Part shown: positions 1-64,000 of the stretch, in pieces
How positions within the stretch are numbered: the first letter of the stretch is position 1
How the letters are laid out: the number at the start of each line of letters is the position of its first letter
Virus record (IMG/VR): IMGVR_UViG_3300050014_000823
Location: 124,001 to 188,000 of that record
DNA: 64,000 bases
Strand: one strand, 5' to 3'
Notes under the pieces: generated by a model
What the model was told of the DNA's origin: nothing
Databases searched by the model: none
Seen by the model: the letters and a program-made list of their open reading frames with translations, nothing else
Translations under genes and position numbers: made by a program

Positions 1-492
1 GTTAGCTGAACACCACATCCAGTCTTTAAAATCCTCATAATTTTCTGTTTGTGAACTGAAGTAATGAATCTTCGATGGTTGTTGTGCGTAGTTCTGTGTT
101 CCTACAAGAATTTCTTTGTTTTGTTGTTTTAGTAAATCAAAAAATTCCTGGGGAAAAAATTTGTCTATTGTTTTTCTCATGGAATTAGATGTACATATGG
201 TTTTCTCACCCATTATGAACGAAATTAGTATTGGTAACTTCCTTAATTTACCCTCTCGTGATAATGGCGCAGGCTTATACCAATAATTATCAAACACACT
301 GTTATTAGTCACTGTTGTATAACCTTCTTTGAGTAAATCCCATTCTTTTAAAATTGTCAATGGTGCTAAGAGACTGCCAGTTGAGACACCCACAATAGTA
401 TCGTAATCGCCATTAATTCTTGCAAGCGTACCACCACCGTAAGCACCCCATGAACCGCCACCCGAAATAACTGCAGCTTTTTTGTTATTCAT
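1..492 (-). CDS. Patatin-like phospholipase (partial; runs off the left edge)
   Basis: My translation from ATG at 492 gives MNNKKAAVISGGGSWGAYGGGT...IVGVSTGSLL. It has the GGGxxG oxyanion motif and the GxSxG nucleophile elbow, and stays open to base 1. Not in the supplied ORF track. Confidence 0.85.
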   Translation of the reverse strand, partial: MNNKKAAVISGGGSWGAYGGGTLARINGDYDTIVGVSTGSLLAPLTILKEWDLLKEGYTTVTNNSVFDNYWYKPAPLSREGKLRKLPILISFIMGEKTICTSNSMRKTIDKFFPQEFFDLLKQQNKEILVGTQNYAQQPSKIHYFSSQTENYEDFKDWMWCSAN

Positions 493-505
493 GAGTTTAG
501 TTTTT

Positions 506-514
506 TATAAATAC
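506..514 (-). promoter_or_regulatory. Putative phage late-promoter motif GTATTTATA
   Basis: Motif lies 14 nt upstream of the ATG at 492; the same motif recurs before about 20 genes on their sense strand. Confidence 0.6.
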
Positions 515-517
515 AAA

Positions 518-1078
518 TTATTGTTTGATTTTTTGCCAGATGCGCAAATGTCTTGTTTCATCCGCAAATATCTTTAAAAATCTATCATCCTTTTCACTTT
601 CAAATTTCCAACCACATACAATTACATATGCATCAAGTTTCATATTGTCTTCAACTTTTGTTTTTAACACTTTCTGAAGTTCTTCCCGGCAAAATGGCGC
701 ATAATAATAAATTATGTCATAATCATAGTAATTATTAAAATCCCGAATATCTACATTATAAAAATTAAGTGTTGAATATATTTGTTTTGCAATACCGTAC
801 AGGACTGGATTTAATTCAATACCTTCTGCAACAAGTCCCATTTGTTCTGCAACACCACACACATTACCAACACCACAACCAATATCTAAGAATTTTTTAC
901 CAATAAAATTTTCTTTTTTTATACGTTCACAAATTATACCAAGTGTATGAGTAATATACTCAATTGGTGTGGGACAATAATCACAACCAACGTCTTTAAG
1001 GCATGCATCAAAAGCATCAGACGAAATTCTTGTAAAATATTCGTTTATTTTATTCAATATGTAATCGTTCATATCCAT
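518..1078 (-). CDS. Class I SAM-dependent methyltransferase
   Basis: Motif I FLDIGCGVGN, acidic end of beta2 (GIELN), VDIRDF, and YYYAPF post-beta4 motif. Confidence 0.8.
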   Translation of the reverse strand: MDMNDYILNKINEYFTRISSDAFDACLKDVGCDYCPTPIEYITHTLGIICERIKKENFIGKKFLDIGCGVGNVCGVAEQMGLVAEGIELNPVLYGIAKQIYSTLNFYNVDIRDFNNYYDYDIIYYYAPFCREELQKVLKTKVEDNMKLDAYVIVCGWKFESEKDDRFLKIFADETRHLRIWQKIKQ

Positions 1079-1089
1079 TTTATTATATT

Positions 1090-1989
1090 TTATGCGGGTG
1101 GACTACCACCATAACTTGCTTGGTCGTATGGCGTACCACGACAGAAACTTCCATTTACTGGAGTAACACTTAATATCTGAATTTCTGCAATTGAACTTCC
1201 ACCAAAGGTAGGAATACTTGATGCAAGTGTACAAACCATCCAACAAGAAGCACCATTAATACTTGTAATACACCAAGTACCGCTGCAAGTTTTAGTAAGG
1301 TTTGAAAGTGAACACACGCAATATTGAAAAGCACCATTATATACTGATACCATTGAACTTGTTGCTTTACCCACATTATTACTTAAATACCATTGTAAAC
1401 AAACATTATAACACTCACTACTGATTGGATTTCCTTGAATACAAGCAAGTGCGCAACAACCACCAACACCAGTATCACATGTATATATGTTCTGAAAACA
1501 AACTGGCTTATATGAAGGTGCTGCCGTAGTAGTTGTGGTTGCTGCTATTTGACAAAGACAAATATATTTAACATCAGCACTACAAGCATTTGGTTGTAAA
1601 CTGACATTTTCGGCTCTTGCACCACCAGTATTTGCATAAACACATATTTGTGGATTAACACCTGACGGTGACAATGTTGGAAGTGTTAAAATAGTACTCC
1701 AATATCCACCACCACTTTGATATGCATTGGCAGCTGGACCACATGCAGTAGCACATACAATTCCACCTGCAGCAGGTATGTTAACTATTGTTGTTGGTGT
1801 AACTTGAAAATTATTATATCCATACCAACAACTTGTCATATTTATTGAACCGCCTTTACCTGCGGAAGCACCTAAAGCAAGTAATGATTTAGGTCCGCTT
1901 GTATTAATACACGATGCCAAAGAAATACTACTACAGCCACCTTGCGGTGCAGATAACATTCCCATAGTACCACTACCACACATTGACAT
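1090..1989 (-). CDS. Cys-rich tail-associated protein (BACON-like middle, short Thr linker, C-terminal Cys-rich module)
   Basis: Directly follows the tail fibre gene. About 24 Cys in 299 aa by my count. CVYANTGGAR resembles BACON domains; the C-terminus resembles modules in 39015..41867. Confidence 0.5.
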   Translation of the reverse strand: MSMCGSGTMGMLSAPQGGCSSISLASCINTSGPKSLLALGASAGKGGSINMTSCWYGYNNFQVTPTTIVNIPAAGGIVCATACGPAANAYQSGGGYWSTILTLPTLSPSGVNPQICVYANTGGARAENVSLQPNACSADVKYICLCQIAATTTTTAAPSYKPVCFQNIYTCDTGVGGCCALACIQGNPISSECYNVCLQWYLSNNVGKATSSMVSVYNGAFQYCVCSLSNLTKTCSGTWCITSINGASCWMVCTLASSIPTFGGSSIAEIQILSVTPVNGSFCRGTPYDQASYGGSPPA

Positions 1990-1991
1990 AA

Positions 1992-3335
1992 TTATTCCTT
2001 ATTTTTATAACAATCTAATTCCATACAAAGGCAATTGACCTTTTTATCTAACTCTTTAATTGCTTCTATAAGTACTGCAGTTATTTTATCATAGGTTATT
2101 CCTAATCTACCATCAGTAATTCCATGTAAAATATCCTTATCGTCTGGAACACCAATTGTTACTACCTCTGGGAGTACCATCTGAGTATCTTGTGCAACCA
2201 AACCAATACGATTTGTATGTGTTTCATCGTTACATTCTTCATAGTTAACACCACGTAATTGTAATACTGTTGACAATGCATTACATATTGGCGTGATGCA
2301 TGTTTTAGTTCTACAGTCTGATGTTGCAATATAGTCAATTGCACATACACATGCTAAACCACCATCAGCAATACCATTAGACATTCTATATGATGTAATT
2401 GCACCCGAAGAACCTCTATATGCCAAATATAACACACCACCTGCAAAACCACAACCTAATGTTACTTCATTACCTGAAACTATATTTACTGCATTGGCAC
2501 AACATGCACATGTTGCATAACCTGCTGCACCTGCACTATAACCACTTAAACAACTTGCAACTGCAACACTTTGTGTACTAATATTTGCACTTGTTATAAT
2601 ATCGTAAAAAGCATTCCAAGTAGTATCAATACCTTTTCTAATTCTAAGCCAAGGTGTTCCACCGCCATTTACTGCTGTTCCACCAAAAACTAATTGATAT
2701 GAAGCATCACCAGTACTTGCAGTATTGCCATCATAAGGTGTAATTGTCATTAAACCCGCATAATTACCACCAGTTCCAACACTACCAGAACTAACGAAAT
2801 TCATGTGCATTGAACGTCCATTACTATTTGGACTATAATCGTTTGCACTTCTTGTACTATTATCGCAAATGCACATAAATTGGGTATTTGCGGCAATTGC
2901 ACTTACACCCAAGAAACAAGCAGGAGTACAGCCACAAAGGGCACTTGAATTACTTGCAGTTGCAGTTGCACCCAAGAAGCAGTTTGGTGTACAAGCACAA
3001 AGAGCCAAAGCATTACCTGCAGTTGTCGCACAAGTTGCTGTGGCTGTTGCACCTAAGAAACAAGCAGGGGTACAACCACAAAGTCCTAAAGAGTTACTTG
3101 CTGTTGCAGTTGCCCCTAAGAAACAACTTGGAACACAACCACAAAGAGCCAAAGCATTGCCAGCAGTAGTTGCACAAACAGCAGTAGCACCAGTAGCAAG
3201 ATATTTATTTGCCAAACAACTACCGTTTTCAATAACCTTTACAGATGTTAAACATGATACTCCACATACAGTAGTTCCTGAAAGTAGTGTAGCAGATACA
3301 GTATTTATTTTAATCGAACTTAAAAAATCTAACAT
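1992..3335 (-). CDS. Tail fibre/spike with C-terminal intramolecular chaperone (peptidase S74)
   Basis: TSDCRTK autocleavage-like motif, IGLVAQD..LPEVV and YDKITAVLIEAIKEL coiled coil; N-terminal GATATA repeats. Confidence 0.8.
   Translation of the reverse strand: MLDFLSSIKINTVSATLLSGTTVCGVSCLTSVKVIENGSCLANKYLATGATAVCATTAGNALALCGCVPSCFLGATATASNSLGLCGCTPACFLGATATATCATTAGNALALCACTPNCFLGATATASNSSALCGCTPACFLGVSAIAANTQFMCICDNSTRSANDYSPNSNGRSMHMNFVSSGSVGTGGNYAGLMTITPYDGNTASTGDASYQLVFGGTAVNGGGTPWLRIRKGIDTTWNAFYDIITSANISTQSVAVASCLSGYSAGAAGYATCACCANAVNIVSGNEVTLGCGFAGGVLYLAYRGSSGAITSYRMSNGIADGGLACVCAIDYIATSDCRTKTCITPICNALSTVLQLRGVNYEECNDETHTNRIGLVAQDTQMVLPEVVTIGVPDDKDILHGITDGRLGITYDKITAVLIEAIKELDKKVNCLCMELDCYKNKE
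2895..3200 (-). repeat. Two copies of a ~48-aa (144 bp) two-part Cys-containing fibre repeat
   Basis: CATTAGNALALCxCxPxCFLGATATASNSxxLCGCTPACFLG occurs twice in the translation; boundaries approximate. Confidence 0.8.
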
Positions 3336-3349
3336 AGTATTCGTTTACC

Positions 3350-3358
3350 TATAAATAC
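3350..3358 (-). promoter_or_regulatory. Putative late-promoter motif GTATTTATA
   Basis: 15 nt upstream of the tail fibre ATG (3335). Confidence 0.6.
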
Positions 3359-3360
3359 CA

Positions 3361-3395
3361 AAAAAAATAAAGTAAGTCGCTCGGACTTACTTTAT
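3361..3395 (-). terminator. Rho-independent terminator
   Basis: 12-bp stem ATAAAGTAAGTC/GACTTACTTTAT followed by a T-run on the minus strand, after the 3428 stop. Confidence 0.8.
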
Positions 3396-3427
3396 TTAAT
3401 ACAATTAAAATAAATGAAAACAAAAAA

Positions 3428-4207
3428 CTACATCTGCCTTAGTTCGTTCATTAGCTGTATGACAAGATTTGTTTGATTTGCGGATTGCAAAGATACTGAT
3501 TCAAGTGCTTCTTCGGGATTATTAGTAACAGTTTCCCAATAGTGCTTACTGACTTCTGGAAGTGCAAGTAATTCAACAGATTTTTTAAATCCAAGATAGT
3601 CTGCTATTAACATCAAAGGAGTATAGTCACTACCATTGAGTTTCCACACGTTAACCGTGTCGATAACCTTAGATTCCCAAGGTTTGGCAGCCAAACATCT
3701 TTTCAAAATGAAAGGAAGTTGTTTATTCTCGAACTTATCTTTGTGTTTAATATATCGCTTGATTAATAAAGGAATATCATAACTGAGTATATTGTGTCCG
3801 CAGAAGGTCGGATAATATTGTGGATTTGATTTCGCACCCTCTGACGATAATTGGTGTAGGACATCCATGAAAGTTGCAAGTACCATAAATTCGTCTTCGT
3901 TTGCAATTTTCTTAAAGAATCTCTGTAACTTACCGTTCTCAGAATATAGACTTGCATAGGTAATTGCAACTATTCTTGAGAACTCCGGATAGAAAATTGC
4001 CCGGTCTTGATAAACCTTCTCAGCCAAGTCCATATCTCTTTTATCAGTATCAAACTTATTCTCTGATAGATATCCCCAACGCTCATATAGTGCGGGGTTC
4101 TTATCTTTAAGGTCATCAAGTGTGGGGTGTTCTAAAACGGCTTTAATGTTGAAAAACAGCATATCGTAGATGCTTGCTCTGTTAAAAACTTCTTCGAAAA
4201 GTTCCAT
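3428..4207 (-). CDS. PolB-type 3'-5' exonuclease-like protein, probably catalytically inactive
   Basis: EFSRIVAI, GHNILSYDIP and IDT..W match the family; ExoI reads FFNIKAV instead of FxDIETV. Confidence 0.65.
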   Translation of the reverse strand: MELFEEVFNRASIYDMLFFNIKAVLEHPTLDDLKDKNPALYERWGYLSENKFDTDKRDMDLAEKVYQDRAIFYPEFSRIVAITYASLYSENGKLQRFFKKIANEDEFMVLATFMDVLHQLSSEGAKSNPQYYPTFCGHNILSYDIPLLIKRYIKHKDKFENKQLPFILKRCLAAKPWESKVIDTVNVWKLNGSDYTPLMLIADYLGFKKSVELLALPEVSKHYWETVTNNPEEALESVSLQSANQTNLVIQLMNELRQM

Positions 4208-4235
4208 AGTTAATAATGAATTAGATATTTATATG

Positions 4236-4243
4236 CAAATATA
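4236..4243 (-). promoter_or_regulatory. Bacteroidota-type -7 promoter element TATATTTG
   Basis: Matches TAnnTTTG, with TTG about 20 nt upstream; precedes the exonuclease-like gene. Confidence 0.6.
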
Positions 4244-4245
4244 GT

Positions 4246-4254
4246 GTATTTATG
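4246..4254 (+). promoter_or_regulatory. Late-motif variant GTATTTATG
   Basis: On the + strand upstream of the + strand gene at 4273, showing the motif follows gene orientation. Confidence 0.5.
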
Positions 4255-4272
4255 TGAAAAAGCAAGGATATT

Positions 4273-4731
4273 ATGGAAATAAAAATGCATGAACACAACT
4301 TTCGTAGAATGTTTTTTGATATTCTCAGAGATACCAATACTGCAAAGTACAGTATGACTAAGTTTGCAGCTTTAGTTGGCTTCATATTATTGACTGCAAC
4401 AATCATTGTTGGTTTAGTTATAATGTGTCAAAAGGGAGAAATTGACCACGTATTCATTGTCGAATTAATCGGTTTTGTATTAACATTATTAGGTTTCAAA
4501 AATAGTTTTGGGTTTAAAGGTAATGGACAGACAATTACCACTAACGGTAATAATGATAATAACAGTGCAATTACCAATGAAGACACTAAAGGTAGAATGG
4601 GTGATGGTCAACATGACGAAGACACTAAAGGTAGAATGGGTGATGGTCAACATGACGAAGACAGTATGGTGTGTACAACTGTAAATCCTAAAGAACAAGC
4701 GGATTTTGTAAACGACACTCTTAAAGGTTAA
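4273..4731 (+). CDS. Small two-TM membrane protein (holin-like candidate)
   Basis: Two hydrophobic helices (FAALVGFILLTATIIVGLVIM; VFIVELIGFVLTLLGF) and a charged tail; within 2 kb of the GH25 gene. Confidence 0.45.
   Translation: MEIKMHEHNFRRMFFDILRDTNTAKYSMTKFAALVGFILLTATIIVGLVIMCQKGEIDHVFIVELIGFVLTLLGFKNSFGFKGNGQTITTNGNNDNNSAITNEDTKGRMGDGQHDEDTKGRMGDGQHDEDSMVCTTVNPKEQADFVNDTLKG
4579..4663 (+). repeat. Perfect 39-bp tandem duplication (EDTKGRMGDGQHD x2)
   Basis: gaagacactaaaggtagaatgggtgatggtcaacatgac at 4579-4617 and 4618-4656, plus a partial copy. Confidence 0.95.
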
Positions 4732-5062
4732 AGATAAAATGAACTGCTTTACGTAATGGACGTTTACTGCGAATTTCATCGTAGATGTCCTTTACGTCTT
4801 CAAGTGAATAACTTGTGAGTTGACTTTTAATGTGGATTTTTGAATGTCTGAGGATGTATCTGATATACTTCTTTTTTTCTTTTTCTTTCCTCGTTTTTTT
4901 CGCCTCTACTTCGGCAAGTAGGTCCTCACCGATTTCCATGAAATCATTAGCAGATTTGTTTTTGTTTCTTTTGGTGTTATCTTCCATGAAGATAGTAAAC
5001 GACTTAATATCTACACCCTCATCGTCAGAATCAATGGATAATATCTTCTTATCGACTTCCAT
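4721..5062 (-). CDS. Hypothetical protein
   Basis: ORF tiles tightly with neighbours; no recognisable motif. Confidence 0.6.
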   Translation of the reverse strand: MEVDKKILSIDSDDEGVDIKSFTIFMEDNTKRNKNKSANDFMEIGEDLLAEVEAKKTRKEKEKKKYIRYILRHSKIHIKSQLTSYSLEDVKDIYDEIRSKRPLRKAVHFIFNL

Positions 5063-5068
5063 AAGAAA

Positions 5069-5584
5069 TTATTCCGGCAAATCCTCTAATTTTGAGCCAT
5101 ACATGTCTCTATTGCTTGTATCACCACTGACAACTGGAACTTTTGGAGTTCTTTTCCTTCTCTCTTTCTTTGTTGCAGCCAAGCCATTAACAAAATTATC
5201 GTTGAGTTTTCTAAACGAATTTTCTTTCAGTTCATCCAACTCCTTGAAAAATTCTCTTGCTTTTGTTTCAAGACCGCTTTTCATATCTTCCATCTGTTGC
5301 TTGAATTCCAATTCCTTTTCGGCAATTCTCTGATTGGTGTTGATAATTATTTCAACAAAAAGCACCAAGTCGTCTGCAACAACATTCTGATTTTTCGGAG
5401 AGATTTTAAGCAACTTACCAAGGTCGTTCTCACTAAGTACTTCAATTGAAATTTCTTCGTTCTCATCGAACACCCAATTTTTAGGTATTGCAATCTCCAT
5501 TTCGTACCAACCCTCTTGTGGATTTCTGTAAAGCGACTTCATATAACCTGTAATAGGTGCTAATATTGATTCTATTTCTTTCAT
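5069..5584 (-). CDS. Hypothetical protein with C-terminal coiled coil
   Basis: 171-aa ORF in a co-oriented cluster. Confidence 0.65.
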   Translation of the reverse strand: MKEIESILAPITGYMKSLYRNPQEGWYEMEIAIPKNWVFDENEEISIEVLSENDLGKLLKISPKNQNVVADDLVLFVEIIINTNQRIAEKELEFKQQMEDMKSGLETKAREFFKELDELKENSFRKLNDNFVNGLAATKKERRKRTPKVPVVSGDTSNRDMYGSKLEDLPE

Positions 5585-5587
5585 CTG

Positions 5588-5782
5588 CTATATTAAATAT
5601 GATAAAAATACCGACAAAGATATCCATAGCATTATCTTCTCAAAAGAAGTGAGAACAAAATGCGTGTCTTTGTTTAATTTAAACCTTCCATACATTTTTA
5701 TGACTAAATCACCTACGATGTATGCCATAAAAATGCTGGAAGATATAAATAGAAACTGATATAATTCAGTTAGTACTGTCAT
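5588..5782 (-). CDS. Small two-TM membrane protein
   Basis: Two hydrophobic segments in 64 aa; operonic spacing. Confidence 0.55.
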   Translation of the reverse strand: MTVLTELYQFLFISSSIFMAYIVGDLVIKMYGRFKLNKDTHFVLTSFEKIMLWISLSVFLSYLI

Positions 5783-5785
5783 TTC

Positions 5786-6073
5786 TTATTCTCCGTGAGT
5801 TTGTCCCGGATGTACCTGTCCCTGTGGAGCGTTAACTACCGGACCTGTAGGTGCTGTAGTAGGAGCTGCTGCAGGTGCTGGTTCCTGGAAATACTGTTCA
5901 GCAAGACCAAGACTTGCATTAATTAATGCGATTTCATTGAGTTTTTGCTGCATATCACTGATTTTGAAAAGATAATTGCAGTTAGGGTCTTGTGCGAGAC
6001 GCACTAATTCGATTTCAGCGTAATACTTGTCGGTCCTCAGTTTATTTAAGAGGTCGAGTTTTAAATTTGCCAT
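5786..6073 (-). CDS. Hypothetical protein (start reassigned to MANLK at 6073)
   Basis: The upstream in-frame extension looks like intergenic AT-rich sequence; Pro/Ala-rich C-terminus. Confidence 0.55.
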   Translation of the reverse strand: MANLKLDLLNKLRTDKYYAEIELVRLAQDPNCNYLFKISDMQQKLNEIALINASLGLAEQYFQEPAPAAAPTTAPTGPVVNAPQGQVHPGQTHGE

Positions 6074-6148
6074 TTTTGATTCTGGTTTAAATAATATTAT
6101 TTTTATGCACGTAAAAGTACATAAAGTAAATACTATATGCAAGGATTT

Positions 6149-6571
6149 TTATACGATTTCCAAGATATTTTTCTCTTGATTTACAGAAGTATCGAAGATA
6201 TTATACAATTCTATCATGGTATTCATAACATTTTTGTTCTTGTTGGGTGTAATATCGAAAATGTTTCGCCAAAACTTTTCATAATAATCAAGTGTGATAT
6301 TCTGATTTTCTCTCTTAAAATATTGGTGGTAGAAAAAGTCGTAGAAATACGCTCTCAGTGGCTCATTAACACTAAAGTCAAGACCTTCCCTTTTAAATTC
6401 ATCGCAAACCTTATTAAAACACCACCTAAAATAATTATGTATGTCTGAATCTTGAGATAAAACTTCTGAGCCAAGATAATAAGCATAAATATAATTAAGC
6501 AGGTTGATAGTAAAGTCTTTGTAAATTTCAACCCTGTCTTTGATTATAATATATTTTTGTGTTGCTGACAT
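6149..6571 (-). CDS. Hypothetical protein
   Basis: 140-aa ORF abutting the lysozyme gene. Confidence 0.6.
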   Translation of the reverse strand: MSATQKYIIIKDRVEIYKDFTINLLNYIYAYYLGSEVLSQDSDIHNYFRWCFNKVCDEFKREGLDFSVNEPLRAYFYDFFYHQYFKRENQNITLDYYEKFWRNIFDITPNKNKNVMNTMIELYNIFDTSVNQEKNILEIV

Positions 6572-6572
6572 A

Positions 6573-7253
6573 TTAAAATGTATCGAAATAATCTTTATGC
6601 ATTATGTTTAAATCAATGTCACCAATATAGCCATTGACTTGCCCCTTCTCAGTAAACTGCCAGATTTTCCATTCGGTCCAACCATTTGGAACTACAGGTA
6701 AGCTACCTTCGGGATTATTCAAGTAAGCTGCAATCCATAGTGGATATGTGCCGAAAATCGGACTTGAATTAGTATCTAAGAAACTCTTATATGAATAAAT
6801 TAAAACATCAACATTATGTTCTTTCAGTTTTTCTATGAAAGTCTTGATAAACCTATTCATGTGGTCAACTTTGTTATCCCAGATAACCGTAGACGAATAT
6901 GCTTCAACGTCAAATGCTAACGGAAATTCAACTTTTGGCAGGTAGGCAATATGACCTAAGACATTCTGTGCTTCTTCATTGGCATCGTCTTCAGGAACAC
7001 CGACATTTCCTGGTCGTGCAAAGTGATAGTAGCCGACCTTAACACCGTTCTTCTGTGCTGAAAGAACTCTTGCCTTTAAATTATAAAGATTGTCTTCATG
7101 TCCGGTTGTACCTTCTGTGACTTTTACAAAAGCAAACTCAATTCCAGCAGCTTTGGCAAGACCCCAATTAATGTCTGTTTGGTATTTAGAACAGTCTAAA
7201 CCCAACACACAGTTTAAGTTCTGCAGTCTTTGTTGTGATATCGTTGCTACCAT
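6573..7253 (-). CDS. GH25 muramidase (probable endolysin); start reassigned to MVATI
   Basis: GLDCSKYQ, FAFVKVTEG, GYYHFA, FDVE, LWIAAY, IWQFT..G.V.G...IDLN; a late motif at 7266-7274 fixes the start. Confidence 0.9.
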   Translation of the reverse strand: MVATISQQRLQNLNCVLGLDCSKYQTDINWGLAKAAGIEFAFVKVTEGTTGHEDNLYNLKARVLSAQKNGVKVGYYHFARPGNVGVPEDDANEEAQNVLGHIAYLPKVEFPLAFDVEAYSSTVIWDNKVDHMNRFIKTFIEKLKEHNVDVLIYSYKSFLDTNSSPIFGTYPLWIAAYLNNPEGSLPVVPNGWTEWKIWQFTEKGQVNGYIGDIDLNIMHKDYFDTF

Positions 7254-7294
7254 AATACTTTTTCTAATAAATACTATCTTATTCGGATAACGCA

Positions 7295-7329
7295 ATAAAA
7301 AAAGGGACAGTGTATTAACATTGTCCCTT
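7295..7329 (-). terminator. Rho-independent terminator
   Basis: Stem AAGGGACA/TGTCCCTT with a T-run on the minus strand. Confidence 0.65.
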
Positions 7330-7352
7330 CTAATAAATTCTTCTAATATCTT

Positions 7353-7724
7353 CTAATAATATACTGACACTAAAGCATCATACTCGTCTCGTGTAATGCC
7401 AAGTTCTTTTCTGATTTGTCTGATTCTCCAATTGTTTAAAAATACTGCTGAGAATAAGTACAGCACTAATACTGCCAATAGTATTGAGTATGGAATAACG
7501 AATAAACCAACAATTTTGTTAGATAAATTCAGTATTGCTGCAATCATTCCAAGGAGAAATAATCCACCGAGAACACCCACAACTGTCTTTTTAACACCAA
7601 AATCTTTCATTTCGGTTTCCTTTGAGAAGTACTTGTATGCGAACCTAATCCAGCCATTTGGCAGATGATTGTCGTATGCCAAGTCGAATTGTTCTTTAGA
7701 TATTCTATCGGTTATGTTTGTCAT
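7353..7724 (-). CDS. Membrane protein (two TM)
   Basis: Two hydrophobic helices. Confidence 0.6.
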   Translation of the reverse strand: MTNITDRISKEQFDLAYDNHLPNGWIRFAYKYFSKETEMKDFGVKKTVVGVLGGLFLLGMIAAILNLSNKIVGLFVIPYSILLAVLVLYLFSAVFLNNWRIRQIRKELGITRDEYDALVSVYY

Positions 7725-10492
7725 TATAGTATTTTACTCTGTTTAACAAATGTAGCGGTATTATAGCCAACAAGATGTTTCATCTTGTTCATCTGCTCGT
7801 TAACCACTGGTTTAGCAACTTCTTTAGACTCGTTGATGCTCTTAGCTGGTGTTTTAAACACGAATACTTCAACACCGTTTGTATAGAATTTCTTACCTTC
7901 CATTGCTTTAACAACGTTTTCGTTCACACTAACCTTTTGAGTATATGTGTTACCGAGACCATCAAAACTCAAATCGCAAAGGAATTCAGCAGGTTTATCT
8001 GTTTTAAGTTCCCATACTTCGTTTAAGTTGAAGTCAATGATTTTTCTCTTGCCGAGATAATCACGATATTTAGCTGTTACCATACCTTCTTTAAGACCTT
8101 CACGTTCATTCCAACCAGATTGTTCTTTGTTGAATTGTACCTTGTCAGATGTAGTATCTTCCACTGGCTGTGGGTCTTTATTGTACATCGGTGCTTTAGC
8201 ACGGAAAGCAAGTTTATCTTGTCTCTGTTTGTAAAGTTTGTCACCCATGTCAGCCTTCATACGGTCTTCGAAACGTTTTCCAACTTCGTTATCATAAACA
8301 AAGTCGCCAAGTCCAAGACGATAAAGATTTACTTCATCCTGTTCTTCCTTGCTGAGATTACGCTTTGGAATTTCGTCACCTGCATCATTGGCACTGTCAC
8401 CAACGTTTTTAAGTGCTTCCCCGGATTTTGCATCAGTTGCTTTGATTTCACCCTTCTCAAGTTTTTCACCCAACTCATATGGATTCTTACCTACTTCAGT
8501 CTGTTGGTCTTTCCATTGAAGTTCTTTTTCAACGTCAATAACTTCTTTAGTTCCACTGTGTTGTAGGTCTTTCTTGAAATTTTTCTCATTGTCGTTACCT
8601 AAACGGTCTTTGAGTATTAATGCTGACGGTCTTCTATCTTCTGTCATTTTCTTTAATTTATCTTGGTGAATTGAAAATGCTTTCAACTCGTTATTTAGTT
8701 CTTCCAATAGGTTGAATGATTCACTCATGCTACCACCACCAGATGACCTTGCACCCATGTCCATATTGCCGCTTTGCGTACCAATTGGCTGTGGTTTATT
8801 TGCCATAGTGTCAGGACTGTCACCAATCATAGTCTGTGATTCTTCTTTGAGTTTAGGTTTAACCTTCTCTGGTAAACCTTTATGCTTAGTAGACGCAAAA
8901 TCTTCTGCATCTTTTGGCTTCATTGACTTTGCTGTATCAGCAACATCACCACCAACTTTATCGGGACTAAGTTCGCCTTTTTGTACGGCATGAACCATAC
9001 CCATGAATTTTTGCTGTTTCTTAGAAACGGCTTTTTCGTCTATGTTTTTATTCTCTTCCATTGAATTTAAGTTAGCTTTGTCAGGGTCACCTGTTTTTAT
9101 TGTATTCATTTCAGTACCAGCATCTTTATTGTTCCAATGTTTTACTGTATCGCTTGTGAATGCTGATGTGTCGTTAATGATTGTGTTATCTTCTTTACCC
9201 CTATTTTCTTTTATTTTACCTGAAATTCCATCTGTAGGTAAATTAGGATTTTCGGGATGAGGGAAATATGAATGTTCTTTTGTCATGTCATTGTTTAAAA
9301 TTTTAACGTCATCGTCTCTCATTTTATCAACGTCTTGACCAATATACAGAGAAGTATTGTTGTCAATACCTGCTTTTAATTTTTCACGTTTAGGTGATTG
9401 AGGTACTTCACTAACGCCCAATCCTTTATTACTGCTTGTATGATTCTTATTATAGTCATCACTCAATTTTTCTTGATAGGACAAATCAGCCTCATTAAGA
9501 CTGTTGAAGAAATCTTCGAAACCTTCTGTTTCGATAAGATAATTCTTATTTTCCTGTATAATTGTACCACCTTTTATCATTGGTGTTGTTTTTACTTTAG
9601 CCTTGCCTTTGGTTTTCATTAGGTCACCACTACCCCACATTGCAGGTCCAACATATGCACCTGATGATGCACTGCCTGTTGTTTCACTAAGAATCTTACC
9701 GTCTCTGTCAATTATGTCAGCATTTCCGTGGTCGGAGATAAACCAAATGTTTGGATAAAAATTGTTTGCTTCTTGCCAATCAACAACTGCTTTCATAGCA
9801 TCTTCCCATTCAACAAATTTGTTAATGTATTTTCCACCACAACTTACAGAATATATGTTGCCGTTTGAACTTATAACACAATCATCCTCTTCAGGTTGAG
9901 TTGGTTGTTGTTCTTCAGGTTCTTCGAATTCTACCTCATCTACCTTTTTAGCATAGCCTAAAGGTGCTGTATATTGACCAGAGCCACTGAATGCTCCACC
10001 ACCACCTGCACCACCAGTGCCTGTGGTTTCATCCACGCCAATCTCTTGAATTGGTTTTGGTTTTTTGGGTTCGAGATTTCTTGTTTGCATATCTTCTCCT
10101 GCATGTTTTAATTGATTTATACCACTTTTGTCCCTACGTTTTTTCTCTTTCGGAACTGCTTGTTTGTATTTCTGTAGATACTTTGGACTATTAAGAACAT
10201 AATCATTAAAAAGCATATTCATAATAGTTTCATTGTAATGATAACCATATTTTTCCTCACCGTTCTCAGACATTTCCTCATAAATGGCTGCAAGTTTAGG
10301 GTCACCGAAAACCAACGCTTCCATCTTAGCAAGACTGAAAATCTTTTTCTTTAAAGACTGTTCTGCTTCGCCCAACATGCCGTCAATCTCATTTAAATTA
10401 GCAACACCCTTTGTATCAAATGTTCTCTGATAACCCTTAGATAAGTCGTTAACGGGTTTACTTAATGTCGGTTTAATATTTGTTTCTGCCAT
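7724..10492 (-). CDS. Large probable head-internal/virion protein with a DUF3008-like segment
   Basis: 922 aa, highly charged, many [ILVM]-x-E motifs. AVSKKQQKFMG...FASTKHKGLPEKV resembles DUF3008. Confidence 0.55.
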   Translation of the reverse strand: MAETNIKPTLSKPVNDLSKGYQRTFDTKGVANLNEIDGMLGEAEQSLKKKIFSLAKMEALVFGDPKLAAIYEEMSENGEEKYGYHYNETIMNMLFNDYVLNSPKYLQKYKQAVPKEKKRRDKSGINQLKHAGEDMQTRNLEPKKPKPIQEIGVDETTGTGGAGGGGAFSGSGQYTAPLGYAKKVDEVEFEEPEEQQPTQPEEDDCVISSNGNIYSVSCGGKYINKFVEWEDAMKAVVDWQEANNFYPNIWFISDHGNADIIDRDGKILSETTGSASSGAYVGPAMWGSGDLMKTKGKAKVKTTPMIKGGTIIQENKNYLIETEGFEDFFNSLNEADLSYQEKLSDDYNKNHTSSNKGLGVSEVPQSPKREKLKAGIDNNTSLYIGQDVDKMRDDDVKILNNDMTKEHSYFPHPENPNLPTDGISGKIKENRGKEDNTIINDTSAFTSDTVKHWNNKDAGTEMNTIKTGDPDKANLNSMEENKNIDEKAVSKKQQKFMGMVHAVQKGELSPDKVGGDVADTAKSMKPKDAEDFASTKHKGLPEKVKPKLKEESQTMIGDSPDTMANKPQPIGTQSGNMDMGARSSGGGSMSESFNLLEELNNELKAFSIHQDKLKKMTEDRRPSALILKDRLGNDNEKNFKKDLQHSGTKEVIDVEKELQWKDQQTEVGKNPYELGEKLEKGEIKATDAKSGEALKNVGDSANDAGDEIPKRNLSKEEQDEVNLYRLGLGDFVYDNEVGKRFEDRMKADMGDKLYKQRQDKLAFRAKAPMYNKDPQPVEDTTSDKVQFNKEQSGWNEREGLKEGMVTAKYRDYLGKRKIIDFNLNEVWELKTDKPAEFLCDLSFDGLGNTYTQKVSVNENVVKAMEGKKFYTNGVEVFVFKTPAKSINESKEVAKPVVNEQMNKMKHLVGYNTATFVKQSKIL

Positions 10493-10493
10493 C

Positions 10494-10700
10494 TTATTTA
10501 ATGTCTGATTTCCAAAAATCTCTTTTCTGCCACAATACCTTATAAACGGCTTCCATTGAGTTCTTTATCGTCTGAATAAGTTCGTCTCTCGTAGCACTAT
10601 TATTGCTATGAAGAACTTTTTTCATTTCTTTATCGAGCATGTCACCAACGAATTTCTTAATCTCGTCATTAACAATTGCTTTAACCTCAGTCTTATCCAT
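10494..10700 (-). CDS. Hypothetical protein
   Basis: Preceded by a late motif (10720-10728); co-transcribed with the 922-aa gene. Confidence 0.65.
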   Translation of the reverse strand: MDKTEVKAIVNDEIKKFVGDMLDKEMKKVLHSNNSATRDELIQTIKNSMEAVYKVLWQKRDFWKSDIK

Positions 10701-10740
10701 TTTATAATTACCAGTTGTTTATAAATACTTGACTAATACA

Positions 10741-10771
10741 AAAAGAACGCACATTACAATAATGTGCGTTC
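10741..10771 (-). terminator. Rho-independent terminator
   Basis: Stem GAACGCACATTA/TAATGTGCGTTC with a T-run. Confidence 0.75.
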
Positions 10772-10810
10772 CATAGAAATATTAATGTGTCCTCCACTTC
10801 AGGGAGTATA

Positions 10811-11596
10811 TTATTTCAACAAATAATGCCCTGCAACAACACCACCAACACCAACAATAATTATCGTGCCGTTTTTCTTTACCCAAGTCCAGGTTTTTTG
10901 CCATCCCGTTGGCTGAACTATGTCCTTATTTATACCGGGAATTGCGTAACTATCGATATTGGCAATTTGAAAATATTTATTTGAATTTGAGACGCTGAAA
11001 GAAATTGGACTACCCTTTGTTTTATCGAACTGAAAACTAACAAATGTCGTATTTGGCAGATATAAGTCCTTGATGAACAACGATGGCTGTACGTTCTTAA
11101 ATGCAGGGATTACGCTACGAACTTCAAGATGATATTTAAGGTCGGGATTCTTAACTTCTGCAAATGTTATCTTTTTATTAACTGTATCAACATCAACAGT
11201 ACCACCATGTAACAATGAATCGATTTTTACGTTTGCGTTAATAAGTGCTGCGGCAATTACATCACTTTTCTTGTTAATTTCTTTCACTCTGTCAATCAAC
11301 TCTTTTTGTGTTTCGGTGAGTTGACCGTACATCTTTTGAAGATTTTTAATGGTTTCTTGTATTGTAAGTTTTTCTGCAGTCCATTCACCTTCTTTGTTTT
11401 TATAGATTTTCATCGTATCTAACAAAGCGTTTTTAAGGTTAACCTCAGTATTATACTTATTCTTTAGATTTTTAATACTCAGACGTTGAAAATATACCAC
11501 TGCGCCTAAACCTAATATAATTGCAGCAATTATCACTATAAGTAAGTGATTTTTTGTCAGCAACCAACTTTTGAATTGTACTAATTTTGCGTTCAT
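10811..11596 (-). CDS. Membrane-anchored coiled-coil protein (spanin-like candidate); start reassigned to MNAKL
   Basis: N-terminal TM, coiled coil and hydrophobic C-terminus; motif CTATTTATT at 11610-11618. Confidence 0.45.
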   Translation of the reverse strand: MNAKLVQFKSWLLTKNHLLIVIIAAIILGLGAVVYFQRLSIKNLKNKYNTEVNLKNALLDTMKIYKNKEGEWTAEKLTIQETIKNLQKMYGQLTETQKELIDRVKEINKKSDVIAAALINANVKIDSLLHGGTVDVDTVNKKITFAEVKNPDLKYHLEVRSVIPAFKNVQPSLFIKDLYLPNTTFVSFQFDKTKGSPISFSVSNSNKYFQIANIDSYAIPGINKDIVQPTGWQKTWTWVKKNGTIIIVGVGGVVAGHYLLK

Positions 11597-11668
11597 ATCA
11601 ACTATTTTCAATAAATAGTTTAATATCAACAAATAATACGATTTTTAATAAAATTTTATAATTCTAAC

Positions 11669-12247
11669 TTATTCTGCAGCCATTTTCATTTCTGGGGAAG
11701 CAGTATTTAATATGTTGTTTCTCCAATATTTGTAGAAAATATCGAAGTACGACTCAATTTTTTCGATAATCAAATCGTTGTCAGGATTGTCTGCGGTGAA
11801 ATCTGGGAGATAATTAAACTCGATTCCCGTAGTCTTTTCATCCGGAGTTACTTTATAAACAAATTGTATTACTCCGTCAATCGTACCACCCCAAAAGATT
11901 AAATTGTCATATACCTTCAAGTCAGTAAACTTGATGTCAACATTCATGTCATTGAAATAGTTACGAAACTTTTCTTCTTCCTGTGTTTGGTCGTAAACTG
12001 TTTCTTTATTATTGCTTGGAGTCGTGTTTTCCTGACCTACGGGAACATTATCTTGCGGAGTATTTGTTGGTACAGCATCCTCATTCAACTTAACGGGATT
12101 GCGTGTAATTTTAAGCATATCACGTACCGATAGTTCATGCTTCGTTGTTTCTTGATTTGCGTTAGGACTATATTTACCTTCACGTAATCTTTTCATTAAG
12201 ACACGCATTTGGTTTGGAGCAGATTTATCGTTGATGCTATTTTTCAT
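11669..12247 (-). CDS. Hypothetical late (virion-associated?) protein
   Basis: Late motif at 12260-12268; KLNE linker motif. Confidence 0.55.
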   Translation of the reverse strand: MKNSINDKSAPNQMRVLMKRLREGKYSPNANQETTKHELSVRDMLKITRNPVKLNEDAVPTNTPQDNVPVGQENTTPSNNKETVYDQTQEEEKFRNYFNDMNVDIKFTDLKVYDNLIFWGGTIDGVIQFVYKVTPDEKTTGIEFNYLPDFTADNPDNDLIIEKIESYFDIFYKYWRNNILNTASPEMKMAAE

Positions 12248-12268
12248 ACTATTTTTTACTATAAATAC

Positions 12269-12883
12269 TTAAACGAATTCATTGTGCAACATTTCGTTGA
12301 ATTTTTGTATGTCGAATAGCGGATTAATGTCACTACTGTCTTCTATGTAGTTACTTCTAAAGACTATACCTTTATATCTTACAATATCCCTGTTGAAGTG
12401 ATGAAAGTCTATTGCTACCTTTGGAATATTAAATTCTTCACACAATTTTCTGCAAAGCAATACAGTATTTTCAACCTGTTCATCGTTGATTTTCTCCCAA
12501 AATTTATAGCCAAGCCATTGCTTTTCTACAACATTCTCGGTTTCACAAATCTCATTTATCCAATTGATATACTTGTCATCGGGAGTGACAAAGAGTGTTC
12601 CCATGTTCTCAAGAACAACAGAAACAGACTTTTTATCTGCTTCTTTAATACCAAGAAAATCTGAATGAAACCGTGGGTCATAATGCTCATAAATTTCTCC
12701 TGTCCGGGAAACAGTATAAGTATTCCACTTCATAGTTTTATGATAGTCCTTATTCTGTAACCTCAATATATGGTTACTACCCTTTCTTAAACTTGTGGCT
12801 AAAACTATCTGAGTCTTAGCAATTTCCGTTTTATATCTTTGGTCTTCTGTGATTGCATATGTACTACTGTCGATGTGCATCAT
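12269..12883 (-). CDS. N-acetylmuramoyl-L-alanine amidase (Amidase_2) fold, Zn ligands apparently lost
   Basis: QIVL...YTVSRTGEIYEHYD...SVSVVLENMG...QVENTVLLCRKL..FNIP; the HHT position reads ATS. Confidence 0.6.
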   Translation of the reverse strand: MMHIDSSTYAITEDQRYKTEIAKTQIVLATSLRKGSNHILRLQNKDYHKTMKWNTYTVSRTGEIYEHYDPRFHSDFLGIKEADKKSVSVVLENMGTLFVTPDDKYINWINEICETENVVEKQWLGYKFWEKINDEQVENTVLLCRKLCEEFNIPKVAIDFHHFNRDIVRYKGIVFRSNYIEDSSDINPLFDIQKFNEMLHNEFV

Positions 12884-13328
12884 AATTCATGTATATAACC
12901 TCTACCCCGCCTTCGGCTAAAATTTGTAATGCCCGTTTAAAGCCTTCACCAAATTTGATGTTATTTAAGTCTGGTTCTTTATCACAAAATATTCTTTTAA
13001 TACCTGCTTGAACGATAAATCCTGCACACGTATCACAAGGAAACCAGTTGACATATAAATCGCAATTCAATGTGCTTTTTCCTTGTCGGGCTGCATTAAT
13101 GATTGCATTTGCTTCGCTGTGGATAAACCAATGGTACTTTTCGGGTCTTTCGTGTCTTTCATTTATATCATCGTCAACCCCACGTGGCATTCCATTAAAA
13201 CCAGTTGTAACAATTTCCCTGTCTTTAACAATAACACACCCAACTTTACTTGAACGGTCTTTGCTCCATTGTGCCACTTCCAAATCAGCAATTTTCATAA
13301 ACCTTAAATCCCATTTATTATTTTCCAT
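12864..13328 (-). CDS. dCMP deaminase
   Basis: TGFNGMPRG, HSEANAI (HxE) and PCDTC (PCxxC) Zn motifs. Confidence 0.92.
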   Translation of the reverse strand: MENNKWDLRFMKIADLEVAQWSKDRSSKVGCVIVKDREIVTTGFNGMPRGVDDDINERHERPEKYHWFIHSEANAIINAARQGKSTLNCDLYVNWFPCDTCAGFIVQAGIKRIFCDKEPDLNNIKFGEGFKRALQILAEGGVEVIYMNYDAHRQ

Positions 13329-13330
13329 AA

Positions 13331-14230
13331 TTATTTACAATAAAATTCATTTAACCAATTATTTTTACGTGCATTATAATATGCACCACCATATGTTTTA
13401 GCAAATTCAGTTTTTGTTCTACATTGTTGAGCAACATCAGCACACCGTTCTTTTGTCCAATAAATGGTATTATATGGTAATTTCTCCATATGTTTACAAA
13501 TTTTATCAACCCATCCATTTTTTACCGAAGTACTGTATGCACTACTTGATTTTGTTTTAAATTCTTTTTTTGTGTTATATTTCAACGCTTCTTTTTCACA
13601 CTTATCAAACGTCCAATAAATTTTACGTTTAAATTTTTCCATGTGAGAACAAATATCATCCAACCATCCATTCATTTGTGCTGAATTATATGCAGACCCA
13701 GAGTTAATTCTAAAATCGTTTCTTGTATTATATTTTAATGCTACCGTCCCACATTTTTCTTTAGTCCAAATTAAATTATTTCCACCAATAGTACCAGTTT
13801 TTGCCACATTAAGTAATATCCAATTATTGTTTTTATATTTTTCAAGAAAAATACCCTCTAATTTACTTGCTTCATTAATTTCAATATAATCTGTTAGTTG
13901 AATAAAATTGGGTATTAAACCCGTTTTGGAAATATGTTTAGTGACTGCATCATCCGGGTTATTTTTTCTCCAAATTAATCTTTTTTTAATATTACCTGTC
14001 AATCCAACATAAACATAATTATCTGAAAATTCGTGAGAATATATGCATCTATGACACTTATCGCCCAATTTAATCATATGTGAACATATTTCATCAATAA
14101 AACCATTTCTCCTTGCACTAATATATGCAGACGGAAAATCGAGTTTAAATTCACTTCTTGTTGTATATTTAAGTGCCACAGTCATACAATTTTCTTTATT
14201 CCAATAATTTCTTCCTTTTCTTTTTTTCAT
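13331..14230 (-). CDS. GIY-YIG homing-endonuclease-like protein with WTxExC helical repeats
   Basis: YVYVGLTGNIKKR core flanked by repeats of WTKEKC..ALKY.T..EF....SAY..A..NGW.D.IC.HM. Confidence 0.75.
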   Translation of the reverse strand: MKKRKGRNYWNKENCMTVALKYTTRSEFKLDFPSAYISARRNGFIDEICSHMIKLGDKCHRCIYSHEFSDNYVYVGLTGNIKKRLIWRKNNPDDAVTKHISKTGLIPNFIQLTDYIEINEASKLEGIFLEKYKNNNWILLNVAKTGTIGGNNLIWTKEKCGTVALKYNTRNDFRINSGSAYNSAQMNGWLDDICSHMEKFKRKIYWTFDKCEKEALKYNTKKEFKTKSSSAYSTSVKNGWVDKICKHMEKLPYNTIYWTKERCADVAQQCRTKTEFAKTYGGAYYNARKNNWLNEFYCK

Positions 14231-14287
14231 AGTATCTATTTTATGAATAAATACTATGTTTTTTGAATTATCCTACTTTTATGAAAA

Positions 14288-14512
14288 TTATCTTAGAATA
14301 AAAAGACGATTTTTAGTCAATTTTTTTGCCTTTTCAATCAGTTCATCCAAATTATCCATGTCATCGTCATTATGTGAAATGTCATCGACATCCATTTTTG
14401 CCAAAGCATTCACAATTTTAAGTGAATCCTTGAGAATCTGTGCTGTTTGCCTATCATCAGATTTTTTCTGACGAGCATATTCTTCCCAATTTTCTAATTC
14501 TTTGTCTGCCAT
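14288..14512 (-). CDS. Hypothetical protein
   Basis: 74-aa ORF abutting the upstream gene. Confidence 0.55.
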   Translation of the reverse strand: MADKELENWEEYARQKKSDDRQTAQILKDSLKIVNALAKMDVDDISHNDDDMDNLDELIEKAKKLTKNRLFILR

Positions 14513-15664
14513 TTATCTTATGTTTTCGAGTACTCTGTAAGCATCATCAAAATGCTCAATTATATTTTCCGCTTCGGGATATGTGCTTGCTATCATTCTA
14601 CGTTTACCAACGGTTGTAAAAATCCCCAAATTGTCCATATCCTTTAAAAAATCGTCAACAAACTTATTGGAGTTCTGTATGTTAGCCTTTTCACTGACAA
14701 TCTCTTTCAGTTGCTGACCTGGCATAACTTGCTCACCGGGAATAAGTTTACCGTCCTTATACACAAACGCAAGTAATGCTTTATACCTGTCTTTCTTCTG
14801 ATAGATTTTCTCGAATTTTTGCTGATTGATAACAAACAAATTGTACTCATACCATTCTCGGAAATATACACCGCCAATAATTATTACTTCTGCAAAGATA
14901 GCGATAATAATAAATAAAACAATGTTTTTTGAATCTTCACTGGCATTATCTGCAATTGTTGTGTTAAGACCAGATTTTAATTCTGTTACTCTCACAGTTA
15001 ATTGTGCATCGATTTTATTTACTTCTGCTTGGTTGTTTTCAATAATTCCAGCATTCTTATCGATGCTCGACTGATAATCCCTTCGTATTGAAACCCAACC
15101 CATTGGTGTTTGTGCAAGACTGTTACGTAAGTCGTTGTTGACAGTACGAAGTGCTTGATTGTCTACTTCATAGGTGTGTTTCTTTCTTTCATATTGAACT
15201 GCAAGACTGTCTTTCTGTAAGTCTACTTGAGTAGTAGCAATTGTATTTTGCTTGACGCTTGTACTTGCAAGGTTCTTTGAGCCAACGAGTGACAGGTAGA
15301 AACTCAGTAGTACAATTGCAACAGATACACCGAACCAAGCTGCAATAGGTCCAGTGATTTTTTTACTATTAGCAACATAATCACTACTGAAATTTCTGAA
15401 CAAATATCTTTTGATTATCTCGAAGATTGTCAAGAAAGTAACTGAAAATACAAGTGCTAATGCTGTGCCTAAAAAGCCAGTGACTAAGTTAATGTTAATT
15501 GCCTTAAGCAGTGCAGGGTAAAGTAGGAAGTACGAGAAGAAAATTGACCCCAAGTTTCCCACGAATGAGAAACCATAGAGCCACTTATCTAAGATTTTGT
15601 TATTGCCTTCAAAGTCTTTGACATTTATCTTGTTTCGTAGTTTGTCATAATCTTTTAAATCCAT
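14513..15664 (-). CDS. Multi-TM membrane protein with coiled coil
   Basis: Three N-terminal and one C-proximal hydrophobic helices around a coiled coil; late-like motif at 15679-15687. Confidence 0.65.
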   Translation of the reverse strand: MDLKDYDKLRNKINVKDFEGNNKILDKWLYGFSFVGNLGSIFFSYFLLYPALLKAININLVTGFLGTALALVFSVTFLTIFEIIKRYLFRNFSSDYVANSKKITGPIAAWFGVSVAIVLLSFYLSLVGSKNLASTSVKQNTIATTQVDLQKDSLAVQYERKKHTYEVDNQALRTVNNDLRNSLAQTPMGWVSIRRDYQSSIDKNAGIIENNQAEVNKIDAQLTVRVTELKSGLNTTIADNASEDSKNIVLFIIIAIFAEVIIIGGVYFREWYEYNLFVINQQKFEKIYQKKDRYKALLAFVYKDGKLIPGEQVMPGQQLKEIVSEKANIQNSNKFVDDFLKDMDNLGIFTTVGKRRMIASTYPEAENIIEHFDDAYRVLENIR

Positions 15665-15691
15665 AATTATACTTTACCCATAAATAGTCGT

Positions 15692-18600
15692 TTATTCCAA
15701 AACTAATGAGGAAATACCGTCTTCATCCACAGTCACATTAATAAGGTAATCTGGGTTGATTTCTTCCTTATGTTCGATGACTAAAGTTTTCTTCATGTGG
15801 TTTTTAATAACATGAAGTATCTCAATGAATTCTTCAACGCTTTCGTCACTTAATTTACCCATAACTTCGTCAAGTAAGAACATCATTGGTTTTGCCTTGA
15901 TGTTAATTTGATTCAGAGCGAACTTTAACACCACGCTTGAGAATGTTCTTTCCTTACCACTTGCTGAGATACAATCAATGACTGCGCCAGGTCTGCTGTT
16001 GTAGACTAATTTAGGTCTGAGGTCGTCTTCATCGAGCCATACCTTAAACTGTGCTACCGACAATATGTTTTCCAAGGTCAGATTAATCTTAGGCAGAATA
16101 TAATTAACAAGCATTTGCTTTGGAATACCGTCACGGTGCACGCACTTCTTATATAGTGCCATAACAGAGTCTTGATATTCCTGTATTTTAAACTCGACAA
16201 TCAGTAATTCGTTGTTTTTAATTCTGATTTGTCTGTCAGCAATTGCTGTTTTTTTCAGATACAAATCTTCTGTAAGTTCACGCTCATCGTTTTCAAGTAA
16301 ACGAATCTTATCCTTTGCAGCGACAATACCCTTTTCAATCTTCTGATTTTCTTCGATTTGTAATATGTTATTGTCGTAATTGTCAATTTTCTGTTGCAGG
16401 ATTGAAATTTTAAGTTCTTCGTTCTGAATCTTCACGGGAATCTGGTCGAGTTCTACTTGAAGTTCTTTACGCCTGTTGACATCATTCATTTCGTTGGTGA
16501 GCGTACCGATTTCTTTCAGCGTACTTTCCATTTCAAGAGCATCGTTTTCAATAATTGTCTTAACTCCAGTAATTTCCTTATTTTTAGCATCAATTACATC
16601 TTGATTATTTTTAATGTCAACACTAAGCCATTTTTTAATGTCATCGGCAAGAGGAAACATTAATGCCTCAACTGCTTTAATCTTTTCAGTGATATGGTCT
16701 TGATGCTCTGCAGTTAATAGCTGTCCACAAGTAGGACAGATTTTACTATCTTTGAGTTCTTGAATATCTTTCTTATATTGTGCACCTTGTTGTTTATGTC
16801 TTAAAACATAGCCATTAAATATCTCAATCTGATGCTCTGCAGCCATGATGGTTTGTTCATGACCCTTGATTACCATCCTATTAGTATACTCATTAGTTTT
16901 ATGTGCATCCTTTTTCCAAGTAAGTTGTTGTAACCTTTCAGCATCATATGTTTCCCGCAAAGCTGCGATACTTGTTTCAAGAATGCCTTTACGTTGATTG
17001 TGTTGCTTGATAGTCTCGTTATGTATACCAATAGTCTTCTTGACACTATCTACGCTTAAATTAGCTATTTCGGGGTCTATTTTAAACAATTTCTTCGTCA
17101 ATGTCTCGACATAGGTTCTACCTGTTTGAATTTTTCCTTGAACTTCAGGGATTTTAATTGTTTCGTAATCCAGTACTTCGGCATCAAGCAATCTAATATC
17201 TTCCAAGTATTGTTGATTTTGCGATGTGGTTGCTTCGACATTACATGTGACTCTATTTCTCTCATTTGCTTTTTTCTGATATACCTTCAAACCTTCGAGT
17301 TTCTTGTCGAAAATGTCTAAGCCAGTGTCGAAGAGTAGTGAGTCAATAAAAACTGCCATATCATTTGATAATATGCGGTTTAACGTATCAGAGGTAGTCA
17401 TGACAATACGCATAAAGTTATCATAAGTGCCTAAGATGATGTCTAAGTTCTTTTGGGTTTTTATTCTGCGGTCATCATCGAGTTTTTCCAATACTGTATT
17501 ATCATCCATTTCTTCATCAGGATTTGACAGCAAATAATAACTCAATGTGGTTGGAGCACCTTTAATCTCACCAGATTTGTTTTTTTCAATTGTGGTTTTT
17601 TTCTTGATACCATAATATTCACCATTGGCTTCGATTACAATATAACCCTCGCAAAAGGTCGCACCGTTTCTGTTGTTGACAAAACGTGAATCACCAAATT
17701 GTTTACGACTTTCTGTTTCCAATGACTTACCGAACAATATGTAGGTGATAAGTTTCATGATAGTTGTTTTCCCGGCAGTGTTTATACCTGTAATCTGAAA
17801 CAAACCATCCATGTCACGCCAATCAACGTCAATGTTAGCATATGATGCGAAATTCCTACCACCGAACTTAATCACGTTCCACTCAAGGTTGCTTACCTCA
17901 TCAAGGGTAATGCTTGCAGTAATCTCTTCATCCAATGCAATTATATCTGCAACAAGTTGTGGGTCAGTACCGATTTTTTCCAAGTATTCTTTGAATATTT
18001 CGTGCTGAACAGCCTCATCGCTGATGTTTTCAATGGTAACGTTTTCATTGACATCCATTTTATCGGCTTCAATGAATTCGTTTTTGTGCGAGATAATAAC
18101 GTTTTTATGTTGTGACTTTAAAAATTCAACTAATTTTCTCTCATTATCTTTTGTCCTTGACTGCGGAAGCGTACCCCAGACAAATCTGACTCTCATGTGC
18201 TTCGTAGGATTTGGTATGTCTAATTCCAAGTCATCAAAGTCAGTAAACGGAGTGATTTTGACGTTTTTAAATGAATAATTATTCTTAATTGGGAACTCTT
18301 CAGCACTCATAGAATCCAAATGCCACAACAGATATCCGTGGAAATTGTCGTCACCCTCACTTACGTCCTGTGCAATTAATGACCCGCAATATGCTTTGGT
18401 ATGTAATGCATCGAGATACTGCATCCTATGTATGTCACCAAACATAGATAGGTCGCCTTTGAACTCTGAAAGTTTGTAATATGACTTACTTTTCATTTCA
18501 AACCCAGTGGTTGACTTACAGCCACTTATCGGGTCATGGAATAGGTCAATTGCAATTTGACCATCAGTTCTTCCACTGAGAAATTCTTTACCTGCCTTGG

Positions 18601-19015
18601 TTTTCCAAGGATTGTTTTTCTGGTCACCATGATGCCAAACCGCCCAAACTACATTATCGTCTTGATATAACGTTGTTTTATCGTAGTATTCGACATTGGG
18701 ATTGTTCAATGTCTTGACGATTGCACGTATACTATCAACTCGCTTGAGATTTTTCTTCCTGCAGTCGTGATTACCTCTTGTTATCCTCACAGGAGCAATC
18801 ATTGCCAAAGTATTGAGTAAATCGTGTGCTAATATAAGTTGTTCACCCTGTAAGTCAAGGTAATCGTGAACCAAGTCACCGACAACAACAATTCTGTCGG
18901 GTTTTTCTTTTTCTAAAGATTTTATGAGATTTTTAAATACTTCTTCGTATTCGTCATTTCGTACTGGTACTTTTCTGATGTGGATATCTGCAAGGTGAGC
19001 AATCTTTTTTATCAT
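15692..19015 (-). CDS. sbcCD: SbcD(Mre11)-SbcC(Rad50) fusion recombination nuclease/ATPase
   Basis: Phosphoesterase motifs ADIH, GDLVH, GNHD, GDIH; Walker A GINTAGKTT; Zn hook CPTCG; signature SASGKE; Walker B FLLDE; H-loop IEH. Confidence 0.9.
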   Translation of the reverse strand: MIKKIAHLADIHIRKVPVRNDEYEEVFKNLIKSLEKEKPDRIVVVGDLVHDYLDLQGEQLILAHDLLNTLAMIAPVRITRGNHDCRKKNLKRVDSIRAIVKTLNNPNVEYYDKTTLYQDDNVVWAVWHHGDQKNNPWKTKAGKEFLSGRTDGQIAIDLFHDPISGCKSTTGFEMKSKSYYKLSEFKGDLSMFGDIHRMQYLDALHTKAYCGSLIAQDVSEGDDNFHGYLLWHLDSMSAEEFPIKNNYSFKNVKITPFTDFDDLELDIPNPTKHMRVRFVWGTLPQSRTKDNERKLVEFLKSQHKNVIISHKNEFIEADKMDVNENVTIENISDEAVQHEIFKEYLEKIGTDPQLVADIIALDEEITASITLDEVSNLEWNVIKFGGRNFASYANIDVDWRDMDGLFQITGINTAGKTTIMKLITYILFGKSLETESRKQFGDSRFVNNRNGATFCEGYIVIEANGEYYGIKKKTTIEKNKSGEIKGAPTTLSYYLLSNPDEEMDDNTVLEKLDDDRRIKTQKNLDIILGTYDNFMRIVMTTSDTLNRILSNDMAVFIDSLLFDTGLDIFDKKLEGLKVYQKKANERNRVTCNVEATTSQNQQYLEDIRLLDAEVLDYETIKIPEVQGKIQTGRTYVETLTKKLFKIDPEIANLSVDSVKKTIGIHNETIKQHNQRKGILETSIAALRETYDAERLQQLTWKKDAHKTNEYTNRMVIKGHEQTIMAAEHQIEIFNGYVLRHKQQGAQYKKDIQELKDSKICPTCGQLLTAEHQDHITEKIKAVEALMFPLADDIKKWLSVDIKNNQDVIDAKNKEITGVKTIIENDALEMESTLKEIGTLTNEMNDVNRRKELQVELDQIPVKIQNEELKISILQQKIDNYDNNILQIEENQKIEKGIVAAKDKIRLLENDERELTEDLYLKKTAIADRQIRIKNNELLIVEFKIQEYQDSVMALYKKCVHRDGIPKQMLVNYILPKINLTLENILSVAQFKVWLDEDDLRPKLVYNSRPGAVIDCISASGKERTFSSVVLKFALNQINIKAKPMMFLLDEVMGKLSDESVEEFIEILHVIKNHMKKTLVIEHKEEINPDYLINVTVDEDGISSLVLE

Positions 19016-19030
19016 TACTAAAAATTTTTA

Positions 19031-19038
19031 CAAATATA
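19031..19038 (-). promoter_or_regulatory. Bacteroidota-type -7 element TATATTTG
   Basis: TAnnTTTG 16 nt upstream of the sbcCD ATG, with TTG further upstream. Confidence 0.6.
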
Positions 19039-19067
19039 TCTAAATCACCCTTATAATGCAAGGGTTT

Positions 19068-19814
19068 TTATAAATTGTCAATAATCCACGAATTACTTGA
19101 CTTATCTCTTTTAATATGATATTTTTTTATCAGTCTATAAAATGTCCTTAAATTCATATTTATTTTTTTGGCTGCAATATTAATCGTACCGGATGAATTT
19201 AATGCCTTAAGCATCGATGAAACCTTTTGAAATTCTAAATTTAATTCACCGTTATCTACCTTTCTCAAAATTGTGCTTCCACCATAATTTTTATTAAAAA
19301 GTATACCTGTTCCATTGTCTAATCTACCGAAATAATTAATAAACACTTGCTCAATATGATATGCATCAATTTCAGTAACATTTTCAATCAACTTTACGGC
19401 AGAAAAATCATTGGTTGACTTTAATTCATTAATGCGCTCGATTAAATTAGTGTCCCTATTATTCATGTCTGAAATTCTACCGTTTTTACCCTTACCAAAA
19501 TATATTGGTTCATAGTATAAATAAAAATTACCAACTCTAATATCTACTTCTTTTCTCATATTATAATATACATAAACGTAATAATTATTGGTCGCACGAT
19601 TGTTGTTGATTGTGTCGATGATTGTAGCATCTTCGATTTTTATTTCATTAAAATAATTAATATCGGTGATTTTAATCTTATAATGTTCTAATATCGCTTC
19701 CTCAATCACATCATTTACGCTAACGTCTTGATTTTCATCTTTAGATAATGTTATTCTAATTTCTTCAAGTTTATTAAATAAACCATCAGATAACTCATAC
19801 ACAATTTTTTTCAT
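19068..19814 (-). CDS. LEM-3-like GIY-YIG endonuclease with N-terminal RHH-like and C-terminal HTH segments (start reassigned to MKKIV)
   Basis: YYVYVYY...IYFGKGK..R and E..FI..FGR...G.L.N; late motif at 19828-19836. Confidence 0.65.
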   Translation of the reverse strand: MKKIVYELSDGLFNKLEEIRITLSKDENQDVSVNDVIEEAILEHYKIKITDINYFNEIKIEDATIIDTINNNRATNNYYVYVYYNMRKEVDIRVGNFYLYYEPIYFGKGKNGRISDMNNRDTNLIERINELKSTNDFSAVKLIENVTEIDAYHIEQVFINYFGRLDNGTGILFNKNYGGSTILRKVDNGELNLEFQKVSSMLKALNSSGTINIAAKKINMNLRTFYRLIKKYHIKRDKSSNSWIIDNL

Positions 19815-19836
19815 AACTAAAATTTTATATAAATAC

Positions 19837-19857
19837 TGACAATTTTGAAATTTGTCA
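19837..19857. promoter_or_regulatory. Imperfect inverted repeat TGACAATTTT-G-AAATTTGTCA (operator candidate)
   Basis: In the divergent intergenic region upstream of hsp20; a second TGACA at about 19875. Confidence 0.4.
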
Positions 19858-19947
19858 TGTTTTAATGTAAATTTTGACATTAAATACTCAATGGTATGAT
19901 TTCTGATAAGTTATGTGAAAATAACTTTATTTAAAATTTTAAAAGCT

Positions 19948-20286
19948 ATGTTAGTAAGAAGAAGCACAACACCATCCATTTTGGATTTGATATTCGATGA
20001 CGATTTATTTAATCCATTCAAAGACACATCGATTCAATGCCCGATTCACGATGTTATCGAAAACGAAAAAGAATTTGTTGTTGAAGCAATGTTAGCCGGG
20101 GTTAAAAAGGAAGATGTTCTCGTTGATATCAACGCAAGGAGATTGTCAATTGAGGCAGTACGCAAGGAAGTTAAAGACCTGAAATACAACCGTAAAGAAT
20201 CCTATACAGGCAAATATAAAAGGTCTTTCATTTTACCGGATATTGCCGATGCAGAAAACATCACAGCCAACTTGGAAGACGGGGTA
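19948..20286 (+). pseudogene. Hsp20 small heat-shock protein, 5' part (interrupted)
   Basis: Alpha-crystallin motifs DVIENEKEFVVEAMLAGVKKEDV and FxRSFILP..AD.ENITANLEDGV; the frame leaves hsp20 after GGG GTA. Confidence 0.9.
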
Positions 20287-20386
20287 CATGAACAGTTCGG
20301 TTAAATCTACAAAAAATTACAAGAACCTATGAAAATCTATGAAAAAAATAAATTTAAGAAAAACCGATATTTTTATTTAATATATA

Positions 20387-20395
20387 CTATTTATA
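20387..20395 (+). promoter_or_regulatory. Phage late-type motif CTATTTATA inside the IS, upstream of tnpB
   Basis: Same motif as the structural genes, on the tnpB sense strand. Confidence 0.5.
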
Positions 20396-20427
20396 AAAGG
20401 GATTAAAAATTAACCCGTAAAACAAAA

Positions 20428-21720
20428 ATGATAAAAGCAGTTAAAATAAGACTTTATCCGAACAAAACTCAAAGTAGTTATATAAATCGTCTATGTGGTT
20501 CATATAGAAAGATTTATAATATGTGTTTGGAGAAGAAAATAACCGCTTATACAACAGATAAAACAACAGTAACATTTGGTGATTTAGGTAAATATTTTCA
20601 TCAAGACCTAACTAAAAATGAAGAATTTAATTATCTTAATGAACACAATACTAAAGTATTAAAGCAAAGTATTATTGATTTAATGGATGCCTATAAACGA
20701 TTCTTCATCAACAATACTGGTTTTCCAAAATATAAATCAAAACATGACAGTAAACAATCGGCAAGGTTTCCTTTAGAAGCAATATCAAAACTAAATAGTT
20801 ATTCAGATAATAAAATAACTTTAGGTAAAAACTTACAAAAGATTGGCTTTGAATGCAGTGACAGAGATAAAAATTATTTAACTAATCATAAAGATAAAAT
20901 TAAATCAGCAACTATAAGTAGAACCAAATCAGATAAATATTTTTTATCAATACTAATTGAAAATATAATTGAAAAACAAATACCAGAACCAACTAATGAT
21001 ATTTTAGGTATTGATATTGGTATAAAAGATTTTATGGTTTGTTCTGATGGTCAGGTATTTGATAACTTAAAGTTAAAAAGAAATAATGAAAAGACTTTAA
21101 CTAAATTACAAAGACAATTAAGTAAAAAAGTTATTGGGAGTCATAACAGGTATAAAATCAAATTAAAATTAGCAAAGAAACACGAAAAATTAAATAATAT
21201 AAAAATAAATTACATACATAACATTACAACTCAATTAGTTCGTGAGAACCAAACGATAGTTATTGAGAATTTAAATGTTAAAGGTATGTTAAAAAACCAT
21301 TGTTTGGCAAAATCAATTCAAGATTTAAGTATCAACGAGACATTCAGACAGTTAAAATATAAATCTGAATGGTATGGAAGAGATTTGATTATAATAGACA
21401 GATGGTTTCCTTCATCAAAATTATGTAATGTTTGCGGTTATAAGTATAAAGAATTATCATTAAAAGAAAGGTATTGGACTTGTCCAGACTGTGGAACACA
21501 ACATAATAGAGATTATAATGCCGCAACAAACATTAAAAATGAAGGTCAGAGAATTTTAAATAATAAAATAGGGACACGTTATCCCGAATTTACGCTTGAG
21601 GACAATCCAACTATGGATGACAGACTTAGCAATAAGGTACTAAAAAGTAGTGATTGGTTGAGACAAGAAGAAAAAAGTACAAATAGTGAACGAAGTGAAC
21701 TTCGTACTAATTTTTTGTAG
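20428..21720 (+). CDS. tnpB: RNA-guided endonuclease TnpB
   Basis: N-terminal AVKIRLYPN HTH; RuvC-I LGIDIG, RuvC-II IVIENL, Zn finger CNVCG/CPDCG, RuvC-III HNRDYNAA; the D/E/D triad is intact. Confidence 0.95.
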   Translation: MIKAVKIRLYPNKTQSSYINRLCGSYRKIYNMCLEKKITAYTTDKTTVTFGDLGKYFHQDLTKNEEFNYLNEHNTKVLKQSIIDLMDAYKRFFINNTGFPKYKSKHDSKQSARFPLEAISKLNSYSDNKITLGKNLQKIGFECSDRDKNYLTNHKDKIKSATISRTKSDKYFLSILIENIIEKQIPEPTNDILGIDIGIKDFMVCSDGQVFDNLKLKRNNEKTLTKLQRQLSKKVIGSHNRYKIKLKLAKKHEKLNNIKINYIHNITTQLVRENQTIVIENLNVKGMLKNHCLAKSIQDLSINETFRQLKYKSEWYGRDLIIIDRWFPSSKLCNVCGYKYKELSLKERYWTCPDCGTQHNRDYNAATNIKNEGQRILNNKIGTRYPEFTLEDNPTMDDRLSNKVLKSSDWLRQEEKSTNSERSELRTNFL

Positions 21721-21755
21721 ATTTTTTTGAACGGTATTAACAGTTACAATTCCAA
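21575..21755 (+). ncRNA. Predicted omegaRNA scaffold plus guide (boundaries approximate)
   Basis: TnpB omegaRNAs overlap the 3' end of the ORF and right end, with the guide taken from the flank. This call is positional only; the RNA was not folded. Confidence 0.4.
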
Positions 21756-21802
21756 AACTTGACAAAGCCAAAGAACTAAAGACAAAAATTGAGATTAAAT
21801 AA
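21737..21802 (+). pseudogene. Hsp20, 3' part (LTVTIPKLDKAKELKTKIEIK*)
   Basis: Completes the GVLTVTIPK...IEI C-terminal motif. Confidence 0.9.
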
Positions 21803-21813
21803 CGCATGTCTCA

Positions 21814-21851
21814 AAAACAAGATGAGGTCACAAATTGTGACCTCATTTTTT
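21814..21851. terminator. Bidirectional terminator
   Basis: Stem ATGAGGTCACAA/TTGTGACCTCAT with an A-run before and a T-run after, between convergent genes. Confidence 0.8.
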
Positions 21852-22500
21852 ATTCGAATATGTCTTCTGGCATTGACTTCTTTAACTTTGTTTTTATGTA
21901 GTTGATTTTGTTGCTCACAGTACTACTCGTAAGTTGGAATTCACTGCCAATTTCCTTATAGTCATACCCTTGAACATATTTCATATCAAGCAGGGCATAG
22001 TCATCGGGCGATATTTGTTTGGAAATATAGCTTAGTGCATTGCTATTCTCAAAGTTACATGAAGTTGAGTTTACAATTGAGCCAGTAACTGTGCCTGAGT
22101 TTGAAACTGAAACATTCCCATCACTCACAGTAAATGTATTGTTGAAATATCCACCCGAACCATAGTCACAGGAAGTCAGAGTAACATTTGTGTTTGCGGG
22201 TAATATGGTGGTACAGCAGACTGCAGTACAACGCCACTTATCTATCATGTAATTTTTACAGATTGTCAACACCCAAGATTTGAATTTAGCTTTGTGTTCG
22301 CTAAAGTCCTTGATGTTCATGAAGATTTTAATCAGCACTTCTGATACGTCATCGTCAATATCGTAATAGGTTTTGTATTTGCTTAAAATAAAATCTTTAA
22401 CAACTTTTCTATAACGTTTATACAGTATTTCTTGTGCCGTCTGATTTCCATCCAAAATATTTTGAATTAGAACTATATCGTCCTGCTCCTTGCTTATCAT
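21850..22500 (-). CDS. ECF-type sigma-70 factor with an unusual Ser/Thr/Cys-rich linker (start likely MISKE)
   Basis: Region 2 (DDDVSEVLIKIF...FKSWVLTICKNYMIDKWR) and region 4 HTH (GYDYKEIGSEFQLTSSTVSNKI). Confidence 0.8.
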   Translation of the reverse strand: MISKEQDDIVLIQNILDGNQTAQEILYKRYRKVVKDFILSKYKTYYDIDDDVSEVLIKIFMNIKDFSEHKAKFKSWVLTICKNYMIDKWRCTAVCCTTILPANTNVTLTSCDYGSGGYFNNTFTVSDGNVSVSNSGTVTGSIVNSTSCNFENSNALSYISKQISPDDYALLDMKYVQGYDYKEIGSEFQLTSSTVSNKINYIKTKLKKSMPEDIFE

Positions 22501-23497
22501 AAGGTTTTGCCAACTTATTAATAAAGTAATCATCCACAGTCAAACCCCTTGCGCTACGTAGGCTTTTCAGTACTTCGTCAATACCTCTTCTCTTACGAAG
22601 TTCATCCAAATCCTTCTCACAAGGAATTTTAACTATTTTGACCCTTTCCTCACAATCCACATAAATATTATGTAGGGTGTAATACAATTCAATAGCATTT
22701 TTATATGCGTCAGGGTCTAATAAAACCACAACATCTGGTTTTAATTCTTTCAGTTTTAAAAATAAAGTCGATGAAATTGTCTTTCCCAACATCGGTATGA
22801 TGTTAACGGGGAAACTGAACATTTCAAATGCGCCTTCAACAAGATATACAGTAGAATCCCAATTTACAAATCCCTCATTAAAGATAATCTTGTCTTTATC
22901 AGACTTTGGATTATCATAGGGTTTAATTTTCTTATTTCCAATATCATAATTTCTTGCAACGAAATAATTGACCTCACCGTTCTTATCGTATGACGGTACA
23001 ATTATTCTTTTTTCATATTTACCTGTAGTACAAAAACCAAGCCGATATTTTAAAATTATATCCCTTGATATCATTCTTTCATTAATCATGTAGTTATATG
23101 CCTCAAAATGTTCTTGATTTGTTGCATCCATTTGACTGAATAAAATCATTTCCTCTGGCAACTTTACAGCTACATATTCTTTTTCATCATCCTCATTATA
23201 TTCATAATCTGCATAAATGCTTGCATATGATTTATAAAGGTCATAATCTATCGAAGTTCCGAATGTCCGGATTAATCTGCCAAGCGAACCACTGAACTTT
23301 GGCTCATCACACTTCCAACACCTAAACATTCTCTTAGCAGTGTTGATTTCTAAGTTGAATTTTCCGTCAGGATAACTAAGACCCTCTCTTTCTTGGCAAT
23401 GCGGACAGTTAACCTGTACCTGTTCAGATACTTGCAAACCATTTACATCGCCAAAGACGTTCTGGATTATACTATGAAATTCCTGTCCCCGAATCAT
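22418..23497 (-). CDS. dnaG: DNA primase (Zn-binding domain plus TOPRIM)
   Basis: CPHC...CWKC Zn motif; RIIVPSYD..G.VNYFVAR; VYLVEG and LLDPDA TOPRIM motifs. Confidence 0.85.
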   Translation of the reverse strand: MIRGQEFHSIIQNVFGDVNGLQVSEQVQVNCPHCQEREGLSYPDGKFNLEINTAKRMFRCWKCDEPKFSGSLGRLIRTFGTSIDYDLYKSYASIYADYEYNEDDEKEYVAVKLPEEMILFSQMDATNQEHFEAYNYMINERMISRDIILKYRLGFCTTGKYEKRIIVPSYDKNGEVNYFVARNYDIGNKKIKPYDNPKSDKDKIIFNEGFVNWDSTVYLVEGAFEMFSFPVNIIPMLGKTISSTLFLKLKELKPDVVVLLDPDAYKNAIELYYTLHNIYVDCEERVKIVKIPCEKDLDELRKRRGIDEVLKSLRSARGLTVDDYFINKLAKPYDKQGAGRYSSNSKYFGWKSDGTRNTV

Positions 23498-23502
23498 AGG
23501 GA

Positions 23503-23510
23503 CAAATATA
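23503..23510 (-). promoter_or_regulatory. Bacteroidota-type -7 element TATATTTG
   Basis: Immediately upstream of the primase ATG. Confidence 0.55.
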
Positions 23511-23513
23511 AAT

Positions 23514-23545
23514 AAAAAAATGCTCCAATCAAAGGATTTGGAGCA
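23514..23545 (-). terminator. Rho-independent terminator
   Basis: Stem TGCTCCA/TGGAGCA with a T-run. Confidence 0.65.
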
Positions 23546-23566
23546 CTCATTTTAAAATATTCTCAA

Positions 23567-24115
23567 TTAGAATCTTTTTTCTTTCTGCAAGAACGGGAAA
23601 AACAGTATCATCCTGTTCATAAAAGCTGCAGGTGGAATAATAAGATTTGGGTTATGTGTCATCGGGTCAAATCCCATTTTAATGTAGTTTGACTGTATCT
23701 CGTGAAAGAGTGTCAACACGCCACCTTTAAGGTCACCGTCATTCTGTATACCTGCACCATTTTTAATTGCCTGATTCTCGTTGAATATCTTCTGATAGTC
23801 AATTTTAGCAACAGCCAATTCTGATTTAAGTACTTCGTTTTCGCTTGCAAGCAATGCAACCTGTTCTTGGAGCCAGATATCACCAGACTTTGGTTCTCCT
23901 TCTTCTACTTCGAGAAGGTCTTCTTTCTTAGGTGCAGTAATTTCCAAGTTTACGCCATCAAGTAAATCTTTTACGGTTTCTTTTGCTTTGATGTCACGTT
24001 TTTCTTCTGGAGTAAGCACTTTTTCCACAACTTTTGTTGCAGGTTTTTTAGCAGGTGCTGCCTTCTTTGTAGCTGTACCTTTTGCTAAGTTTAATAAGTT
24101 CGTATTCTTTGCCAT
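23567..24115 (-). CDS. Hypothetical coiled-coil protein (start reassigned to MAKNT)
   Basis: Late motif at 24139-24147 overlaps the ORF-track start; Lys/Ala-rich N-terminus. Confidence 0.6.
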   Translation of the reverse strand: MAKNTNLLNLAKGTATKKAAPAKKPATKVVEKVLTPEEKRDIKAKETVKDLLDGVNLEITAPKKEDLLEVEEGEPKSGDIWLQEQVALLASENEVLKSELAVAKIDYQKIFNENQAIKNGAGIQNDGDLKGGVLTLFHEIQSNYIKMGFDPMTHNPNLIIPPAAFMNRMILFFPFLQKEKRF

Positions 24116-24176
24116 ATTAATAAATTTTATATTTTTCATATAAATACTGTAAAATTTTATAAAAATCTATAAAAAC

Positions 24177-24207
24177 AAAAAAACTCGCACAATAATGCGA
24201 GTTTTTT
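24177..24207 (-). terminator. Rho-independent terminator
   Basis: Stem AAAAAACTCGCA/TGCGAGTTTTTT. Confidence 0.75.
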
Positions 24208-24224
24208 ATTAAACATGGAATTAT

Positions 24225-25688
24225 TTAAAGTACCAAATTAGAATTCAGATGTGCCATAAGACCTGCTTCGTCATTCCAGATGAAACCTTCACCTGCTTTA
24301 ATTGCGCCAACGAAACCTTTCTTGTGATGCCATTCTTCCGTACCTGTAAGACTTGAAAGATACCTTACGGTAACTCCAAGGTCTTCACTGACAGTACGTT
24401 TTCTGTCAAGAATTGCATAGTTCACATTACGTTTTCTGTGTATGTGACCTAAATGCCATTCGTGATAAACTGTTTCGCTCCACATTGGTTTTGATTCAAT
24501 GTCGGTTGCCATTAACATTGGTAATGAAACTTCCTTTTCTTCGCCACCGTGGGTCAGACCAAGCAATACTTTACCGAATTTATAATATTTTCTTGGAGAA
24601 GCACCATTATTAACGCTAACCTGTTGGTCTTGGTTGAACCATGCTTCCAAGTATGCGCCTAAGTAATAACTACGCTCAAAGTCATGGTTGCCGGGAATTA
24701 CAACTACGTCAACTGGAACACCTGTTTGTTTCAACAAATTAATTGCATCAACAAGAAGTCTGGTTCCAACGTTGAAAGTTTTCTGCCAACGTAAGTCCTC
24801 ATCCTGTGGTGTACCTTTAGTTGTTGTATTGAGAATTGTATCTGAGTTGAAGAAGTCGTTGCCGACAGGGAAGAGTATTCTTGAGAACTGATATCCGCTT
24901 GCTCTATGAATCAAAGTCTTAATTGTGTGTAAAAATCTCTCACGAGCGATTTTCACGTCATAATTCTCAAATGTTTCACCACCCCAAGCAAGTTTACCGA
25001 TGTGTAAGTCAAAGATTGAAACTTCGAAAAGATTGTTTTCGATGTATGTCTTTGTTGTAAGCGGTTTTATGCTTAGTACTGGTGGCACGTAATCCTGTAC
25101 CATTTCAATAAACGCCTCACCGATTGCCTGTTCTTTAACATATGCCTTATTTCTTATAAGACGTGCTTTAACCTGGAAATTCTGAAAGGTTGTTGGTACT
25201 TTGTTTACGATTGCTGTTACGTCCCATTTGTTGACGATGTGGCTTTCAACTTTCCACACATTGAGGTCAACTTTACAGATTTTAATGAGTTCGTCAAGAG
25301 TTTTAATGTGGTCGGGTGGATAGTTTGCACCCCAAGTCCAGTCGATTACTGCTTCTTCCTTTTCTTCATCAGCACTAAAGGTTGTTTTTTCACCGTCCTG
25401 AATTTTAGGAATGTCTACGGGTTTTTCAGTTGCTTCTATGTCTGATTTTATTGGAGATACACCTAATTCTTGTTTTTCATAAGCGGTGTATGCGTCATTG
25501 AACCTTGAGAAAAGTTCATCAGAGATTGCTTCATTTTCATATAAGTCAATAACAACTGCTTTTACGTTTTTGACGTAAGTATTGGCACGTCCGAAATTTT
25601 CGCACGCTGCTCTGACTGATATTTTGTGTTGGATTGCATAATTAATGATTTCTACTGCTTTGTCTATTCGTTCACTTTTTATTGCCAT
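24225..25688 (-). CDS. Calcineurin-like metallophosphoesterase with N-terminal HTH
   Basis: DLHIGK, GNDFFN, PGNHD, THG and GHIH motifs; TAnnTTTG element at 25727-25734. Confidence 0.8.
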   Translation of the reverse strand: MAIKSERIDKAVEIINYAIQHKISVRAACENFGRANTYVKNVKAVVIDLYENEAISDELFSRFNDAYTAYEKQELGVSPIKSDIEATEKPVDIPKIQDGEKTTFSADEEKEEAVIDWTWGANYPPDHIKTLDELIKICKVDLNVWKVESHIVNKWDVTAIVNKVPTTFQNFQVKARLIRNKAYVKEQAIGEAFIEMVQDYVPPVLSIKPLTTKTYIENNLFEVSIFDLHIGKLAWGGETFENYDVKIARERFLHTIKTLIHRASGYQFSRILFPVGNDFFNSDTILNTTTKGTPQDEDLRWQKTFNVGTRLLVDAINLLKQTGVPVDVVVIPGNHDFERSYYLGAYLEAWFNQDQQVSVNNGASPRKYYKFGKVLLGLTHGGEEKEVSLPMLMATDIESKPMWSETVYHEWHLGHIHRKRNVNYAILDRKRTVSEDLGVTVRYLSSLTGTEEWHHKKGFVGAIKAGEGFIWNDEAGLMAHLNSNLVL

Positions 25689-25761
25689 AATTAATGATTT
25701 AGATAAAATTATAAGATATTTTCGGTCAAAAATAATTTAAATATATCGGAAACACAAGGTT

Positions 25762-26070
25762 TTATATAAATACATTGCCATTTTTTTTAAGAAAGTTCAG
25801 TGTTTCTTCTATTTTCATACATTCTTTTCGGAATGAAACCTCTTCAGTTATAGATAGTTCGAACCACTCACCTTCTTTATGAAAGTGAGAATAACGTCTT
25901 TGTAAAGCATGCTCAATTTTAATTGCATGCTCAGTTAAGTATGTGTCAATGAGTTTTAATGGAGACGAGTTTCCCGTCTGCAGTTGTTGAATTCTTTTTG
26001 TGGGGTGCTTTGAAATCCCAATCTTATAATACCCGTTTTCTAATGATTGTATTAAATAAATGTATCGCAT
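25762..26070 (-). CDS. GIY-YIG (T5orf172-like) nuclease
   Basis: YIYLIQS...YYKIGISK.P.KR..QLQTGN...EH.LQ...EGEWF. Confidence 0.85.
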   Translation of the reverse strand: MRYIYLIQSLENGYYKIGISKHPTKRIQQLQTGNSSPLKLIDTYLTEHAIKIEHALQRRYSHFHKEGEWFELSITEEVSFRKECMKIEETLNFLKKNGNVFI

Positions 26071-26681
26071 TACTTAAGAATACCCAAAGTTTTCAGTCCG
26101 GCAACACCTACACAATAGCTGTCTGACATATCGAAACACATGTCTTTCAGAGTGTTGTTCCTGGTGTAAAACCATTCAATTTGGGGTTCTAATTTAGCAA
26201 CTTTTTCCCAGATATACAACTTTTTATCTTTTAAATATTTTTCCGGGAAGCTAAGTGTCTCAACTCTTTCACCCTTTTTCATGCTAACTCGCACTAACTC
26301 AGGACAAAACAATTTACGAGACTCGTATACACTTATTTTTGCTGGCATTATATCAAACACCTTATATAATATGTATCTTGCAATGGCATTAAAACCAAGT
26401 AATAAAGCAGTGGTGTTGATATTCTTAGGTGTATTCGAAAGCGGTGCTTCGATAAAAACACTAACAATCTCACCGTTCAGTTCATCTTCGATTCTCTGTT
26501 TATATGCAATACAATATTCTTTAAAGACTTCTGCTTTAATAATATCTCTATCCTCAACAACAGTATCTTTATCGGACTTTAAAGCAAGGTGCTTGAGTTC
26601 GATTAGCTTACCCTTTTCGTCCCAAAGAGAACACCCTACATTAGTTGTTGAAACATCTAATGACCATATGTATTTTTCCAT
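26070..26681 (-). CDS. RuvC-like Holliday junction resolvase
   Basis: WSLDVSTTNVG, VFIEAP and DMSDSY acidic motifs. Confidence 0.75.
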   Translation of the reverse strand: MEKYIWSLDVSTTNVGCSLWDEKGKLIELKHLALKSDKDTVVEDRDIIKAEVFKEYCIAYKQRIEDELNGEIVSVFIEAPLSNTPKNINTTALLLGFNAIARYILYKVFDIMPAKISVYESRKLFCPELVRVSMKKGERVETLSFPEKYLKDKKLYIWEKVAKLEPQIEWFYTRNNTLKDMCFDMSDSYCVGVAGLKTLGILK

Positions 26682-26682
26682 A

Positions 26683-26880
26683 TTAGTTTCTTTCCTTTAA
26701 GTCGTCAATCATTTTTTGTAGACTCTTAGAGTCGTTGATATACAACTTAATAAGGTCTTCGATGACACCACCGATTTTCATGCTTTTACCTTTGCAGAGA
26801 ATTTTAAATCTGTTGTGAAGTTCTCCATCGATTATGACAGATTTTGGCTTAGTTTCTTCGTCAATGTACAATTTGCCCAT
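26683..26880 (-). CDS. Small ribbon-helix-helix-like DNA-binding protein
   Basis: KSVIIDGELHNRFKILC...KIGGVIEDLI pattern (beta strand then two helices). Confidence 0.55.
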   Translation of the reverse strand: MGKLYIDEETKPKSVIIDGELHNRFKILCKGKSMKIGGVIEDLIKLYINDSKSLQKMIDDLKERN

Positions 26881-26964
26881 ATATATTATAAATTTAAATT
26901 CGATAATTTATAATAAATACTAAGAAACTATAAAAAAATATAAAAATTTATGATTATTTTGAAA

Positions 26965-27696
26965 TTAAAAATCAATTGCGAATAAAACCGTCCTTGAAAT
27001 TTGACCATTTTTCTCAATCGGGTCGTTGAATTTACCGATAGCTACAAGGTTTCCGTTATCATCATAGATACCAATTTCAGTCATGAAAACTGACTGACCG
27101 CCCCAAGTATTATTGTTTGACGAATTAAATTCACCAAGTGGTAATAATATCGAAAGATTTGTTGTATAGACATCTGCATGTATTTCCGCACCGACATTTC
27201 CTAAGAAGAATGTTTCGTCACCAAAACACAATTCACTGTCTGCAGCTTGTAAATTTGACGGATAGTTTAATCCGTTAATGTTTGTATTCAGACTATATGT
27301 TGGTAGAACACTATAATTGTTTAATGCCACCTTAAATACCTGACCAGTTAATTGCTGTGGTGTTAATGGTGTTCCTGCAGTATGACCACTAATTTGACCA
27401 CTTACGTCAACAATTTTCCACTTAGCAGGGTCTGGTGTAAGATTTGTAGTTGTTAAACCAGTTTGAACCAATGCATAAAGATAATTGGCTGTATAGCCAG
27501 TGCCTGCACTAACACCTGTGTTTAAAAATTTAAAATCGTTTATCTCAGGAAATATTATACGAACTTCTTCAATGTCGAGTACTTCGGTACTCACTTTTAC
27601 TGGATGAATATAATTACAATGCACTGCAGGACTATAACCGCCTGCAACAACTGTTGGTTTTAAAAGATATGTGACAAAAATCGTATAATCAGTCAT
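26965..27696 (-). CDS. Tail/baseplate structural protein
   Basis: C-terminal TEIGIYDDNGNLVAIGKF..PIEK resembles tail-fibre attachment domains; late motif at 27710-27718. Confidence 0.6.
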   Translation of the reverse strand: MTDYTIFVTYLLKPTVVAGGYSPAVHCNYIHPVKVSTEVLDIEEVRIIFPEINDFKFLNTGVSAGTGYTANYLYALVQTGLTTTNLTPDPAKWKIVDVSGQISGHTAGTPLTPQQLTGQVFKVALNNYSVLPTYSLNTNINGLNYPSNLQAADSELCFGDETFFLGNVGAEIHADVYTTNLSILLPLGEFNSSNNNTWGGQSVFMTEIGIYDDNGNLVAIGKFNDPIEKNGQISRTVLFAIDF

Positions 27697-27721
27697 ACTG
27701 TGTTTTTACTATAAATACTCA

Positions 27722-29701
27722 TTATTCGAAAATTGCAGAGGCACAATTCTTACATATTGTCTGATATGCTAATTCAATTTTATTCTGATGTTCTTCACTT
27801 CCCCAAAAATCCCGTAATTCCTGTGTCTTAAAACTACCAAACTTAAATTCGAACTTATAATCGTTACAACAAAGAAATGCATCGCCTGCAGCATTAATAT
27901 GTATCCAGCCAATTGGTCTTCCACCAACTTCCCGACCATTACCACAACCAATTACCTTTCTGTTTAAATCGCCCTTCATCATGTATGCCTCAATTGCCCA
28001 TTTATTTGACATGACATTATCCAATAGACCTGCTCTGTCAATTAATGAAGGTACACTGAAAATCTGTAAGCCAGGAAATAGTTGCCTTGCAAGTCTTTCT
28101 TGTGTTGCTAATTCTCCGTTTATTAGGTCTAAGTCAATATCTTGAGGAAAATCCGGACCTTTAGTTAGCCAACCACCGTCTGCAACAAACGATTGTTTAT
28201 TAACACCATTTACTTGTATTGAGAATGATTTATCCTGTACTTTTTCTGGCAACATTTCCATTGCATGCCTGATATTTGCAATAAGTTTATCGAATAATTC
28301 TATGTCGAAACCTGTTCTTTTATTCCATGTCACTGCATCGAATGCGGGAATGTTAAGACAGATACCATTTACTACATGTTTATATTTTCTTATCAAATCA
28401 ATCTTCTCAGGCGTTAATGCTACTCCATTTGACAATATCATTGAGCACATGCCATATTTATCACAGATTTCCAAGAATTCTTTATAGTGAGGATAAAGCA
28501 GAATTTCGTTATAGTGAGCACTATAAAACCCGCCAAAGTTCTTAGCTACAAGTCCATCTGGTTTATTTCTTTCGTCAACCATATTCTTAATAATCTTCTC
28601 AAGCAATTCTGGACTCATTATTTCACGTCCTTCCAAAGGATTTCCAATATATTTCACCGGACAATACCAGCACTTTGAATTACAGAAACCAAAGGGGTCT
28701 AACTGCATTTGGGTTATTTTGAATTTATCAAGTATTGTATTTTTCTTCATGGTAAAAGTATTCCCAGAAATCAGACAAGATTTTTTTGCTGTTTTACAAA
28801 CTTCTTGCCAGTAAAAATATGATGCATATTTTGGAGATACTGAAAGGTCTTTTCCATATGGATATTCGTTCATGAAATTTGACTTGAAAAACTTATCGCT
28901 TTTAGTATCATCGGTTACGCCTGCATTATGAAGTATCGTATACTTTTCAACGTCATCATAGCCGTTTGTTACCCAACCAAAGTCCATTCTCTTATCAACA
29001 AGAGTTTCATGACCAAAATACCAGCCATTCCATAAAAAACTCCACATACCTGCGGTCCATTTCTGTATGGCATAGTCATATTCGTTCTTTTTAATGTGCA
29101 GATGTTCTATACTACAAAAATATTCATATAGTTTTGCACTGTCCTTTTCAACCTTATCCCAGAACTCAAAATTTGTGCCTTTCACAATATATTGAGCACC
29201 ACCCGAATTACTGTTCATGAGTTTAGGAATCAACTTGTCGATACCAACAATTTCACACATTTTTTCATATATGTGATTTCCTTTACATTGAATATAGTCG
29301 TAGTTTATGTAGAATCTCGTATCACTAATATACCAAGTGTCATTGTTCATCATTTCTTCGAAGTTCGGCTTTTTAGTAAACACAATATCAGCATCATGCA
29401 AGAATAGTACATCACCATGAATTTCAGGATGTGCCTGCATATGTTGCTTCATCATGTTAAAATAAATTGAGGGAATATAGACTTTATTCTCTCTTGTATC
29501 GTTGTAAAAGAAAAACCTCACAGGATACGTATTGACGAGTTTTTTAAATTCTTCAGGGATTACGTCATTCTCAATTGCACAGAGAATGTCCATTTGATTA
29601 GGGTCAACGCCTTTCTCTATAAAATTGTTAATTAGTACTTCGATTTGCCAAGCATAATATTTAATGGCTGGCTGTGCACAAATATATCTTAGTTGTTTCA
29701 T
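27722..29701 (-). CDS. Fusion of a GT-A glycosyltransferase (HPAT/SERGT-like) and a radical SAM/SPASM domain (start likely MKQLR)
   Basis: N-terminal YYAWQ, HDADIVF (DxD) and LHNAG; C-terminal CNSKCWYC (CxxxCxxC) and a SPASM-like C...CCNDY...CKNC; TATCTTTG element at 29706-29713. Confidence 0.75.
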   Translation of the reverse strand: MKQLRYICAQPAIKYYAWQIEVLINNFIEKGVDPNQMDILCAIENDVIPEEFKKLVNTYPVRFFFYNDTRENKVYIPSIYFNMMKQHMQAHPEIHGDVLFLHDADIVFTKKPNFEEMMNNDTWYISDTRFYINYDYIQCKGNHIYEKMCEIVGIDKLIPKLMNSNSGGAQYIVKGTNFEFWDKVEKDSAKLYEYFCSIEHLHIKKNEYDYAIQKWTAGMWSFLWNGWYFGHETLVDKRMDFGWVTNGYDDVEKYTILHNAGVTDDTKSDKFFKSNFMNEYPYGKDLSVSPKYASYFYWQEVCKTAKKSCLISGNTFTMKKNTILDKFKITQMQLDPFGFCNSKCWYCPVKYIGNPLEGREIMSPELLEKIIKNMVDERNKPDGLVAKNFGGFYSAHYNEILLYPHYKEFLEICDKYGMCSMILSNGVALTPEKIDLIRKYKHVVNGICLNIPAFDAVTWNKRTGFDIELFDKLIANIRHAMEMLPEKVQDKSFSIQVNGVNKQSFVADGGWLTKGPDFPQDIDLDLINGELATQERLARQLFPGLQIFSVPSLIDRAGLLDNVMSNKWAIEAYMMKGDLNRKVIGCGNGREVGGRPIGWIHINAAGDAFLCCNDYKFEFKFGSFKTQELRDFWGSEEHQNKIELAYQTICKNCASAIFE

Positions 29702-29722
29702 ATTACAAAGATACAATTATTT

Positions 29723-32263
29723 TTAATATACGCAACCACATACAACAACATACGAAGAACTGCTATCATATGAAAAACATTGTGTACACCAACTGGTTCC
29801 AGTTCCACCTATATTAATATATGTATTAATACCTGTATGTCCTTGAGGACCACTTTGATACAAAAGAATGTTATCGTACTTCACATAATAACAACCTGTT
29901 GCAGGATTTACTGTGCAAGATTTTGAACTTGCAATTGGTGGAACACCTAATGTATAAACAACACTATCGTTAGAACACATTAAGCACATTGCACCACCAA
30001 CACAATAACCTAAAACATCTGTACACGTATTAATGGTCAAGGATGGTGGTAGTGTTGTAGTGGTTGTTGTCGTAGTTGTGGTAGTAGGTGGTGTTTCTGG
30101 AACACAATTAGTAACACAATCACCATAGCACTCAGTTACACCAACACTCCAACCGTCATTGGTATGTAATACGAATTCACTATATGAACCCGCATCACCA
30201 CCGACCCAGTTTGTCCAACCAATTACATCACCATGATTAACAGGCTGTAATAATCCACCCGTATGACATGTAAATTGGTCTGAACATATTGTACATATTA
30301 TGTTTGTATTACAAGTAAATTGGATACAAGAATATGCAAGTCCCGGATTTGTTGTTGATAGGTTTGCGGTGAACTGTAAGCCAAGTGAATTTCCCGGTGC
30401 TAATACTGGTGACAAGTTAATATATCCAAATTGATTGTTTGCACTACCGCCTTGACATTGAACACATAAATATGTTGGTGTTAATGGTGGTGCAGTAGTT
30501 GTACTTGTAGTTGTTGTCGTAGTAGTTGTACTTGTTGTTGTACTCGTTGTTGTACTTGTAGTGGTCGGCAACGTAGTTGTACTTGTCGTAGTTGTACTTG
30601 TCGTAGTCGGCAACGTAGTTGTACTTGTCGTAGTTGTACTTGTCGTAGTCGGTGCAGCCGGTGTAGTAATTGAGAATCTATTACTTGATGAAACAGTATC
30701 AGTACCATTCCAAGTAGCATATGCCATGTAATTATACAAAGTACTTGGGGCTAATCCATTAATTGCCGTACTGAAATGATTAACACCTGCAGGAAGTGTA
30801 GTTCCCACAACCAATTTACTCCAAACACTATCTACGGCTTTCTTATAGTACATACCGTGTTCAGTAACAAGTTCTGGTGAGGTTATTTGAGCACCACCTG
30901 TACCTGCAATACTACCTGGAAATCCTTCGATTGTCAACAATGAAAATCCTGCTTCTCCAACATAACCACCACCACCTAAAGTTGCGATGTAGTCTGGATA
31001 AGTCCAACTTCTGTTTGATTTGTATGACAAAGCAAAAAGTAATTCTTGGTCTTCGATAACAAATATTTTTAAATCGGTGAAACACTTACCAACAGGATTG
31101 CCATATGGGTCGGCTAAGACATAATATTCTAAGTTTAGAGATTTTGTCAAACCTGTTAAAAGTAATGGTGCACCAGTTGCTTTTAATTTCAATCCAAGCG
31201 TTTTTCCTGATGACTTATGCCACATAATTGTTGGAATATTCAACTCAGGAGTCTTTAAATAAAATCCTTCTCCATATACATTAGCGGGTGAAGGGTTGGT
31301 ATAGTGAATTATACCTAATTTCTTATAAAGTGGTGCTTGATTTTGTATATACGAAACAAATCCACCAAATATTTTACTGTTGTATTTTGTGAAAGTTCTA
31401 TTATTACCTGTGAGTCCTGCAATATTATCGGTAAAAACAATTGACATGTTCCAAAATGGAAAAGCTGCAGTATCACACTGACTATTTGTTAAAAATGACA
31501 ATACACTTTCCTCAACATATTGAGTAGAATATTGATTTAAGATTGTGTCTCCGGTTAAATTCAATACGTTTGCATAAATCATTGCACCTGCTAAACCAGT
31601 TGGAGTATAACCACTGAAGTTCGGTAATTCTCTGTCAACAACAACAGTTAAATTGTTATTTGCTAATGTACCTGTCTTACTTACAACTTGATACATCAAA
31701 TACGGTGTAGGTCTTGCTATATTTATTAAGTACGGTGTTGTGTCGCCATTTAAGGTCCACTTAACCAATACAAAGTCACCAATTGCTGGTTCTTGACCAC
31801 TTGCACCATAAGTCGGAGATTTGCGTAACTGCAAACTGTTTCCACCTGTAACGGTGTTCATATAAACCATTGCATCGGGTTGTTTACAGTGATTGCTGTC
31901 ATTTAAAAATGTTGTAGCACCACTATTAAAAAATCCTACGGGTTCTATTGGGTTTGTTACCAAATATGCAGAAGTTGGTACGCTTGGAATCACATTGTAC
32001 GGATTTCCACTAATATTTCTTGGAATAAATGACAATAAACTTGGGTTAGCATCTGCAGCTCTTAATATTCTGGCATAGTATGGACTTGCTGTTGGGTCAC
32101 TTGGATTATCAAGTAATACTTGACTGTTGAAAACATAATCCATTTCGCTGTCACCGATAGCAAAAGATTTAAAATTCAAATTACCCGTAGATAGTAATTC
32201 TCTACCACATGAAGTCAATTTAATGTTCAATACCACAGGGTCTTTTTTCTCAATGAATGCCAT
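29723..32263 (-). CDS. Tail/baseplate structural protein with FN3-like domain, Thr stalks and Cys-rich modules
   Basis: N-terminal FAIGDSEMDY; GLAPSTLYNYMAYA FN3-like segment; long Thr tract; late motif at 32280-32288. Confidence 0.65.
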   Translation of the reverse strand: MAFIEKKDPVVLNIKLTSCGRELLSTGNLNFKSFAIGDSEMDYVFNSQVLLDNPSDPTASPYYARILRAADANPSLLSFIPRNISGNPYNVIPSVPTSAYLVTNPIEPVGFFNSGATTFLNDSNHCKQPDAMVYMNTVTGGNSLQLRKSPTYGASGQEPAIGDFVLVKWTLNGDTTPYLINIARPTPYLMYQVVSKTGTLANNNLTVVVDRELPNFSGYTPTGLAGAMIYANVLNLTGDTILNQYSTQYVEESVLSFLTNSQCDTAAFPFWNMSIVFTDNIAGLTGNNRTFTKYNSKIFGGFVSYIQNQAPLYKKLGIIHYTNPSPANVYGEGFYLKTPELNIPTIMWHKSSGKTLGLKLKATGAPLLLTGLTKSLNLEYYVLADPYGNPVGKCFTDLKIFVIEDQELLFALSYKSNRSWTYPDYIATLGGGGYVGEAGFSLLTIEGFPGSIAGTGGAQITSPELVTEHGMYYKKAVDSVWSKLVVGTTLPAGVNHFSTAINGLAPSTLYNYMAYATWNGTDTVSSSNRFSITTPAAPTTTSTTTTSTTTLPTTTSTTTTSTTTLPTTTSTTTSTTTSTTTTTTTTSTTTAPPLTPTYLCVQCQGGSANNQFGYINLSPVLAPGNSLGLQFTANLSTTNPGLAYSCIQFTCNTNIICTICSDQFTCHTGGLLQPVNHGDVIGWTNWVGGDAGSYSEFVLHTNDGWSVGVTECYGDCVTNCVPETPPTTTTTTTTTTTLPPSLTINTCTDVLGYCVGGAMCLMCSNDSVVYTLGVPPIASSKSCTVNPATGCYYVKYDNILLYQSGPQGHTGINTYINIGGTGTSWCTQCFSYDSSSSYVVVCGCVY
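30564..30652 (-). repeat. Perfect 42-bp tandem duplication inside the Thr stalk
   Basis: gtcggcaacgtagttgtacttgtcgtagttgtacttgtcgta at 30564-30605 and 30606-30647. Confidence 0.9.
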
Positions 32264-32296
32264 TTTATATGAATTTAATTATAAATACTAATATTT

Positions 32297-35200
32297 TTAA
32301 ATACTACAATCTAAAGTTGGCGTAAAATCTGTACCACTACCTTGAAGTCTATTATTGCACTTAATTGTTACTCCACCAATGTTTGCGACTACTGAAATTA
32401 TTTCTACCCAGAATCCACCATCAGACGAATCACTGAAACCAGTGCTCCAAGACCAATTTCCTCTAAATCTAATCTTAGCAATATCTGTTGCAGCTACTGT
32501 TACTGTTGTTGTTCCCGTTGCTTCTGCATAGCCTCCACTCTGTGGTGGATTTACATCACATGATACAGCATCTATCATACCAAAATTAACACCATCTGTA
32601 CTCATTTCGAATTGTGCTTGTGATTGATTATAACCACCAGAATATTCGTTACCACAAGTAGCAGAAACAAAATATTTAAATGTTATTGTAAATGTTTGAG
32701 TAGTTGCATTATCGGCAGCCATTATACCTGACTGTTGTATGTTATTAACTGAACCAAAATAAACTTGTGGTGTTGCAGGTGTAATAAATGACACTTCATT
32801 ACCATAAGAAGTTCCAACGGCACTTGTCGCATATGCTCTAACATAGTATGTTGTATTTGGTGCTAAACCAGTCATACTACTAACAAATGCACCTGTTCCA
32901 CTACCATCTACAGTATGTGAACCAGCAATTGTCGGACCACTTGATACACCCCAAGCAATACCACGTGCAGTCACAGGTTGAGTACCTGCATCAGTGACAT
33001 TACCACCGCCAGTTGCTGTTGTTTGTGCGATTGATGTTATTGTATTCGTTGTAACGGTTGGTGCTACTGGTGTTATCTGTGCTGTCGCTAATGTCAGAAC
33101 ATTTCCATAGTATTCAACACCACCAATAACCATATATGAACGATATTCATATGTTGTATTGGCAACTAAACCATTAATAATATAACTATAAGTACTGCCA
33201 ATTATTGGACCTGCAACTAATGGTGTGGTTGACCATGCGCCAGATATTCTGAATTGCATACCATACCAATTGGCTGAATTACCACCAATTACATTAATAC
33301 CACCTGTTGAAATTGTTGTTTGTGTTGAAGTACCTGCAAGTGTTTCAAGACTTGGAACAATCGGAACTGCAAGTGTTGTTGCTTGCAATGTTGCACCCGA
33401 TGCCGAATATATTCCAGATTGTATATATGCAAAATAATAATATAATGTATTTGGAGTTAATGGCGATGGCGATGCCGACATAGTATAACTATTCGTAATA
33501 GGTGCACCCAATTCAAATACTTTTTGCCAAGGACCTGTTGGTGATGTACTGTATTTCACGCCATATTCGGTAATCGTATTAAGACCAGTACTTATACTGA
33601 TATTATTACCACCAAAATTATTAATGCTTCCGATTCCCGGACTACCTGCTGTTGTTTCAACAAATAGTGTTGGGTCAACTGGTGGCGGTGGAGCATTGAT
33701 TTCTTGATTTATTAAGAATGTACTGCCATCATCACCCAAATAATGTACCATTGGCATACCTCTCATGTCCATAGTCGTTGAATTACCCGAATATAAATTT
33801 ACACCCCTTCTGTACATGAATTTTTGCTTGGTGAAGACCGTATTTCTTACAAGTAATCCACCCTGTTTCAATATTATTGTTGCTGATAGTAATTCGTCAA
33901 CAAATCTCTGAAAAAACGCATTATATTTACTTAAGAACGGATAAAGATTTTCAAAAGTATAACCATTAGAATGTAACGGGTCGTTATAAGGCAACTGACC
34001 TCTGATAAGATACTGAATATAAACATTTAAAAGTGTTGGATACCAACCACCTTTGAAGTCCGAAATAGTCTTACGAGTTTTTGCGTTTATAAGTCTTCTC
34101 TGAATTAATTCAATAAATTCCAAGAAAGAAAGTTTACTTATGTCGCCAACACCAAAACTATCGTGAACAATTGGCGTGAAATATGCACTGCCACCAACAA
34201 GATAATATACGCTAATAACCGAACCATAGTTGATACCTCTTGGTAAAAAGATTTCAAATAGATTCATAGGATTAATGTCATAGTCCATTCCTGGCTCTAA
34301 AGCGATACCATCGACAAGTACTTTAACATCTGAGGCACTATTTGCCTTGTAGTTCATTTTATAAACATACTTGTTAGCTGAAACGTTGAAATATATTTTA
34401 CTTGTGTTAAAACTATCAACCCTCTGTACTTCACTACGTGCATTAATGTCGTTACTACCACTAACTTCCAAATATGCAACAACAACACTTTGGTTTTGTA
34501 TTGATGCAAGATATGCAATTACTTCGGGGTTCTGAATAATAATATTATTTAGACCACCAACAGAATTAGCGGGGTCAACAATATAATCGGCAACAAATTG
34601 TGGTGTACCCTTTGTCATTGCAATACCATTCATCGTCACCTGTACATCACCACGTGGATAACCCGGTAATGGAATATATGTGCCAAGTTGTGTCAATGTT
34701 GGTTTAATTCTCGCAACAATATATTGAACGGTAATACCTGTAACTGGGTGTGTGCCACCAGAATAAACAAACGTTGCTTGTATTACGTCTCTTTGATTTC
34801 CTTGATTTATTGCACTTCCTCTAACTAAATAAATTTTATTAGTAATCTTACTATATGTATAATCATATGCGGGTACAGGCACATCAAATGGCGGTGTTGG
34901 TGCGTCATGTATTCCAGTCTCATCGTAATATTTATTTGGTGTTAATAAAATACCGTTATAACGAACCTCTAAATATCCCCCAACCTTATTTGCATTAAAC
35001 GGTAAAGTAAATTCGGTTTGTCCGCTTAATGCTGTTCCAGTTACTGGTAACGATATGTTCACGTAAGAGAATGGCAATGTATATCCACTTGAATTGGCTG
35101 CAAAGTCTTTCTCAATGTAAGTATAAACATCATATTCAATACCACGTGCAGTATCAAGTGCAACGTCAACTTCTTTGGTATTTAAAACTAATTTGCTGTC

Positions 35201-36907
35201 GGCTTGATTGTATTGTGGTGTACTATAATGAATTCTTGTTGTTGCACCTGTTTGTATCCATGACTTTTTATTGTCAACGGTTCGCATAAGATTAAATCCG
35301 GCTTGACGAAAATTATCCATGTATGCTTGACCACTATCAGTATCACCGCTAATCTGAAAATAAAATGCAGGTGATTCTAATGGTGCTACAGGATATCCAC
35401 TATTGTCATATGGTAGAGAATTATTCGGAAAATCTGCCTGTGTTAGTGGTACTGTATTCGGATTAATCTTACCTTGTACAGTATAAACGTATTCAGTTAT
35501 ATTAATAAAGGGTTCTGGAATACCAATAAGTAAGAATATTGATTTAATTGCTTGTCTTGTACCTTTAGACTTCCAAAGATAATTGGTGTTTATTAGAATC
35601 CTTCTCCAAAGTTCTATGTTTACTTCGGCAGGCATTAAGTCTGTGCCTAAAACTCTTTCGGTGCTGTCAATGCTTAAAAAATTATCAACAAGTTCGCCTT
35701 CGTTGACCAACGTGAAATAATCCCAACCAAATGTTCTTGCTAAGTTGCTCACTAATTGGTCGGGTATATTATTTAATTTATCGTATGTGACTGTGTTTAT
35801 ATTAACCAAAGAGTCAATAAATTTTCTTAATTGGTCAAATTCCCAACCATAAACTCTCAAAAGTTTAGTCATCTTACCGTCTTCAGTAAGGTCATAAGTC
35901 TTAATTGAGGCGGGTGTTAAGAATCTTGCAATTAAGTCGGTCTTAACTGCATCGTACTTAGCACCAATTGCCAACATAGATGTTAAAAACTTCTGATATG
36001 GAGTAGTACTAATATCTATATTATATCCGTCTGTTGTGGTCCACAACATTGAAGTTGTACTATATACAACACTACCGTCATCAAGTAGTGATGGTTCATT
36101 TATTGTAAACTGAAAACCGCTTGTAAATTGTCTTTGTGAAACAATATATTGCTCATAACTTGTCAGTAATGCTCTGAATTCCTCAAAAACAAAATTATTT
36201 GGCTTGATATGAAAGTCAAGTTTATTGGTCATACCAGTATTGAACAGGAATGGGTTGCCTTGAGTTTTCACCCAAACATATGGTATGCCCGATGTATCGC
36301 CAGTAAAACCAATTAGTGGATATGCATTATTCGGGTCATATTTTGACCAAATTACATATTTCTCATAAGATAAGTTTAAGTTTCTGATTACCATGTCATT
36401 TGGTTGACTTAAATTACCCATATTAAAGACTAATCCGAATGTATTTGCAATACATGCTGAAGGAATCTGGATTAATGACTCGTCAGTAATAACATTGTAG
36501 TTAAAATTAAGAATAGTTGGATTACCACCAAGAATTATATTTGAATTACAATAAAGACTTCCCGGATATTTTAAAATAATTTCCTGTATTGTAACTCTGA
36601 AGAATTCATATGTGCTACCAAATCTAACAAACGTATTAAGGTTGGATTTATCAAGATTTAGCACTGCGTTTACTTGATATTGATGCAATACTGCAGATTG
36701 TACGTCAGTAACACCAAGAGTTTCCAGTGTAACAGGACGCACAAAAGAATCTAAGGTGTTTGTGTAGTCAATTGGTATTCTACCACTAAAGTTAGAGGTA
36801 ACAGAAAACGTACCAAACTGGAAAATGGTTTCTGATGCCGTGTTATTAAAATTTGTACCGTTTAAATTTTGGTCAAGACCTGTACCTACTACTTTTACTT
36901 TTGCCAC
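32297..36907 (-). CDS. Large baseplate/tail protein with C-terminal FN3-like repeats
   Basis: LWKSKGTRQAI (baseplate wedge-like), three FN3-like units (TxYYVRAYA..VGTSYG); GTG start; late motif at 36924-36932. Confidence 0.65.
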   Translation of the reverse strand: MAKVKVVGTGLDQNLNGTNFNNTASETIFQFGTFSVTSNFSGRIPIDYTNTLDSFVRPVTLETLGVTDVQSAVLHQYQVNAVLNLDKSNLNTFVRFGSTYEFFRVTIQEIILKYPGSLYCNSNIILGGNPTILNFNYNVITDESLIQIPSACIANTFGLVFNMGNLSQPNDMVIRNLNLSYEKYVIWSKYDPNNAYPLIGFTGDTSGIPYVWVKTQGNPFLFNTGMTNKLDFHIKPNNFVFEEFRALLTSYEQYIVSQRQFTSGFQFTINEPSLLDDGSVVYSTTSMLWTTTDGYNIDISTTPYQKFLTSMLAIGAKYDAVKTDLIARFLTPASIKTYDLTEDGKMTKLLRVYGWEFDQLRKFIDSLVNINTVTYDKLNNIPDQLVSNLARTFGWDYFTLVNEGELVDNFLSIDSTERVLGTDLMPAEVNIELWRRILINTNYLWKSKGTRQAIKSIFLLIGIPEPFINITEYVYTVQGKINPNTVPLTQADFPNNSLPYDNSGYPVAPLESPAFYFQISGDTDSGQAYMDNFRQAGFNLMRTVDNKKSWIQTGATTRIHYSTPQYNQADSKLVLNTKEVDVALDTARGIEYDVYTYIEKDFAANSSGYTLPFSYVNISLPVTGTALSGQTEFTLPFNANKVGGYLEVRYNGILLTPNKYYDETGIHDAPTPPFDVPVPAYDYTYSKITNKIYLVRGSAINQGNQRDVIQATFVYSGGTHPVTGITVQYIVARIKPTLTQLGTYIPLPGYPRGDVQVTMNGIAMTKGTPQFVADYIVDPANSVGGLNNIIIQNPEVIAYLASIQNQSVVVAYLEVSGSNDINARSEVQRVDSFNTSKIYFNVSANKYVYKMNYKANSASDVKVLVDGIALEPGMDYDINPMNLFEIFLPRGINYGSVISVYYLVGGSAYFTPIVHDSFGVGDISKLSFLEFIELIQRRLINAKTRKTISDFKGGWYPTLLNVYIQYLIRGQLPYNDPLHSNGYTFENLYPFLSKYNAFFQRFVDELLSATIILKQGGLLVRNTVFTKQKFMYRRGVNLYSGNSTTMDMRGMPMVHYLGDDGSTFLINQEINAPPPPVDPTLFVETTAGSPGIGSINNFGGNNISISTGLNTITEYGVKYSTSPTGPWQKVFELGAPITNSYTMSASPSPLTPNTLYYYFAYIQSGIYSASGATLQATTLAVPIVPSLETLAGTSTQTTISTGGINVIGGNSANWYGMQFRISGAWSTTPLVAGPIIGSTYSYIINGLVANTTYEYRSYMVIGGVEYYGNVLTLATAQITPVAPTVTTNTITSIAQTTATGGGNVTDAGTQPVTARGIAWGVSSGPTIAGSHTVDGSGTGAFVSSMTGLAPNTTYYVRAYATSAVGTSYGNEVSFITPATPQVYFGSVNNIQQSGIMAADNATTQTFTITFKYFVSATCGNEYSGGYNQSQAQFEMSTDGVNFGMIDAVSCDVNPPQSGGYAEATGTTTVTVAATDIAKIRFRGNWSWSTGFSDSSDGGFWVEIISVVANIGGVTIKCNNRLQGSGTDFTPTLDCSI

Positions 36908-36938
36908 AATCTTTACATTTTACTATAAATACGATAAT

Positions 36939-36971
36939 AAAAAAAATCCCAATTGTTTACATCGGGATTTT
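36939..36971 (-). terminator. Rho-independent terminator
   Basis: Stem AAAATCCC/GGGATTTT with a T-run. Confidence 0.65.
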
Positions 36972-36997
36972 CTCGTTAATTTCTGTTGTTTGTACTA

Positions 36998-37897
36998 TTA
37001 TATGTCTGCAATTACATCTTTAAAGTTTTGTGTCTCATCGATATTTGTCCTTTTTTGCTTTACTTCATATAGTGGAACATCGGTTACTGAGTCTTTAATT
37101 TCAAATAAATTAAACTGGTCTGTGATGACATTATTTTGGTCATAGTATGTTAAAATACCTTTCTGAACGTCTTTAACTTGATTTCCCGCAAGAATATTAG
37201 CAAGTGTATCAATGGTGTTCTGAACTAAGTCGATTTCAATAGCAAGCGGTGAAAAAAATGTGTTTGACATTAAAATTGTTTGTCCGGGATTACCAATGAA
37301 CGGAAATACGTTTGGTTTCACATCGGAAGAACTGCTTGGAGTCAATTGTAAAAAAAGTAGTGTGCCTGCATCGTCAAAACGATATCTGATTGCCTTTTGA
37401 GTTGTATTTCCTACGTTTTCACTTATCAGAACTGCTTTATTTGATGTTGCAACATATCTTACCACATTTCTTAACTTAGTACCGTCTGTATTAATATATT
37501 CGATTCTATACCCCTGCAATGCGTTATTTGCCTGTAATGTTGCTGGAATAGTGTTGATATCAATCACAATTCCTTTGACGCTTGGAAGCGATGATAATAC
37601 GCTACAGTCGATAATAACAGTACTATAAGTTTTAGGTTTGATGTAAATCGTGTAAATTCCCAACTGGTTAAATATTGTTGCAGGCAGTTTAAGATTATAC
37701 AAACCCTCTAAAAGGTTTTCATTACCCACAATTTGTTCGGTATCCGGAAGATAGTTATAAGAAAGAATTTCTTGTGGAACTAATGGGTAAATTATATCGT
37801 TCTGAATTTCTCTGCTTGGCGTATAATTATAATACATGCTGATATCGTTTAAATCAACATCAGAAGGTCTAACCACACCATAAACACCTATCGCCAT
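36998..37897 (-). CDS. Probable structural protein of the tail module
   Basis: Beta-rich 299-aa ORF in the baseplate cluster. Confidence 0.55.
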   Translation of the reverse strand: MAIGVYGVVRPSDVDLNDISMYYNYTPSREIQNDIIYPLVPQEILSYNYLPDTEQIVGNENLLEGLYNLKLPATIFNQLGIYTIYIKPKTYSTVIIDCSVLSSLPSVKGIVIDINTIPATLQANNALQGYRIEYINTDGTKLRNVVRYVATSNKAVLISENVGNTTQKAIRYRFDDAGTLLFLQLTPSSSSDVKPNVFPFIGNPGQTILMSNTFFSPLAIEIDLVQNTIDTLANILAGNQVKDVQKGILTYYDQNNVITDQFNLFEIKDSVTDVPLYEVKQKRTNIDETQNFKDVIADI

Positions 37898-37898
37898 C

Positions 37899-38555
37899 TT
37901 AAACTTTTATTAATTCTTCTTTACTTATCGAACATTTTGTTCTCTTAACAACATTATCTCTCCAAGGTATAAATACAAGATTATTTAAACTTGCAATTAT
38001 TTCTGGTTTAATGTCATTTTTAAATCCCTCAAAAATTGAATATTTATGGTCCAAACAATATGCACCGTCAATTCCAGAAACACCCCTTTTCTCATAATTT
38101 TCCAATAAACTAATTGGTTGTTTATTGGTTAATTTAACAACCAATAATCTATATTTTTTATATTCGGGTAAGTTTTTTAAATATGTGTTATATTCAATAC
38201 CTGTGCGTTTAACTAAACCTACAGAAACTCCTTCACTAACAGTTCTCCTATAATTAACGGTAGTTAAATATTTATCTAAATATGAAGCATTTATATTCAA
38301 CACTTTACTGATTTCCTTAGCACTTTTATATTCAAACAAATATAATTTACGTATTTCATCCCTTTGTTTTTCGCTTAATATAATTTTAATACCATTACTT
38401 TTCCCTTTTCTTAATACATGTTCTCTTTTTAAAATCCTGTTTATCGGAGTGAGACTTGTGTTAAGTAGTTCTCCAATTTTTTTCGTACTTAATCCATCAA
38501 TCAAATAATAATTTTTGATTTTATTAACTTCAATATCAGAAAATTCTATCCTCAT
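37899..38555 (-). CDS. HNH-like free-standing endonuclease with N-terminal HTH repeats
   Basis: LDHKYSI...NNL.FIPW.DN..K (HNH-like); two HTH-like segments; inserted between tail genes. Confidence 0.65.
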   Translation of the reverse strand: MRIEFSDIEVNKIKNYYLIDGLSTKKIGELLNTSLTPINRILKREHVLRKGKSNGIKIILSEKQRDEIRKLYLFEYKSAKEISKVLNINASYLDKYLTTVNYRRTVSEGVSVGLVKRTGIEYNTYLKNLPEYKKYRLLVVKLTNKQPISLLENYEKRGVSGIDGAYCLDHKYSIFEGFKNDIKPEIIASLNNLVFIPWRDNVVKRTKCSISKEELIKV

Positions 38556-38995
38556 GTGTTATTAACTATATTAAAGAAATTACCGCCAGCATATGTCGTC
38601 AAATCAACCAAACTTTGAATATATTCAAGTCTGTAGTTTTGGTCAAAAGCCGACAATTCTTGTCTTACTATAAATACATCATCATAAATTTTTGGGTTAC
38701 TGATAATGTTTTCTTTATTCGGGTCTTTATAAATCGGTGCAGTAATGAAGTCTGGACTGCTATATCCTTGTCCAATAAAGCTAAACGTAGTCCCACTTGT
38801 TTCACCTGTGAGAATGTCTGTATATTTTATGCCACCAAGATAATACACTACTTTTGAACCTGCTGTTGAGACAAAATAATCTACACCATCAAATGTCGGA
38901 CTACCGTTACCAACATATTGCAATAGAAAATTACTTGTGATTGTATATTTTCGCAATTCTGTTAATCGACTACTTGATGAACCTGTTACTACCAT
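38552..38995 (-). CDS. Probable structural protein
   Basis: Late motif at 39007-39015; tail-cluster context. Confidence 0.55.
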   Translation of the reverse strand: MVVTGSSSSRLTELRKYTITSNFLLQYVGNGSPTFDGVDYFVSTAGSKVVYYLGGIKYTDILTGETSGTTFSFIGQGYSSPDFITAPIYKDPNKENIISNPKIYDDVFIVRQELSAFDQNYRLEYIQSLVDLTTYAGGNFFNIVNNT

Positions 38996-39014
38996 TTTAA
39001 TTTTATTATAAATA

Positions 39015-41867
39015 CTATACTGGTGCTATATCACCTGCATATACATCATTAGGACTACCTATGACATAATTACCAACAATATTTGACACACCCACCAAGT
39101 ATGCATCGGCAGATGCTGCAGACTCTGGACAAATACTTGCAGCTCGTGTTGTAAGATATAAATTATCTCCTGCATTAACTATAAACGGACCCCAAATTCC
39201 ACCAATATATCCACTGAAACTACTTGCAATACTACAGCTACATTTGGTTACACCATTACATACGATACAAACACCTGCAGTGCCTTTAAACGCATTTTTA
39301 CCAAGACTATATGCAACACATAAATTAAATGAATCTCCTGCACACATAGATGGACACAATTGACCCTCACACGTAGAATTAAATATATCCAAATATATCT
39401 GACAAACATATGATGCAGTGGTTGTGGTTGTTGTAGTAGTTGGCAACGTAGTTGTCGTTGTAGTTGTTGTCGTAGGTGGAGGACCGCCTGCATAGCTACA
39501 GCAACAATATGGATTACATCTTGCAAAATTGCCAGAAATTGGTGTAACACCAATACATACTGCTGACATACTACCACCATGACAAGAAATATTTCCCACT
39601 TCAGTATAATTAAACATACGAACATCGTCACCAGGAAGAACTTGGAATGAAATTGAAGGCATTAAACAAACCTGTGCTTCGGTTATGCAACAACATAGCA
39701 TTGGATTACCATTACACATTACACAGAAACGTGAGAACGAACCCGGTGCTTGGTCATAATTAACACATAAATCACCAGTTATGCATGCACAATAACATTC
39801 ACCTGCGCTCATTGGATATGATGAAGCCAAGCAAAAATCTCTTGCACTATAAATACCACCATCATTGCCTGGAGCAACATATGTCATACATAAATCAATA
39901 TATTTTACCGCAGGTGGTGGAAGTGTTGTGGTAGTCGTGGTAGTTGTTGTTGTTGTGGTTGTCGTAGGTGGAGTTCCCCCTGCATAACTACAGCAACAAT
40001 AAGGCGTTCCTAATTGATAATTGCCAACAATCGGAGCAACTGAACGAATACATATGCCTGACATTGTACCACCCGGACATGTAATGTTTGCTACTTCCGT
40101 ATAATTACACATGTACACCGTATCACCTTGATGAACAATAATTGTGGTACTTGGTATAGCACAAACTTCTGTTTGGTCTATGCAACAAGTTAAACAACAT
40201 GACCCATTATGACCTATACCCGCACGTGAGTATGAACCCGGTGCTTGGTTATAATTAACACATAAATCAGCCATTAAACAAACAGAATAACTATCGCCCG
40301 GAGCCATTGGACTCGATGTTGCTAAACAAAATTCTCTTGTACTATAAACACTACCGTCATTACCGGGAGCAGCATATGTTTGAAATAAAGTAACATAATT
40401 CGGTGGTGGTGCAGTAGTCGTTGTGGTAGTTGTTGTCGTTGTAGTAGTCGTTGTAGTACTTGTTGTGGTTGTCGCCTCTGTTGTAAACACCGATTGACCA
40501 TCATATGCAGTTCCTGCATTATTGGTTGCATATACACCTACATAATAGGTTGTAGCTGGAATTAAACCAGTCATTAAACTTGCAAAGCCGACACCAACAG
40601 TATTATTGCCATCAGTTGTTTTAAAATTCGCAGTTGTTGGGTTTGGACTTGTACTCCAAACAATACCACTTACAGTTATTGGTGCGCCACCGTCACTAAG
40701 TATGACTCCACCGCCTTGTGCTGTTGTTTGAGTTACACTACCTGCGCCACCAGTTGCTACTGTTGGTAAATCTGCTGCTGTTTTGAACAATACTTCATTA
40801 CCATAAGCGATACCCACAGCATTAATTGCATATGCTCGTACATAATATGAAGTAATCTTAGTCAATCCTGTGATTGAAGACGTAAATGTTCCAATACCTG
40901 TTCCATCGACAACAACATTGTCCAGAATTGTCGGAGTACTACTTGTGCTCCAAACTATTCCTTTCTCAGTTACAGGATTACCACCTTCTGAAGTCACATT
41001 ACCACCACCTGTTGCAGTTGTTTGTGCAATTGCAGTAATACTGCTTGTGGTTACAGTTGCAAGTCCCCAAGTACTGAATGACAATTCACTACCGTACATA
41101 ATATCTGTATTATTAACTGCATATGCTCGAACAAAATATGTTGTTGATGTAGTTAAACCCGTCAAATAACTATTAAAATTACCAATTCCAAACCCATTCG
41201 TTGTTGTATTGCCTGCAATGGTAGGTCCAGAGAATAATCCCCAAGCAACACCACGTCTGATTATCGGACTACCGCCATCAGCAGTTATTTCACCACCAGT
41301 GGTTGCACCACTTGACGTAATATTTGTTATTGGTTTTGTAGAAATTGTAGAAATTGCTAATGTCGTGAAATTTACTTCCTCACCATAAACAAGTCCAGCA
41401 CTATTAATAGCATATGCACGTGCATAATATGTAGTAAGATTTGTTAAACCGCTTATTGGCACTGTAAAAGTACCTAATCCACCTGCAACAATTATTTTTG
41501 TACTTGCTGTTGTCGGATTTGGACTTGTACTATATACAAGACCTCTTTGTGTAACAGCATGTCCACCGTCTGCAAGAACCGCACCACCGCCAATTGCAGA
41601 GTTTTTAGTAATTGTTGAAAATGTGTTTGTTGATACTGTTAAAGTAGTTAAAGGCGGTGCTATATAAGCACTAAAGAAACCAATATCTTCGGCATCCTGT
41701 GTCAAACTAAATTTGACATAGTATGTTTTGCTCAAATCGGGAACAAGCGTCATTGTGGTTGCCGTACAGCCAGTAATGAGAATACCCGTTTCCGGGTCTC
41801 TGTACGAACACGGAGCAGTTGTTCCGGTTGTCATTATCCGATATATTGTTTTCTTTATGAGTTCCAT
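39015..41867 (-). CDS. Tail-associated adhesin-like protein: four FN3-like repeats, then three Thr-stalk plus Cys-rich modules
   Basis: Repeats of TxYYxRAYA.N..G..YG.E..F.T; TTTT tracts; duplicated APGNDG...NYTEV...PYCCCSYAGG modules. Confidence 0.7.
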   Translation of the reverse strand: MELIKKTIYRIMTTGTTAPCSYRDPETGILITGCTATTMTLVPDLSKTYYVKFSLTQDAEDIGFFSAYIAPPLTTLTVSTNTFSTITKNSAIGGGAVLADGGHAVTQRGLVYSTSPNPTTASTKIIVAGGLGTFTVPISGLTNLTTYYARAYAINSAGLVYGEEVNFTTLAISTISTKPITNITSSGATTGGEITADGGSPIIRRGVAWGLFSGPTIAGNTTTNGFGIGNFNSYLTGLTTSTTYFVRAYAVNNTDIMYGSELSFSTWGLATVTTSSITAIAQTTATGGGNVTSEGGNPVTEKGIVWSTSSTPTILDNVVVDGTGIGTFTSSITGLTKITSYYVRAYAINAVGIAYGNEVLFKTAADLPTVATGGAGSVTQTTAQGGGVILSDGGAPITVSGIVWSTSPNPTTANFKTTDGNNTVGVGFASLMTGLIPATTYYVGVYATNNAGTAYDGQSVFTTEATTTTSTTTTTTTTTTTTTTTAPPPNYVTLFQTYAAPGNDGSVYSTREFCLATSSPMAPGDSYSVCLMADLCVNYNQAPGSYSRAGIGHNGSCCLTCCIDQTEVCAIPSTTIIVHQGDTVYMCNYTEVANITCPGGTMSGICIRSVAPIVGNYQLGTPYCCCSYAGGTPPTTTTTTTTTTTTTTLPPPAVKYIDLCMTYVAPGNDGGIYSARDFCLASSYPMSAGECYCACITGDLCVNYDQAPGSFSRFCVMCNGNPMLCCCITEAQVCLMPSISFQVLPGDDVRMFNYTEVGNISCHGGSMSAVCIGVTPISGNFARCNPYCCCSYAGGPPPTTTTTTTTTLPTTTTTTTTASYVCQIYLDIFNSTCEGQLCPSMCAGDSFNLCVAYSLGKNAFKGTAGVCIVCNGVTKCSCSIASSFSGYIGGIWGPFIVNAGDNLYLTTRAASICPESAASADAYLVGVSNIVGNYVIGSPNDVYAGDIAPV

Positions 41868-43714
41868 TATACAACAGACTTTCTCAGATATACTTTAATG
41901 TCCTTTTCGGGATATTTTATTTCAAACATACCGTCTTCGGTAGAATAAATAGTGTTGTTGATTATTTTAATCTCACCAGTTGTGGTATTCAAGATTTCCT
42001 GAGAAACAACGTTGTTCGAATACTGACCACCAACTCTATTATAAACCTTAATACTGATGACGTTTATAACACCATTTGCAGAGAGTATTTGTTTCTGAAG
42101 TCTACCAAGGAAAATATTTTCGTCCATTTCGTAGTTGTTCACATCAAAATAATCTCTGACAATTGTAATAATGCTATTGGCTATCTGATTATCTGCAATG
42201 TTTTCCACATATACGTCAATATCGAATGCCAAGTTGTAAATTTTACCGTCTTTAATCTCCACATAGTCATTTACCATGCGGAATTCGGTTAGGTATTCCG
42301 CAATATTATCTTTTAACAGAGTATTGCTTGTATTTGACAACTTACCGTCCACACCAATGCCGAGCATCGAAATAACTACCTTATTATTGTATTTAAAAGC
42401 ATTTGCCCTAAAAGGTGAACCAAACTTACCTGGCATTTTATAGAGTTGTAATAAATAATCTGTAAGCGTGACATCCCTTGTTTGACTTGCAAAATTAAAC
42501 TTGATTAACTGTCTTATTTGCTCAATGCTCAAACCATCATTACCGCCAATGGCAGGTATTGGATTATTAGTTTTTAAACTTCTCTGTACACTCTGATTAA
42601 AGTCAGAACGTGAACCTGCAACTCTCAGAGAATATCCACCGAGTTGTGTAAGGGTTGCTGCACCGAGATTTGAATTAATACCGCCACCAACTCTATATCT
42701 CACAAATAATGTATAGTTTGGTTTAAGTTTTTCACCCAAAGCGGTGTTATTTAAGAAGTTATCGAGAAAATACTTATTACTTACACCAACTTTAATAAAG
42801 CCGTTTTTAAATGCGTCAGCATCTGCATCGCCACTACCGAAGGTCAGTTTACAATAACCGTTTGGGGTATATTCTTTAATGAATTTCTTCGTTATGTCAA
42901 TCCAACGAGCAGCTTTAATACCCGTATTCTGTGTGTTAACCGAACTGCTGAAGTTCTCAACAAAAACTCTTTGCTGTGCAAGCCACTCCACTTCATAAAA
43001 TCTATTTTCACTTGTATATAAATCTGAAAGCGGTGGATTGTTAGTATAATTTGTACCTTCGAGCAAAATAACGTTTTCTATTTCAATTACATCTGGGTCT
43101 GGAAGTGTTATACTAAAAAATGATGTAACGTCTTGTGGATTAATTATTCTTTTATATATGCTTGTTGAACCATTGATAACTACTTCTCTTTTGGTAACAT
43201 TATAGCTTACGATAATACCATTTGAGTTTAAGTTTGGTATAATTGAACGATTAGGGTCACCAAGATTGCTCATAGGTGAATTCCAGTCAATTGTGTCTTG
43301 TGTTTCAAATATTTTACCACCACCAAGTACCTGTGCGCCAGGAGCAAGCGTAGGATAATAACTGGCATCGGGTCTATCACCAAGTACAGGAACAGTTACA
43401 GAAAAGTCTACTACTGTTACAGAAGGTCGTCTGCCGGGAATATTAAATCCCATATTTTTTGCAATATTTAATATTGATGACCTCAATTGTGCATACTCCA
43501 ATTGTGTTTCTTGAAATGCTCTGTCAGTATTAACGCTCAAGTTATTACCAACACCCGCATTTAAGTCGATTAACATAGCACCAACGGAACTATCGGTAAA
43601 ATCAGATAAAACTTCTGGATATGCTTGACGAATAAACGAAATCAAATCTGTTTTGATTTCCCCAAATGTTCGTGAGCCATATTGAATTATGTTTGTTGAA
43701 TTGTCAGTAGCCAT
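41867..43714 (-). CDS. Baseplate wedge subunit (T4 gp6/P2 gpJ-like)
   Basis: RTFGEIK.DL..FI...YP....DF.DSS.G.MLIDL.A; AQLRSSILNIAK.MG; AIGGNDG.SIEQIR...RDVT..DY. Confidence 0.85.
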   Translation of the reverse strand: MATDNSTNIIQYGSRTFGEIKTDLISFIRQAYPEVLSDFTDSSVGAMLIDLNAGVGNNLSVNTDRAFQETQLEYAQLRSSILNIAKNMGFNIPGRRPSVTVVDFSVTVPVLGDRPDASYYPTLAPGAQVLGGGKIFETQDTIDWNSPMSNLGDPNRSIIPNLNSNGIIVSYNVTKREVVINGSTSIYKRIINPQDVTSFFSITLPDPDVIEIENVILLEGTNYTNNPPLSDLYTSENRFYEVEWLAQQRVFVENFSSSVNTQNTGIKAARWIDITKKFIKEYTPNGYCKLTFGSGDADADAFKNGFIKVGVSNKYFLDNFLNNTALGEKLKPNYTLFVRYRVGGGINSNLGAATLTQLGGYSLRVAGSRSDFNQSVQRSLKTNNPIPAIGGNDGLSIEQIRQLIKFNFASQTRDVTLTDYLLQLYKMPGKFGSPFRANAFKYNNKVVISMLGIGVDGKLSNTSNTLLKDNIAEYLTEFRMVNDYVEIKDGKIYNLAFDIDVYVENIADNQIANSIITIVRDYFDVNNYEMDENIFLGRLQKQILSANGVINVISIKVYNRVGGQYSNNVVSQEILNTTTGEIKIINNTIYSTEDGMFEIKYPEKDIKVYLRKSVV

Positions 43715-44406
43715 TATATTATGTTTTTTAAAATTCGATTAATATTATTTATTTCGCTGTATTTTATTCTCAACAATAAGATATTTTTACTGTTGGCATA
43801 TAAATTTTTTGCTTCGTCATTACTTTGTCTTATGTTAAGTTTAGCACTACCGCCCCAATATTCGATTGGTTTAAAGTGTTGTTCTCCGTCATACTCAATA
43901 AGTATGTTTACCGTTGGTAAATAGAAATCGAATGATAGTTTATTTTTACCACAATCAGCAAATCTTTTTTCTTTAACATATTCAATCATATGCATATCCA
44001 AATATTTTTTTATTAATAATTCGCCTTTAGATAATTTACATATTGAGCAACCTTTACCGTTTAAATGACCGTTTGGTGTCTGATTGAATATGCCGTGTTC
44101 TGGACAAATTATATTAATTTTATTATGTGCATTAACGTATTCAACTAAAGAATACCCATATCTATTGTTGTGTATTAAGTTTGCTTTATCAATAAATTCA
44201 TTTAATGTTATATAATTACCAGCACATTTGGGACATCCATGATTACGTAAATGATGTTTTGGTATTTGTTCGAAAACTCCATGTTCTGCACACACTATTT
44301 TAATTCTCGAAACATTATTAACATAGTCCACTAACGAATAATCGTATTTCTCGTCATGAATTTTCTTAGCCTTTTCAATAAATTCTTCAGTGGTATATTT
44401 TTTCAT
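43714..44406 (-). CDS. Free-standing endonuclease (DUF723-like Zn repeats plus Vsr/DUF559-like nuclease), copy 1
   Basis: Two FI.KA..IH..YDYS.V.Y...I.C..HG.F.Q.P..HL..GC..C repeats; FDFYLP..N.LIEYDG.QH. Confidence 0.75.
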   Translation of the reverse strand: MKKYTTEEFIEKAKKIHDEKYDYSLVDYVNNVSRIKIVCAEHGVFEQIPKHHLRNHGCPKCAGNYITLNEFIDKANLIHNNRYGYSLVEYVNAHNKINIICPEHGIFNQTPNGHLNGKGCSICKLSKGELLIKKYLDMHMIEYVKEKRFADCGKNKLSFDFYLPTVNILIEYDGEQHFKPIEYWGGSAKLNIRQSNDEAKNLYANSKNILLLRIKYSEINNINRILKNII

Positions 44407-44409
44407 ATT

Positions 44410-44808
44410 TTAAAAGTTTAAATCTAATTGACCTGATTCGCTGAAGCTATCTTCGGTATAAGTGAATAATATTGTTACGTTAAGTTGATTTTCAGATATT
44501 GGTTGACCATTATCATCGAGATTCCAATTAAAATTTATTTTATTGATTTTTAAGTTTGGAATGTACTTCGACACAGTAGTTTTGATTTCTTGCTCAACAT
44601 CTGTAGCGTTTAAAGTATCGTTAGGTTCGAAAATGTATTTCAGTAAGTTTGTACCGTATTCCGGCTCATAATACCTTTCTCCTTTCTGAGTGAGCAACAG
44701 CAAAAGCAAGTCAGAACTAAACGCTTCCTTAGTTACTTGTGTCAGTAAGAAATACGTGTTTTTACTTAAATCGTCATTCAAAGGAAATTTGATATTGTAC
44801 GTAATCAT
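44410..44808 (-). CDS. Baseplate gp25-like protein
   Basis: LLLLLTQKGER...PEYGTNL..YIFEP...EIK..V.KYIP; upstream of the wedge gene; late motifs at 44822-44840. Confidence 0.85.
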   Translation of the reverse strand: MITYNIKFPLNDDLSKNTYFLLTQVTKEAFSSDLLLLLLTQKGERYYEPEYGTNLLKYIFEPNDTLNATDVEQEIKTTVSKYIPNLKINKINFNWNLDDNGQPISENQLNVTILFTYTEDSFSESGQLDLNF

Positions 44809-44838
44809 ATAAAGTATTTTCCATAAATACTTATAAAT

Positions 44839-44869
44839 AAAAAAATCCCGACATCGATTGCCGGGATTT
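44839..44869 (-). terminator. Rho-independent terminator
   Basis: Stem AAATCCCG/CGGGATTT with a T-run. Confidence 0.7.
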
Positions 44870-44892
44870 GTCTAAACTTGTCCGAATTGTTA

Positions 44893-45375
44893 TTATACTT
44901 CTGCGGTTTTTTTACCACGCTTGCCTTTCTTCTGTGCTTTTTCTTCGTCTTCCTGCTGTTTCTTCTTGTCATAGAGACTTTTTATCGACTCGTGTAATAC
45001 GATGATAGGTTTGTCGCCATACTTAGCAAGAACGCCTGTATGAGTGTTGAAATTTGGTTTTTCGAGTGTCAGAACATCAGCATCGCTGATACCAACACCT
45101 GCAAGGCACTCATCAATTGCAATTACCTGCATGTCTTCTGGTAATTCAGAGAAAATCGATTCGTTGATAACCACAACAAAATTAATACCACCACCACCAT
45201 CTGTATTGGTAAGTGCTTCAATGAGGTCATTTGCTTTAAAAAGTTTGCAGGGGTCATTCTTCTGTTTGTCGTTACAAAGAACCTCAATTTCCACCCACTG
45301 TGGAATGCTGGTCTTCTCACGAACTTCTTCAAAAAGTAATTTTACTTCATCGGATGCTTTTGAAAGTTTTGCCAT
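44893..45375 (-). CDS. Hypothetical protein (weak resemblance to phage putative metallopeptidase fold)
   Basis: FVVVINE..F..L.....AIDECL resembles the family pattern but lacks the HE motif. Confidence 0.4.
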   Translation of the reverse strand: MAKLSKASDEVKLLFEEVREKTSIPQWVEIEVLCNDKQKNDPCKLFKANDLIEALTNTDGGGGINFVVVINESIFSELPEDMQVIAIDECLAGVGISDADVLTLEKPNFNTHTGVLAKYGDKPIIVLHESIKSLYDKKKQQEDEEKAQKKGKRGKKTAEV

Positions 45376-45389
45376 TTCGTAATTTGTTT

Positions 45390-45818
45390 TTAATTGTTAA
45401 TAATAGAACTATATTTATTTTTAATCAGTTCAACTTCAGCCAATAACTCTGCGAAATTTGGATTGTTCTTGTCAAATGTTTCATCAAGAGTTTTAAGAAA
45501 ATCACGCATGTCATATACACTTAGTCTTACTGTTTCTTCGATGTCACGTAACATCGCCAATTGTTGCAAAGCTAAGTCTTTTTCTTTAATTACTTGCATT
45601 TTGTCAAAATCTTCCTTAATTGTTGCAGCTTCTGCCTCTGTGACGGTTTTAATCTCTTTATTTGCAGTTGCTTTTTCATATGCACTGCTAAGAGCACCCG
45701 AAAATAACGGATTGTCTGCAAGTTTGTTGACTTCAATGATTTTTTTTGCTGCGTCAGAATTAAATTCTCCTGTATCGACAGACTTTTTTAAGTTTTCTAA
45801 AAACGGTGATAGTGCCAT
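45390..45818 (-). CDS. Hypothetical helical protein
   Basis: 142-aa ORF in a co-oriented cluster. Confidence 0.6.
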   Translation of the reverse strand: MALSPFLENLKKSVDTGEFNSDAAKKIIEVNKLADNPLFSGALSSAYEKATANKEIKTVTEAEAATIKEDFDKMQVIKEKDLALQQLAMLRDIEETVRLSVYDMRDFLKTLDETFDKNNPNFAELLAEVELIKNKYSSIINN

Positions 45819-45829
45819 GTTATTTGATT

Positions 45830-46786
45830 TTAGTGTATACCCATGTTTTCCATTTCGATTCCTTCGAATATCAGAACATCGTGAGTATTGTTATGAATTA
45901 TTCTTTTGAAATATTTAGTAACGCCAAAGCCGTGTAACTGACCATATTCGTCTTTAACATAAACTTCTTTAATGTCAATAATTTCTTTGAAAATGTCTGA
46001 ATCCTCAGATATTTCGAGTGTTTTGAACTTAAGCGGAATTAAGAATTCGAGTTGACGATGCTCAAAGCCGATTTTTTTAACGTGAAGGAATTCTGCAAGT
46101 TGTTCGATTTTATTAACTGCGTCTTTATTCTCACGTTCAACTTTAAGTGGAAATTCCCAAGACTTAACAACTGCAACCTCAAACTCAATCTTTTCTTCCT
46201 GTGCCTTCTCCATTGCCTCATATAATTTTCCCATTCCAGCCACAATTGGCTTATTGTTGAAGATGTACAGTAATTCCAAGTCATCGTCTTTGGTACGTCT
46301 TTCTTCGTATTCCTTGAGAAATACTTCTTCCATTGTCTTCCCGGCATTTTTATGTTTCTCATCGTAAAATCCATAATGCTCATGTGTTCTACCTTGAGTA
46401 TCTTTCATGCCATATGAAGTGCCGTACTTGTCTGCAGCAACCGCCATTTGATGTGGTGTTGCAGTACGCATGAATTTATCGGCTTTCTTGAGAATTTCGT
46501 AATAATCTTTCACGTACTTTTCGTCTGTTTGTCCTTGATAGAATTTTTCAAGAGTTTGATTTCTATGAAGTTTACGAGTTTCTTTTTTATCTCTCTCACC
46601 CAAATCATTTGGGTCGGCTTTCAGAATTTCCTGTTCGGTGTTATATAATGCAATAGTAATTGCAATTATCATGGTGTGGACCTTGATATAACACCAGAAA
46701 TATATTTTCTTGAAGAAGTCTATCATTTTTGCATGTCGGCTATTATCTGAGACACACTGTCCGGTAATTTTCTTTTCATTGTCCAT
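45830..46786 (-). CDS. Hypothetical protein
   Basis: 318-aa ORF with an N-terminal hydrophobic stretch. Confidence 0.6.
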   Translation of the reverse strand: MDNEKKITGQCVSDNSRHAKMIDFFKKIYFWCYIKVHTMIIAITIALYNTEQEILKADPNDLGERDKKETRKLHRNQTLEKFYQGQTDEKYVKDYYEILKKADKFMRTATPHQMAVAADKYGTSYGMKDTQGRTHEHYGFYDEKHKNAGKTMEEVFLKEYEERRTKDDDLELLYIFNNKPIVAGMGKLYEAMEKAQEEKIEFEVAVVKSWEFPLKVERENKDAVNKIEQLAEFLHVKKIGFEHRQLEFLIPLKFKTLEISEDSDIFKEIIDIKEVYVKDEYGQLHGFGVTKYFKRIIHNNTHDVLIFEGIEMENMGIH

Positions 46787-47385
46787 TGTGAACCAAATGT
46801 TCCGGGAGTTTCATACTTTTTCGCATTGCGTTCTTCGACAACCTCCAACGGTATTCTGTTAACAATTACATCCAAGTCGTCTTTGAAACTCTCGTATGAG
46901 ATAATTCCAAGCGCATGCATTCTTGACAATCTCTGCTCTGGAGTGGTCTTGGCAATGTATTCGTCCATTCTTTTGGTAAGACTGACAACACCTGCAGAAA
47001 CAACTTCGAAGGTTTTGATTTTCTTGTAAAGTTCTCTTTCGAAAACAAATACGTATGCCTTAGATATGTTATAAATAACCTTATCAAATGCTCGTACATA
47101 CCATTTTACTGGCAGTGGCTTAAGTTCACCACGTTTATAGTCAACAGCATTATAGAAAAATTTTCTATACTTATCACTGTCGAGAATCTTCATGATTTCC
47201 TTATACCTTCTTGCTCTTGCATCGTTCCATACAGAAGCAGTTGTAATGTTATTTACCGCAAGGTATTGCATGAATACCGGATGACAATCGTTTACATAAC
47301 GACCTGCGAGACTTCTACTTAAATTAGTAAGCCATCTAAAGAGTATGAATCTCTTTTTTTCTTTGTTTTTAGTTGGTATTTTCAT
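46723..47385 (-). CDS. Hypothetical protein
   Basis: 220-aa ORF overlapping the downstream gene by 64 bp. Confidence 0.55.
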   Translation of the reverse strand: MKIPTKNKEKKRFILFRWLTNLSRSLAGRYVNDCHPVFMQYLAVNNITTASVWNDARARRYKEIMKILDSDKYRKFFYNAVDYKRGELKPLPVKWYVRAFDKVIYNISKAYVFVFERELYKKIKTFEVVSAGVVSLTKRMDEYIAKTTPEQRLSRMHALGIISYESFKDDLDVIVNRIPLEVVEERNAKKYETPGTFGSQWTMKRKLPDSVSQIIADMQK

Positions 47386-47396
47386 TGTTTTTAGTT

Positions 47397-48779
47397 TTAA
47401 ACTACTGCCAAAGATTTCATAACTGCAGCTTTGTAAAATTCCGCACGTTTTTTAGTAACTTCGGCAAGATTATATTCTTCTTTAAAGTCCTCATATAGCT
47501 GTTCCCCAAGTTGTTTACGAAGGTCTGCATCTAATATCAGTCTCTTTAAATACTTCTGCCAATACTTTCTGGCATTTTTTTCTGCAGGAATCAACACACA
47601 ATTTTCCATGTGTCTACCATCCACATCGTATGGTGGAATATCTGAACAGACAATTGGAAGTTTCCTTGTCCAACATTCAACCTGTTTCAAATTTGACTTC
47701 ATCCTGTTAAATGGATTGTCGGCAAGTGGTGCGATTACTATATCGGTTTCATCCAATACCTGTGCGTATGTATTGGCTTTCTGTGTCCATCTACGAGCAA
47801 AGTTACCTTCATTATCATACTTCACATTTCTTTCGAAGTTGCCGAGCCATTCGAGATAATCTTTGTCTTGAATATTTCTGTGATTATCGGTCAAAATCTT
47901 TTCGTAAACAAGATATACGCTTTCTTCTGACTTAATATCACGTTGTTCCTGATTGAAAACTTTACCCCTGTACTTTTCTTTTAATGCTTCAGGTAAACCA
48001 GGAATTAAATCAACATTACCACGACTTTTGTTAATTATTTTAACATTACCAATGGTCCAAAGTCCTAATTTCTGCAATTCAGTACCAAATTCCTGGTTGA
48101 ATGTAATATCAGTTGTATTACCTTCTGTGTCCCAACCTGCAATAATGACTTTGAATTTATCATGGAGCATTGGGTCACCATTAAGTACATTGAATACTCC
48201 ATCGAGTTGTTCAACGTCACCCATGTGAGAAGAACCTGCCATGTAAGTAATTCTTACACGACCATCTGGGTCGGGTTTCCAGTTGTTCTGAAACTGCTTC
48301 ATCCAAGTAGGGTCAATACTGTTATAGAACACCATGACATTATCCTTACCTGTCACTTTACGAATTTCGTCCGCAAATATGTCCGTAGTTGTAGTAACAT
48401 AGTCAGCAATCTTTAAGTTTTCCAGAATTGGAATATGCATTTTCTTTTCCTGTGCAAGACCATAGAACGGGTGATTCTTATGTAGTTGCCAGTAGTCGTC
48501 AATGTCCACAATCAATATTACACCTGACTTACGCAATTCAGTTGCAAGTAACTGCATCTGTTTTGGGTCGGGAAGAAATTGACGGTGATAATGTATAATG
48601 TGAAATGTTTTGAGATAATCAATTGTCTTAGGGTCATTAAAGTCTAATTCGGGGTTGATTTCAACATAAAAATCTTCTGAATGATTCCTATCGAGTTCCG
48701 TTGCCGGGGTTAATGTTCTGAAGTAGTTTACACCTGCTCCATCTAAGTTGTAGAATAAAATTCTAATTTTTCCGTCCAT
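47397..48779 (-). CDS. GT-B (GT4-like) glycosyltransferase (start reassigned to MDGKI)
   Basis: DGAGVNYFR, DIDDYW, ADYVTTTT..FADE, DIVIAPL..N.FN..KSNLK..E, IVCSDIPPY. Confidence 0.8.
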   Translation of the reverse strand: MDGKIRILFYNLDGAGVNYFRTLTPATELDRNHSEDFYVEINPELDFNDPKTIDYLKTFHIIHYHRQFLPDPKQMQLLATELRKSGVILIVDIDDYWQLHKNHPFYGLAQEKKMHIPILENLKIADYVTTTTDIFADEIRKVTGKDNVMVFYNSIDPTWMKQFQNNWKPDPDGRVRITYMAGSSHMGDVEQLDGVFNVLNGDPMLHDKFKVIIAGWDTEGNTTDITFNQEFGTELQKLGLWTIGNVKIINKSRGNVDLIPGLPEALKEKYRGKVFNQEQRDIKSEESVYLVYEKILTDNHRNIQDKDYLEWLGNFERNVKYDNEGNFARRWTQKANTYAQVLDETDIVIAPLADNPFNRMKSNLKQVECWTRKLPIVCSDIPPYDVDGRHMENCVLIPAEKNARKYWQKYLKRLILDADLRKQLGEQLYEDFKEEYNLAEVTKKRAEFYKAAVMKSLAVV

Positions 48780-48866
48780 CTTGTGTTTATAAAATATTAT
48801 AAAATTATGCAATTAATTATAAATACGTAAAAATAGCGGAAAATCTGCCAAGTGGCAAGACATTTT

Positions 48867-48894
48867 AAAAAAAAAGCCAACAAATCGTTGGCTT
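48867..48894 (-). terminator. Rho-independent terminator
   Basis: Stem AAGCCAAC/GTTGGCTT with a T-run. Confidence 0.75.
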
Positions 48895-48916
48895 AATATC
48901 GTTAAATTAGATTAGG

Positions 48917-49285
48917 TTACTCATTACCAGGAACTTCGGTGTCGTGTAATTTCTTCCCAATCTTTTTTCTTGGAGTAGTGTCAACCCTCATATCAATATT
49001 TTTGGGTTCTTCCACAGGTGCTGTTGTAACAACTGGTTTACCTGCATTCATACTATTGTTCAACTCGTTAGTGCTTACTTCGATGACGCTAATGAGTTTC
49101 TTCACTCTTAATTTATGTACTGAGAGTGGTAATGAATGTATTTGTAAGAAAATAGTTTCACCGGGTTTAACCTGAATACTTTTTCTCTGCATAGAATCAA
49201 CATAGTCAATCGACAGTGTTGTGTTGAATTTCAAATCACGCTTTCCTGCGGTATTTGTTAAGTTTGTTATTTTGTAGTTTGCCAT
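48917..49285 (-). CDS. Hypothetical protein
   Basis: 122-aa ORF. Confidence 0.6.
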   Translation of the reverse strand: MANYKITNLTNTAGKRDLKFNTTLSIDYVDSMQRKSIQVKPGETIFLQIHSLPLSVHKLRVKKLISVIEVSTNELNNSMNAGKPVVTTAPVEEPKNIDMRVDTTPRKKIGKKLHDTEVPGNE

Positions 49286-49293
49286 TGTAGTAG

Positions 49294-50133
49294 TTATTTA
49301 AGTCCTTGTATTAATGTATCGCCATATTTAATGCCATCATATCCCATATGCTGTGCTTTTTCGGCAATTGCTTTATTTTTTAAGTTAATTGGTGGAACTT
49401 TATATTGTTCACCTAATTTTTCAAAGTTTACGTGCGGAAACCATGCTTTAGCAAGTACTTCTGCAGGTATTTGGCTGTCCTTATACTCGATGCCTAAGTC
49501 ATTGGTATCAAGTAAGTTTTCAAAATCAATCTGATATTTAATAAATCCTTCAACAGGTGTTAATGTAAAGAAATTTCCAATGACGGACCTTTCTTTAATT
49601 GGTTCTCTACGATACGCAATTATCGACTGGTCATTTTTGCTTGGATTTTCTGATTCAACGCCTGCATTATTTTCTTCAAGTGCTGAAAGAAATTCATTGT
49701 AGCTTACACCTGAGTTTGTTTGATTATTTGCATTAAGAACATCCTGTCCGACCACTTCTTCCATTTTCTGCACTTCGGTATAGTCATAAACGTCCTGTAT
49801 TTTATTTAAAAGTCTGCAGGCATCTTTAAATTCTAAGTCGATTTTAATTGCTGTCAACGGTAAGTTATCTGTTGTGGCAAAAACATACCGATGATGCCCG
49901 TCACAGATGGTATTTTCTTTATCAAGCCAAATTGGATTCATATCATTTGGCTTTGCTTTTTCAACATCATCAGAAAAAGTAAATCCTTGTGACACATTTA
50001 AATTTTTTAACTCTTCTGGACTAATTTGAATGTATTCATAATCAACACCCTCCTCATCGAGTTGTTTCACGACAGCATCAACAGGTGCGCTAATCTGTGG
50101 CAAATAGTACGGCTTGTGTTTCATTCTTATCAT
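49294..50133 (-). CDS. ParB/sulfiredoxin-like N-terminal domain protein
   Basis: PIWLDKENTICDGHHRYV motif. Confidence 0.6.
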   Translation of the reverse strand: MIRMKHKPYYLPQISAPVDAVVKQLDEEGVDYEYIQISPEELKNLNVSQGFTFSDDVEKAKPNDMNPIWLDKENTICDGHHRYVFATTDNLPLTAIKIDLEFKDACRLLNKIQDVYDYTEVQKMEEVVGQDVLNANNQTNSGVSYNEFLSALEENNAGVESENPSKNDQSIIAYRREPIKERSVIGNFFTLTPVEGFIKYQIDFENLLDTNDLGIEYKDSQIPAEVLAKAWFPHVNFEKLGEQYKVPPINLKNKAIAEKAQHMGYDGIKYGDTLIQGLK

Positions 50134-50873
50134 ATTACTGACAAATTTTTTAATTCACATTCTAATGCTTCTTTAACAGTGCCTAATACAGAATAAGGTA
50201 TTTTAATTAATTTATAGCCATTGTTAATAGCATAATTAATTTTAATTTTGTCACGTTTTTTTGTATCCAATAAAGCATTGTCACCACCAAAAAAATCAAC
50301 AGATTTATAATGTTGAATTCCATCGAACTCTATGAATATTTTATGTTTGGGTAGATAAAAATCATAATATAAATTCGAAACAGATTTTAAATTATTAAAT
50401 GTTACTTCACGCTCAAAGTTAATGTTGTGTTTCAACAAAATATTTGCTATTTGTTCTTCATTATGTGAAGCACGACATTTTCTACATCCATATCCATGTA
50501 AATGTGCATGGGGCGTTTGTTCAAATTTACCATGCTTATTACAAATAATCGTTATTTTGTTTTCATATCCACCATATTTTACTAACGAATAATCAAATCT
50601 ATTGCCGTGCATTTCTTTTGCTTTTTCAATAAAAGTTTCATTGGTGAACCTATTTTCTTTTGAGATTTTTTCGTATTGACATTTCTTACACCCATATCCC
50701 GTTAAATGGTCATTCGGTGTTTGCAAAAATTCTCCATGTTTAGTACAAATAATAATAACTTTATTTTTGTTGCCAACATACTCAACTTTCGAATAATCAT
50801 ATTTATCACCATGTTTATTTAGTGATTTTAATATGAATTCTCCTGTGTTTGATTTTTTTGTTGACCTAATCAT
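50130..50873 (-). CDS. Free-standing endonuclease (DUF723-like repeats plus Vsr-like domain), copy 2
   Basis: Same repeat and YDFYLPKHKIFIEFDG.QH core as copy 1; late motif at 50887-50895. Confidence 0.75.
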   Translation of the reverse strand: MIRSTKKSNTGEFILKSLNKHGDKYDYSKVEYVGNKNKVIIICTKHGEFLQTPNDHLTGYGCKKCQYEKISKENRFTNETFIEKAKEMHGNRFDYSLVKYGGYENKITIICNKHGKFEQTPHAHLHGYGCRKCRASHNEEQIANILLKHNINFEREVTFNNLKSVSNLYYDFYLPKHKIFIEFDGIQHYKSVDFFGGDNALLDTKKRDKIKINYAINNGYKLIKIPYSVLGTVKEALECELKNLSVI

Positions 50874-50896
50874 AGAATTATTTTACTATAAATACA

Positions 50897-51475
50897 TCAG
50901 ATTATAATTTTTTTTAGTTCGTCTTGAATAATGCATAATGCATTCTGACTTCGACTTGTTTCTGTCAAAGCAATAGTACCTTCAGTTGCACGATAAATAT
51001 TAAATTCAACACCCGATGGTAGTTTACTTCTGATTTCTTCGTATGCTTCAATATCAACATCACGGTCCTCATAGACGTTTATTACCTTCAAGTCTGGTAG
51101 TTGCTGTACATAACGCATAACCTTAACACCTTTGTTGCCTTCTGCACGTTTCATGTCAAATTTATCGACTTTGATTTTATTTGCATCAAGTACTGCTTCA
51201 ACTTCTGAACGTAGTTTTTCCATTCTCGATGTTAAAACAATAACATAAGTTCCGGGAGTTACAATCTCTTTTTTGAGTTGTTTTAACACACTTGGAAATG
51301 GTTTGATGTCAAAAACCTCTAAGTCCAGGCTTTCTGGTCTACCCCACCATCCACTAAATGGATATTCTTTATCCATTTTCTCCGACCATTCTTTTTTACC
51401 TGTTTCTGGCATAGGAGAATTCATAAGTGTCCCGTCAAAATCAAATACTGCTAATCTCTTAATCATAACAAACAA
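50897..51475 (-). CDS. HAD phosphatase of the RNA-repair type (Swiss-army-knife HAD-like)
   Basis: AVFDFDGTLMNSP.P (motif I), W.GWW..P.SL, VLTSR (motif II), VYEDR (motif IV). Confidence 0.75.
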   Translation of the reverse strand: MFVMIKRLAVFDFDGTLMNSPMPETGKKEWSEKMDKEYPFSGWWGRPESLDLEVFDIKPFPSVLKQLKKEIVTPGTYVIVLTSRMEKLRSEVEAVLDANKIKVDKFDMKRAEGNKGVKVMRYVQQLPDLKVINVYEDRDVDIEAYEEIRSKLPSGVEFNIYRATEGTIALTETSRSQNALCIIQDELKKIII

Positions 51476-51960
51476 TTATATTTTATTTCATTAATATTGC
51501 TTATCTCTGAGCAATACGGTGCAAATATATCTTTTTTTATTAAATAAATGTTCATTTCCTTAGTAATATTTCCTTCTTGTTGAACGCTAAAGGTTTCATA
51601 TCGAGTTTCAGGATGCTCAACAATACAATCGTGAATTCTTTGCTTCTCAATTATGTATGCTGTTTCTCCGTCTGCAATAAGCCAATAATCTGCTTTGGTA
51701 ATCAATAAACCCGACCACCTGCCATTACAGCCAACCTCAATACAAATATTGCCCGTAATATAAGACATTTCATCATACTTACATTCAAGAGTCTTTGAGG
51801 ATTTACTGAAATCTCCGTTGAAAAGAATTATGTCGTAGAAACTATAATCTTCTCTTTTCATGTTTTTGTATGCGAGAGGTAATACCTTACTATTGATATC
51901 TTCTAAGACGAATTTTTCAAAATCAAATCCTTTTGCAGATGCTTCTTTCCAACTTGGCAT
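51463..51960 (-). CDS. PD-(D/E)XK nuclease-like protein
   Basis: YDII...TLECKYD...TGNICIE...SGL..TKADYW pattern. Confidence 0.6.
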   Translation of the reverse strand: MPSWKEASAKGFDFEKFVLEDINSKVLPLAYKNMKREDYSFYDIILFNGDFSKSSKTLECKYDEMSYITGNICIEVGCNGRWSGLLITKADYWLIADGETAYIIEKQRIHDCIVEHPETRYETFSVQQEGNITKEMNIYLIKKDIFAPYCSEISNINEIKYNCLL

Positions 51961-51961
51961 A

Positions 51962-54900
51962 TTATTCTACTTCGGTTACTTTTCCTGTTAATATCAATGG
52001 TTCACTCAAATTTACCCACATGCTTAATTGATTTGACATCATTGGTTTACCACCCTGTGCACGATTTACGGCAATAGTTATATGTGGCTTCTTATTCTTT
52101 GTGAGATATTTATCCACCACCACACCAACTGCCATAACCATATCATCCATAGAAAATTCTGTGGCTTCCATAACAATAGTCATGCCCAAGAATTTCAAAT
52201 ACTCTGGAGCAATCGGACCTAAGTTCATTGTCATGTGATGTGCAATAGTTTCCCAACCTTCGGGAATCATATTACCAAGTCTCTTAAGCAATGCTGTACG
52301 GGATTTGTCATCAAGCACCACGGCAGTATATTTCACATTTTTATTCATGTCTTCGTCAAGTACTTCGTTATCAACTAATTTGTGATATAAATCGTGTTTT
52401 AATTTTTCATCATGGCTGAAATCCTCATAATTATTCTGTAAGAATTCCAATACGGATTTATCTGATGCACTTTCATATCCACCTTGATTCCACTCATAAT
52501 ATTTATCCGTAAAGAAATTAATATCAACCTGTTGTCCATTTACGTTCCAAGTAGGCTTCTCTTGACCTGTTTCAGGATAACTATATTCGTTAAGTGTAAT
52601 TGGTTCGCCTTTAACATTCTCATAATACTCCGGATAAAAATTATATTGAGGATTACGTCTTTTTGCAGCTCTTAAGAAGTCATTAACAATTTTTATGTTG
52701 TCATAATCATATTCATCTGCAGCAAAATCATAACTACTGTCAGCCAAACCGAAATCATTTGTGCTTCCAATTCTGTTTACAAGCATCCATTCAGTCAAAT
52801 AATTATACATGGCTTCTGTATCACCCTCAATAAATCCCAATGCTCTACCAATATTACCATGATTAAAATAACCGTCCTTTTGTGCAAGAAATAAATTGCC
52901 CTCTTGGTCAATTATTCCTCTGACTCCCGGACCGATATTCCGTAATGATTTAGGATTTTCATATATTGGTGACTTTTTACCATTTCTATCTCTTACCATA
53001 GCAACTGGTTCTTCTTCCTGTGCCTGTACTGCACCCCTTGCAATCACGTCTTGTTCTGCACTCTGATTTGGCATGTTAAACATCCTTTCAGCAGCTTTAT
53101 CGGCAATACTTTCATCTACACTACCGTCAAGCATAAGTTTATCGCCATCATTGCCTTTATGACCTTTCCAAGTATAAACCAATTCAGTACCGTTAAGCAT
53201 TCTGTTCTTCTCGAATGGTTTAATGTACTTCTGTCCTTCTCCGGGTTTAACATACGCAATTGTAATATGTGGATGATAATCGGGGAATGCACTTGTATGT
53301 GGTAATGCTTTCATTATCTCATTTAATTTTGTAAGTTCTGGAGATTCAACATCGAACTTAACAACATCAAACTTAGGATTACCAGTGAAAAACGATATGC
53401 CCTTAATTCCTATCTTAATTGGTTCTATCGGCATATTTTTTTCAAACAAACTAAAGCAATCTTCTGAAGTTACTTCATCGTGAAAACCATATAATATTGT
53501 AGTATGTGGTTCTGTTTCAATTCCATATCCTGGCTCGTCATAAACATCATCAGGAGAAATTATTGACGTAATTTTTGTCCAAATCGGAACGTCAAGAAAC
53601 AACATCAGACATCCATATTCTATTTTGTCCGTGGGTTTTACTTCTTCCTTAATCATTTCGCCATTTTGTTTCGCCAAAGCTAATAAATCTTCACGATTAT
53701 TCCTAACCTTATCTGCATAAACCTTTAGCAATAATGATTTTTGCATGTCGCCAATTGCCTTACCCTGTAAACCAAGTTGTGACAAATCATTACCATTAAC
53801 AGCTAATTCGTTGACAGTTTTAGGATATTTGCCCTGTTGAAATTCTTCTGAGGCTTTTTGAAGTCCCATTGGAATTATCTGACTCTGTAATGCCTGTGGA
53901 CTTAGCAGATACATATTATGTGCAATTGACCTATCGAGAACATCATGTGTTATGTCGGGTAATGTAAACGCTAATTCAAGTGCTTTAATTTCCTTATATG
54001 TTGGGATATCACCTTTGAGATTATTCTTGTAAAATTCCGAAGGACTCTGAACAGTACCAACTGCCAACAGATAAATAAATTCACCCATTGTTTTAACATC
54101 GGCAATTCTATCGCTAATCTGCTTTGGCTGTCCACCGAAAATCTGTTCATATAAGCCAGTATTCACAAGTAAATCCGCACCCATTTTCACATTACCCTTC
54201 TTGATTATCTTATCGAATTCCGTTAAAATTCTCTCTGGTGCAATTTCTTTAACCCTCTGGGCATTTTCTTTTATCATCTGCATAGTCTGTGGCTCAATTG
54301 TAAACCCGAAACGTGATGCAAATTGTACTGCACGCAACATTCTCAATGGGTCATCACTGAATGCCTGTGGATTAACAATACGAATAATTTTGTTTTTAAG
54401 GTCTTCTTGACCACCAAATGGGTCAACTATATTACCCTCTGAATCTTTTGCAATAGCATTAATTGTAAAATCCCTGCGTTCCAAGTCTTTTTCAATCGGT
54501 AGTGCATGGTCAGACTTAACATCAAAACCTTGATGACCACCTTCACCCGTAGCTGTTTCAGTACGTGGAATAGCAATGTCAATATCATCGGTAGCACCCT
54601 TTGGCTTGAATTTCAACACACCAAATGATTTACCAACAGCATCTACACGACCATATTTGCCAAGAAGTTGTTCAAGTTCTTCAAACGGCACACCAGTAAT
54701 AAGCACATCCAAATCTTTGGATTGTTTACCAAGAAATTCATCCCGGACCGCACCACCAACACTATAAATTTTACCACCAAGTTGCTCAACCTCTTGTTTG
54801 AAAGGCAAGTCTTGTAATGACATTATTTCCGCTTCGTTCATGACTGATTCTTCAAGTGCATTATCTCCATAAAAACGTATTGATTCCGCTATGAATTCCA

Positions 54901-57900
54901 TAGTCGGATTTTTTTCTTTTGCCAAAGATAAGAATTTTTCGTAATATGGCAACGCTTCTTCTCTTTTTGGTACAGTTTCCCAATAACTTGAATGAAAGTT
55001 TCTTTTTTCTTCTGGATATAACGGTGCATTTGACTCTCCAACTAAGATGATATTATCTCTTTTATATCGTTGAACAGTCAAAAAATTAGTTGGTGGGGTT
55101 TTATCCCAATGTTCCTCATTTTCAATGACTCCCAAGCTATTGAGGGTATAGAGTAATTCGAAGTGTATAACAACACTTTTTTGTTCAGTGTATAAGTTTC
55201 CTTCTTTGTCAACAACACCCCGGACATCACCCCAAATATTTTTCCAAGATTTCGGATTTTTTATTATTACCAACCCATTTTCGGGATTATTGTAAACGAT
55301 ATCTTCGGAATCCTGCTCCCTGTTGAACCTATCGTTGAATTCTGCATCAGGATTCGGAACATTAAACATTTTTTCCGCAGCAACATCCGCTACACCTTCG
55401 TCAACACTTACTGGTTCTCCTTCAATAAAAGTATAATATTCTTCATAAAACTCATATTGTGGATTTCGTCTTTTTGTGGCTTTCAATATATCAATTGCAT
55501 TGTCATAGTTATGCGCATTTGAATTAATATATCTTGAAGAAATGTCCCCCAAACCGAAATTATTTGTTAAGTCAACCCTATTAAGTAATTGATATTTATC
55601 TAATTCTGAATATATTCTTGCATCAATCGTGAATAATCCCAATGCTTTTGCTATATTACCGTGGGTAAATGAATAATCTGCTTGTGCAACATATAGATTT
55701 CCATCTGTATCTGCGATTGCCCGTACATCCCTTTGAAATCTTTCTAAGGATTTGGGATTTTTATAAATTTGACTAACTCTTCCAATGGTATCTACTACTT
55801 CTCCAACAGGTTCATTCGTATTTTTTTCTATCTCACCCTGTGCTTGAACGTCTTGTTCTGCATGTGGGTCGGGAATATTAAATGCTTTCTCAGCATATTT
55901 ATCAGCCACACCTTCCATTTGATATTTCTTACCACCCGTAGGTTTGAAATTCTTCTTAAATGCAGTGTACATCAGACTTGAAATTCTTTCAGATTCTCCT
56001 TCTTCACTGATACTCTCTGTTCTTTTTCTGAAAAGCAATTCAACTTTATTTGCAATGTCATGGGCGTTATCGTATGTATAACCATAATGCTTGATAAGAT
56101 AGCTTTCAACCCTTTCATGAAGTAAAATCCCTTCAAAGTCGTTTGGCTTTGTCAAATGTACGTCATCAACCCAAAGTTCGTCTGCTGGAATGTGCTTAGC
56201 ATATTTTTGCTGTGATTTTGGTAAGTCATAGTCAACCCAATGATTGCCACCTTCAACCCACTCAATAAAACCACTGTCACGCACTTCGTCACCATTAACT
56301 GCATAAACGGGATTGACATCAATACCGTCATTGTATGTACGGATTAATTTCTTATCCAATTCATGTGTAGTATTGTCTTTCTCAATCTGTGGTTCACTTA
56401 CAGGAAATTCTTCTTCGTGTATTGTGTTTTTCATTTTATCGAGATACTGCTCATAGTCTGTATCTTGAAATATTTCAGAAGTTTCTTCGTCTGGCTCATC
56501 GTATGCTTCTAAACCATTAATCTCATAGAAAGCATTCATTCTCTTTTTAAAATCATCAGTAATATCGACTTTGCCAATATAATGACCTTGTACTGCCCTT
56601 CTGAATCTAACTTCTTTTAAATAAGTAAAATCACCTATTTCCCAATGAGAAATGTCCGCATCGGGTTTTTCGTTTATTTCATAAACATAAAAAACTCCCG
56701 GATTTTTACCGTGTTGCATAAACATCGAATACAGTCCCATTAAAGCACCACCAACACTTTTACTTGCAGCAATTTCTGGTGTTTCACTAACCCAAAACGT
56801 ATCATACTTATATATTGGATTACCGTCATCGTCAATTGCTTCGTAATAACCTTCGGGTTCAAATTCAATCGTTTCACCCATATATTTTTCAACAGCACGA
56901 TAATATTTTTCACCACCACTTGTTACCACTTCATTTATTGCAGTATTGGGAAGTCTGTACATCAACTGCATAGTCTGGAAGTCCTTATTCCTGCCTTTGT
57001 TCATGATAAATCCCAATGATTTATACCATGCAGTTAGTTTAGACTTACTTGCGCCCCACATACTATCGGGAGTTAATGTAACAATTAATTTATTTCTGTC
57101 GGCATAGTCAAAGATAAGTTTCATTGCATCATTGGCATATCCTTTACCTCTGAATTCTTTGTTGATAAAAATTTTATCTATTGCGATGTAATGATTCTGA
57201 CCTTGAACGCCTCTGTCCATGATACCTACCTCACCAACGACTTGACCATCATCAGTTATCTTAAGCGAATCATATCCGCTTAAATTGTTTGGTAGATTAA
57301 GATTCACAGACTCTTTAATACTACCAAATGTCAAGTTGCCAATATCTCCTTGATTACAGGCAGTGCTTGTACCGTCACCATTACCACCAAGTCTGCACTT
57401 TTTCTTAACATCAACAGTTTTACTGCCAGATTGAAACGACTGAACTCTTTCTGTTATTTGAAATTCGTCTTGGGTTGCATCACCGACAACATGGTTATAT
57501 TCTAAGTCTTCGTTTACTTCACTGTTTGCGTTTAAATCGTTGCTTATTGAGGGTGAAGTGTCCATATTATTGTATGTTGGAAAATTATCTTGACCAAAAC
57601 TATTGTCTGTCGAATATAATGCTGAACCGTCTTCGTCAACTTGAACAGGTTCTGGCATATTATTAGATTTAAAAAAATAATTACCAAAACCTACATCAAA
57701 AAATCCCAAATTACCATTTGGTTTATATCCTAAGTTATTTGGATTTGTATAATCTGTACTTTCTAAGCCGTATTTTTTTACTTCTTCGCCAATTTTAAGT
57801 ATTTTATCAAAAAATTCTCTGTCTTGTGGATTTCTTGCAAAGTATTTTTGAACCTTATCTTCATCCACATTGTCATCGCCAAAACGATTGTGTATGAAAT

Positions 57901-60028
57901 GGTCAAGAACATCGCCATAGTTTGCACCCATTATTTTTTCAAACGCAAATTTCATTCTTTCAACTCTTGCAATAAAATCAGCCTTATCTGTTCTTAACTT
58001 CTCTAAGATTATCACATAAAGGTCATATCTCGTTTCGCCCGACAATGTATTAGACTTAATTGAGTAGACCTTATATGGTTGAGCAATGTATTCTAATGGT
58101 TTACCAATAAGTTCAAGATTTTCATTTGCTTCGCTTTGGTCCTTAGTAACCTTTAATACTAAATTGTTTCCTATATCATATGCATAGCCAAATACACCAT
58201 CACCAAGAGGTTTTGGCTGACCATATCCAAACTTCTGTGCTACACTATTCGCCACTTTATTAGCGACTTCTCTCGGAAATCCTGTAGGTTCTTCATTCAG
58301 TACTTCTTCACCTTCGGGTAAAGAAATTCGGTTTTCTGGTGGTAAATCCGGTACAACTACACCCATGCATCCACCTATGTCATAGTATGTTAAAATACCG
58401 TTCTTATATCCCAAATTACTGAGAGTCATATAATCGTCTGACTTAATCATCAGTGCAAGTAATTCTCTTTTAATGTCATAGAGTCCCAACATAAAACGAT
58501 ATGCCTTTTCTCTATCGCCTGCAGCAATATTAGCATCGGGATTTGCCGTTAAAATTAGTTTAGCTAATTCTGGAAAATCGTTAAATGTTTTTCCAAAAAA
58601 TTCCGTATCTTCTTTCTTAGGTTTACCTTTGATTAAAATTCTCAATAACCTACCGTATAAGTCTTCACCGAGCGAATTAATTATTTCAGTGTATCTTTCA
58701 AATTCCTGATGTGGTTTATCAACAATATTGTCTTCGATAAGCGCATAAACTGCTTTGTTTTGTTCGGTGTCAGTTACCTTATACACATTGTAAACCATTG
58801 CAAGTGTTTTAGGCTTACCCCTGCTAATTTTTAAACCAGCATCGACCTCACATGCATCAGTAGTAATTTTTAAAACCCTGTTGTTATTAACCTCATAAGC
58901 ATATCCATATCCACCACCACCAAGATATTTAATAGCACCAAGATTTAACTTCTGTGCAACCGCATTAGCAAGAGTATCAGAATATTCTCTTGGTAATTGC
59001 ATTGCTGCAACTTTTGGACTACTCTCATTTATTTCTACAGTTTCTTCCTCAAGTGGTTCTCTATCATAGAATTTACCTCTGATAAGATAGTCTTGAAGTT
59101 CCAATAAGTTACTATAAAATTTCTTTTTCTCAGGTACGTGTTCAAGTACTTCTTTAAGGTTGTTTACTACATCATGAAATTCATCGACAATATATGGAGC
59201 ACTTGGAAGTTTTGATGTTGGATATTTGTCTCTGTTGAGTACAAATGAAATAAAATCTTCATTAATTACGCCAGGTCCGTCACCTACACCGTAAGGCATA
59301 AGTCCCCACATAGCTTGTCGGGTATCAACGGCATCTTGTGGTGGTAAATCACCAAGCATATCGTCATTACCATCGGCAAAGTTATAAAGTTCATACATTT
59401 GATACTTTTGGTTTTTGCCACTATAATGAGTATCTACAACTTCATCATTTAACCCATAGTCGGTTAAAACTATTGCAGGTTTACCGTTACGCAGTACTTC
59501 TCCAAAGGTACTTGGTCTACCCATATCGCCTGAGTTTTGAGCATAGCTTGCAACAAAATCGGCTAATGAAAATGCAAATTCGTTTTTATTCCAAAAAAAT
59601 TCTTCAAGTTCGGGTGATTGTGGAAATATTTTCTTATGCCCCTTACTTAATTCTTCGGCATTCTTAAGAAACTCTTTTAAATCATTCAAACTTGGAATAC
59701 CTGTTACTTGTTTAATACGTGCTTCATTGACTTTCTTAGCCTTTTCTGCTATCAACCAAGTATCGTCATCCATAGAATCAATAACCTTTGCAAGTATATG
59801 ATGATTGCTTTCAAAATATCCTGCACCTGTCTCTGCTTCGTTTTGACCAACACCTTTGGGGTTTTTCGCAAGTTTTAATACCTTTTCACCATCAATGTCA
59901 TAAACGATTCGACCACTACCACTACCAATTCTCGGTAAGTATTGATTTGCGTACTTTATTTTTCCATTAAATGATTTAATTTTAAGGAATTCTGGTAAGA
60001 AATTCGTTTTGAATTCAGCGTATGTCAT
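51962..60028 (-). CDS. 2688-aa multi-enzyme polyprotein: 3 kinase-like domains, GNAT, ART-like, HExxE domain, 3 copies of an unknown domain, CCA-adding enzyme, 2 2H phosphoesterases
   Basis: Kinase GxGxxG/VLK/DxG x3; GNAT FRGKGYA; CCA motifs GGAVRD..DLD, RRDFTINA, DPLRMLR; 2H motif pairs HTT/HIT and HMT/HIT; late motif at 60049-60057. Confidence 0.85.
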   Translation of the reverse strand: MTYAEFKTNFLPEFLKIKSFNGKIKYANQYLPRIGSGSGRIVYDIDGEKVLKLAKNPKGVGQNEAETGAGYFESNHHILAKVIDSMDDDTWLIAEKAKKVNEARIKQVTGIPSLNDLKEFLKNAEELSKGHKKIFPQSPELEEFFWNKNEFAFSLADFVASYAQNSGDMGRPSTFGEVLRNGKPAIVLTDYGLNDEVVDTHYSGKNQKYQMYELYNFADGNDDMLGDLPPQDAVDTRQAMWGLMPYGVGDGPGVINEDFISFVLNRDKYPTSKLPSAPYIVDEFHDVVNNLKEVLEHVPEKKKFYSNLLELQDYLIRGKFYDREPLEEETVEINESSPKVAAMQLPREYSDTLANAVAQKLNLGAIKYLGGGGYGYAYEVNNNRVLKITTDACEVDAGLKISRGKPKTLAMVYNVYKVTDTEQNKAVYALIEDNIVDKPHQEFERYTEIINSLGEDLYGRLLRILIKGKPKKEDTEFFGKTFNDFPELAKLILTANPDANIAAGDREKAYRFMLGLYDIKRELLALMIKSDDYMTLSNLGYKNGILTYYDIGGCMGVVVPDLPPENRISLPEGEEVLNEEPTGFPREVANKVANSVAQKFGYGQPKPLGDGVFGYAYDIGNNLVLKVTKDQSEANENLELIGKPLEYIAQPYKVYSIKSNTLSGETRYDLYVIILEKLRTDKADFIARVERMKFAFEKIMGANYGDVLDHFIHNRFGDDNVDEDKVQKYFARNPQDREFFDKILKIGEEVKKYGLESTDYTNPNNLGYKPNGNLGFFDVGFGNYFFKSNNMPEPVQVDEDGSALYSTDNSFGQDNFPTYNNMDTSPSISNDLNANSEVNEDLEYNHVVGDATQDEFQITERVQSFQSGSKTVDVKKKCRLGGNGDGTSTACNQGDIGNLTFGSIKESVNLNLPNNLSGYDSLKITDDGQVVGEVGIMDRGVQGQNHYIAIDKIFINKEFRGKGYANDAMKLIFDYADRNKLIVTLTPDSMWGASKSKLTAWYKSLGFIMNKGRNKDFQTMQLMYRLPNTAINEVVTSGGEKYYRAVEKYMGETIEFEPEGYYEAIDDDGNPIYKYDTFWVSETPEIAASKSVGGALMGLYSMFMQHGKNPGVFYVYEINEKPDADISHWEIGDFTYLKEVRFRRAVQGHYIGKVDITDDFKKRMNAFYEINGLEAYDEPDEETSEIFQDTDYEQYLDKMKNTIHEEEFPVSEPQIEKDNTTHELDKKLIRTYNDGIDVNPVYAVNGDEVRDSGFIEWVEGGNHWVDYDLPKSQQKYAKHIPADELWVDDVHLTKPNDFEGILLHERVESYLIKHYGYTYDNAHDIANKVELLFRKRTESISEEGESERISSLMYTAFKKNFKPTGGKKYQMEGVADKYAEKAFNIPDPHAEQDVQAQGEIEKNTNEPVGEVVDTIGRVSQIYKNPKSLERFQRDVRAIADTDGNLYVAQADYSFTHGNIAKALGLFTIDARIYSELDKYQLLNRVDLTNNFGLGDISSRYINSNAHNYDNAIDILKATKRRNPQYEFYEEYYTFIEGEPVSVDEGVADVAAEKMFNVPNPDAEFNDRFNREQDSEDIVYNNPENGLVIIKNPKSWKNIWGDVRGVVDKEGNLYTEQKSVVIHFELLYTLNSLGVIENEEHWDKTPPTNFLTVQRYKRDNIILVGESNAPLYPEEKRNFHSSYWETVPKREEALPYYEKFLSLAKEKNPTMEFIAESIRFYGDNALEESVMNEAEIMSLQDLPFKQEVEQLGGKIYSVGGAVRDEFLGKQSKDLDVLITGVPFEELEQLLGKYGRVDAVGKSFGVLKFKPKGATDDIDIAIPRTETATGEGGHQGFDVKSDHALPIEKDLERRDFTINAIAKDSEGNIVDPFGGQEDLKNKIIRIVNPQAFSDDPLRMLRAVQFASRFGFTIEPQTMQMIKENAQRVKEIAPERILTEFDKIIKKGNVKMGADLLVNTGLYEQIFGGQPKQISDRIADVKTMGEFIYLLAVGTVQSPSEFYKNNLKGDIPTYKEIKALELAFTLPDITHDVLDRSIAHNMYLLSPQALQSQIIPMGLQKASEEFQQGKYPKTVNELAVNGNDLSQLGLQGKAIGDMQKSLLLKVYADKVRNNREDLLALAKQNGEMIKEEVKPTDKIEYGCLMLFLDVPIWTKITSIISPDDVYDEPGYGIETEPHTTILYGFHDEVTSEDCFSLFEKNMPIEPIKIGIKGISFFTGNPKFDVVKFDVESPELTKLNEIMKALPHTSAFPDYHPHITIAYVKPGEGQKYIKPFEKNRMLNGTELVYTWKGHKGNDGDKLMLDGSVDESIADKAAERMFNMPNQSAEQDVIARGAVQAQEEEPVAMVRDRNGKKSPIYENPKSLRNIGPGVRGIIDQEGNLFLAQKDGYFNHGNIGRALGFIEGDTEAMYNYLTEWMLVNRIGSTNDFGLADSSYDFAADEYDYDNIKIVNDFLRAAKRRNPQYNFYPEYYENVKGEPITLNEYSYPETGQEKPTWNVNGQQVDINFFTDKYYEWNQGGYESASDKSVLEFLQNNYEDFSHDEKLKHDLYHKLVDNEVLDEDMNKNVKYTAVVLDDKSRTALLKRLGNMIPEGWETIAHHMTMNLGPIAPEYLKFLGMTIVMEATEFSMDDMVMAVGVVVDKYLTKNKKPHITIAVNRAQGGKPMMSNQLSMWVNLSEPLILTGKVTEVE

Positions 60029-60069
60029 GCCAACATTATTAAGTTATTAATAAATACAAACTTGATTAT

Positions 60070-60097
60070 AAAAAGAAAGGACATCTTACTGTCCTTT
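60070..60097 (-). terminator. Rho-independent terminator
   Basis: Stem AAAGGACA/TGTCCTTT overlapping the 60086 stop. Confidence 0.65.
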
Positions 60098-60898
60098 ATT
60101 TTTGTTTTTGTTTTGTAATTCTCGTATGGTTTCGTAAACCACCGATTTTATCATTTCCTTATTCTCTGTAAGCACTTCTTTGATTCTTTCAACAGCATAC
60201 ATTTCAAGTATGGTTGACTTAATGGCTTCCTCCACAATCGGACCGAAGTTTTCCATGAGATAGTTATTCACTGTTCTCTTTACACTCTCAGTTAAATAAC
60301 CCTCATTAATCATTGGCATACCATTGTTTCCGAATGACACTGCAGGTGGATTTAATAGACTTCCATCAGGATTAACGGGTTGTCCCTTGGCATTGTATAG
60401 CTGATTTGCAGCCATTGCTCTATTGTTATTAAAACCTTCGATAGATTCAGCAAGAGTTCCATTATTACCTGCCACACCAACACTTCTGAATTTTCTTTGA
60501 AAATCACTGAAGATTGCATCGTCTCTTTCTGGTCCCATTCCCATATCGGCTTCATTAATTCTTCCCGGCTGAACATACTGTGGGGGTTGATTGTGTTGCG
60601 GTGCTGCAGGAGCAACATAATTTGTAGAATTTTTTAATTCCTTAATTTTATTTATCGCTTCAGGTGTTACGACACCACTTTTAACTGCGCCACTAATAAT
60701 GTCTGCCCTTTCATTCATTGTCTTTATATTGTTCACAACAGGAGTATTCTGACCTGTATGAAGTGATGTAAGCAAGCTATTTAGGAATACATCTTTTGCA
60801 GGTATTGTAGTACCTTGCATTGTTTCACCAAGAATGCCTTTTTCCTTTTTGCGGGTATCTATCTCAGTTCTGAGTTTATTTAAATCGGGTTTTGCCAT
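60086..60898 (-). CDS. Hypothetical late protein
   Basis: Late motif at 60933-60941; RINE and MINE motifs; helical C-terminus. Confidence 0.6.
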   Translation of the reverse strand: MAKPDLNKLRTEIDTRKKEKGILGETMQGTTIPAKDVFLNSLLTSLHTGQNTPVVNNIKTMNERADIISGAVKSGVVTPEAINKIKELKNSTNYVAPAAPQHNQPPQYVQPGRINEADMGMGPERDDAIFSDFQRKFRSVGVAGNNGTLAESIEGFNNNRAMAANQLYNAKGQPVNPDGSLLNPPAVSFGNNGMPMINEGYLTESVKRTVNNYLMENFGPIVEEAIKSTILEMYAVERIKEVLTENKEMIKSVVYETIRELQNKNKNKGQ

Positions 60899-60945
60899 TA
60901 TCTTAAAATTATAAAATTTTATTATTTTTTATAATAAATACGTGG

Positions 60946-61836
60946 TTATTTGAAAAAAGTCGGTTTATTTAGATTTTCTTGTGCAATATTTGTTCTATTT
61001 AATTCATTCACTGCATCACTTTCGGCATTTTTAAAAAATCCGACATCGGTTTGCTTCTGACTTGGCTGAACTAATTTCACGTATAAGTCTTTAAGATTTC
61101 CAACAACTGAATTAGGGTCAATGCTTTGTAACTGATTCTCTGTTTTCAATACCATATCGCCATTCTCTGTACTAACCACCCAATATTTTGCTCTTGAACC
61201 ACCTGCTCTCATCTGATTTACCATACCCCACAGATGTTTAACTTCATCGGCAGTAATATCTCTTTGTTTTTTAGCAACATTTGAGAAATTTCTGAACTTA
61301 TTCTTTTGTCCTGCAAATGCAGATGGTTGTGGTTCGGGAAGTTTTTGTGCAGTAGTATTACCCACAACATTTGTTTGTGGTTCACCGCTATCTATTTGTA
61401 CTGCAGCCACAATGCCCGTCATTTGGGAATCATTGGGGTTATATCCTTCGGGAAATTTATCTTTGTTTGTACTGAAAATTTCACCTGTCGGTAAAAAGGA
61501 TGTAATTTTATCTACTCTGAATAATCTCCATCCGGGTTTAGCCTTTCCCTTTTGATTATAATATACTTTCCTACTGTCGGTGTTACCTGCTTCCTGCCAT
61601 GCACGAAGTAACATATATCCACCTTCCGCTTGTGCTTTCTGTGATTTACTATGACCCAATACCATTGGCATTATTGTTCGATAACCTTTCATAATGGTGT
61701 CATCACCAGCATAATATATGTGAACATACTTATGCTTATTAATAGCATCGGCAATAGTACCCTCTCCAACACCTTCATTTAAAAGTTGCCTGAAGTGAGT
61801 CAGGGTTTCCAAGAATATTTTAGCCTCACTTAACAT
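60946..61836 (-). CDS. WYL-like domain protein
   Basis: VHIYY.G......R.I.P..LG......LLRAWQ......GWRLFRVDKI pattern. Confidence 0.65.
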   Translation of the reverse strand: MLSEAKIFLETLTHFRQLLNEGVGEGTIADAINKHKYVHIYYAGDDTIMKGYRTIMPMVLGHSKSQKAQAEGGYMLLRAWQEAGNTDSRKVYYNQKGKAKPGWRLFRVDKITSFLPTGEIFSTNKDKFPEGYNPNDSQMTGIVAAVQIDSGEPQTNVVGNTTAQKLPEPQPSAFAGQKNKFRNFSNVAKKQRDITADEVKHLWGMVNQMRAGGSRAKYWVVSTENGDMVLKTENQLQSIDPNSVVGNLKDLYVKLVQPSQKQTDVGFFKNAESDAVNELNRTNIAQENLNKPTFFK

Positions 61837-61837
61837 C

Positions 61838-62077
61838 TTATGCTGTTCCTGCGTTGTACTCTCTGTTACGGTTGAATTTGTTTTTAGCTATTAAAGTTTT
61901 TCTTACTTTAATGTCAGTTGCACCGCCAACCTCACCATTTACTTCGCCCTTACCTTGCTCGTCACCAGTTGACAAAGCATCTGGGTTTCCTGCATTATAT
62001 GGGTCGTTGTTATCATAGTCGTTTTTAGCAACTAAGTTTTTTCTGAATGGTACGCTGATATCTTCTAATCTGCTCAT
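61838..62077 (-). CDS. Small hypothetical protein
   Basis: Late motif at 62108-62116. Confidence 0.6.
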   Translation of the reverse strand: MSRLEDISVPFRKNLVAKNDYDNNDPYNAGNPDALSTGDEQGKGEVNGEVGGATDIKVRKTLIAKNKFNRNREYNAGTA

Positions 62078-62118
62078 TTTATTTTGTTTTATATCTCAAT
62101 TATTTACTATAAATACAA

Positions 62119-62904
62119 TTAATCGTACTTTTTAAACGATAATGTTATGTATTCAATCAAATTTGGTACAATGTCCAGGTAATGCATTTCATCCACATCA
62201 TACCAACCATAGTTTGTGTTTTCGGCATTATCTAACTCAATTTCAGTTGGGTCGCCCTCATATCGACAAGCAAAAACTGTTTCAATGCTCTCAGGATTCC
62301 TTTGTATTGTGAAGGTCCTGACAAACTTATTAATTTCCAACCCAATTTCTTCAAGTATCTCTCTCTCAATAGCACGCTGTGGAGTTTCACCCTTCTCAAT
62401 AGCACCACCAACCAATGCCCATTTCTCCGGCATCCAAGGTGCTTCTTTGCCTCTTTTCAACAGTAAAATCTTATTGTCGTTATTTACAATAACTGCAACG
62501 GCATTTTTTTGTTTTTCTTCTTTCTTCTCTTTCTTTTCTTCATTCAGTGTTGGCATGGGACTATTCGGCATTAATTCTGAATTAGGATTTGATGTCATAT
62601 CCTGCTTGGTTTCTTTTGACCTTGCCACACCTGCTCTATCTTGTGCTAATGAAGTTTCAATAAACTGTCTCATTGCTTCCCCACCAGCAAGGGCATATTG
62701 TGTTTTATCATCAGTCTGTGGATTAAAATAATCAAAGAAGTTTTTAAGTCTTTTCATTGCTTGATATGTTAAATTACCGTTCTTAAGAATGAAATTAGCA
62801 CGTTTAAGACCATTTTCATTCGAAGTGGATGCTTTAGCCACCGCAATACCATTAAGTACATTTGAGGGTATCCTATATGTCTTATCTTTGAGATATTGGT
62901 TCAT
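62119..62904 (-). CDS. NUDIX hydrolase fused to an N-terminal helical domain
   Basis: Nudix box GGAIEKGETPQRAIEREILEEIGL; TLNEE linker. Confidence 0.85.
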   Translation of the reverse strand: MNQYLKDKTYRIPSNVLNGIAVAKASTSNENGLKRANFILKNGNLTYQAMKRLKNFFDYFNPQTDDKTQYALAGGEAMRQFIETSLAQDRAGVARSKETKQDMTSNPNSELMPNSPMPTLNEEKKEKKEEKQKNAVAVIVNNDNKILLLKRGKEAPWMPEKWALVGGAIEKGETPQRAIEREILEEIGLEINKFVRTFTIQRNPESIETVFACRYEGDPTEIELDNAENTNYGWYDVDEMHYLDIVPNLIEYITLSFKKYD

Positions 62905-63601
62905 ATGCTTCTAAGATTTTGTTTATTCTGTTGATTTGGTCAAACTTTATTCTCAATAGAAAGTAGTTGTTTGATTCTGCAAAAGTATTTTTTATTTCAT
63001 CGTTAATTTTCTGGATTCTAAACTTATCAAGTCCACCGAAATGGTTATTAGCTATAAAGTGTTGTGCACCATCAAACTCTATTAATACGTTGTTCTCTGG
63101 AAGAAAAAAATCGAATGCAAGTTTATTTATATTTTTACAGTCATTAAATTTTTTCTCTCTTTCAAAAGCAATTGAATTATTTATTAAATATTTTGCAATC
63201 TCTCTTTCTCCGATAGATTCTGTACAACTGGGACAACCACATCCTTTTAAATGAGTATTTGGTTTTTGATTAAATTTTCCATGAATCGGACATAATATTT
63301 CTACATAAATATGTGCTGTTATATAGTTAACATTAGAATAATCATATCTATCTCCGTGAATTTCTTTTGCTTTAGTAATAAAATAATCAGTATTTTTTCT
63401 TAATTTCATTTTACCACACAATGGACAACCACAACCCTCTAAATGAGTATTTACTCGCTGTATGAATTCGCCATGTGTGGGACATGATATGATAATATTA
63501 TCGTGTGTATGTTTAAAATCAACCAAATCATACTCATAATAATTATTGTGCACAGCATTTGCTTTAGCAATAAACGCATCTATAGTTAATATCCTTGCCA
63601 T
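62882..63601 (-). CDS. Free-standing endonuclease (DUF723-like repeats plus Vsr-like domain), copy 3
   Basis: Same repeats and FDFFLPENNVLIEFDGAQH core; overlaps both neighbours. Confidence 0.75.
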   Translation of the reverse strand: MARILTIDAFIAKANAVHNNYYEYDLVDFKHTHDNIIISCPTHGEFIQRVNTHLEGCGCPLCGKMKLRKNTDYFITKAKEIHGDRYDYSNVNYITAHIYVEILCPIHGKFNQKPNTHLKGCGCPSCTESIGEREIAKYLINNSIAFEREKKFNDCKNINKLAFDFFLPENNVLIEFDGAQHFIANNHFGGLDKFRIQKINDEIKNTFAESNNYFLLRIKFDQINRINKILEAYEPISQR

Positions 63602-64000
63602 TACTTTGCTTCGAGTAGATTTTTCAGTTTATCTTTAGATTCTTTATCAAGTTTGTCAATCAGGTCAGCAATTTTTTCAAGTTTCTTGTCGCCAATTTCT
63701 TTATCCTTGCTTTTACTTGCCATTTCATCTTCACTACGTTTCTCGATAACCCTATCTTCAACAACCGTAGCCTCATCAAGATTTTCAGGTTCTTTAAATG
63801 CATCTTCAAAGTGTTTTTCAACTACCTTAACAATTTTTCTTGCCCATTGGTCATCGAATTTCTGACATTCCTCAGTATGTTGACCCTCAGATGATTTTCT
63901 ATAATCTGGCTTTAATTTATTTGGATTTCTGTAGTAATGACCTAAAATATCAATAAATCTTTCGTGCATAAGTTGTGACAGGTCACGGAGTAATGCTTTT
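63601..64000 (-). CDS. Hypothetical protein (5' end probably outside the window)
   Basis: The frame stays open from the ATG at 63969 to the window edge (KALLRDLSQL-MHERF). Confidence 0.55.
   Translation of the reverse strand, partial: KALLRDLSQLMHERFIDILGHYYRNPNKLKPDYRKSSEGQHTEECQKFDDQWARKIVKVVEKHFEDAFKEPENLDEATVVEDRVIEKRSEDEMASKSKDKEIGDKKLEKIADLIDKLDKESKDKLKNLLEAK

Follow-up and report, generated by a model that had tools for sequence, protein, structure and literature searches.

The N-terminal part of a giant phage protein encoded in this stretch of DNA (the window, 64,000 nucleotides in all) is best explained as an array of three minimal protein-kinase-like (PKL) phosphotransferases, D1, D2 and D3, within a polyvalent protein, with protein substrates preferred. 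A probability of about 0.5 is assigned to this reading as a whole. The protein, P0001, is encoded by an intact single open reading frame (ORF) of 2,688 amino acids at 51962-60028 on the minus strand, as seen in the ORF list and its translation. It is carried by a jumbo myovirus with a genome of approximately 299 kb. The initial annotation had described three tandem kinase-like domains in one phage protein at 57690-60028. Each motif string that it quoted is present in the translation, and the domains do lie in a single ORF, although the segment is only the N-terminus of that product. With an end at 57690, D3 would stop short at its DxG motif, whereas the domain reaches approximately residue 800; the three domains with kinase motifs occupy 57629-60028 on the minus strand. 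The features are collected in Table 1.

Table 1. Domains of the giant ORF product and flanking genes, with positions in the window.
Feature	Residues	Coordinates	Strand	Basis or remark
D1, minimal kinase-like domain	1-210	59399..60028	-	AF2, Foldseek, VIA, phrog_4301
D1-D2 linker	211-339	59012..59398	-	disordered ~205-255, then small helical module
D2, minimal kinase-like domain	340-579	58292..59011	-	D3 paralogue, alignment mapping
D3, minimal kinase-like domain	580-800	57629..58291	-	AF2, Foldseek, VIA
GNAT acetyltransferase domain	925-1007	57008..57256	-	Pfam Acetyltransf_1, Acetyltransf_7
CCA-adding enzyme / poly(A) polymerase-type nucleotidyltransferase	1754-2118	53675..54769	-	Pfam, PHROGs
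First 2H phosphoesterase domain	2172-2265	53234..53515	-	Pfam 2_5_RNA_ligase2
Second 2H phosphoesterase, tRNA-ligase cyclic-phosphodiesterase type	~2620-2670	52019..52171	-	Pfam tRNA_lig_CPD
HAD phosphatase gene, Swiss-Army-Knife RNA-repair type		50897..51475	-	HAD_SAK_1, phrog_415
NUDIX hydrolase gene, upstream of giant gene		62119..62904	-	Pfam NUDIX E 1.3e-19

P0001 is a multi-enzyme protein of the “polyvalent” or Swiss-army-knife type. It joins the three kinase-like domains to a GNAT domain, a CCA nucleotidyltransferase, two 2H domains and an unknown repeat present three times. Proteins of this type combine many unrelated catalytic domains in architectures that vary among relatives, as is found for P0001 and its homologues. 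In Pfam, the GNAT domain is matched by Acetyltransf_1 (24.4 bits, over the cut-off) and Acetyltransf_7 (E 2.3e-5), and the CCA domain by PolyA_pol (E 3e-23) and PolyA_pol_RNAbd (E 1.2e-16). The latter domain also matches phrog_2244, a tRNA nucleotidyltransferase, with an E-value of 1.8e-67. The first 2H domain scores 28.2 bits with 2_5_RNA_ligase2, over its cut-off, along with a weak match to Acb1 (E 1.8e-4), and the second scores 23.2 bits with tRNA_lig_CPD, for which the cut-off is 23 (E 5.6e-5). The linker that separates D1 from D2 has an AlphaFold2 (AF2) pLDDT below 50 at residues 212-220 and 239-251 and forms helices at 257-317. This linker is kept in the giant homologues and is missing from solo D1 proteins.

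The three domains carry the motifs expected of kinases. The Gly-loops read IGSGSGRIVY (34-43) in D1, LGGGGYGYAY (369-378) in D2 and LGDGVFGYAY (608-617) in D3, with the β3 lysine found within VLKL (50-53), VLKI (385-388) and VLKV (624-627), respectively. These are followed by the catalytic-loop strings DMGRPSTFG (168-176), DYMTLSNLG (532-540) and DYTNPNNLG (759-767), and by the DxG strings TDYG (189-192), YDIG (549-552) and FDVG (777-780). The key residues are GSGSGR 35-40, K52, Q62/E66, D168, S173 and D190-Y-G192 in D1; G372, G375, K387, E394, D532, N538 and D550-I-G552 in D2, as mapped in the alignment; and G611, G614, K626, E633, D759, N765 and D778-V-G780 in D3, where an invariant E799 lies 19 residues past the DxG. 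A composite motif expression run over all six frames of the window matches D2 and D3 only.

Structure prediction had been proposed as a check on the kinase assignment, with models lacking the kinase fold as the refuting outcome; the models show that fold at high confidence. The AF2 model of D3 has a pLDDT of 94 and a pTM of 0.90, while that of D1 has a pLDDT of 88, with values of at least 90 across residues 1-200. The fold of D2 was taken from its homology to D3. Foldseek searches of the PDB with D1 and D3 return protein kinases and aminoglycoside or other small-molecule phosphotransferases at probabilities of approximately 1.0. For D3 there are 127 matches at E-values of 1e-3 or below, and those listed are protein kinases and one aminoglycoside phosphotransferase. 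In the VIA-wide comparison, the best 50 matches of D3 are all PKL proteins, with Z-scores of up to 9.7 and alignments that stop at the DFG. Nearly all of the best 50 matches of D1 are PKL proteins as well, including ULK4 (Z 7.8), APH(2'') (7.7), Rio2 (6.9) and ArkI (6.8). A bilobal fold, in which an N-lobe sheet of five strands with αC is joined by a C-lobe holding the catalytic loop and the DFG strand pair, is apparent in both searches from the alignment of the region between the N-lobe and the DFG with PKL chains. The TM-scores against solved kinases are low (0.3-0.4), and the Z-scores of 7-10 fall in the “middling” range on the scale of the tool; the argument for a kinase fold is drawn from the uniformity of the PKL matches rather than from the height of the scores. 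On these models and the homology of D2 to D3, all three domains very probably adopt a PKL fold. Each retains an ATP-binding N-lobe, with the Gly-rich loop, the β3 Lys and the αC Glu, and part of the C-lobe helices, together with the catalytic loop and the metal-binding DxG.

The domain models end approximately 20 residues past the DxG, so the activation segment and the C-terminal helical subdomain (αF-αI) are missing. The solo D1 proteins likewise stop 10-15 residues past the DYG...HY. The activation segment ending in APE and the αF-αI helices, which are features of the PF00069 type, are absent from both the models and the alignments of D1 and D3. The protein-kinase reading of the initial annotation is borne out in terms of fold, but the whole substrate-binding C-terminal subdomain of a protein kinase is missing.

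Among the curated models of Pfam and NCBIfam and the PADLOC-independent ones, none matches residues 1-800, and the Pfam Pkinase model PF00069 gives no match to this region at an E-value of 1 or below. The only match in a PHROGs scan of the three domains is that of D1 to phrog_4301, a family of unknown function, and a single-sequence phmmer search of the PDB with the kinase-like domains returned nothing relevant. A profile of D2/D3 aligns its S-x-D...N-L-G and FFDVG to HSDLKPAN and IDFG of TTK with an E-value of 0.008. The lack of curated matches would fit a chance resemblance of motifs in a non-kinase fold, or an ORF that is not a gene. This explanation is effectively refuted by the open frame of 2,688 amino acids, by more than 60 long homologues and the 2,268 clusters described below, by confident models with structural matches exclusively to PKL proteins, and by the failure of the composite motif to appear in any of 2,000 shuffles of the protein.

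Homologues with the same N-terminal architecture, at 1.5-2.9 thousand amino acids, number more than 60, and the D2/D3 profile is found in at least 2,268 representative clusters (50% identity) in metagenomes. Giant proteins often contain 2-5 copies of the D2/D3 domain, adjoining domains of the RNA ligase, CCA-adding enzyme, 2H and cytidylyltransferase types. The relatives carry ART-PolyVal, InPase, RNA ligase and cytidylyltransferase domains, which are shuffled among them. Solo homologues of D1 also exist, at 200-230 amino acids.

The three domains had been presented as paralogues of one another. This holds for D2 and D3, which share 32% identity (BLASTP E 2e-20) and are, by their sequences, clear paralogues. 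It does not extend to D1, for which BLASTP finds no significant similarity to D2 or D3 and which lacks the Asn of the catalytic loop. A comparison of the D1 and D2/D3 profiles by hhalign gives an E-value of 8.7e-5 and a probability of 60%, with all motifs in register. Judged on these comparisons, D1 is a separate family, only remotely related to D2/D3 and also found as solo phage proteins.

Conservation was assessed in 119 aligned D2/D3 domains from the more than 60 giant homologues and in 79 D1 sequences. The second Gly of the Gly-loop, the Lys, the Glu, the Asn, and the Asp and Gly of the DxG are invariant in the D2/D3 set; the first Gly of the loop is present in 117 domains, and the catalytic position is Asp or Glu throughout. 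In the D1 set, G37, R40, K52, D168, G176, D190 and G192 are invariant and E66 is present in at least 90% of the sequences. The catalytic loop of D1 takes the form GD-x-GR-x-S-x-x-G, in which the Asn is replaced by a conserved S173. R40 of the Gly-loop, N56, G59 and Q62 are invariant residues specific to this family.

Such conservation of catalytic residues argues for selection on catalysis in both families. D2 and D3 are likely to be active as ATP-dependent kinases, and D1 is somewhat more probably an active kinase than an inactive one. The converse, that the domains (D1 above all) are pseudokinases acting as nucleotide sensors or scaffolds, or that they perform other chemistry such as AMPylation or glutamylation in the manner of SelO and SidJ, is quite improbable. 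It draws on the loss of the metal-binding Asn and the family-specific invariant residues in D1, and on the absence from all three domains of αF, on which the catalytic spines of active eukaryotic-type kinases are anchored. In addition, a construct of the related kinase SteC reduced to its N-lobe is inactive (PMC13395416). Against this stand the high conservation of the Lys, Glu, Asp, Asn and DxG in D2/D3 and of the Lys, Asp and DxG in D1, and the ArkI proteins, which are active despite a tiny PKL domain (173-216 amino acids).

Iyer et al. (2017, PMC5512222) predicted truncated kinases, without a C-lobe, for polyvalent proteins from phages of Bacteroidetes and Verrucomicrobia, along with solo versions. 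D1-D3 are a new form of these, and the basic idea is already published. The resemblance to Kinase-PolyVal (PF18762), the family of these truncated Ser/Thr/Tyr-type domains, includes the loss of the C-terminal subdomain with retention of the residues for ATP binding and phosphotransfer, the location inside giant multi-domain phage proteins, the solo versions, and the presence of ART-PolyVal and InPase in relatives. The function of Kinase-PolyVal was itself predicted by analogy with T7 gp0.7 (PMC5512222). PF18762 nevertheless gives no match in P0001, in the whole 299-kb genome (E-values up to 10), in 26 D2/D3 homologues or in 26 relatives of D1. The hallmark His-insert-Asp of Kinase-PolyVal (PMC5512222) is also missing here, with S-x-D in D2/D3 (S757-x-D759 in D3) and G167-D168 in D1 in its place. 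A further difference is that three tandem domains of two families are fused here to tRNA-repair enzymes. No tested member of the C-lobe-less phage polyvalent kinases was found in the literature searched.

The analogy with the T7 gp0.7 kinase, also made in the initial annotation, has some support from structure and little from sequence. Like D1-D3, gp0.7 (PF27024, Phage_T7_kinase) is a small phage PKL kinase without the canonical eukaryotic-type motifs. Among annotated viral structures, D3 is matched best by T7-like “protein kinase” entries (E approximately 1e-6), and for both D3 and D1 a cluster with Phage_T7_kinase ranks among the nearest in language-model features. However, the hhalign match of the D2/D3 profile to gp0.7 is weak and confined to the Gly-loop/Lys region of the N-lobe (E 1.4e-3, probability 18%), and the D1 profile gives no match. 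T7 gp0.7 also stands alone as an early protein that includes a shut-off domain, whereas D1-D3 are part of a giant polyprotein. Another point of reference is the pair SteC (PDB 8JBI) and OspG, minimal bacterial effector kinases with a depleted C-lobe that are delivered into another cell and modify its proteins. The D1 profile matches the SteC N-lobe with an E-value of 3e-4, through the N-terminal helix, the Gly-loop and the Lys region (IGSGS..VY....V.K...N..G), over a span of just 54 N-lobe residues. The activity of SteC needs an H-D motif, an activation segment with S379, and αF (PMC13395416), all of which are absent from D1-D3.

The preferred reading, of kinases acting on proteins, can be set out as follows. 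D2 and D3 would have arisen by tandem duplication with every catalytic residue retained, and D1 would derive from a distantly related family in which the catalytic-loop Asn was lost. The kinase domains may each be an effector within a polyvalent protein that has an early role in infection, alongside its GNAT, CCA-adding and 2H phosphoesterase modules. They would phosphorylate Ser/Thr residues of host or phage proteins, as T7 gp0.7 or SteC/OspG do, and their specificity could come from extra helices inserted ahead of the catalytic loop. That the substrates are proteins is put at a little below even odds. The suggestion of the initial annotation that the targets differ between the domains and may be host defence proteins is unsupported by the present findings. 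The peptide-binding C-terminal subdomain is absent, which counts against protein substrates, as does the finding that matches to ABC1 and APH outnumber those to Pkinase among the relatives.

The latter finding comes from a Pfam scan of the 26 giant homologues found by the D2/D3 profile, in which ABC1 is matched in 14, APH in 13 and Pkinase in three. CTP_transf_like is found in 18 and RNA_lig_T4_1 in three, while no P-loop kinase family appears in the tally. The best E-values are 3e-9 for APH (PF01636) and 2e-12 for ABC1 (UbiB; PF03109). The APH match in the homologue P0133, the sole match with a mapped position, falls inside a domain detected by the D2/D3 profile, and the matches as a whole support the kinase assignment by transitive homology. 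APH structures are likewise among the top structural matches of the D1 and D3 models. The domains of P0001 itself match neither the APH nor the ABC1 model in Pfam. The D2/D3 loop differs from that of APH by a one-residue insert (D-Y-x-N-x-x-N-L-G), whereas distant giant homologues have the APH-type loop D-F-H-x-G-N. D1-D3 also lack the helical, substrate-binding C-terminal part seen in APH enzymes. In the distant giant homologues the kinase domain, in up to five copies, is flanked by a KxDG ligase on one side and a cytidylyltransferase-like domain on the other.

The genes around the giant ORF add further enzymes of RNA and nucleotide metabolism. The HAD_SAK-like gene lies 495 bases downstream of the end of the giant ORF, with an ORF of 165 amino acids (51463-51960) intervening. 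Its match to Pfam HAD_SAK_1 (E 1.4e-4) is under the cut-off of that model, and it matches phrog_415, “polynucleotide kinase”, with an E-value of 1e-6. The position of this gene is likewise occupied in related jumbo-phage contigs. Swiss-Army-Knife RNA-repair proteins were reportedly defined by Burroughs and Aravind in 2016. The NUDIX gene is syntenic with the giant gene in relatives, and the giant gene itself sits between polB/NUDIX (replication) and baseplate genes. No MuF or portal fusion was seen on the giant protein, which, with the position of its gene, counts against its being packaged in the virion and injected with the DNA.

The fused and neighbouring enzymes, together with the ABC1/APH matches of the homologues, make RNA or nucleotides a serious alternative as substrates. 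The domains would then be RNA or nucleotide kinases, not protein kinases, in a machine for RNA repair or protection; this is rather unlikely. They could act as 5'-OH polynucleotide kinases that heal cleaved tRNA, or phosphorylate the 2'-O of tRNA in the manner of ArkI and so block metal-independent anticodon nucleases. They would work with the CCA-adding enzyme and the 2H phosphodiesterases of the fusion, and with the HAD_SAK-like phosphatase and NUDIX hydrolase encoded nearby. The matched families (PolyA_pol/CCA, 2_5_RNA_ligase2, tRNA_lig_CPD, HAD_SAK_1 and NUDIX) all act on RNA ends or nucleotides, and the synteny of these enzymes is kept in other jumbo phages. The flanking domains and the loop of the distant homologues, and the excess of ABC1 and APH over Pkinase, point in the same direction. 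Fusion, however, is weak evidence for a shared pathway, since polyvalent proteins typically combine unrelated activities (PMC5512222).

The archaeal tRNA 2'-kinase ArkI/Ark1 (PDB 7VNX, 8YV5) is a precedent for such an activity. It is a very small PKL kinase, and in S. tokodaii it is encoded in one operon with a tRNA nucleotidyltransferase (PMC9095486). ArkI is linked genomically to a CCA-adding enzyme, to which the kinase domains here are fused. It matches D3 with a Z-score of 8.3 (141 of 216 residues), and Ark1 matches D1 at 6.6. These matches, including that of ArkI to D1 given above, tie with those of dozens of protein kinases, and there is no link to ArkI at the level of sequence. The D2/D3 domains are acidic overall (median pI 4.9, with none of the 119 above 6.5), unlike the basic tRNA-binding patch of ArkI; bulk pI is only weakly informative on RNA binding, as the CCA domain of P0001 is acidic too. 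A PKL polynucleotide kinase would also be superfluous, given that an AAA_33 P-loop kinase ORF and Rnl2-type ligases are present elsewhere in the phage genome. For the same reason, the idea that the PKL domains stand in for a missing P-loop polynucleotide kinase was dropped. RtcB was looked for in the phage genome and not found; Rnl1 gave no match there, but the Rnl1 search matched no control genome either. The narrower proposal, in which D1-D3 and the arrays of up to five copies in related giant proteins are PKL RNA kinases that phosphorylate tRNA with the CCA and 2H enzymes and each paralogue has a tRNA or site of its own, is distinctly unlikely. Its routes would be 5'-OH healing without a P-loop kinase, or 2'-O-phosphorylation at nuclease target sites that protects tRNAs from host anticodon nucleases.

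The two families are phage kinase-like domains uncaptured by Pfam or NCBIfam models. The identity of the substrate would decide between a host takeover like that of T7 gp0.7 and phage RNA repair by RNA-directed kinases of a new class, and either outcome would show how a kinase works without a substrate-binding lobe. The tRNA-kinase reading, if true, would amount to a new principle of phage counter-defence. The confident models and the defined residues (K52, K387 and K626; D168, D532 and D759) make the substrate question directly testable.

A D1 pattern scan of a bacterial genome collection gave no confirmed relative or locus. Among phage GenBank records, tblastn identified two Xanthomonas jumbo phages only, both of them matching D1.

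The kinase-like stretch at 57690-60028 is not a separate protein. The ORF list and translation place it as the N-terminal part of P0001, a giant multi-enzyme protein whose first three domains (D1, D2 and D3) are kinase-like. Every motif string quoted in the initial annotation is found in the translation, each at its stated place. The source virus record comprises 299,144 bases, with an estimated completeness of 91%; the window covers its bases 124001-188000. Phage genes within the window, among them SbcCD-like nucleases and genes for the baseplate and tail fibres, mark the virus as a jumbo tailed phage.

Positions of the giant gene, its modules and associated genes
Feature	Coordinates (window unless stated)	P0001 residues	Strand	Basis or remark
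P0001 ORF, uninterrupted, 2,688 aa	51962-60028		minus	ORF list and translation
D1		1-210		
D2		340-579		Key residues G372, G375, K387, E394, D532, N538, D550, G552
D3		580-800		Key residues G611, G614, K626, E633, D759, N765, D778, G780
GNAT domain		925-1007		
Very acidic region	56074-56937	1031-1318 (within 1031-1345)	minus	
~190-aa repeat, copy 1	55397-55981	1350-1544	minus	
~190-aa repeat, copy 2	54884-55408	1541-1715	minus	
CCA-adding-type nucleotidyltransferase		1754-2118		
First 2H phosphoesterase, 2_5_RNA_ligase2/Acb1-like		2172-2265		Acb1 match weak
~190-aa repeat, copy 3	52586-53188	2281-2481	minus	
Second 2H, fungal tRNA-ligase cyclic-phosphodiesterase type	52019-52171	~2620-2670	minus	
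HNH/DUF723-type homing-endonuclease-like gene (paralogue pair)	62882-63601		minus	phrog_559, E 3e-62
HNH/DUF723-type homing-endonuclease-like gene (paralogue pair)	50130-50873		minus	phrog_559, E 6e-59
Transposase gene	20428-21720		plus	phrog_506, E 3e-114
Giant kinase/CCA protein, 1,883 aa	L005 8001-13652			Jumbo-phage contig, 355 kb
Giant kinase/CCA protein, 2,332 aa	L006 8001-14999			Jumbo-phage contig, 133 kb
Rnl2-type ligase matches and AAA_33 ORF	G000:C1 (whole phage genome record) 73105-73581, 94819-95316, 99887-100459, 84163-84456			

The kinase fold proposed from the motifs is supported by structure prediction, with kinase-like matches nearly exclusive. The AlphaFold2 model of D3 has a mean pLDDT of 94 and a pTM of 0.90, and that of D1 with its linker a mean pLDDT of 88, rising to at least 90 in the core (residues 1-200). 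A Foldseek search of the PDB with D3 returns 127 matches at E<=1e-3, those listed being MAP kinases, GAK, GCN2, CIPK and one APH(2'') at a probability of 1.0; for D1 the matches are methylthioribose kinase, APH(2''), ULK1 and PknS. In VIA-wide, a structure search independent of Foldseek, the best 50 matches of D3 are kinase-like chains only (Z: ULK4 9.7, BRAF 8.9, GCN2 8.5, TTK 8.4, TkArkI 8.3, APH 8.1-8.2). Among the matches listed for D1, kinase-like chains are found almost exclusively (Z: ULK4 7.8, APH(2'') 7.7, Rio2 6.9, TkArkI 6.8, Ark1 6.6), the single exception being SAICAR synthetase, which has an ATP-grasp-like N-lobe in common. Taken as absolute values, these Z scores are middling; the argument for a protein-kinase-like (PKL) fold rests on how uniform the hits are and how well they agree with the sequence motifs. 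The solved kinases are always aligned from the N-lobe through the DFG motif, where the alignment ends. Past the metal-binding DxG motif the models hold a few coil or strand residues, with no equivalent of the activation segment or of helices alphaF-alphaI, and in the D3 model the hinge is separated from the catalytic loop by four helices. D1-D3 are predicted PKL-fold domains that carry conserved nucleotide-binding and phosphotransfer residues and lack the eukaryotic-type substrate-binding lobe.

The phosphotransfer residue set is complete in D2 and D3. Across 119 domains of their family, no variation occurs at the beta3 Lys, the helix Glu, the catalytic-loop Asn, the second Gly of the Gly-loop or the Asp and Gly of the DxG. 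The first Gly of that loop is kept in 117 of the 119, and the catalytic position is occupied by Asp in 113 and Glu in 6. D3 also bears a short conserved tail that ends in an invariant Glu (E799). When all six frames of the window are translated, a composite motif expression matches nothing but D2 and D3, and it has no match in 2,000 shuffles of P0001. In the D1 family (79 sequences), G37, R40, K52, A54, N56, G59, Q62, D168, G176, D190, G192 and Y202 never vary, and E66 is almost invariant. The catalytic loop of D1 (G-D-x-G-R-x-S-x-x-G) has no Asn, a feature that suggests D1 may have lower activity or a different chemistry.

The three domains had been described as paralogous. This holds for D2 and D3, which share 32% identity across ~217 residues (BLASTP, E 2e-20), but not in the same sense for D1, whose BLASTP similarity to either is not significant and whose relationship is remote and seen by profile only. 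The D2/D3 profile (A2, 119 sequences) aligns with that of D1 (A3, 79 sequences) at E 8.7e-5 (probability 60%, 176 columns), with the Gly-loop, VLK, catalytic loop and DxG all in register, and the D1 profile also picks up, at E ~1e-3, the Gly-loop part of D2/D3-like domains from other proteins. These comparisons lead to the conclusion that D1 is a distant relative of D2/D3 rather than a recent paralogue. D1, which corresponds to phrog_4301, is also found as solo proteins of 200-230 aa, with a solo structure match in an ESM Atlas shape search (TM 0.85 normalised by the match), and two Xanthomonas jumbo phages encode homologues of it. The D1-linker-D2-D3 N-terminal order is common to more than 60 proteins of 1.5-2.9 thousand aa; some giant homologues carry D1 with a single D2/D3-type domain and others have different N-termini. 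An exhaustive search with the A2 profile finds 2,268 representative proteins at E<=1e-3 (898 at E<=1e-10), including many giant proteins with up to 5 domain copies and solo proteins of 206-276 aa. A search of the phage genome found no further copies of either family.

Sequence comparisons also reach known kinases. Against the PDB, the D2/D3 profile finds TTK/Mps1 at E 0.008, with 'IkStDYlnpeNLGY..G.LkfFDvG' aligned to its catalytic Asp, Asn and DFG. The D1 profile matches SteC (8JBI), an effector kinase of Salmonella, at E 3e-4 in its N-lobe, from the N-terminal helix over the Gly-loop to the strand with the Lys. When 26 proteins found with the A2 profile are compared with Pfam, 14 match ABC1, 13 APH, 3 Pkinase and 1 WaaY. 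In P0133, a distant giant protein, an APH match at 1306-1352 ('...VDFHPGNLMKRGSDYVVIDLG') falls within a domain found by the A2 profile. Through these Pfam matches, D2/D3 are tied transitively to the PKL clan at the sequence level. The APH-like D-F-H-x-G-N loop is present in the more canonical D2/D3 relatives.

No Pfam or NCBIfam model reaches D1, D2 or D3. Kinase-PolyVal (PF18762), a family created from a 2017 study of polyvalent proteins (PMC5512222), has no match in P0001, the whole phage genome or the 52 relatives scanned. Its hallmark of a His and an Asp with an insert between them (PMC5512222) is absent from D1-D3. In BFVD the closest structures overall are uncharacterised marine-phage proteins (E 3e-10); among annotated neighbours, T7-like protein kinases come first (E ~1e-6). 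By language-model features, a cluster bearing Phage_T7_kinase is among the nearest to D3 and D1; the hhalign match to T7 gp0.7 itself is weak. Given the missing family-model matches and the weak gp0.7 alignment, D1-D3 are treated as two uncurated families within the PKL superfamily. They are taken to work like the predicted kinases of polyvalent proteins, membership of PF18762 not being demonstrable. The general idea of kinases in phage polyvalent proteins was published in 2017 (PMC5512222). Three things are new here: two uncurated families of minimal kinases, both very large; the tandem arrays that they form; and the consistent way in which, in jumbo phages, they are fused with enzymes that process tRNA and RNA ends.

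Among the other modules of P0001, the second 2H phosphoesterase scores 23.2 bits against tRNA_lig_CPD, for a cut-off of 23. No family matches the acidic stretch (~315 aa; pI 4.5, net charge -36), whose 'ILLHERVESY' motif might be a degenerate metal site. The copies of the ~190-aa repeat are 37-48% identical in pairs (E down to 3e-36) and conserve 'NPKSL...G.VD.EGNL...HG.I...LG...RRNPQY.FY.EYY', with no match in Pfam, NCBIfam or PHROG.

A NUDIX gene lies upstream of the giant gene, and a HAD_SAK_1-like phosphatase gene lies downstream with one 165-aa ORF between. The order polB - NUDIX - three small ORFs - giant gene - (HAD_SAK) - ... - gp25 baseplate is kept in two other contigs. Despite this conserved gene order, the giant proteins of L005 and L006 differ in length and module content. 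The modules swapped among relatives are ART-PolyVal, InPase, an Rnl1-type ligase, a cytidylyltransferase-like domain and 2H-SAK, a shuffling typical of polyvalent or Swiss-Army-Knife proteins. In distant giant proteins (P0133, P0130, P0236 and others), up to five D2/D3-type kinase copies are interspersed with a ligase-like N-terminus (KxDG) and a domain resembling cytidylyltransferases (GRFQPFHxGH). No description of this recurring ligase-kinase-kinase-nucleotidyltransferase-kinase architecture was found in the literature searched. Outside the window, the Rnl2-type ligase family (PF09414) has two clear matches and one weak one in the phage genome, which also holds an ORF for a P-loop AAA_33 kinase; thus, RNA-repair functions are spread over the genome, beyond the giant protein.

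In the proposed mechanism, Mg-ATP would be bound with the Gly-loop/Lys/Glu on one side and the Asn/DxG on the other, and the gamma-phosphate would be passed to a hydroxyl held in place by the catalytic Asp. Recognition of the substrate would have to come from the four-helix insert, the conserved tail (E799 in D3) or neighbouring modules. There is a slight lean towards proteins as the predicted substrate class, as the nearest viral structures with an annotation are T7-like kinases, the top solved matches are eukaryotic-type kinases, D1 has its sequence link to SteC, and the domains are acidic. Host defence proteins, with a different target for each domain, as proposed in the initial annotation, would be a hypothetical version of this. 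RNA or nucleotides are nearly as likely as substrates: except for GNAT, all fused or adjoining enzymes of known family act on RNA ends or nucleotides, relatives resemble APH/ABC1 kinases, and ArkI is a PKL kinase of 216 aa acting on tRNA. Its 2'-phosphorylation of tRNA gives nuclease resistance, and the ArkI gene belongs to the same operon as a tRNA nucleotidyltransferase gene (PMC9095486). An RNA-directed kinase system is considered rather improbable; if true, it would be of considerably greater interest.

The two HNH/DUF723-type genes flank the giant-gene locus on both sides, and DUF723 and LAGLIDADG genes occur at varying positions in the syntenic regions of related phages. The transposase gene is the sole large plus-strand gene in an otherwise minus-strand stretch of the genome. 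It lies in a patch low in GC (0.286) where GC and AT skew are reversed, and is therefore probably an insertion element within the phage genome.
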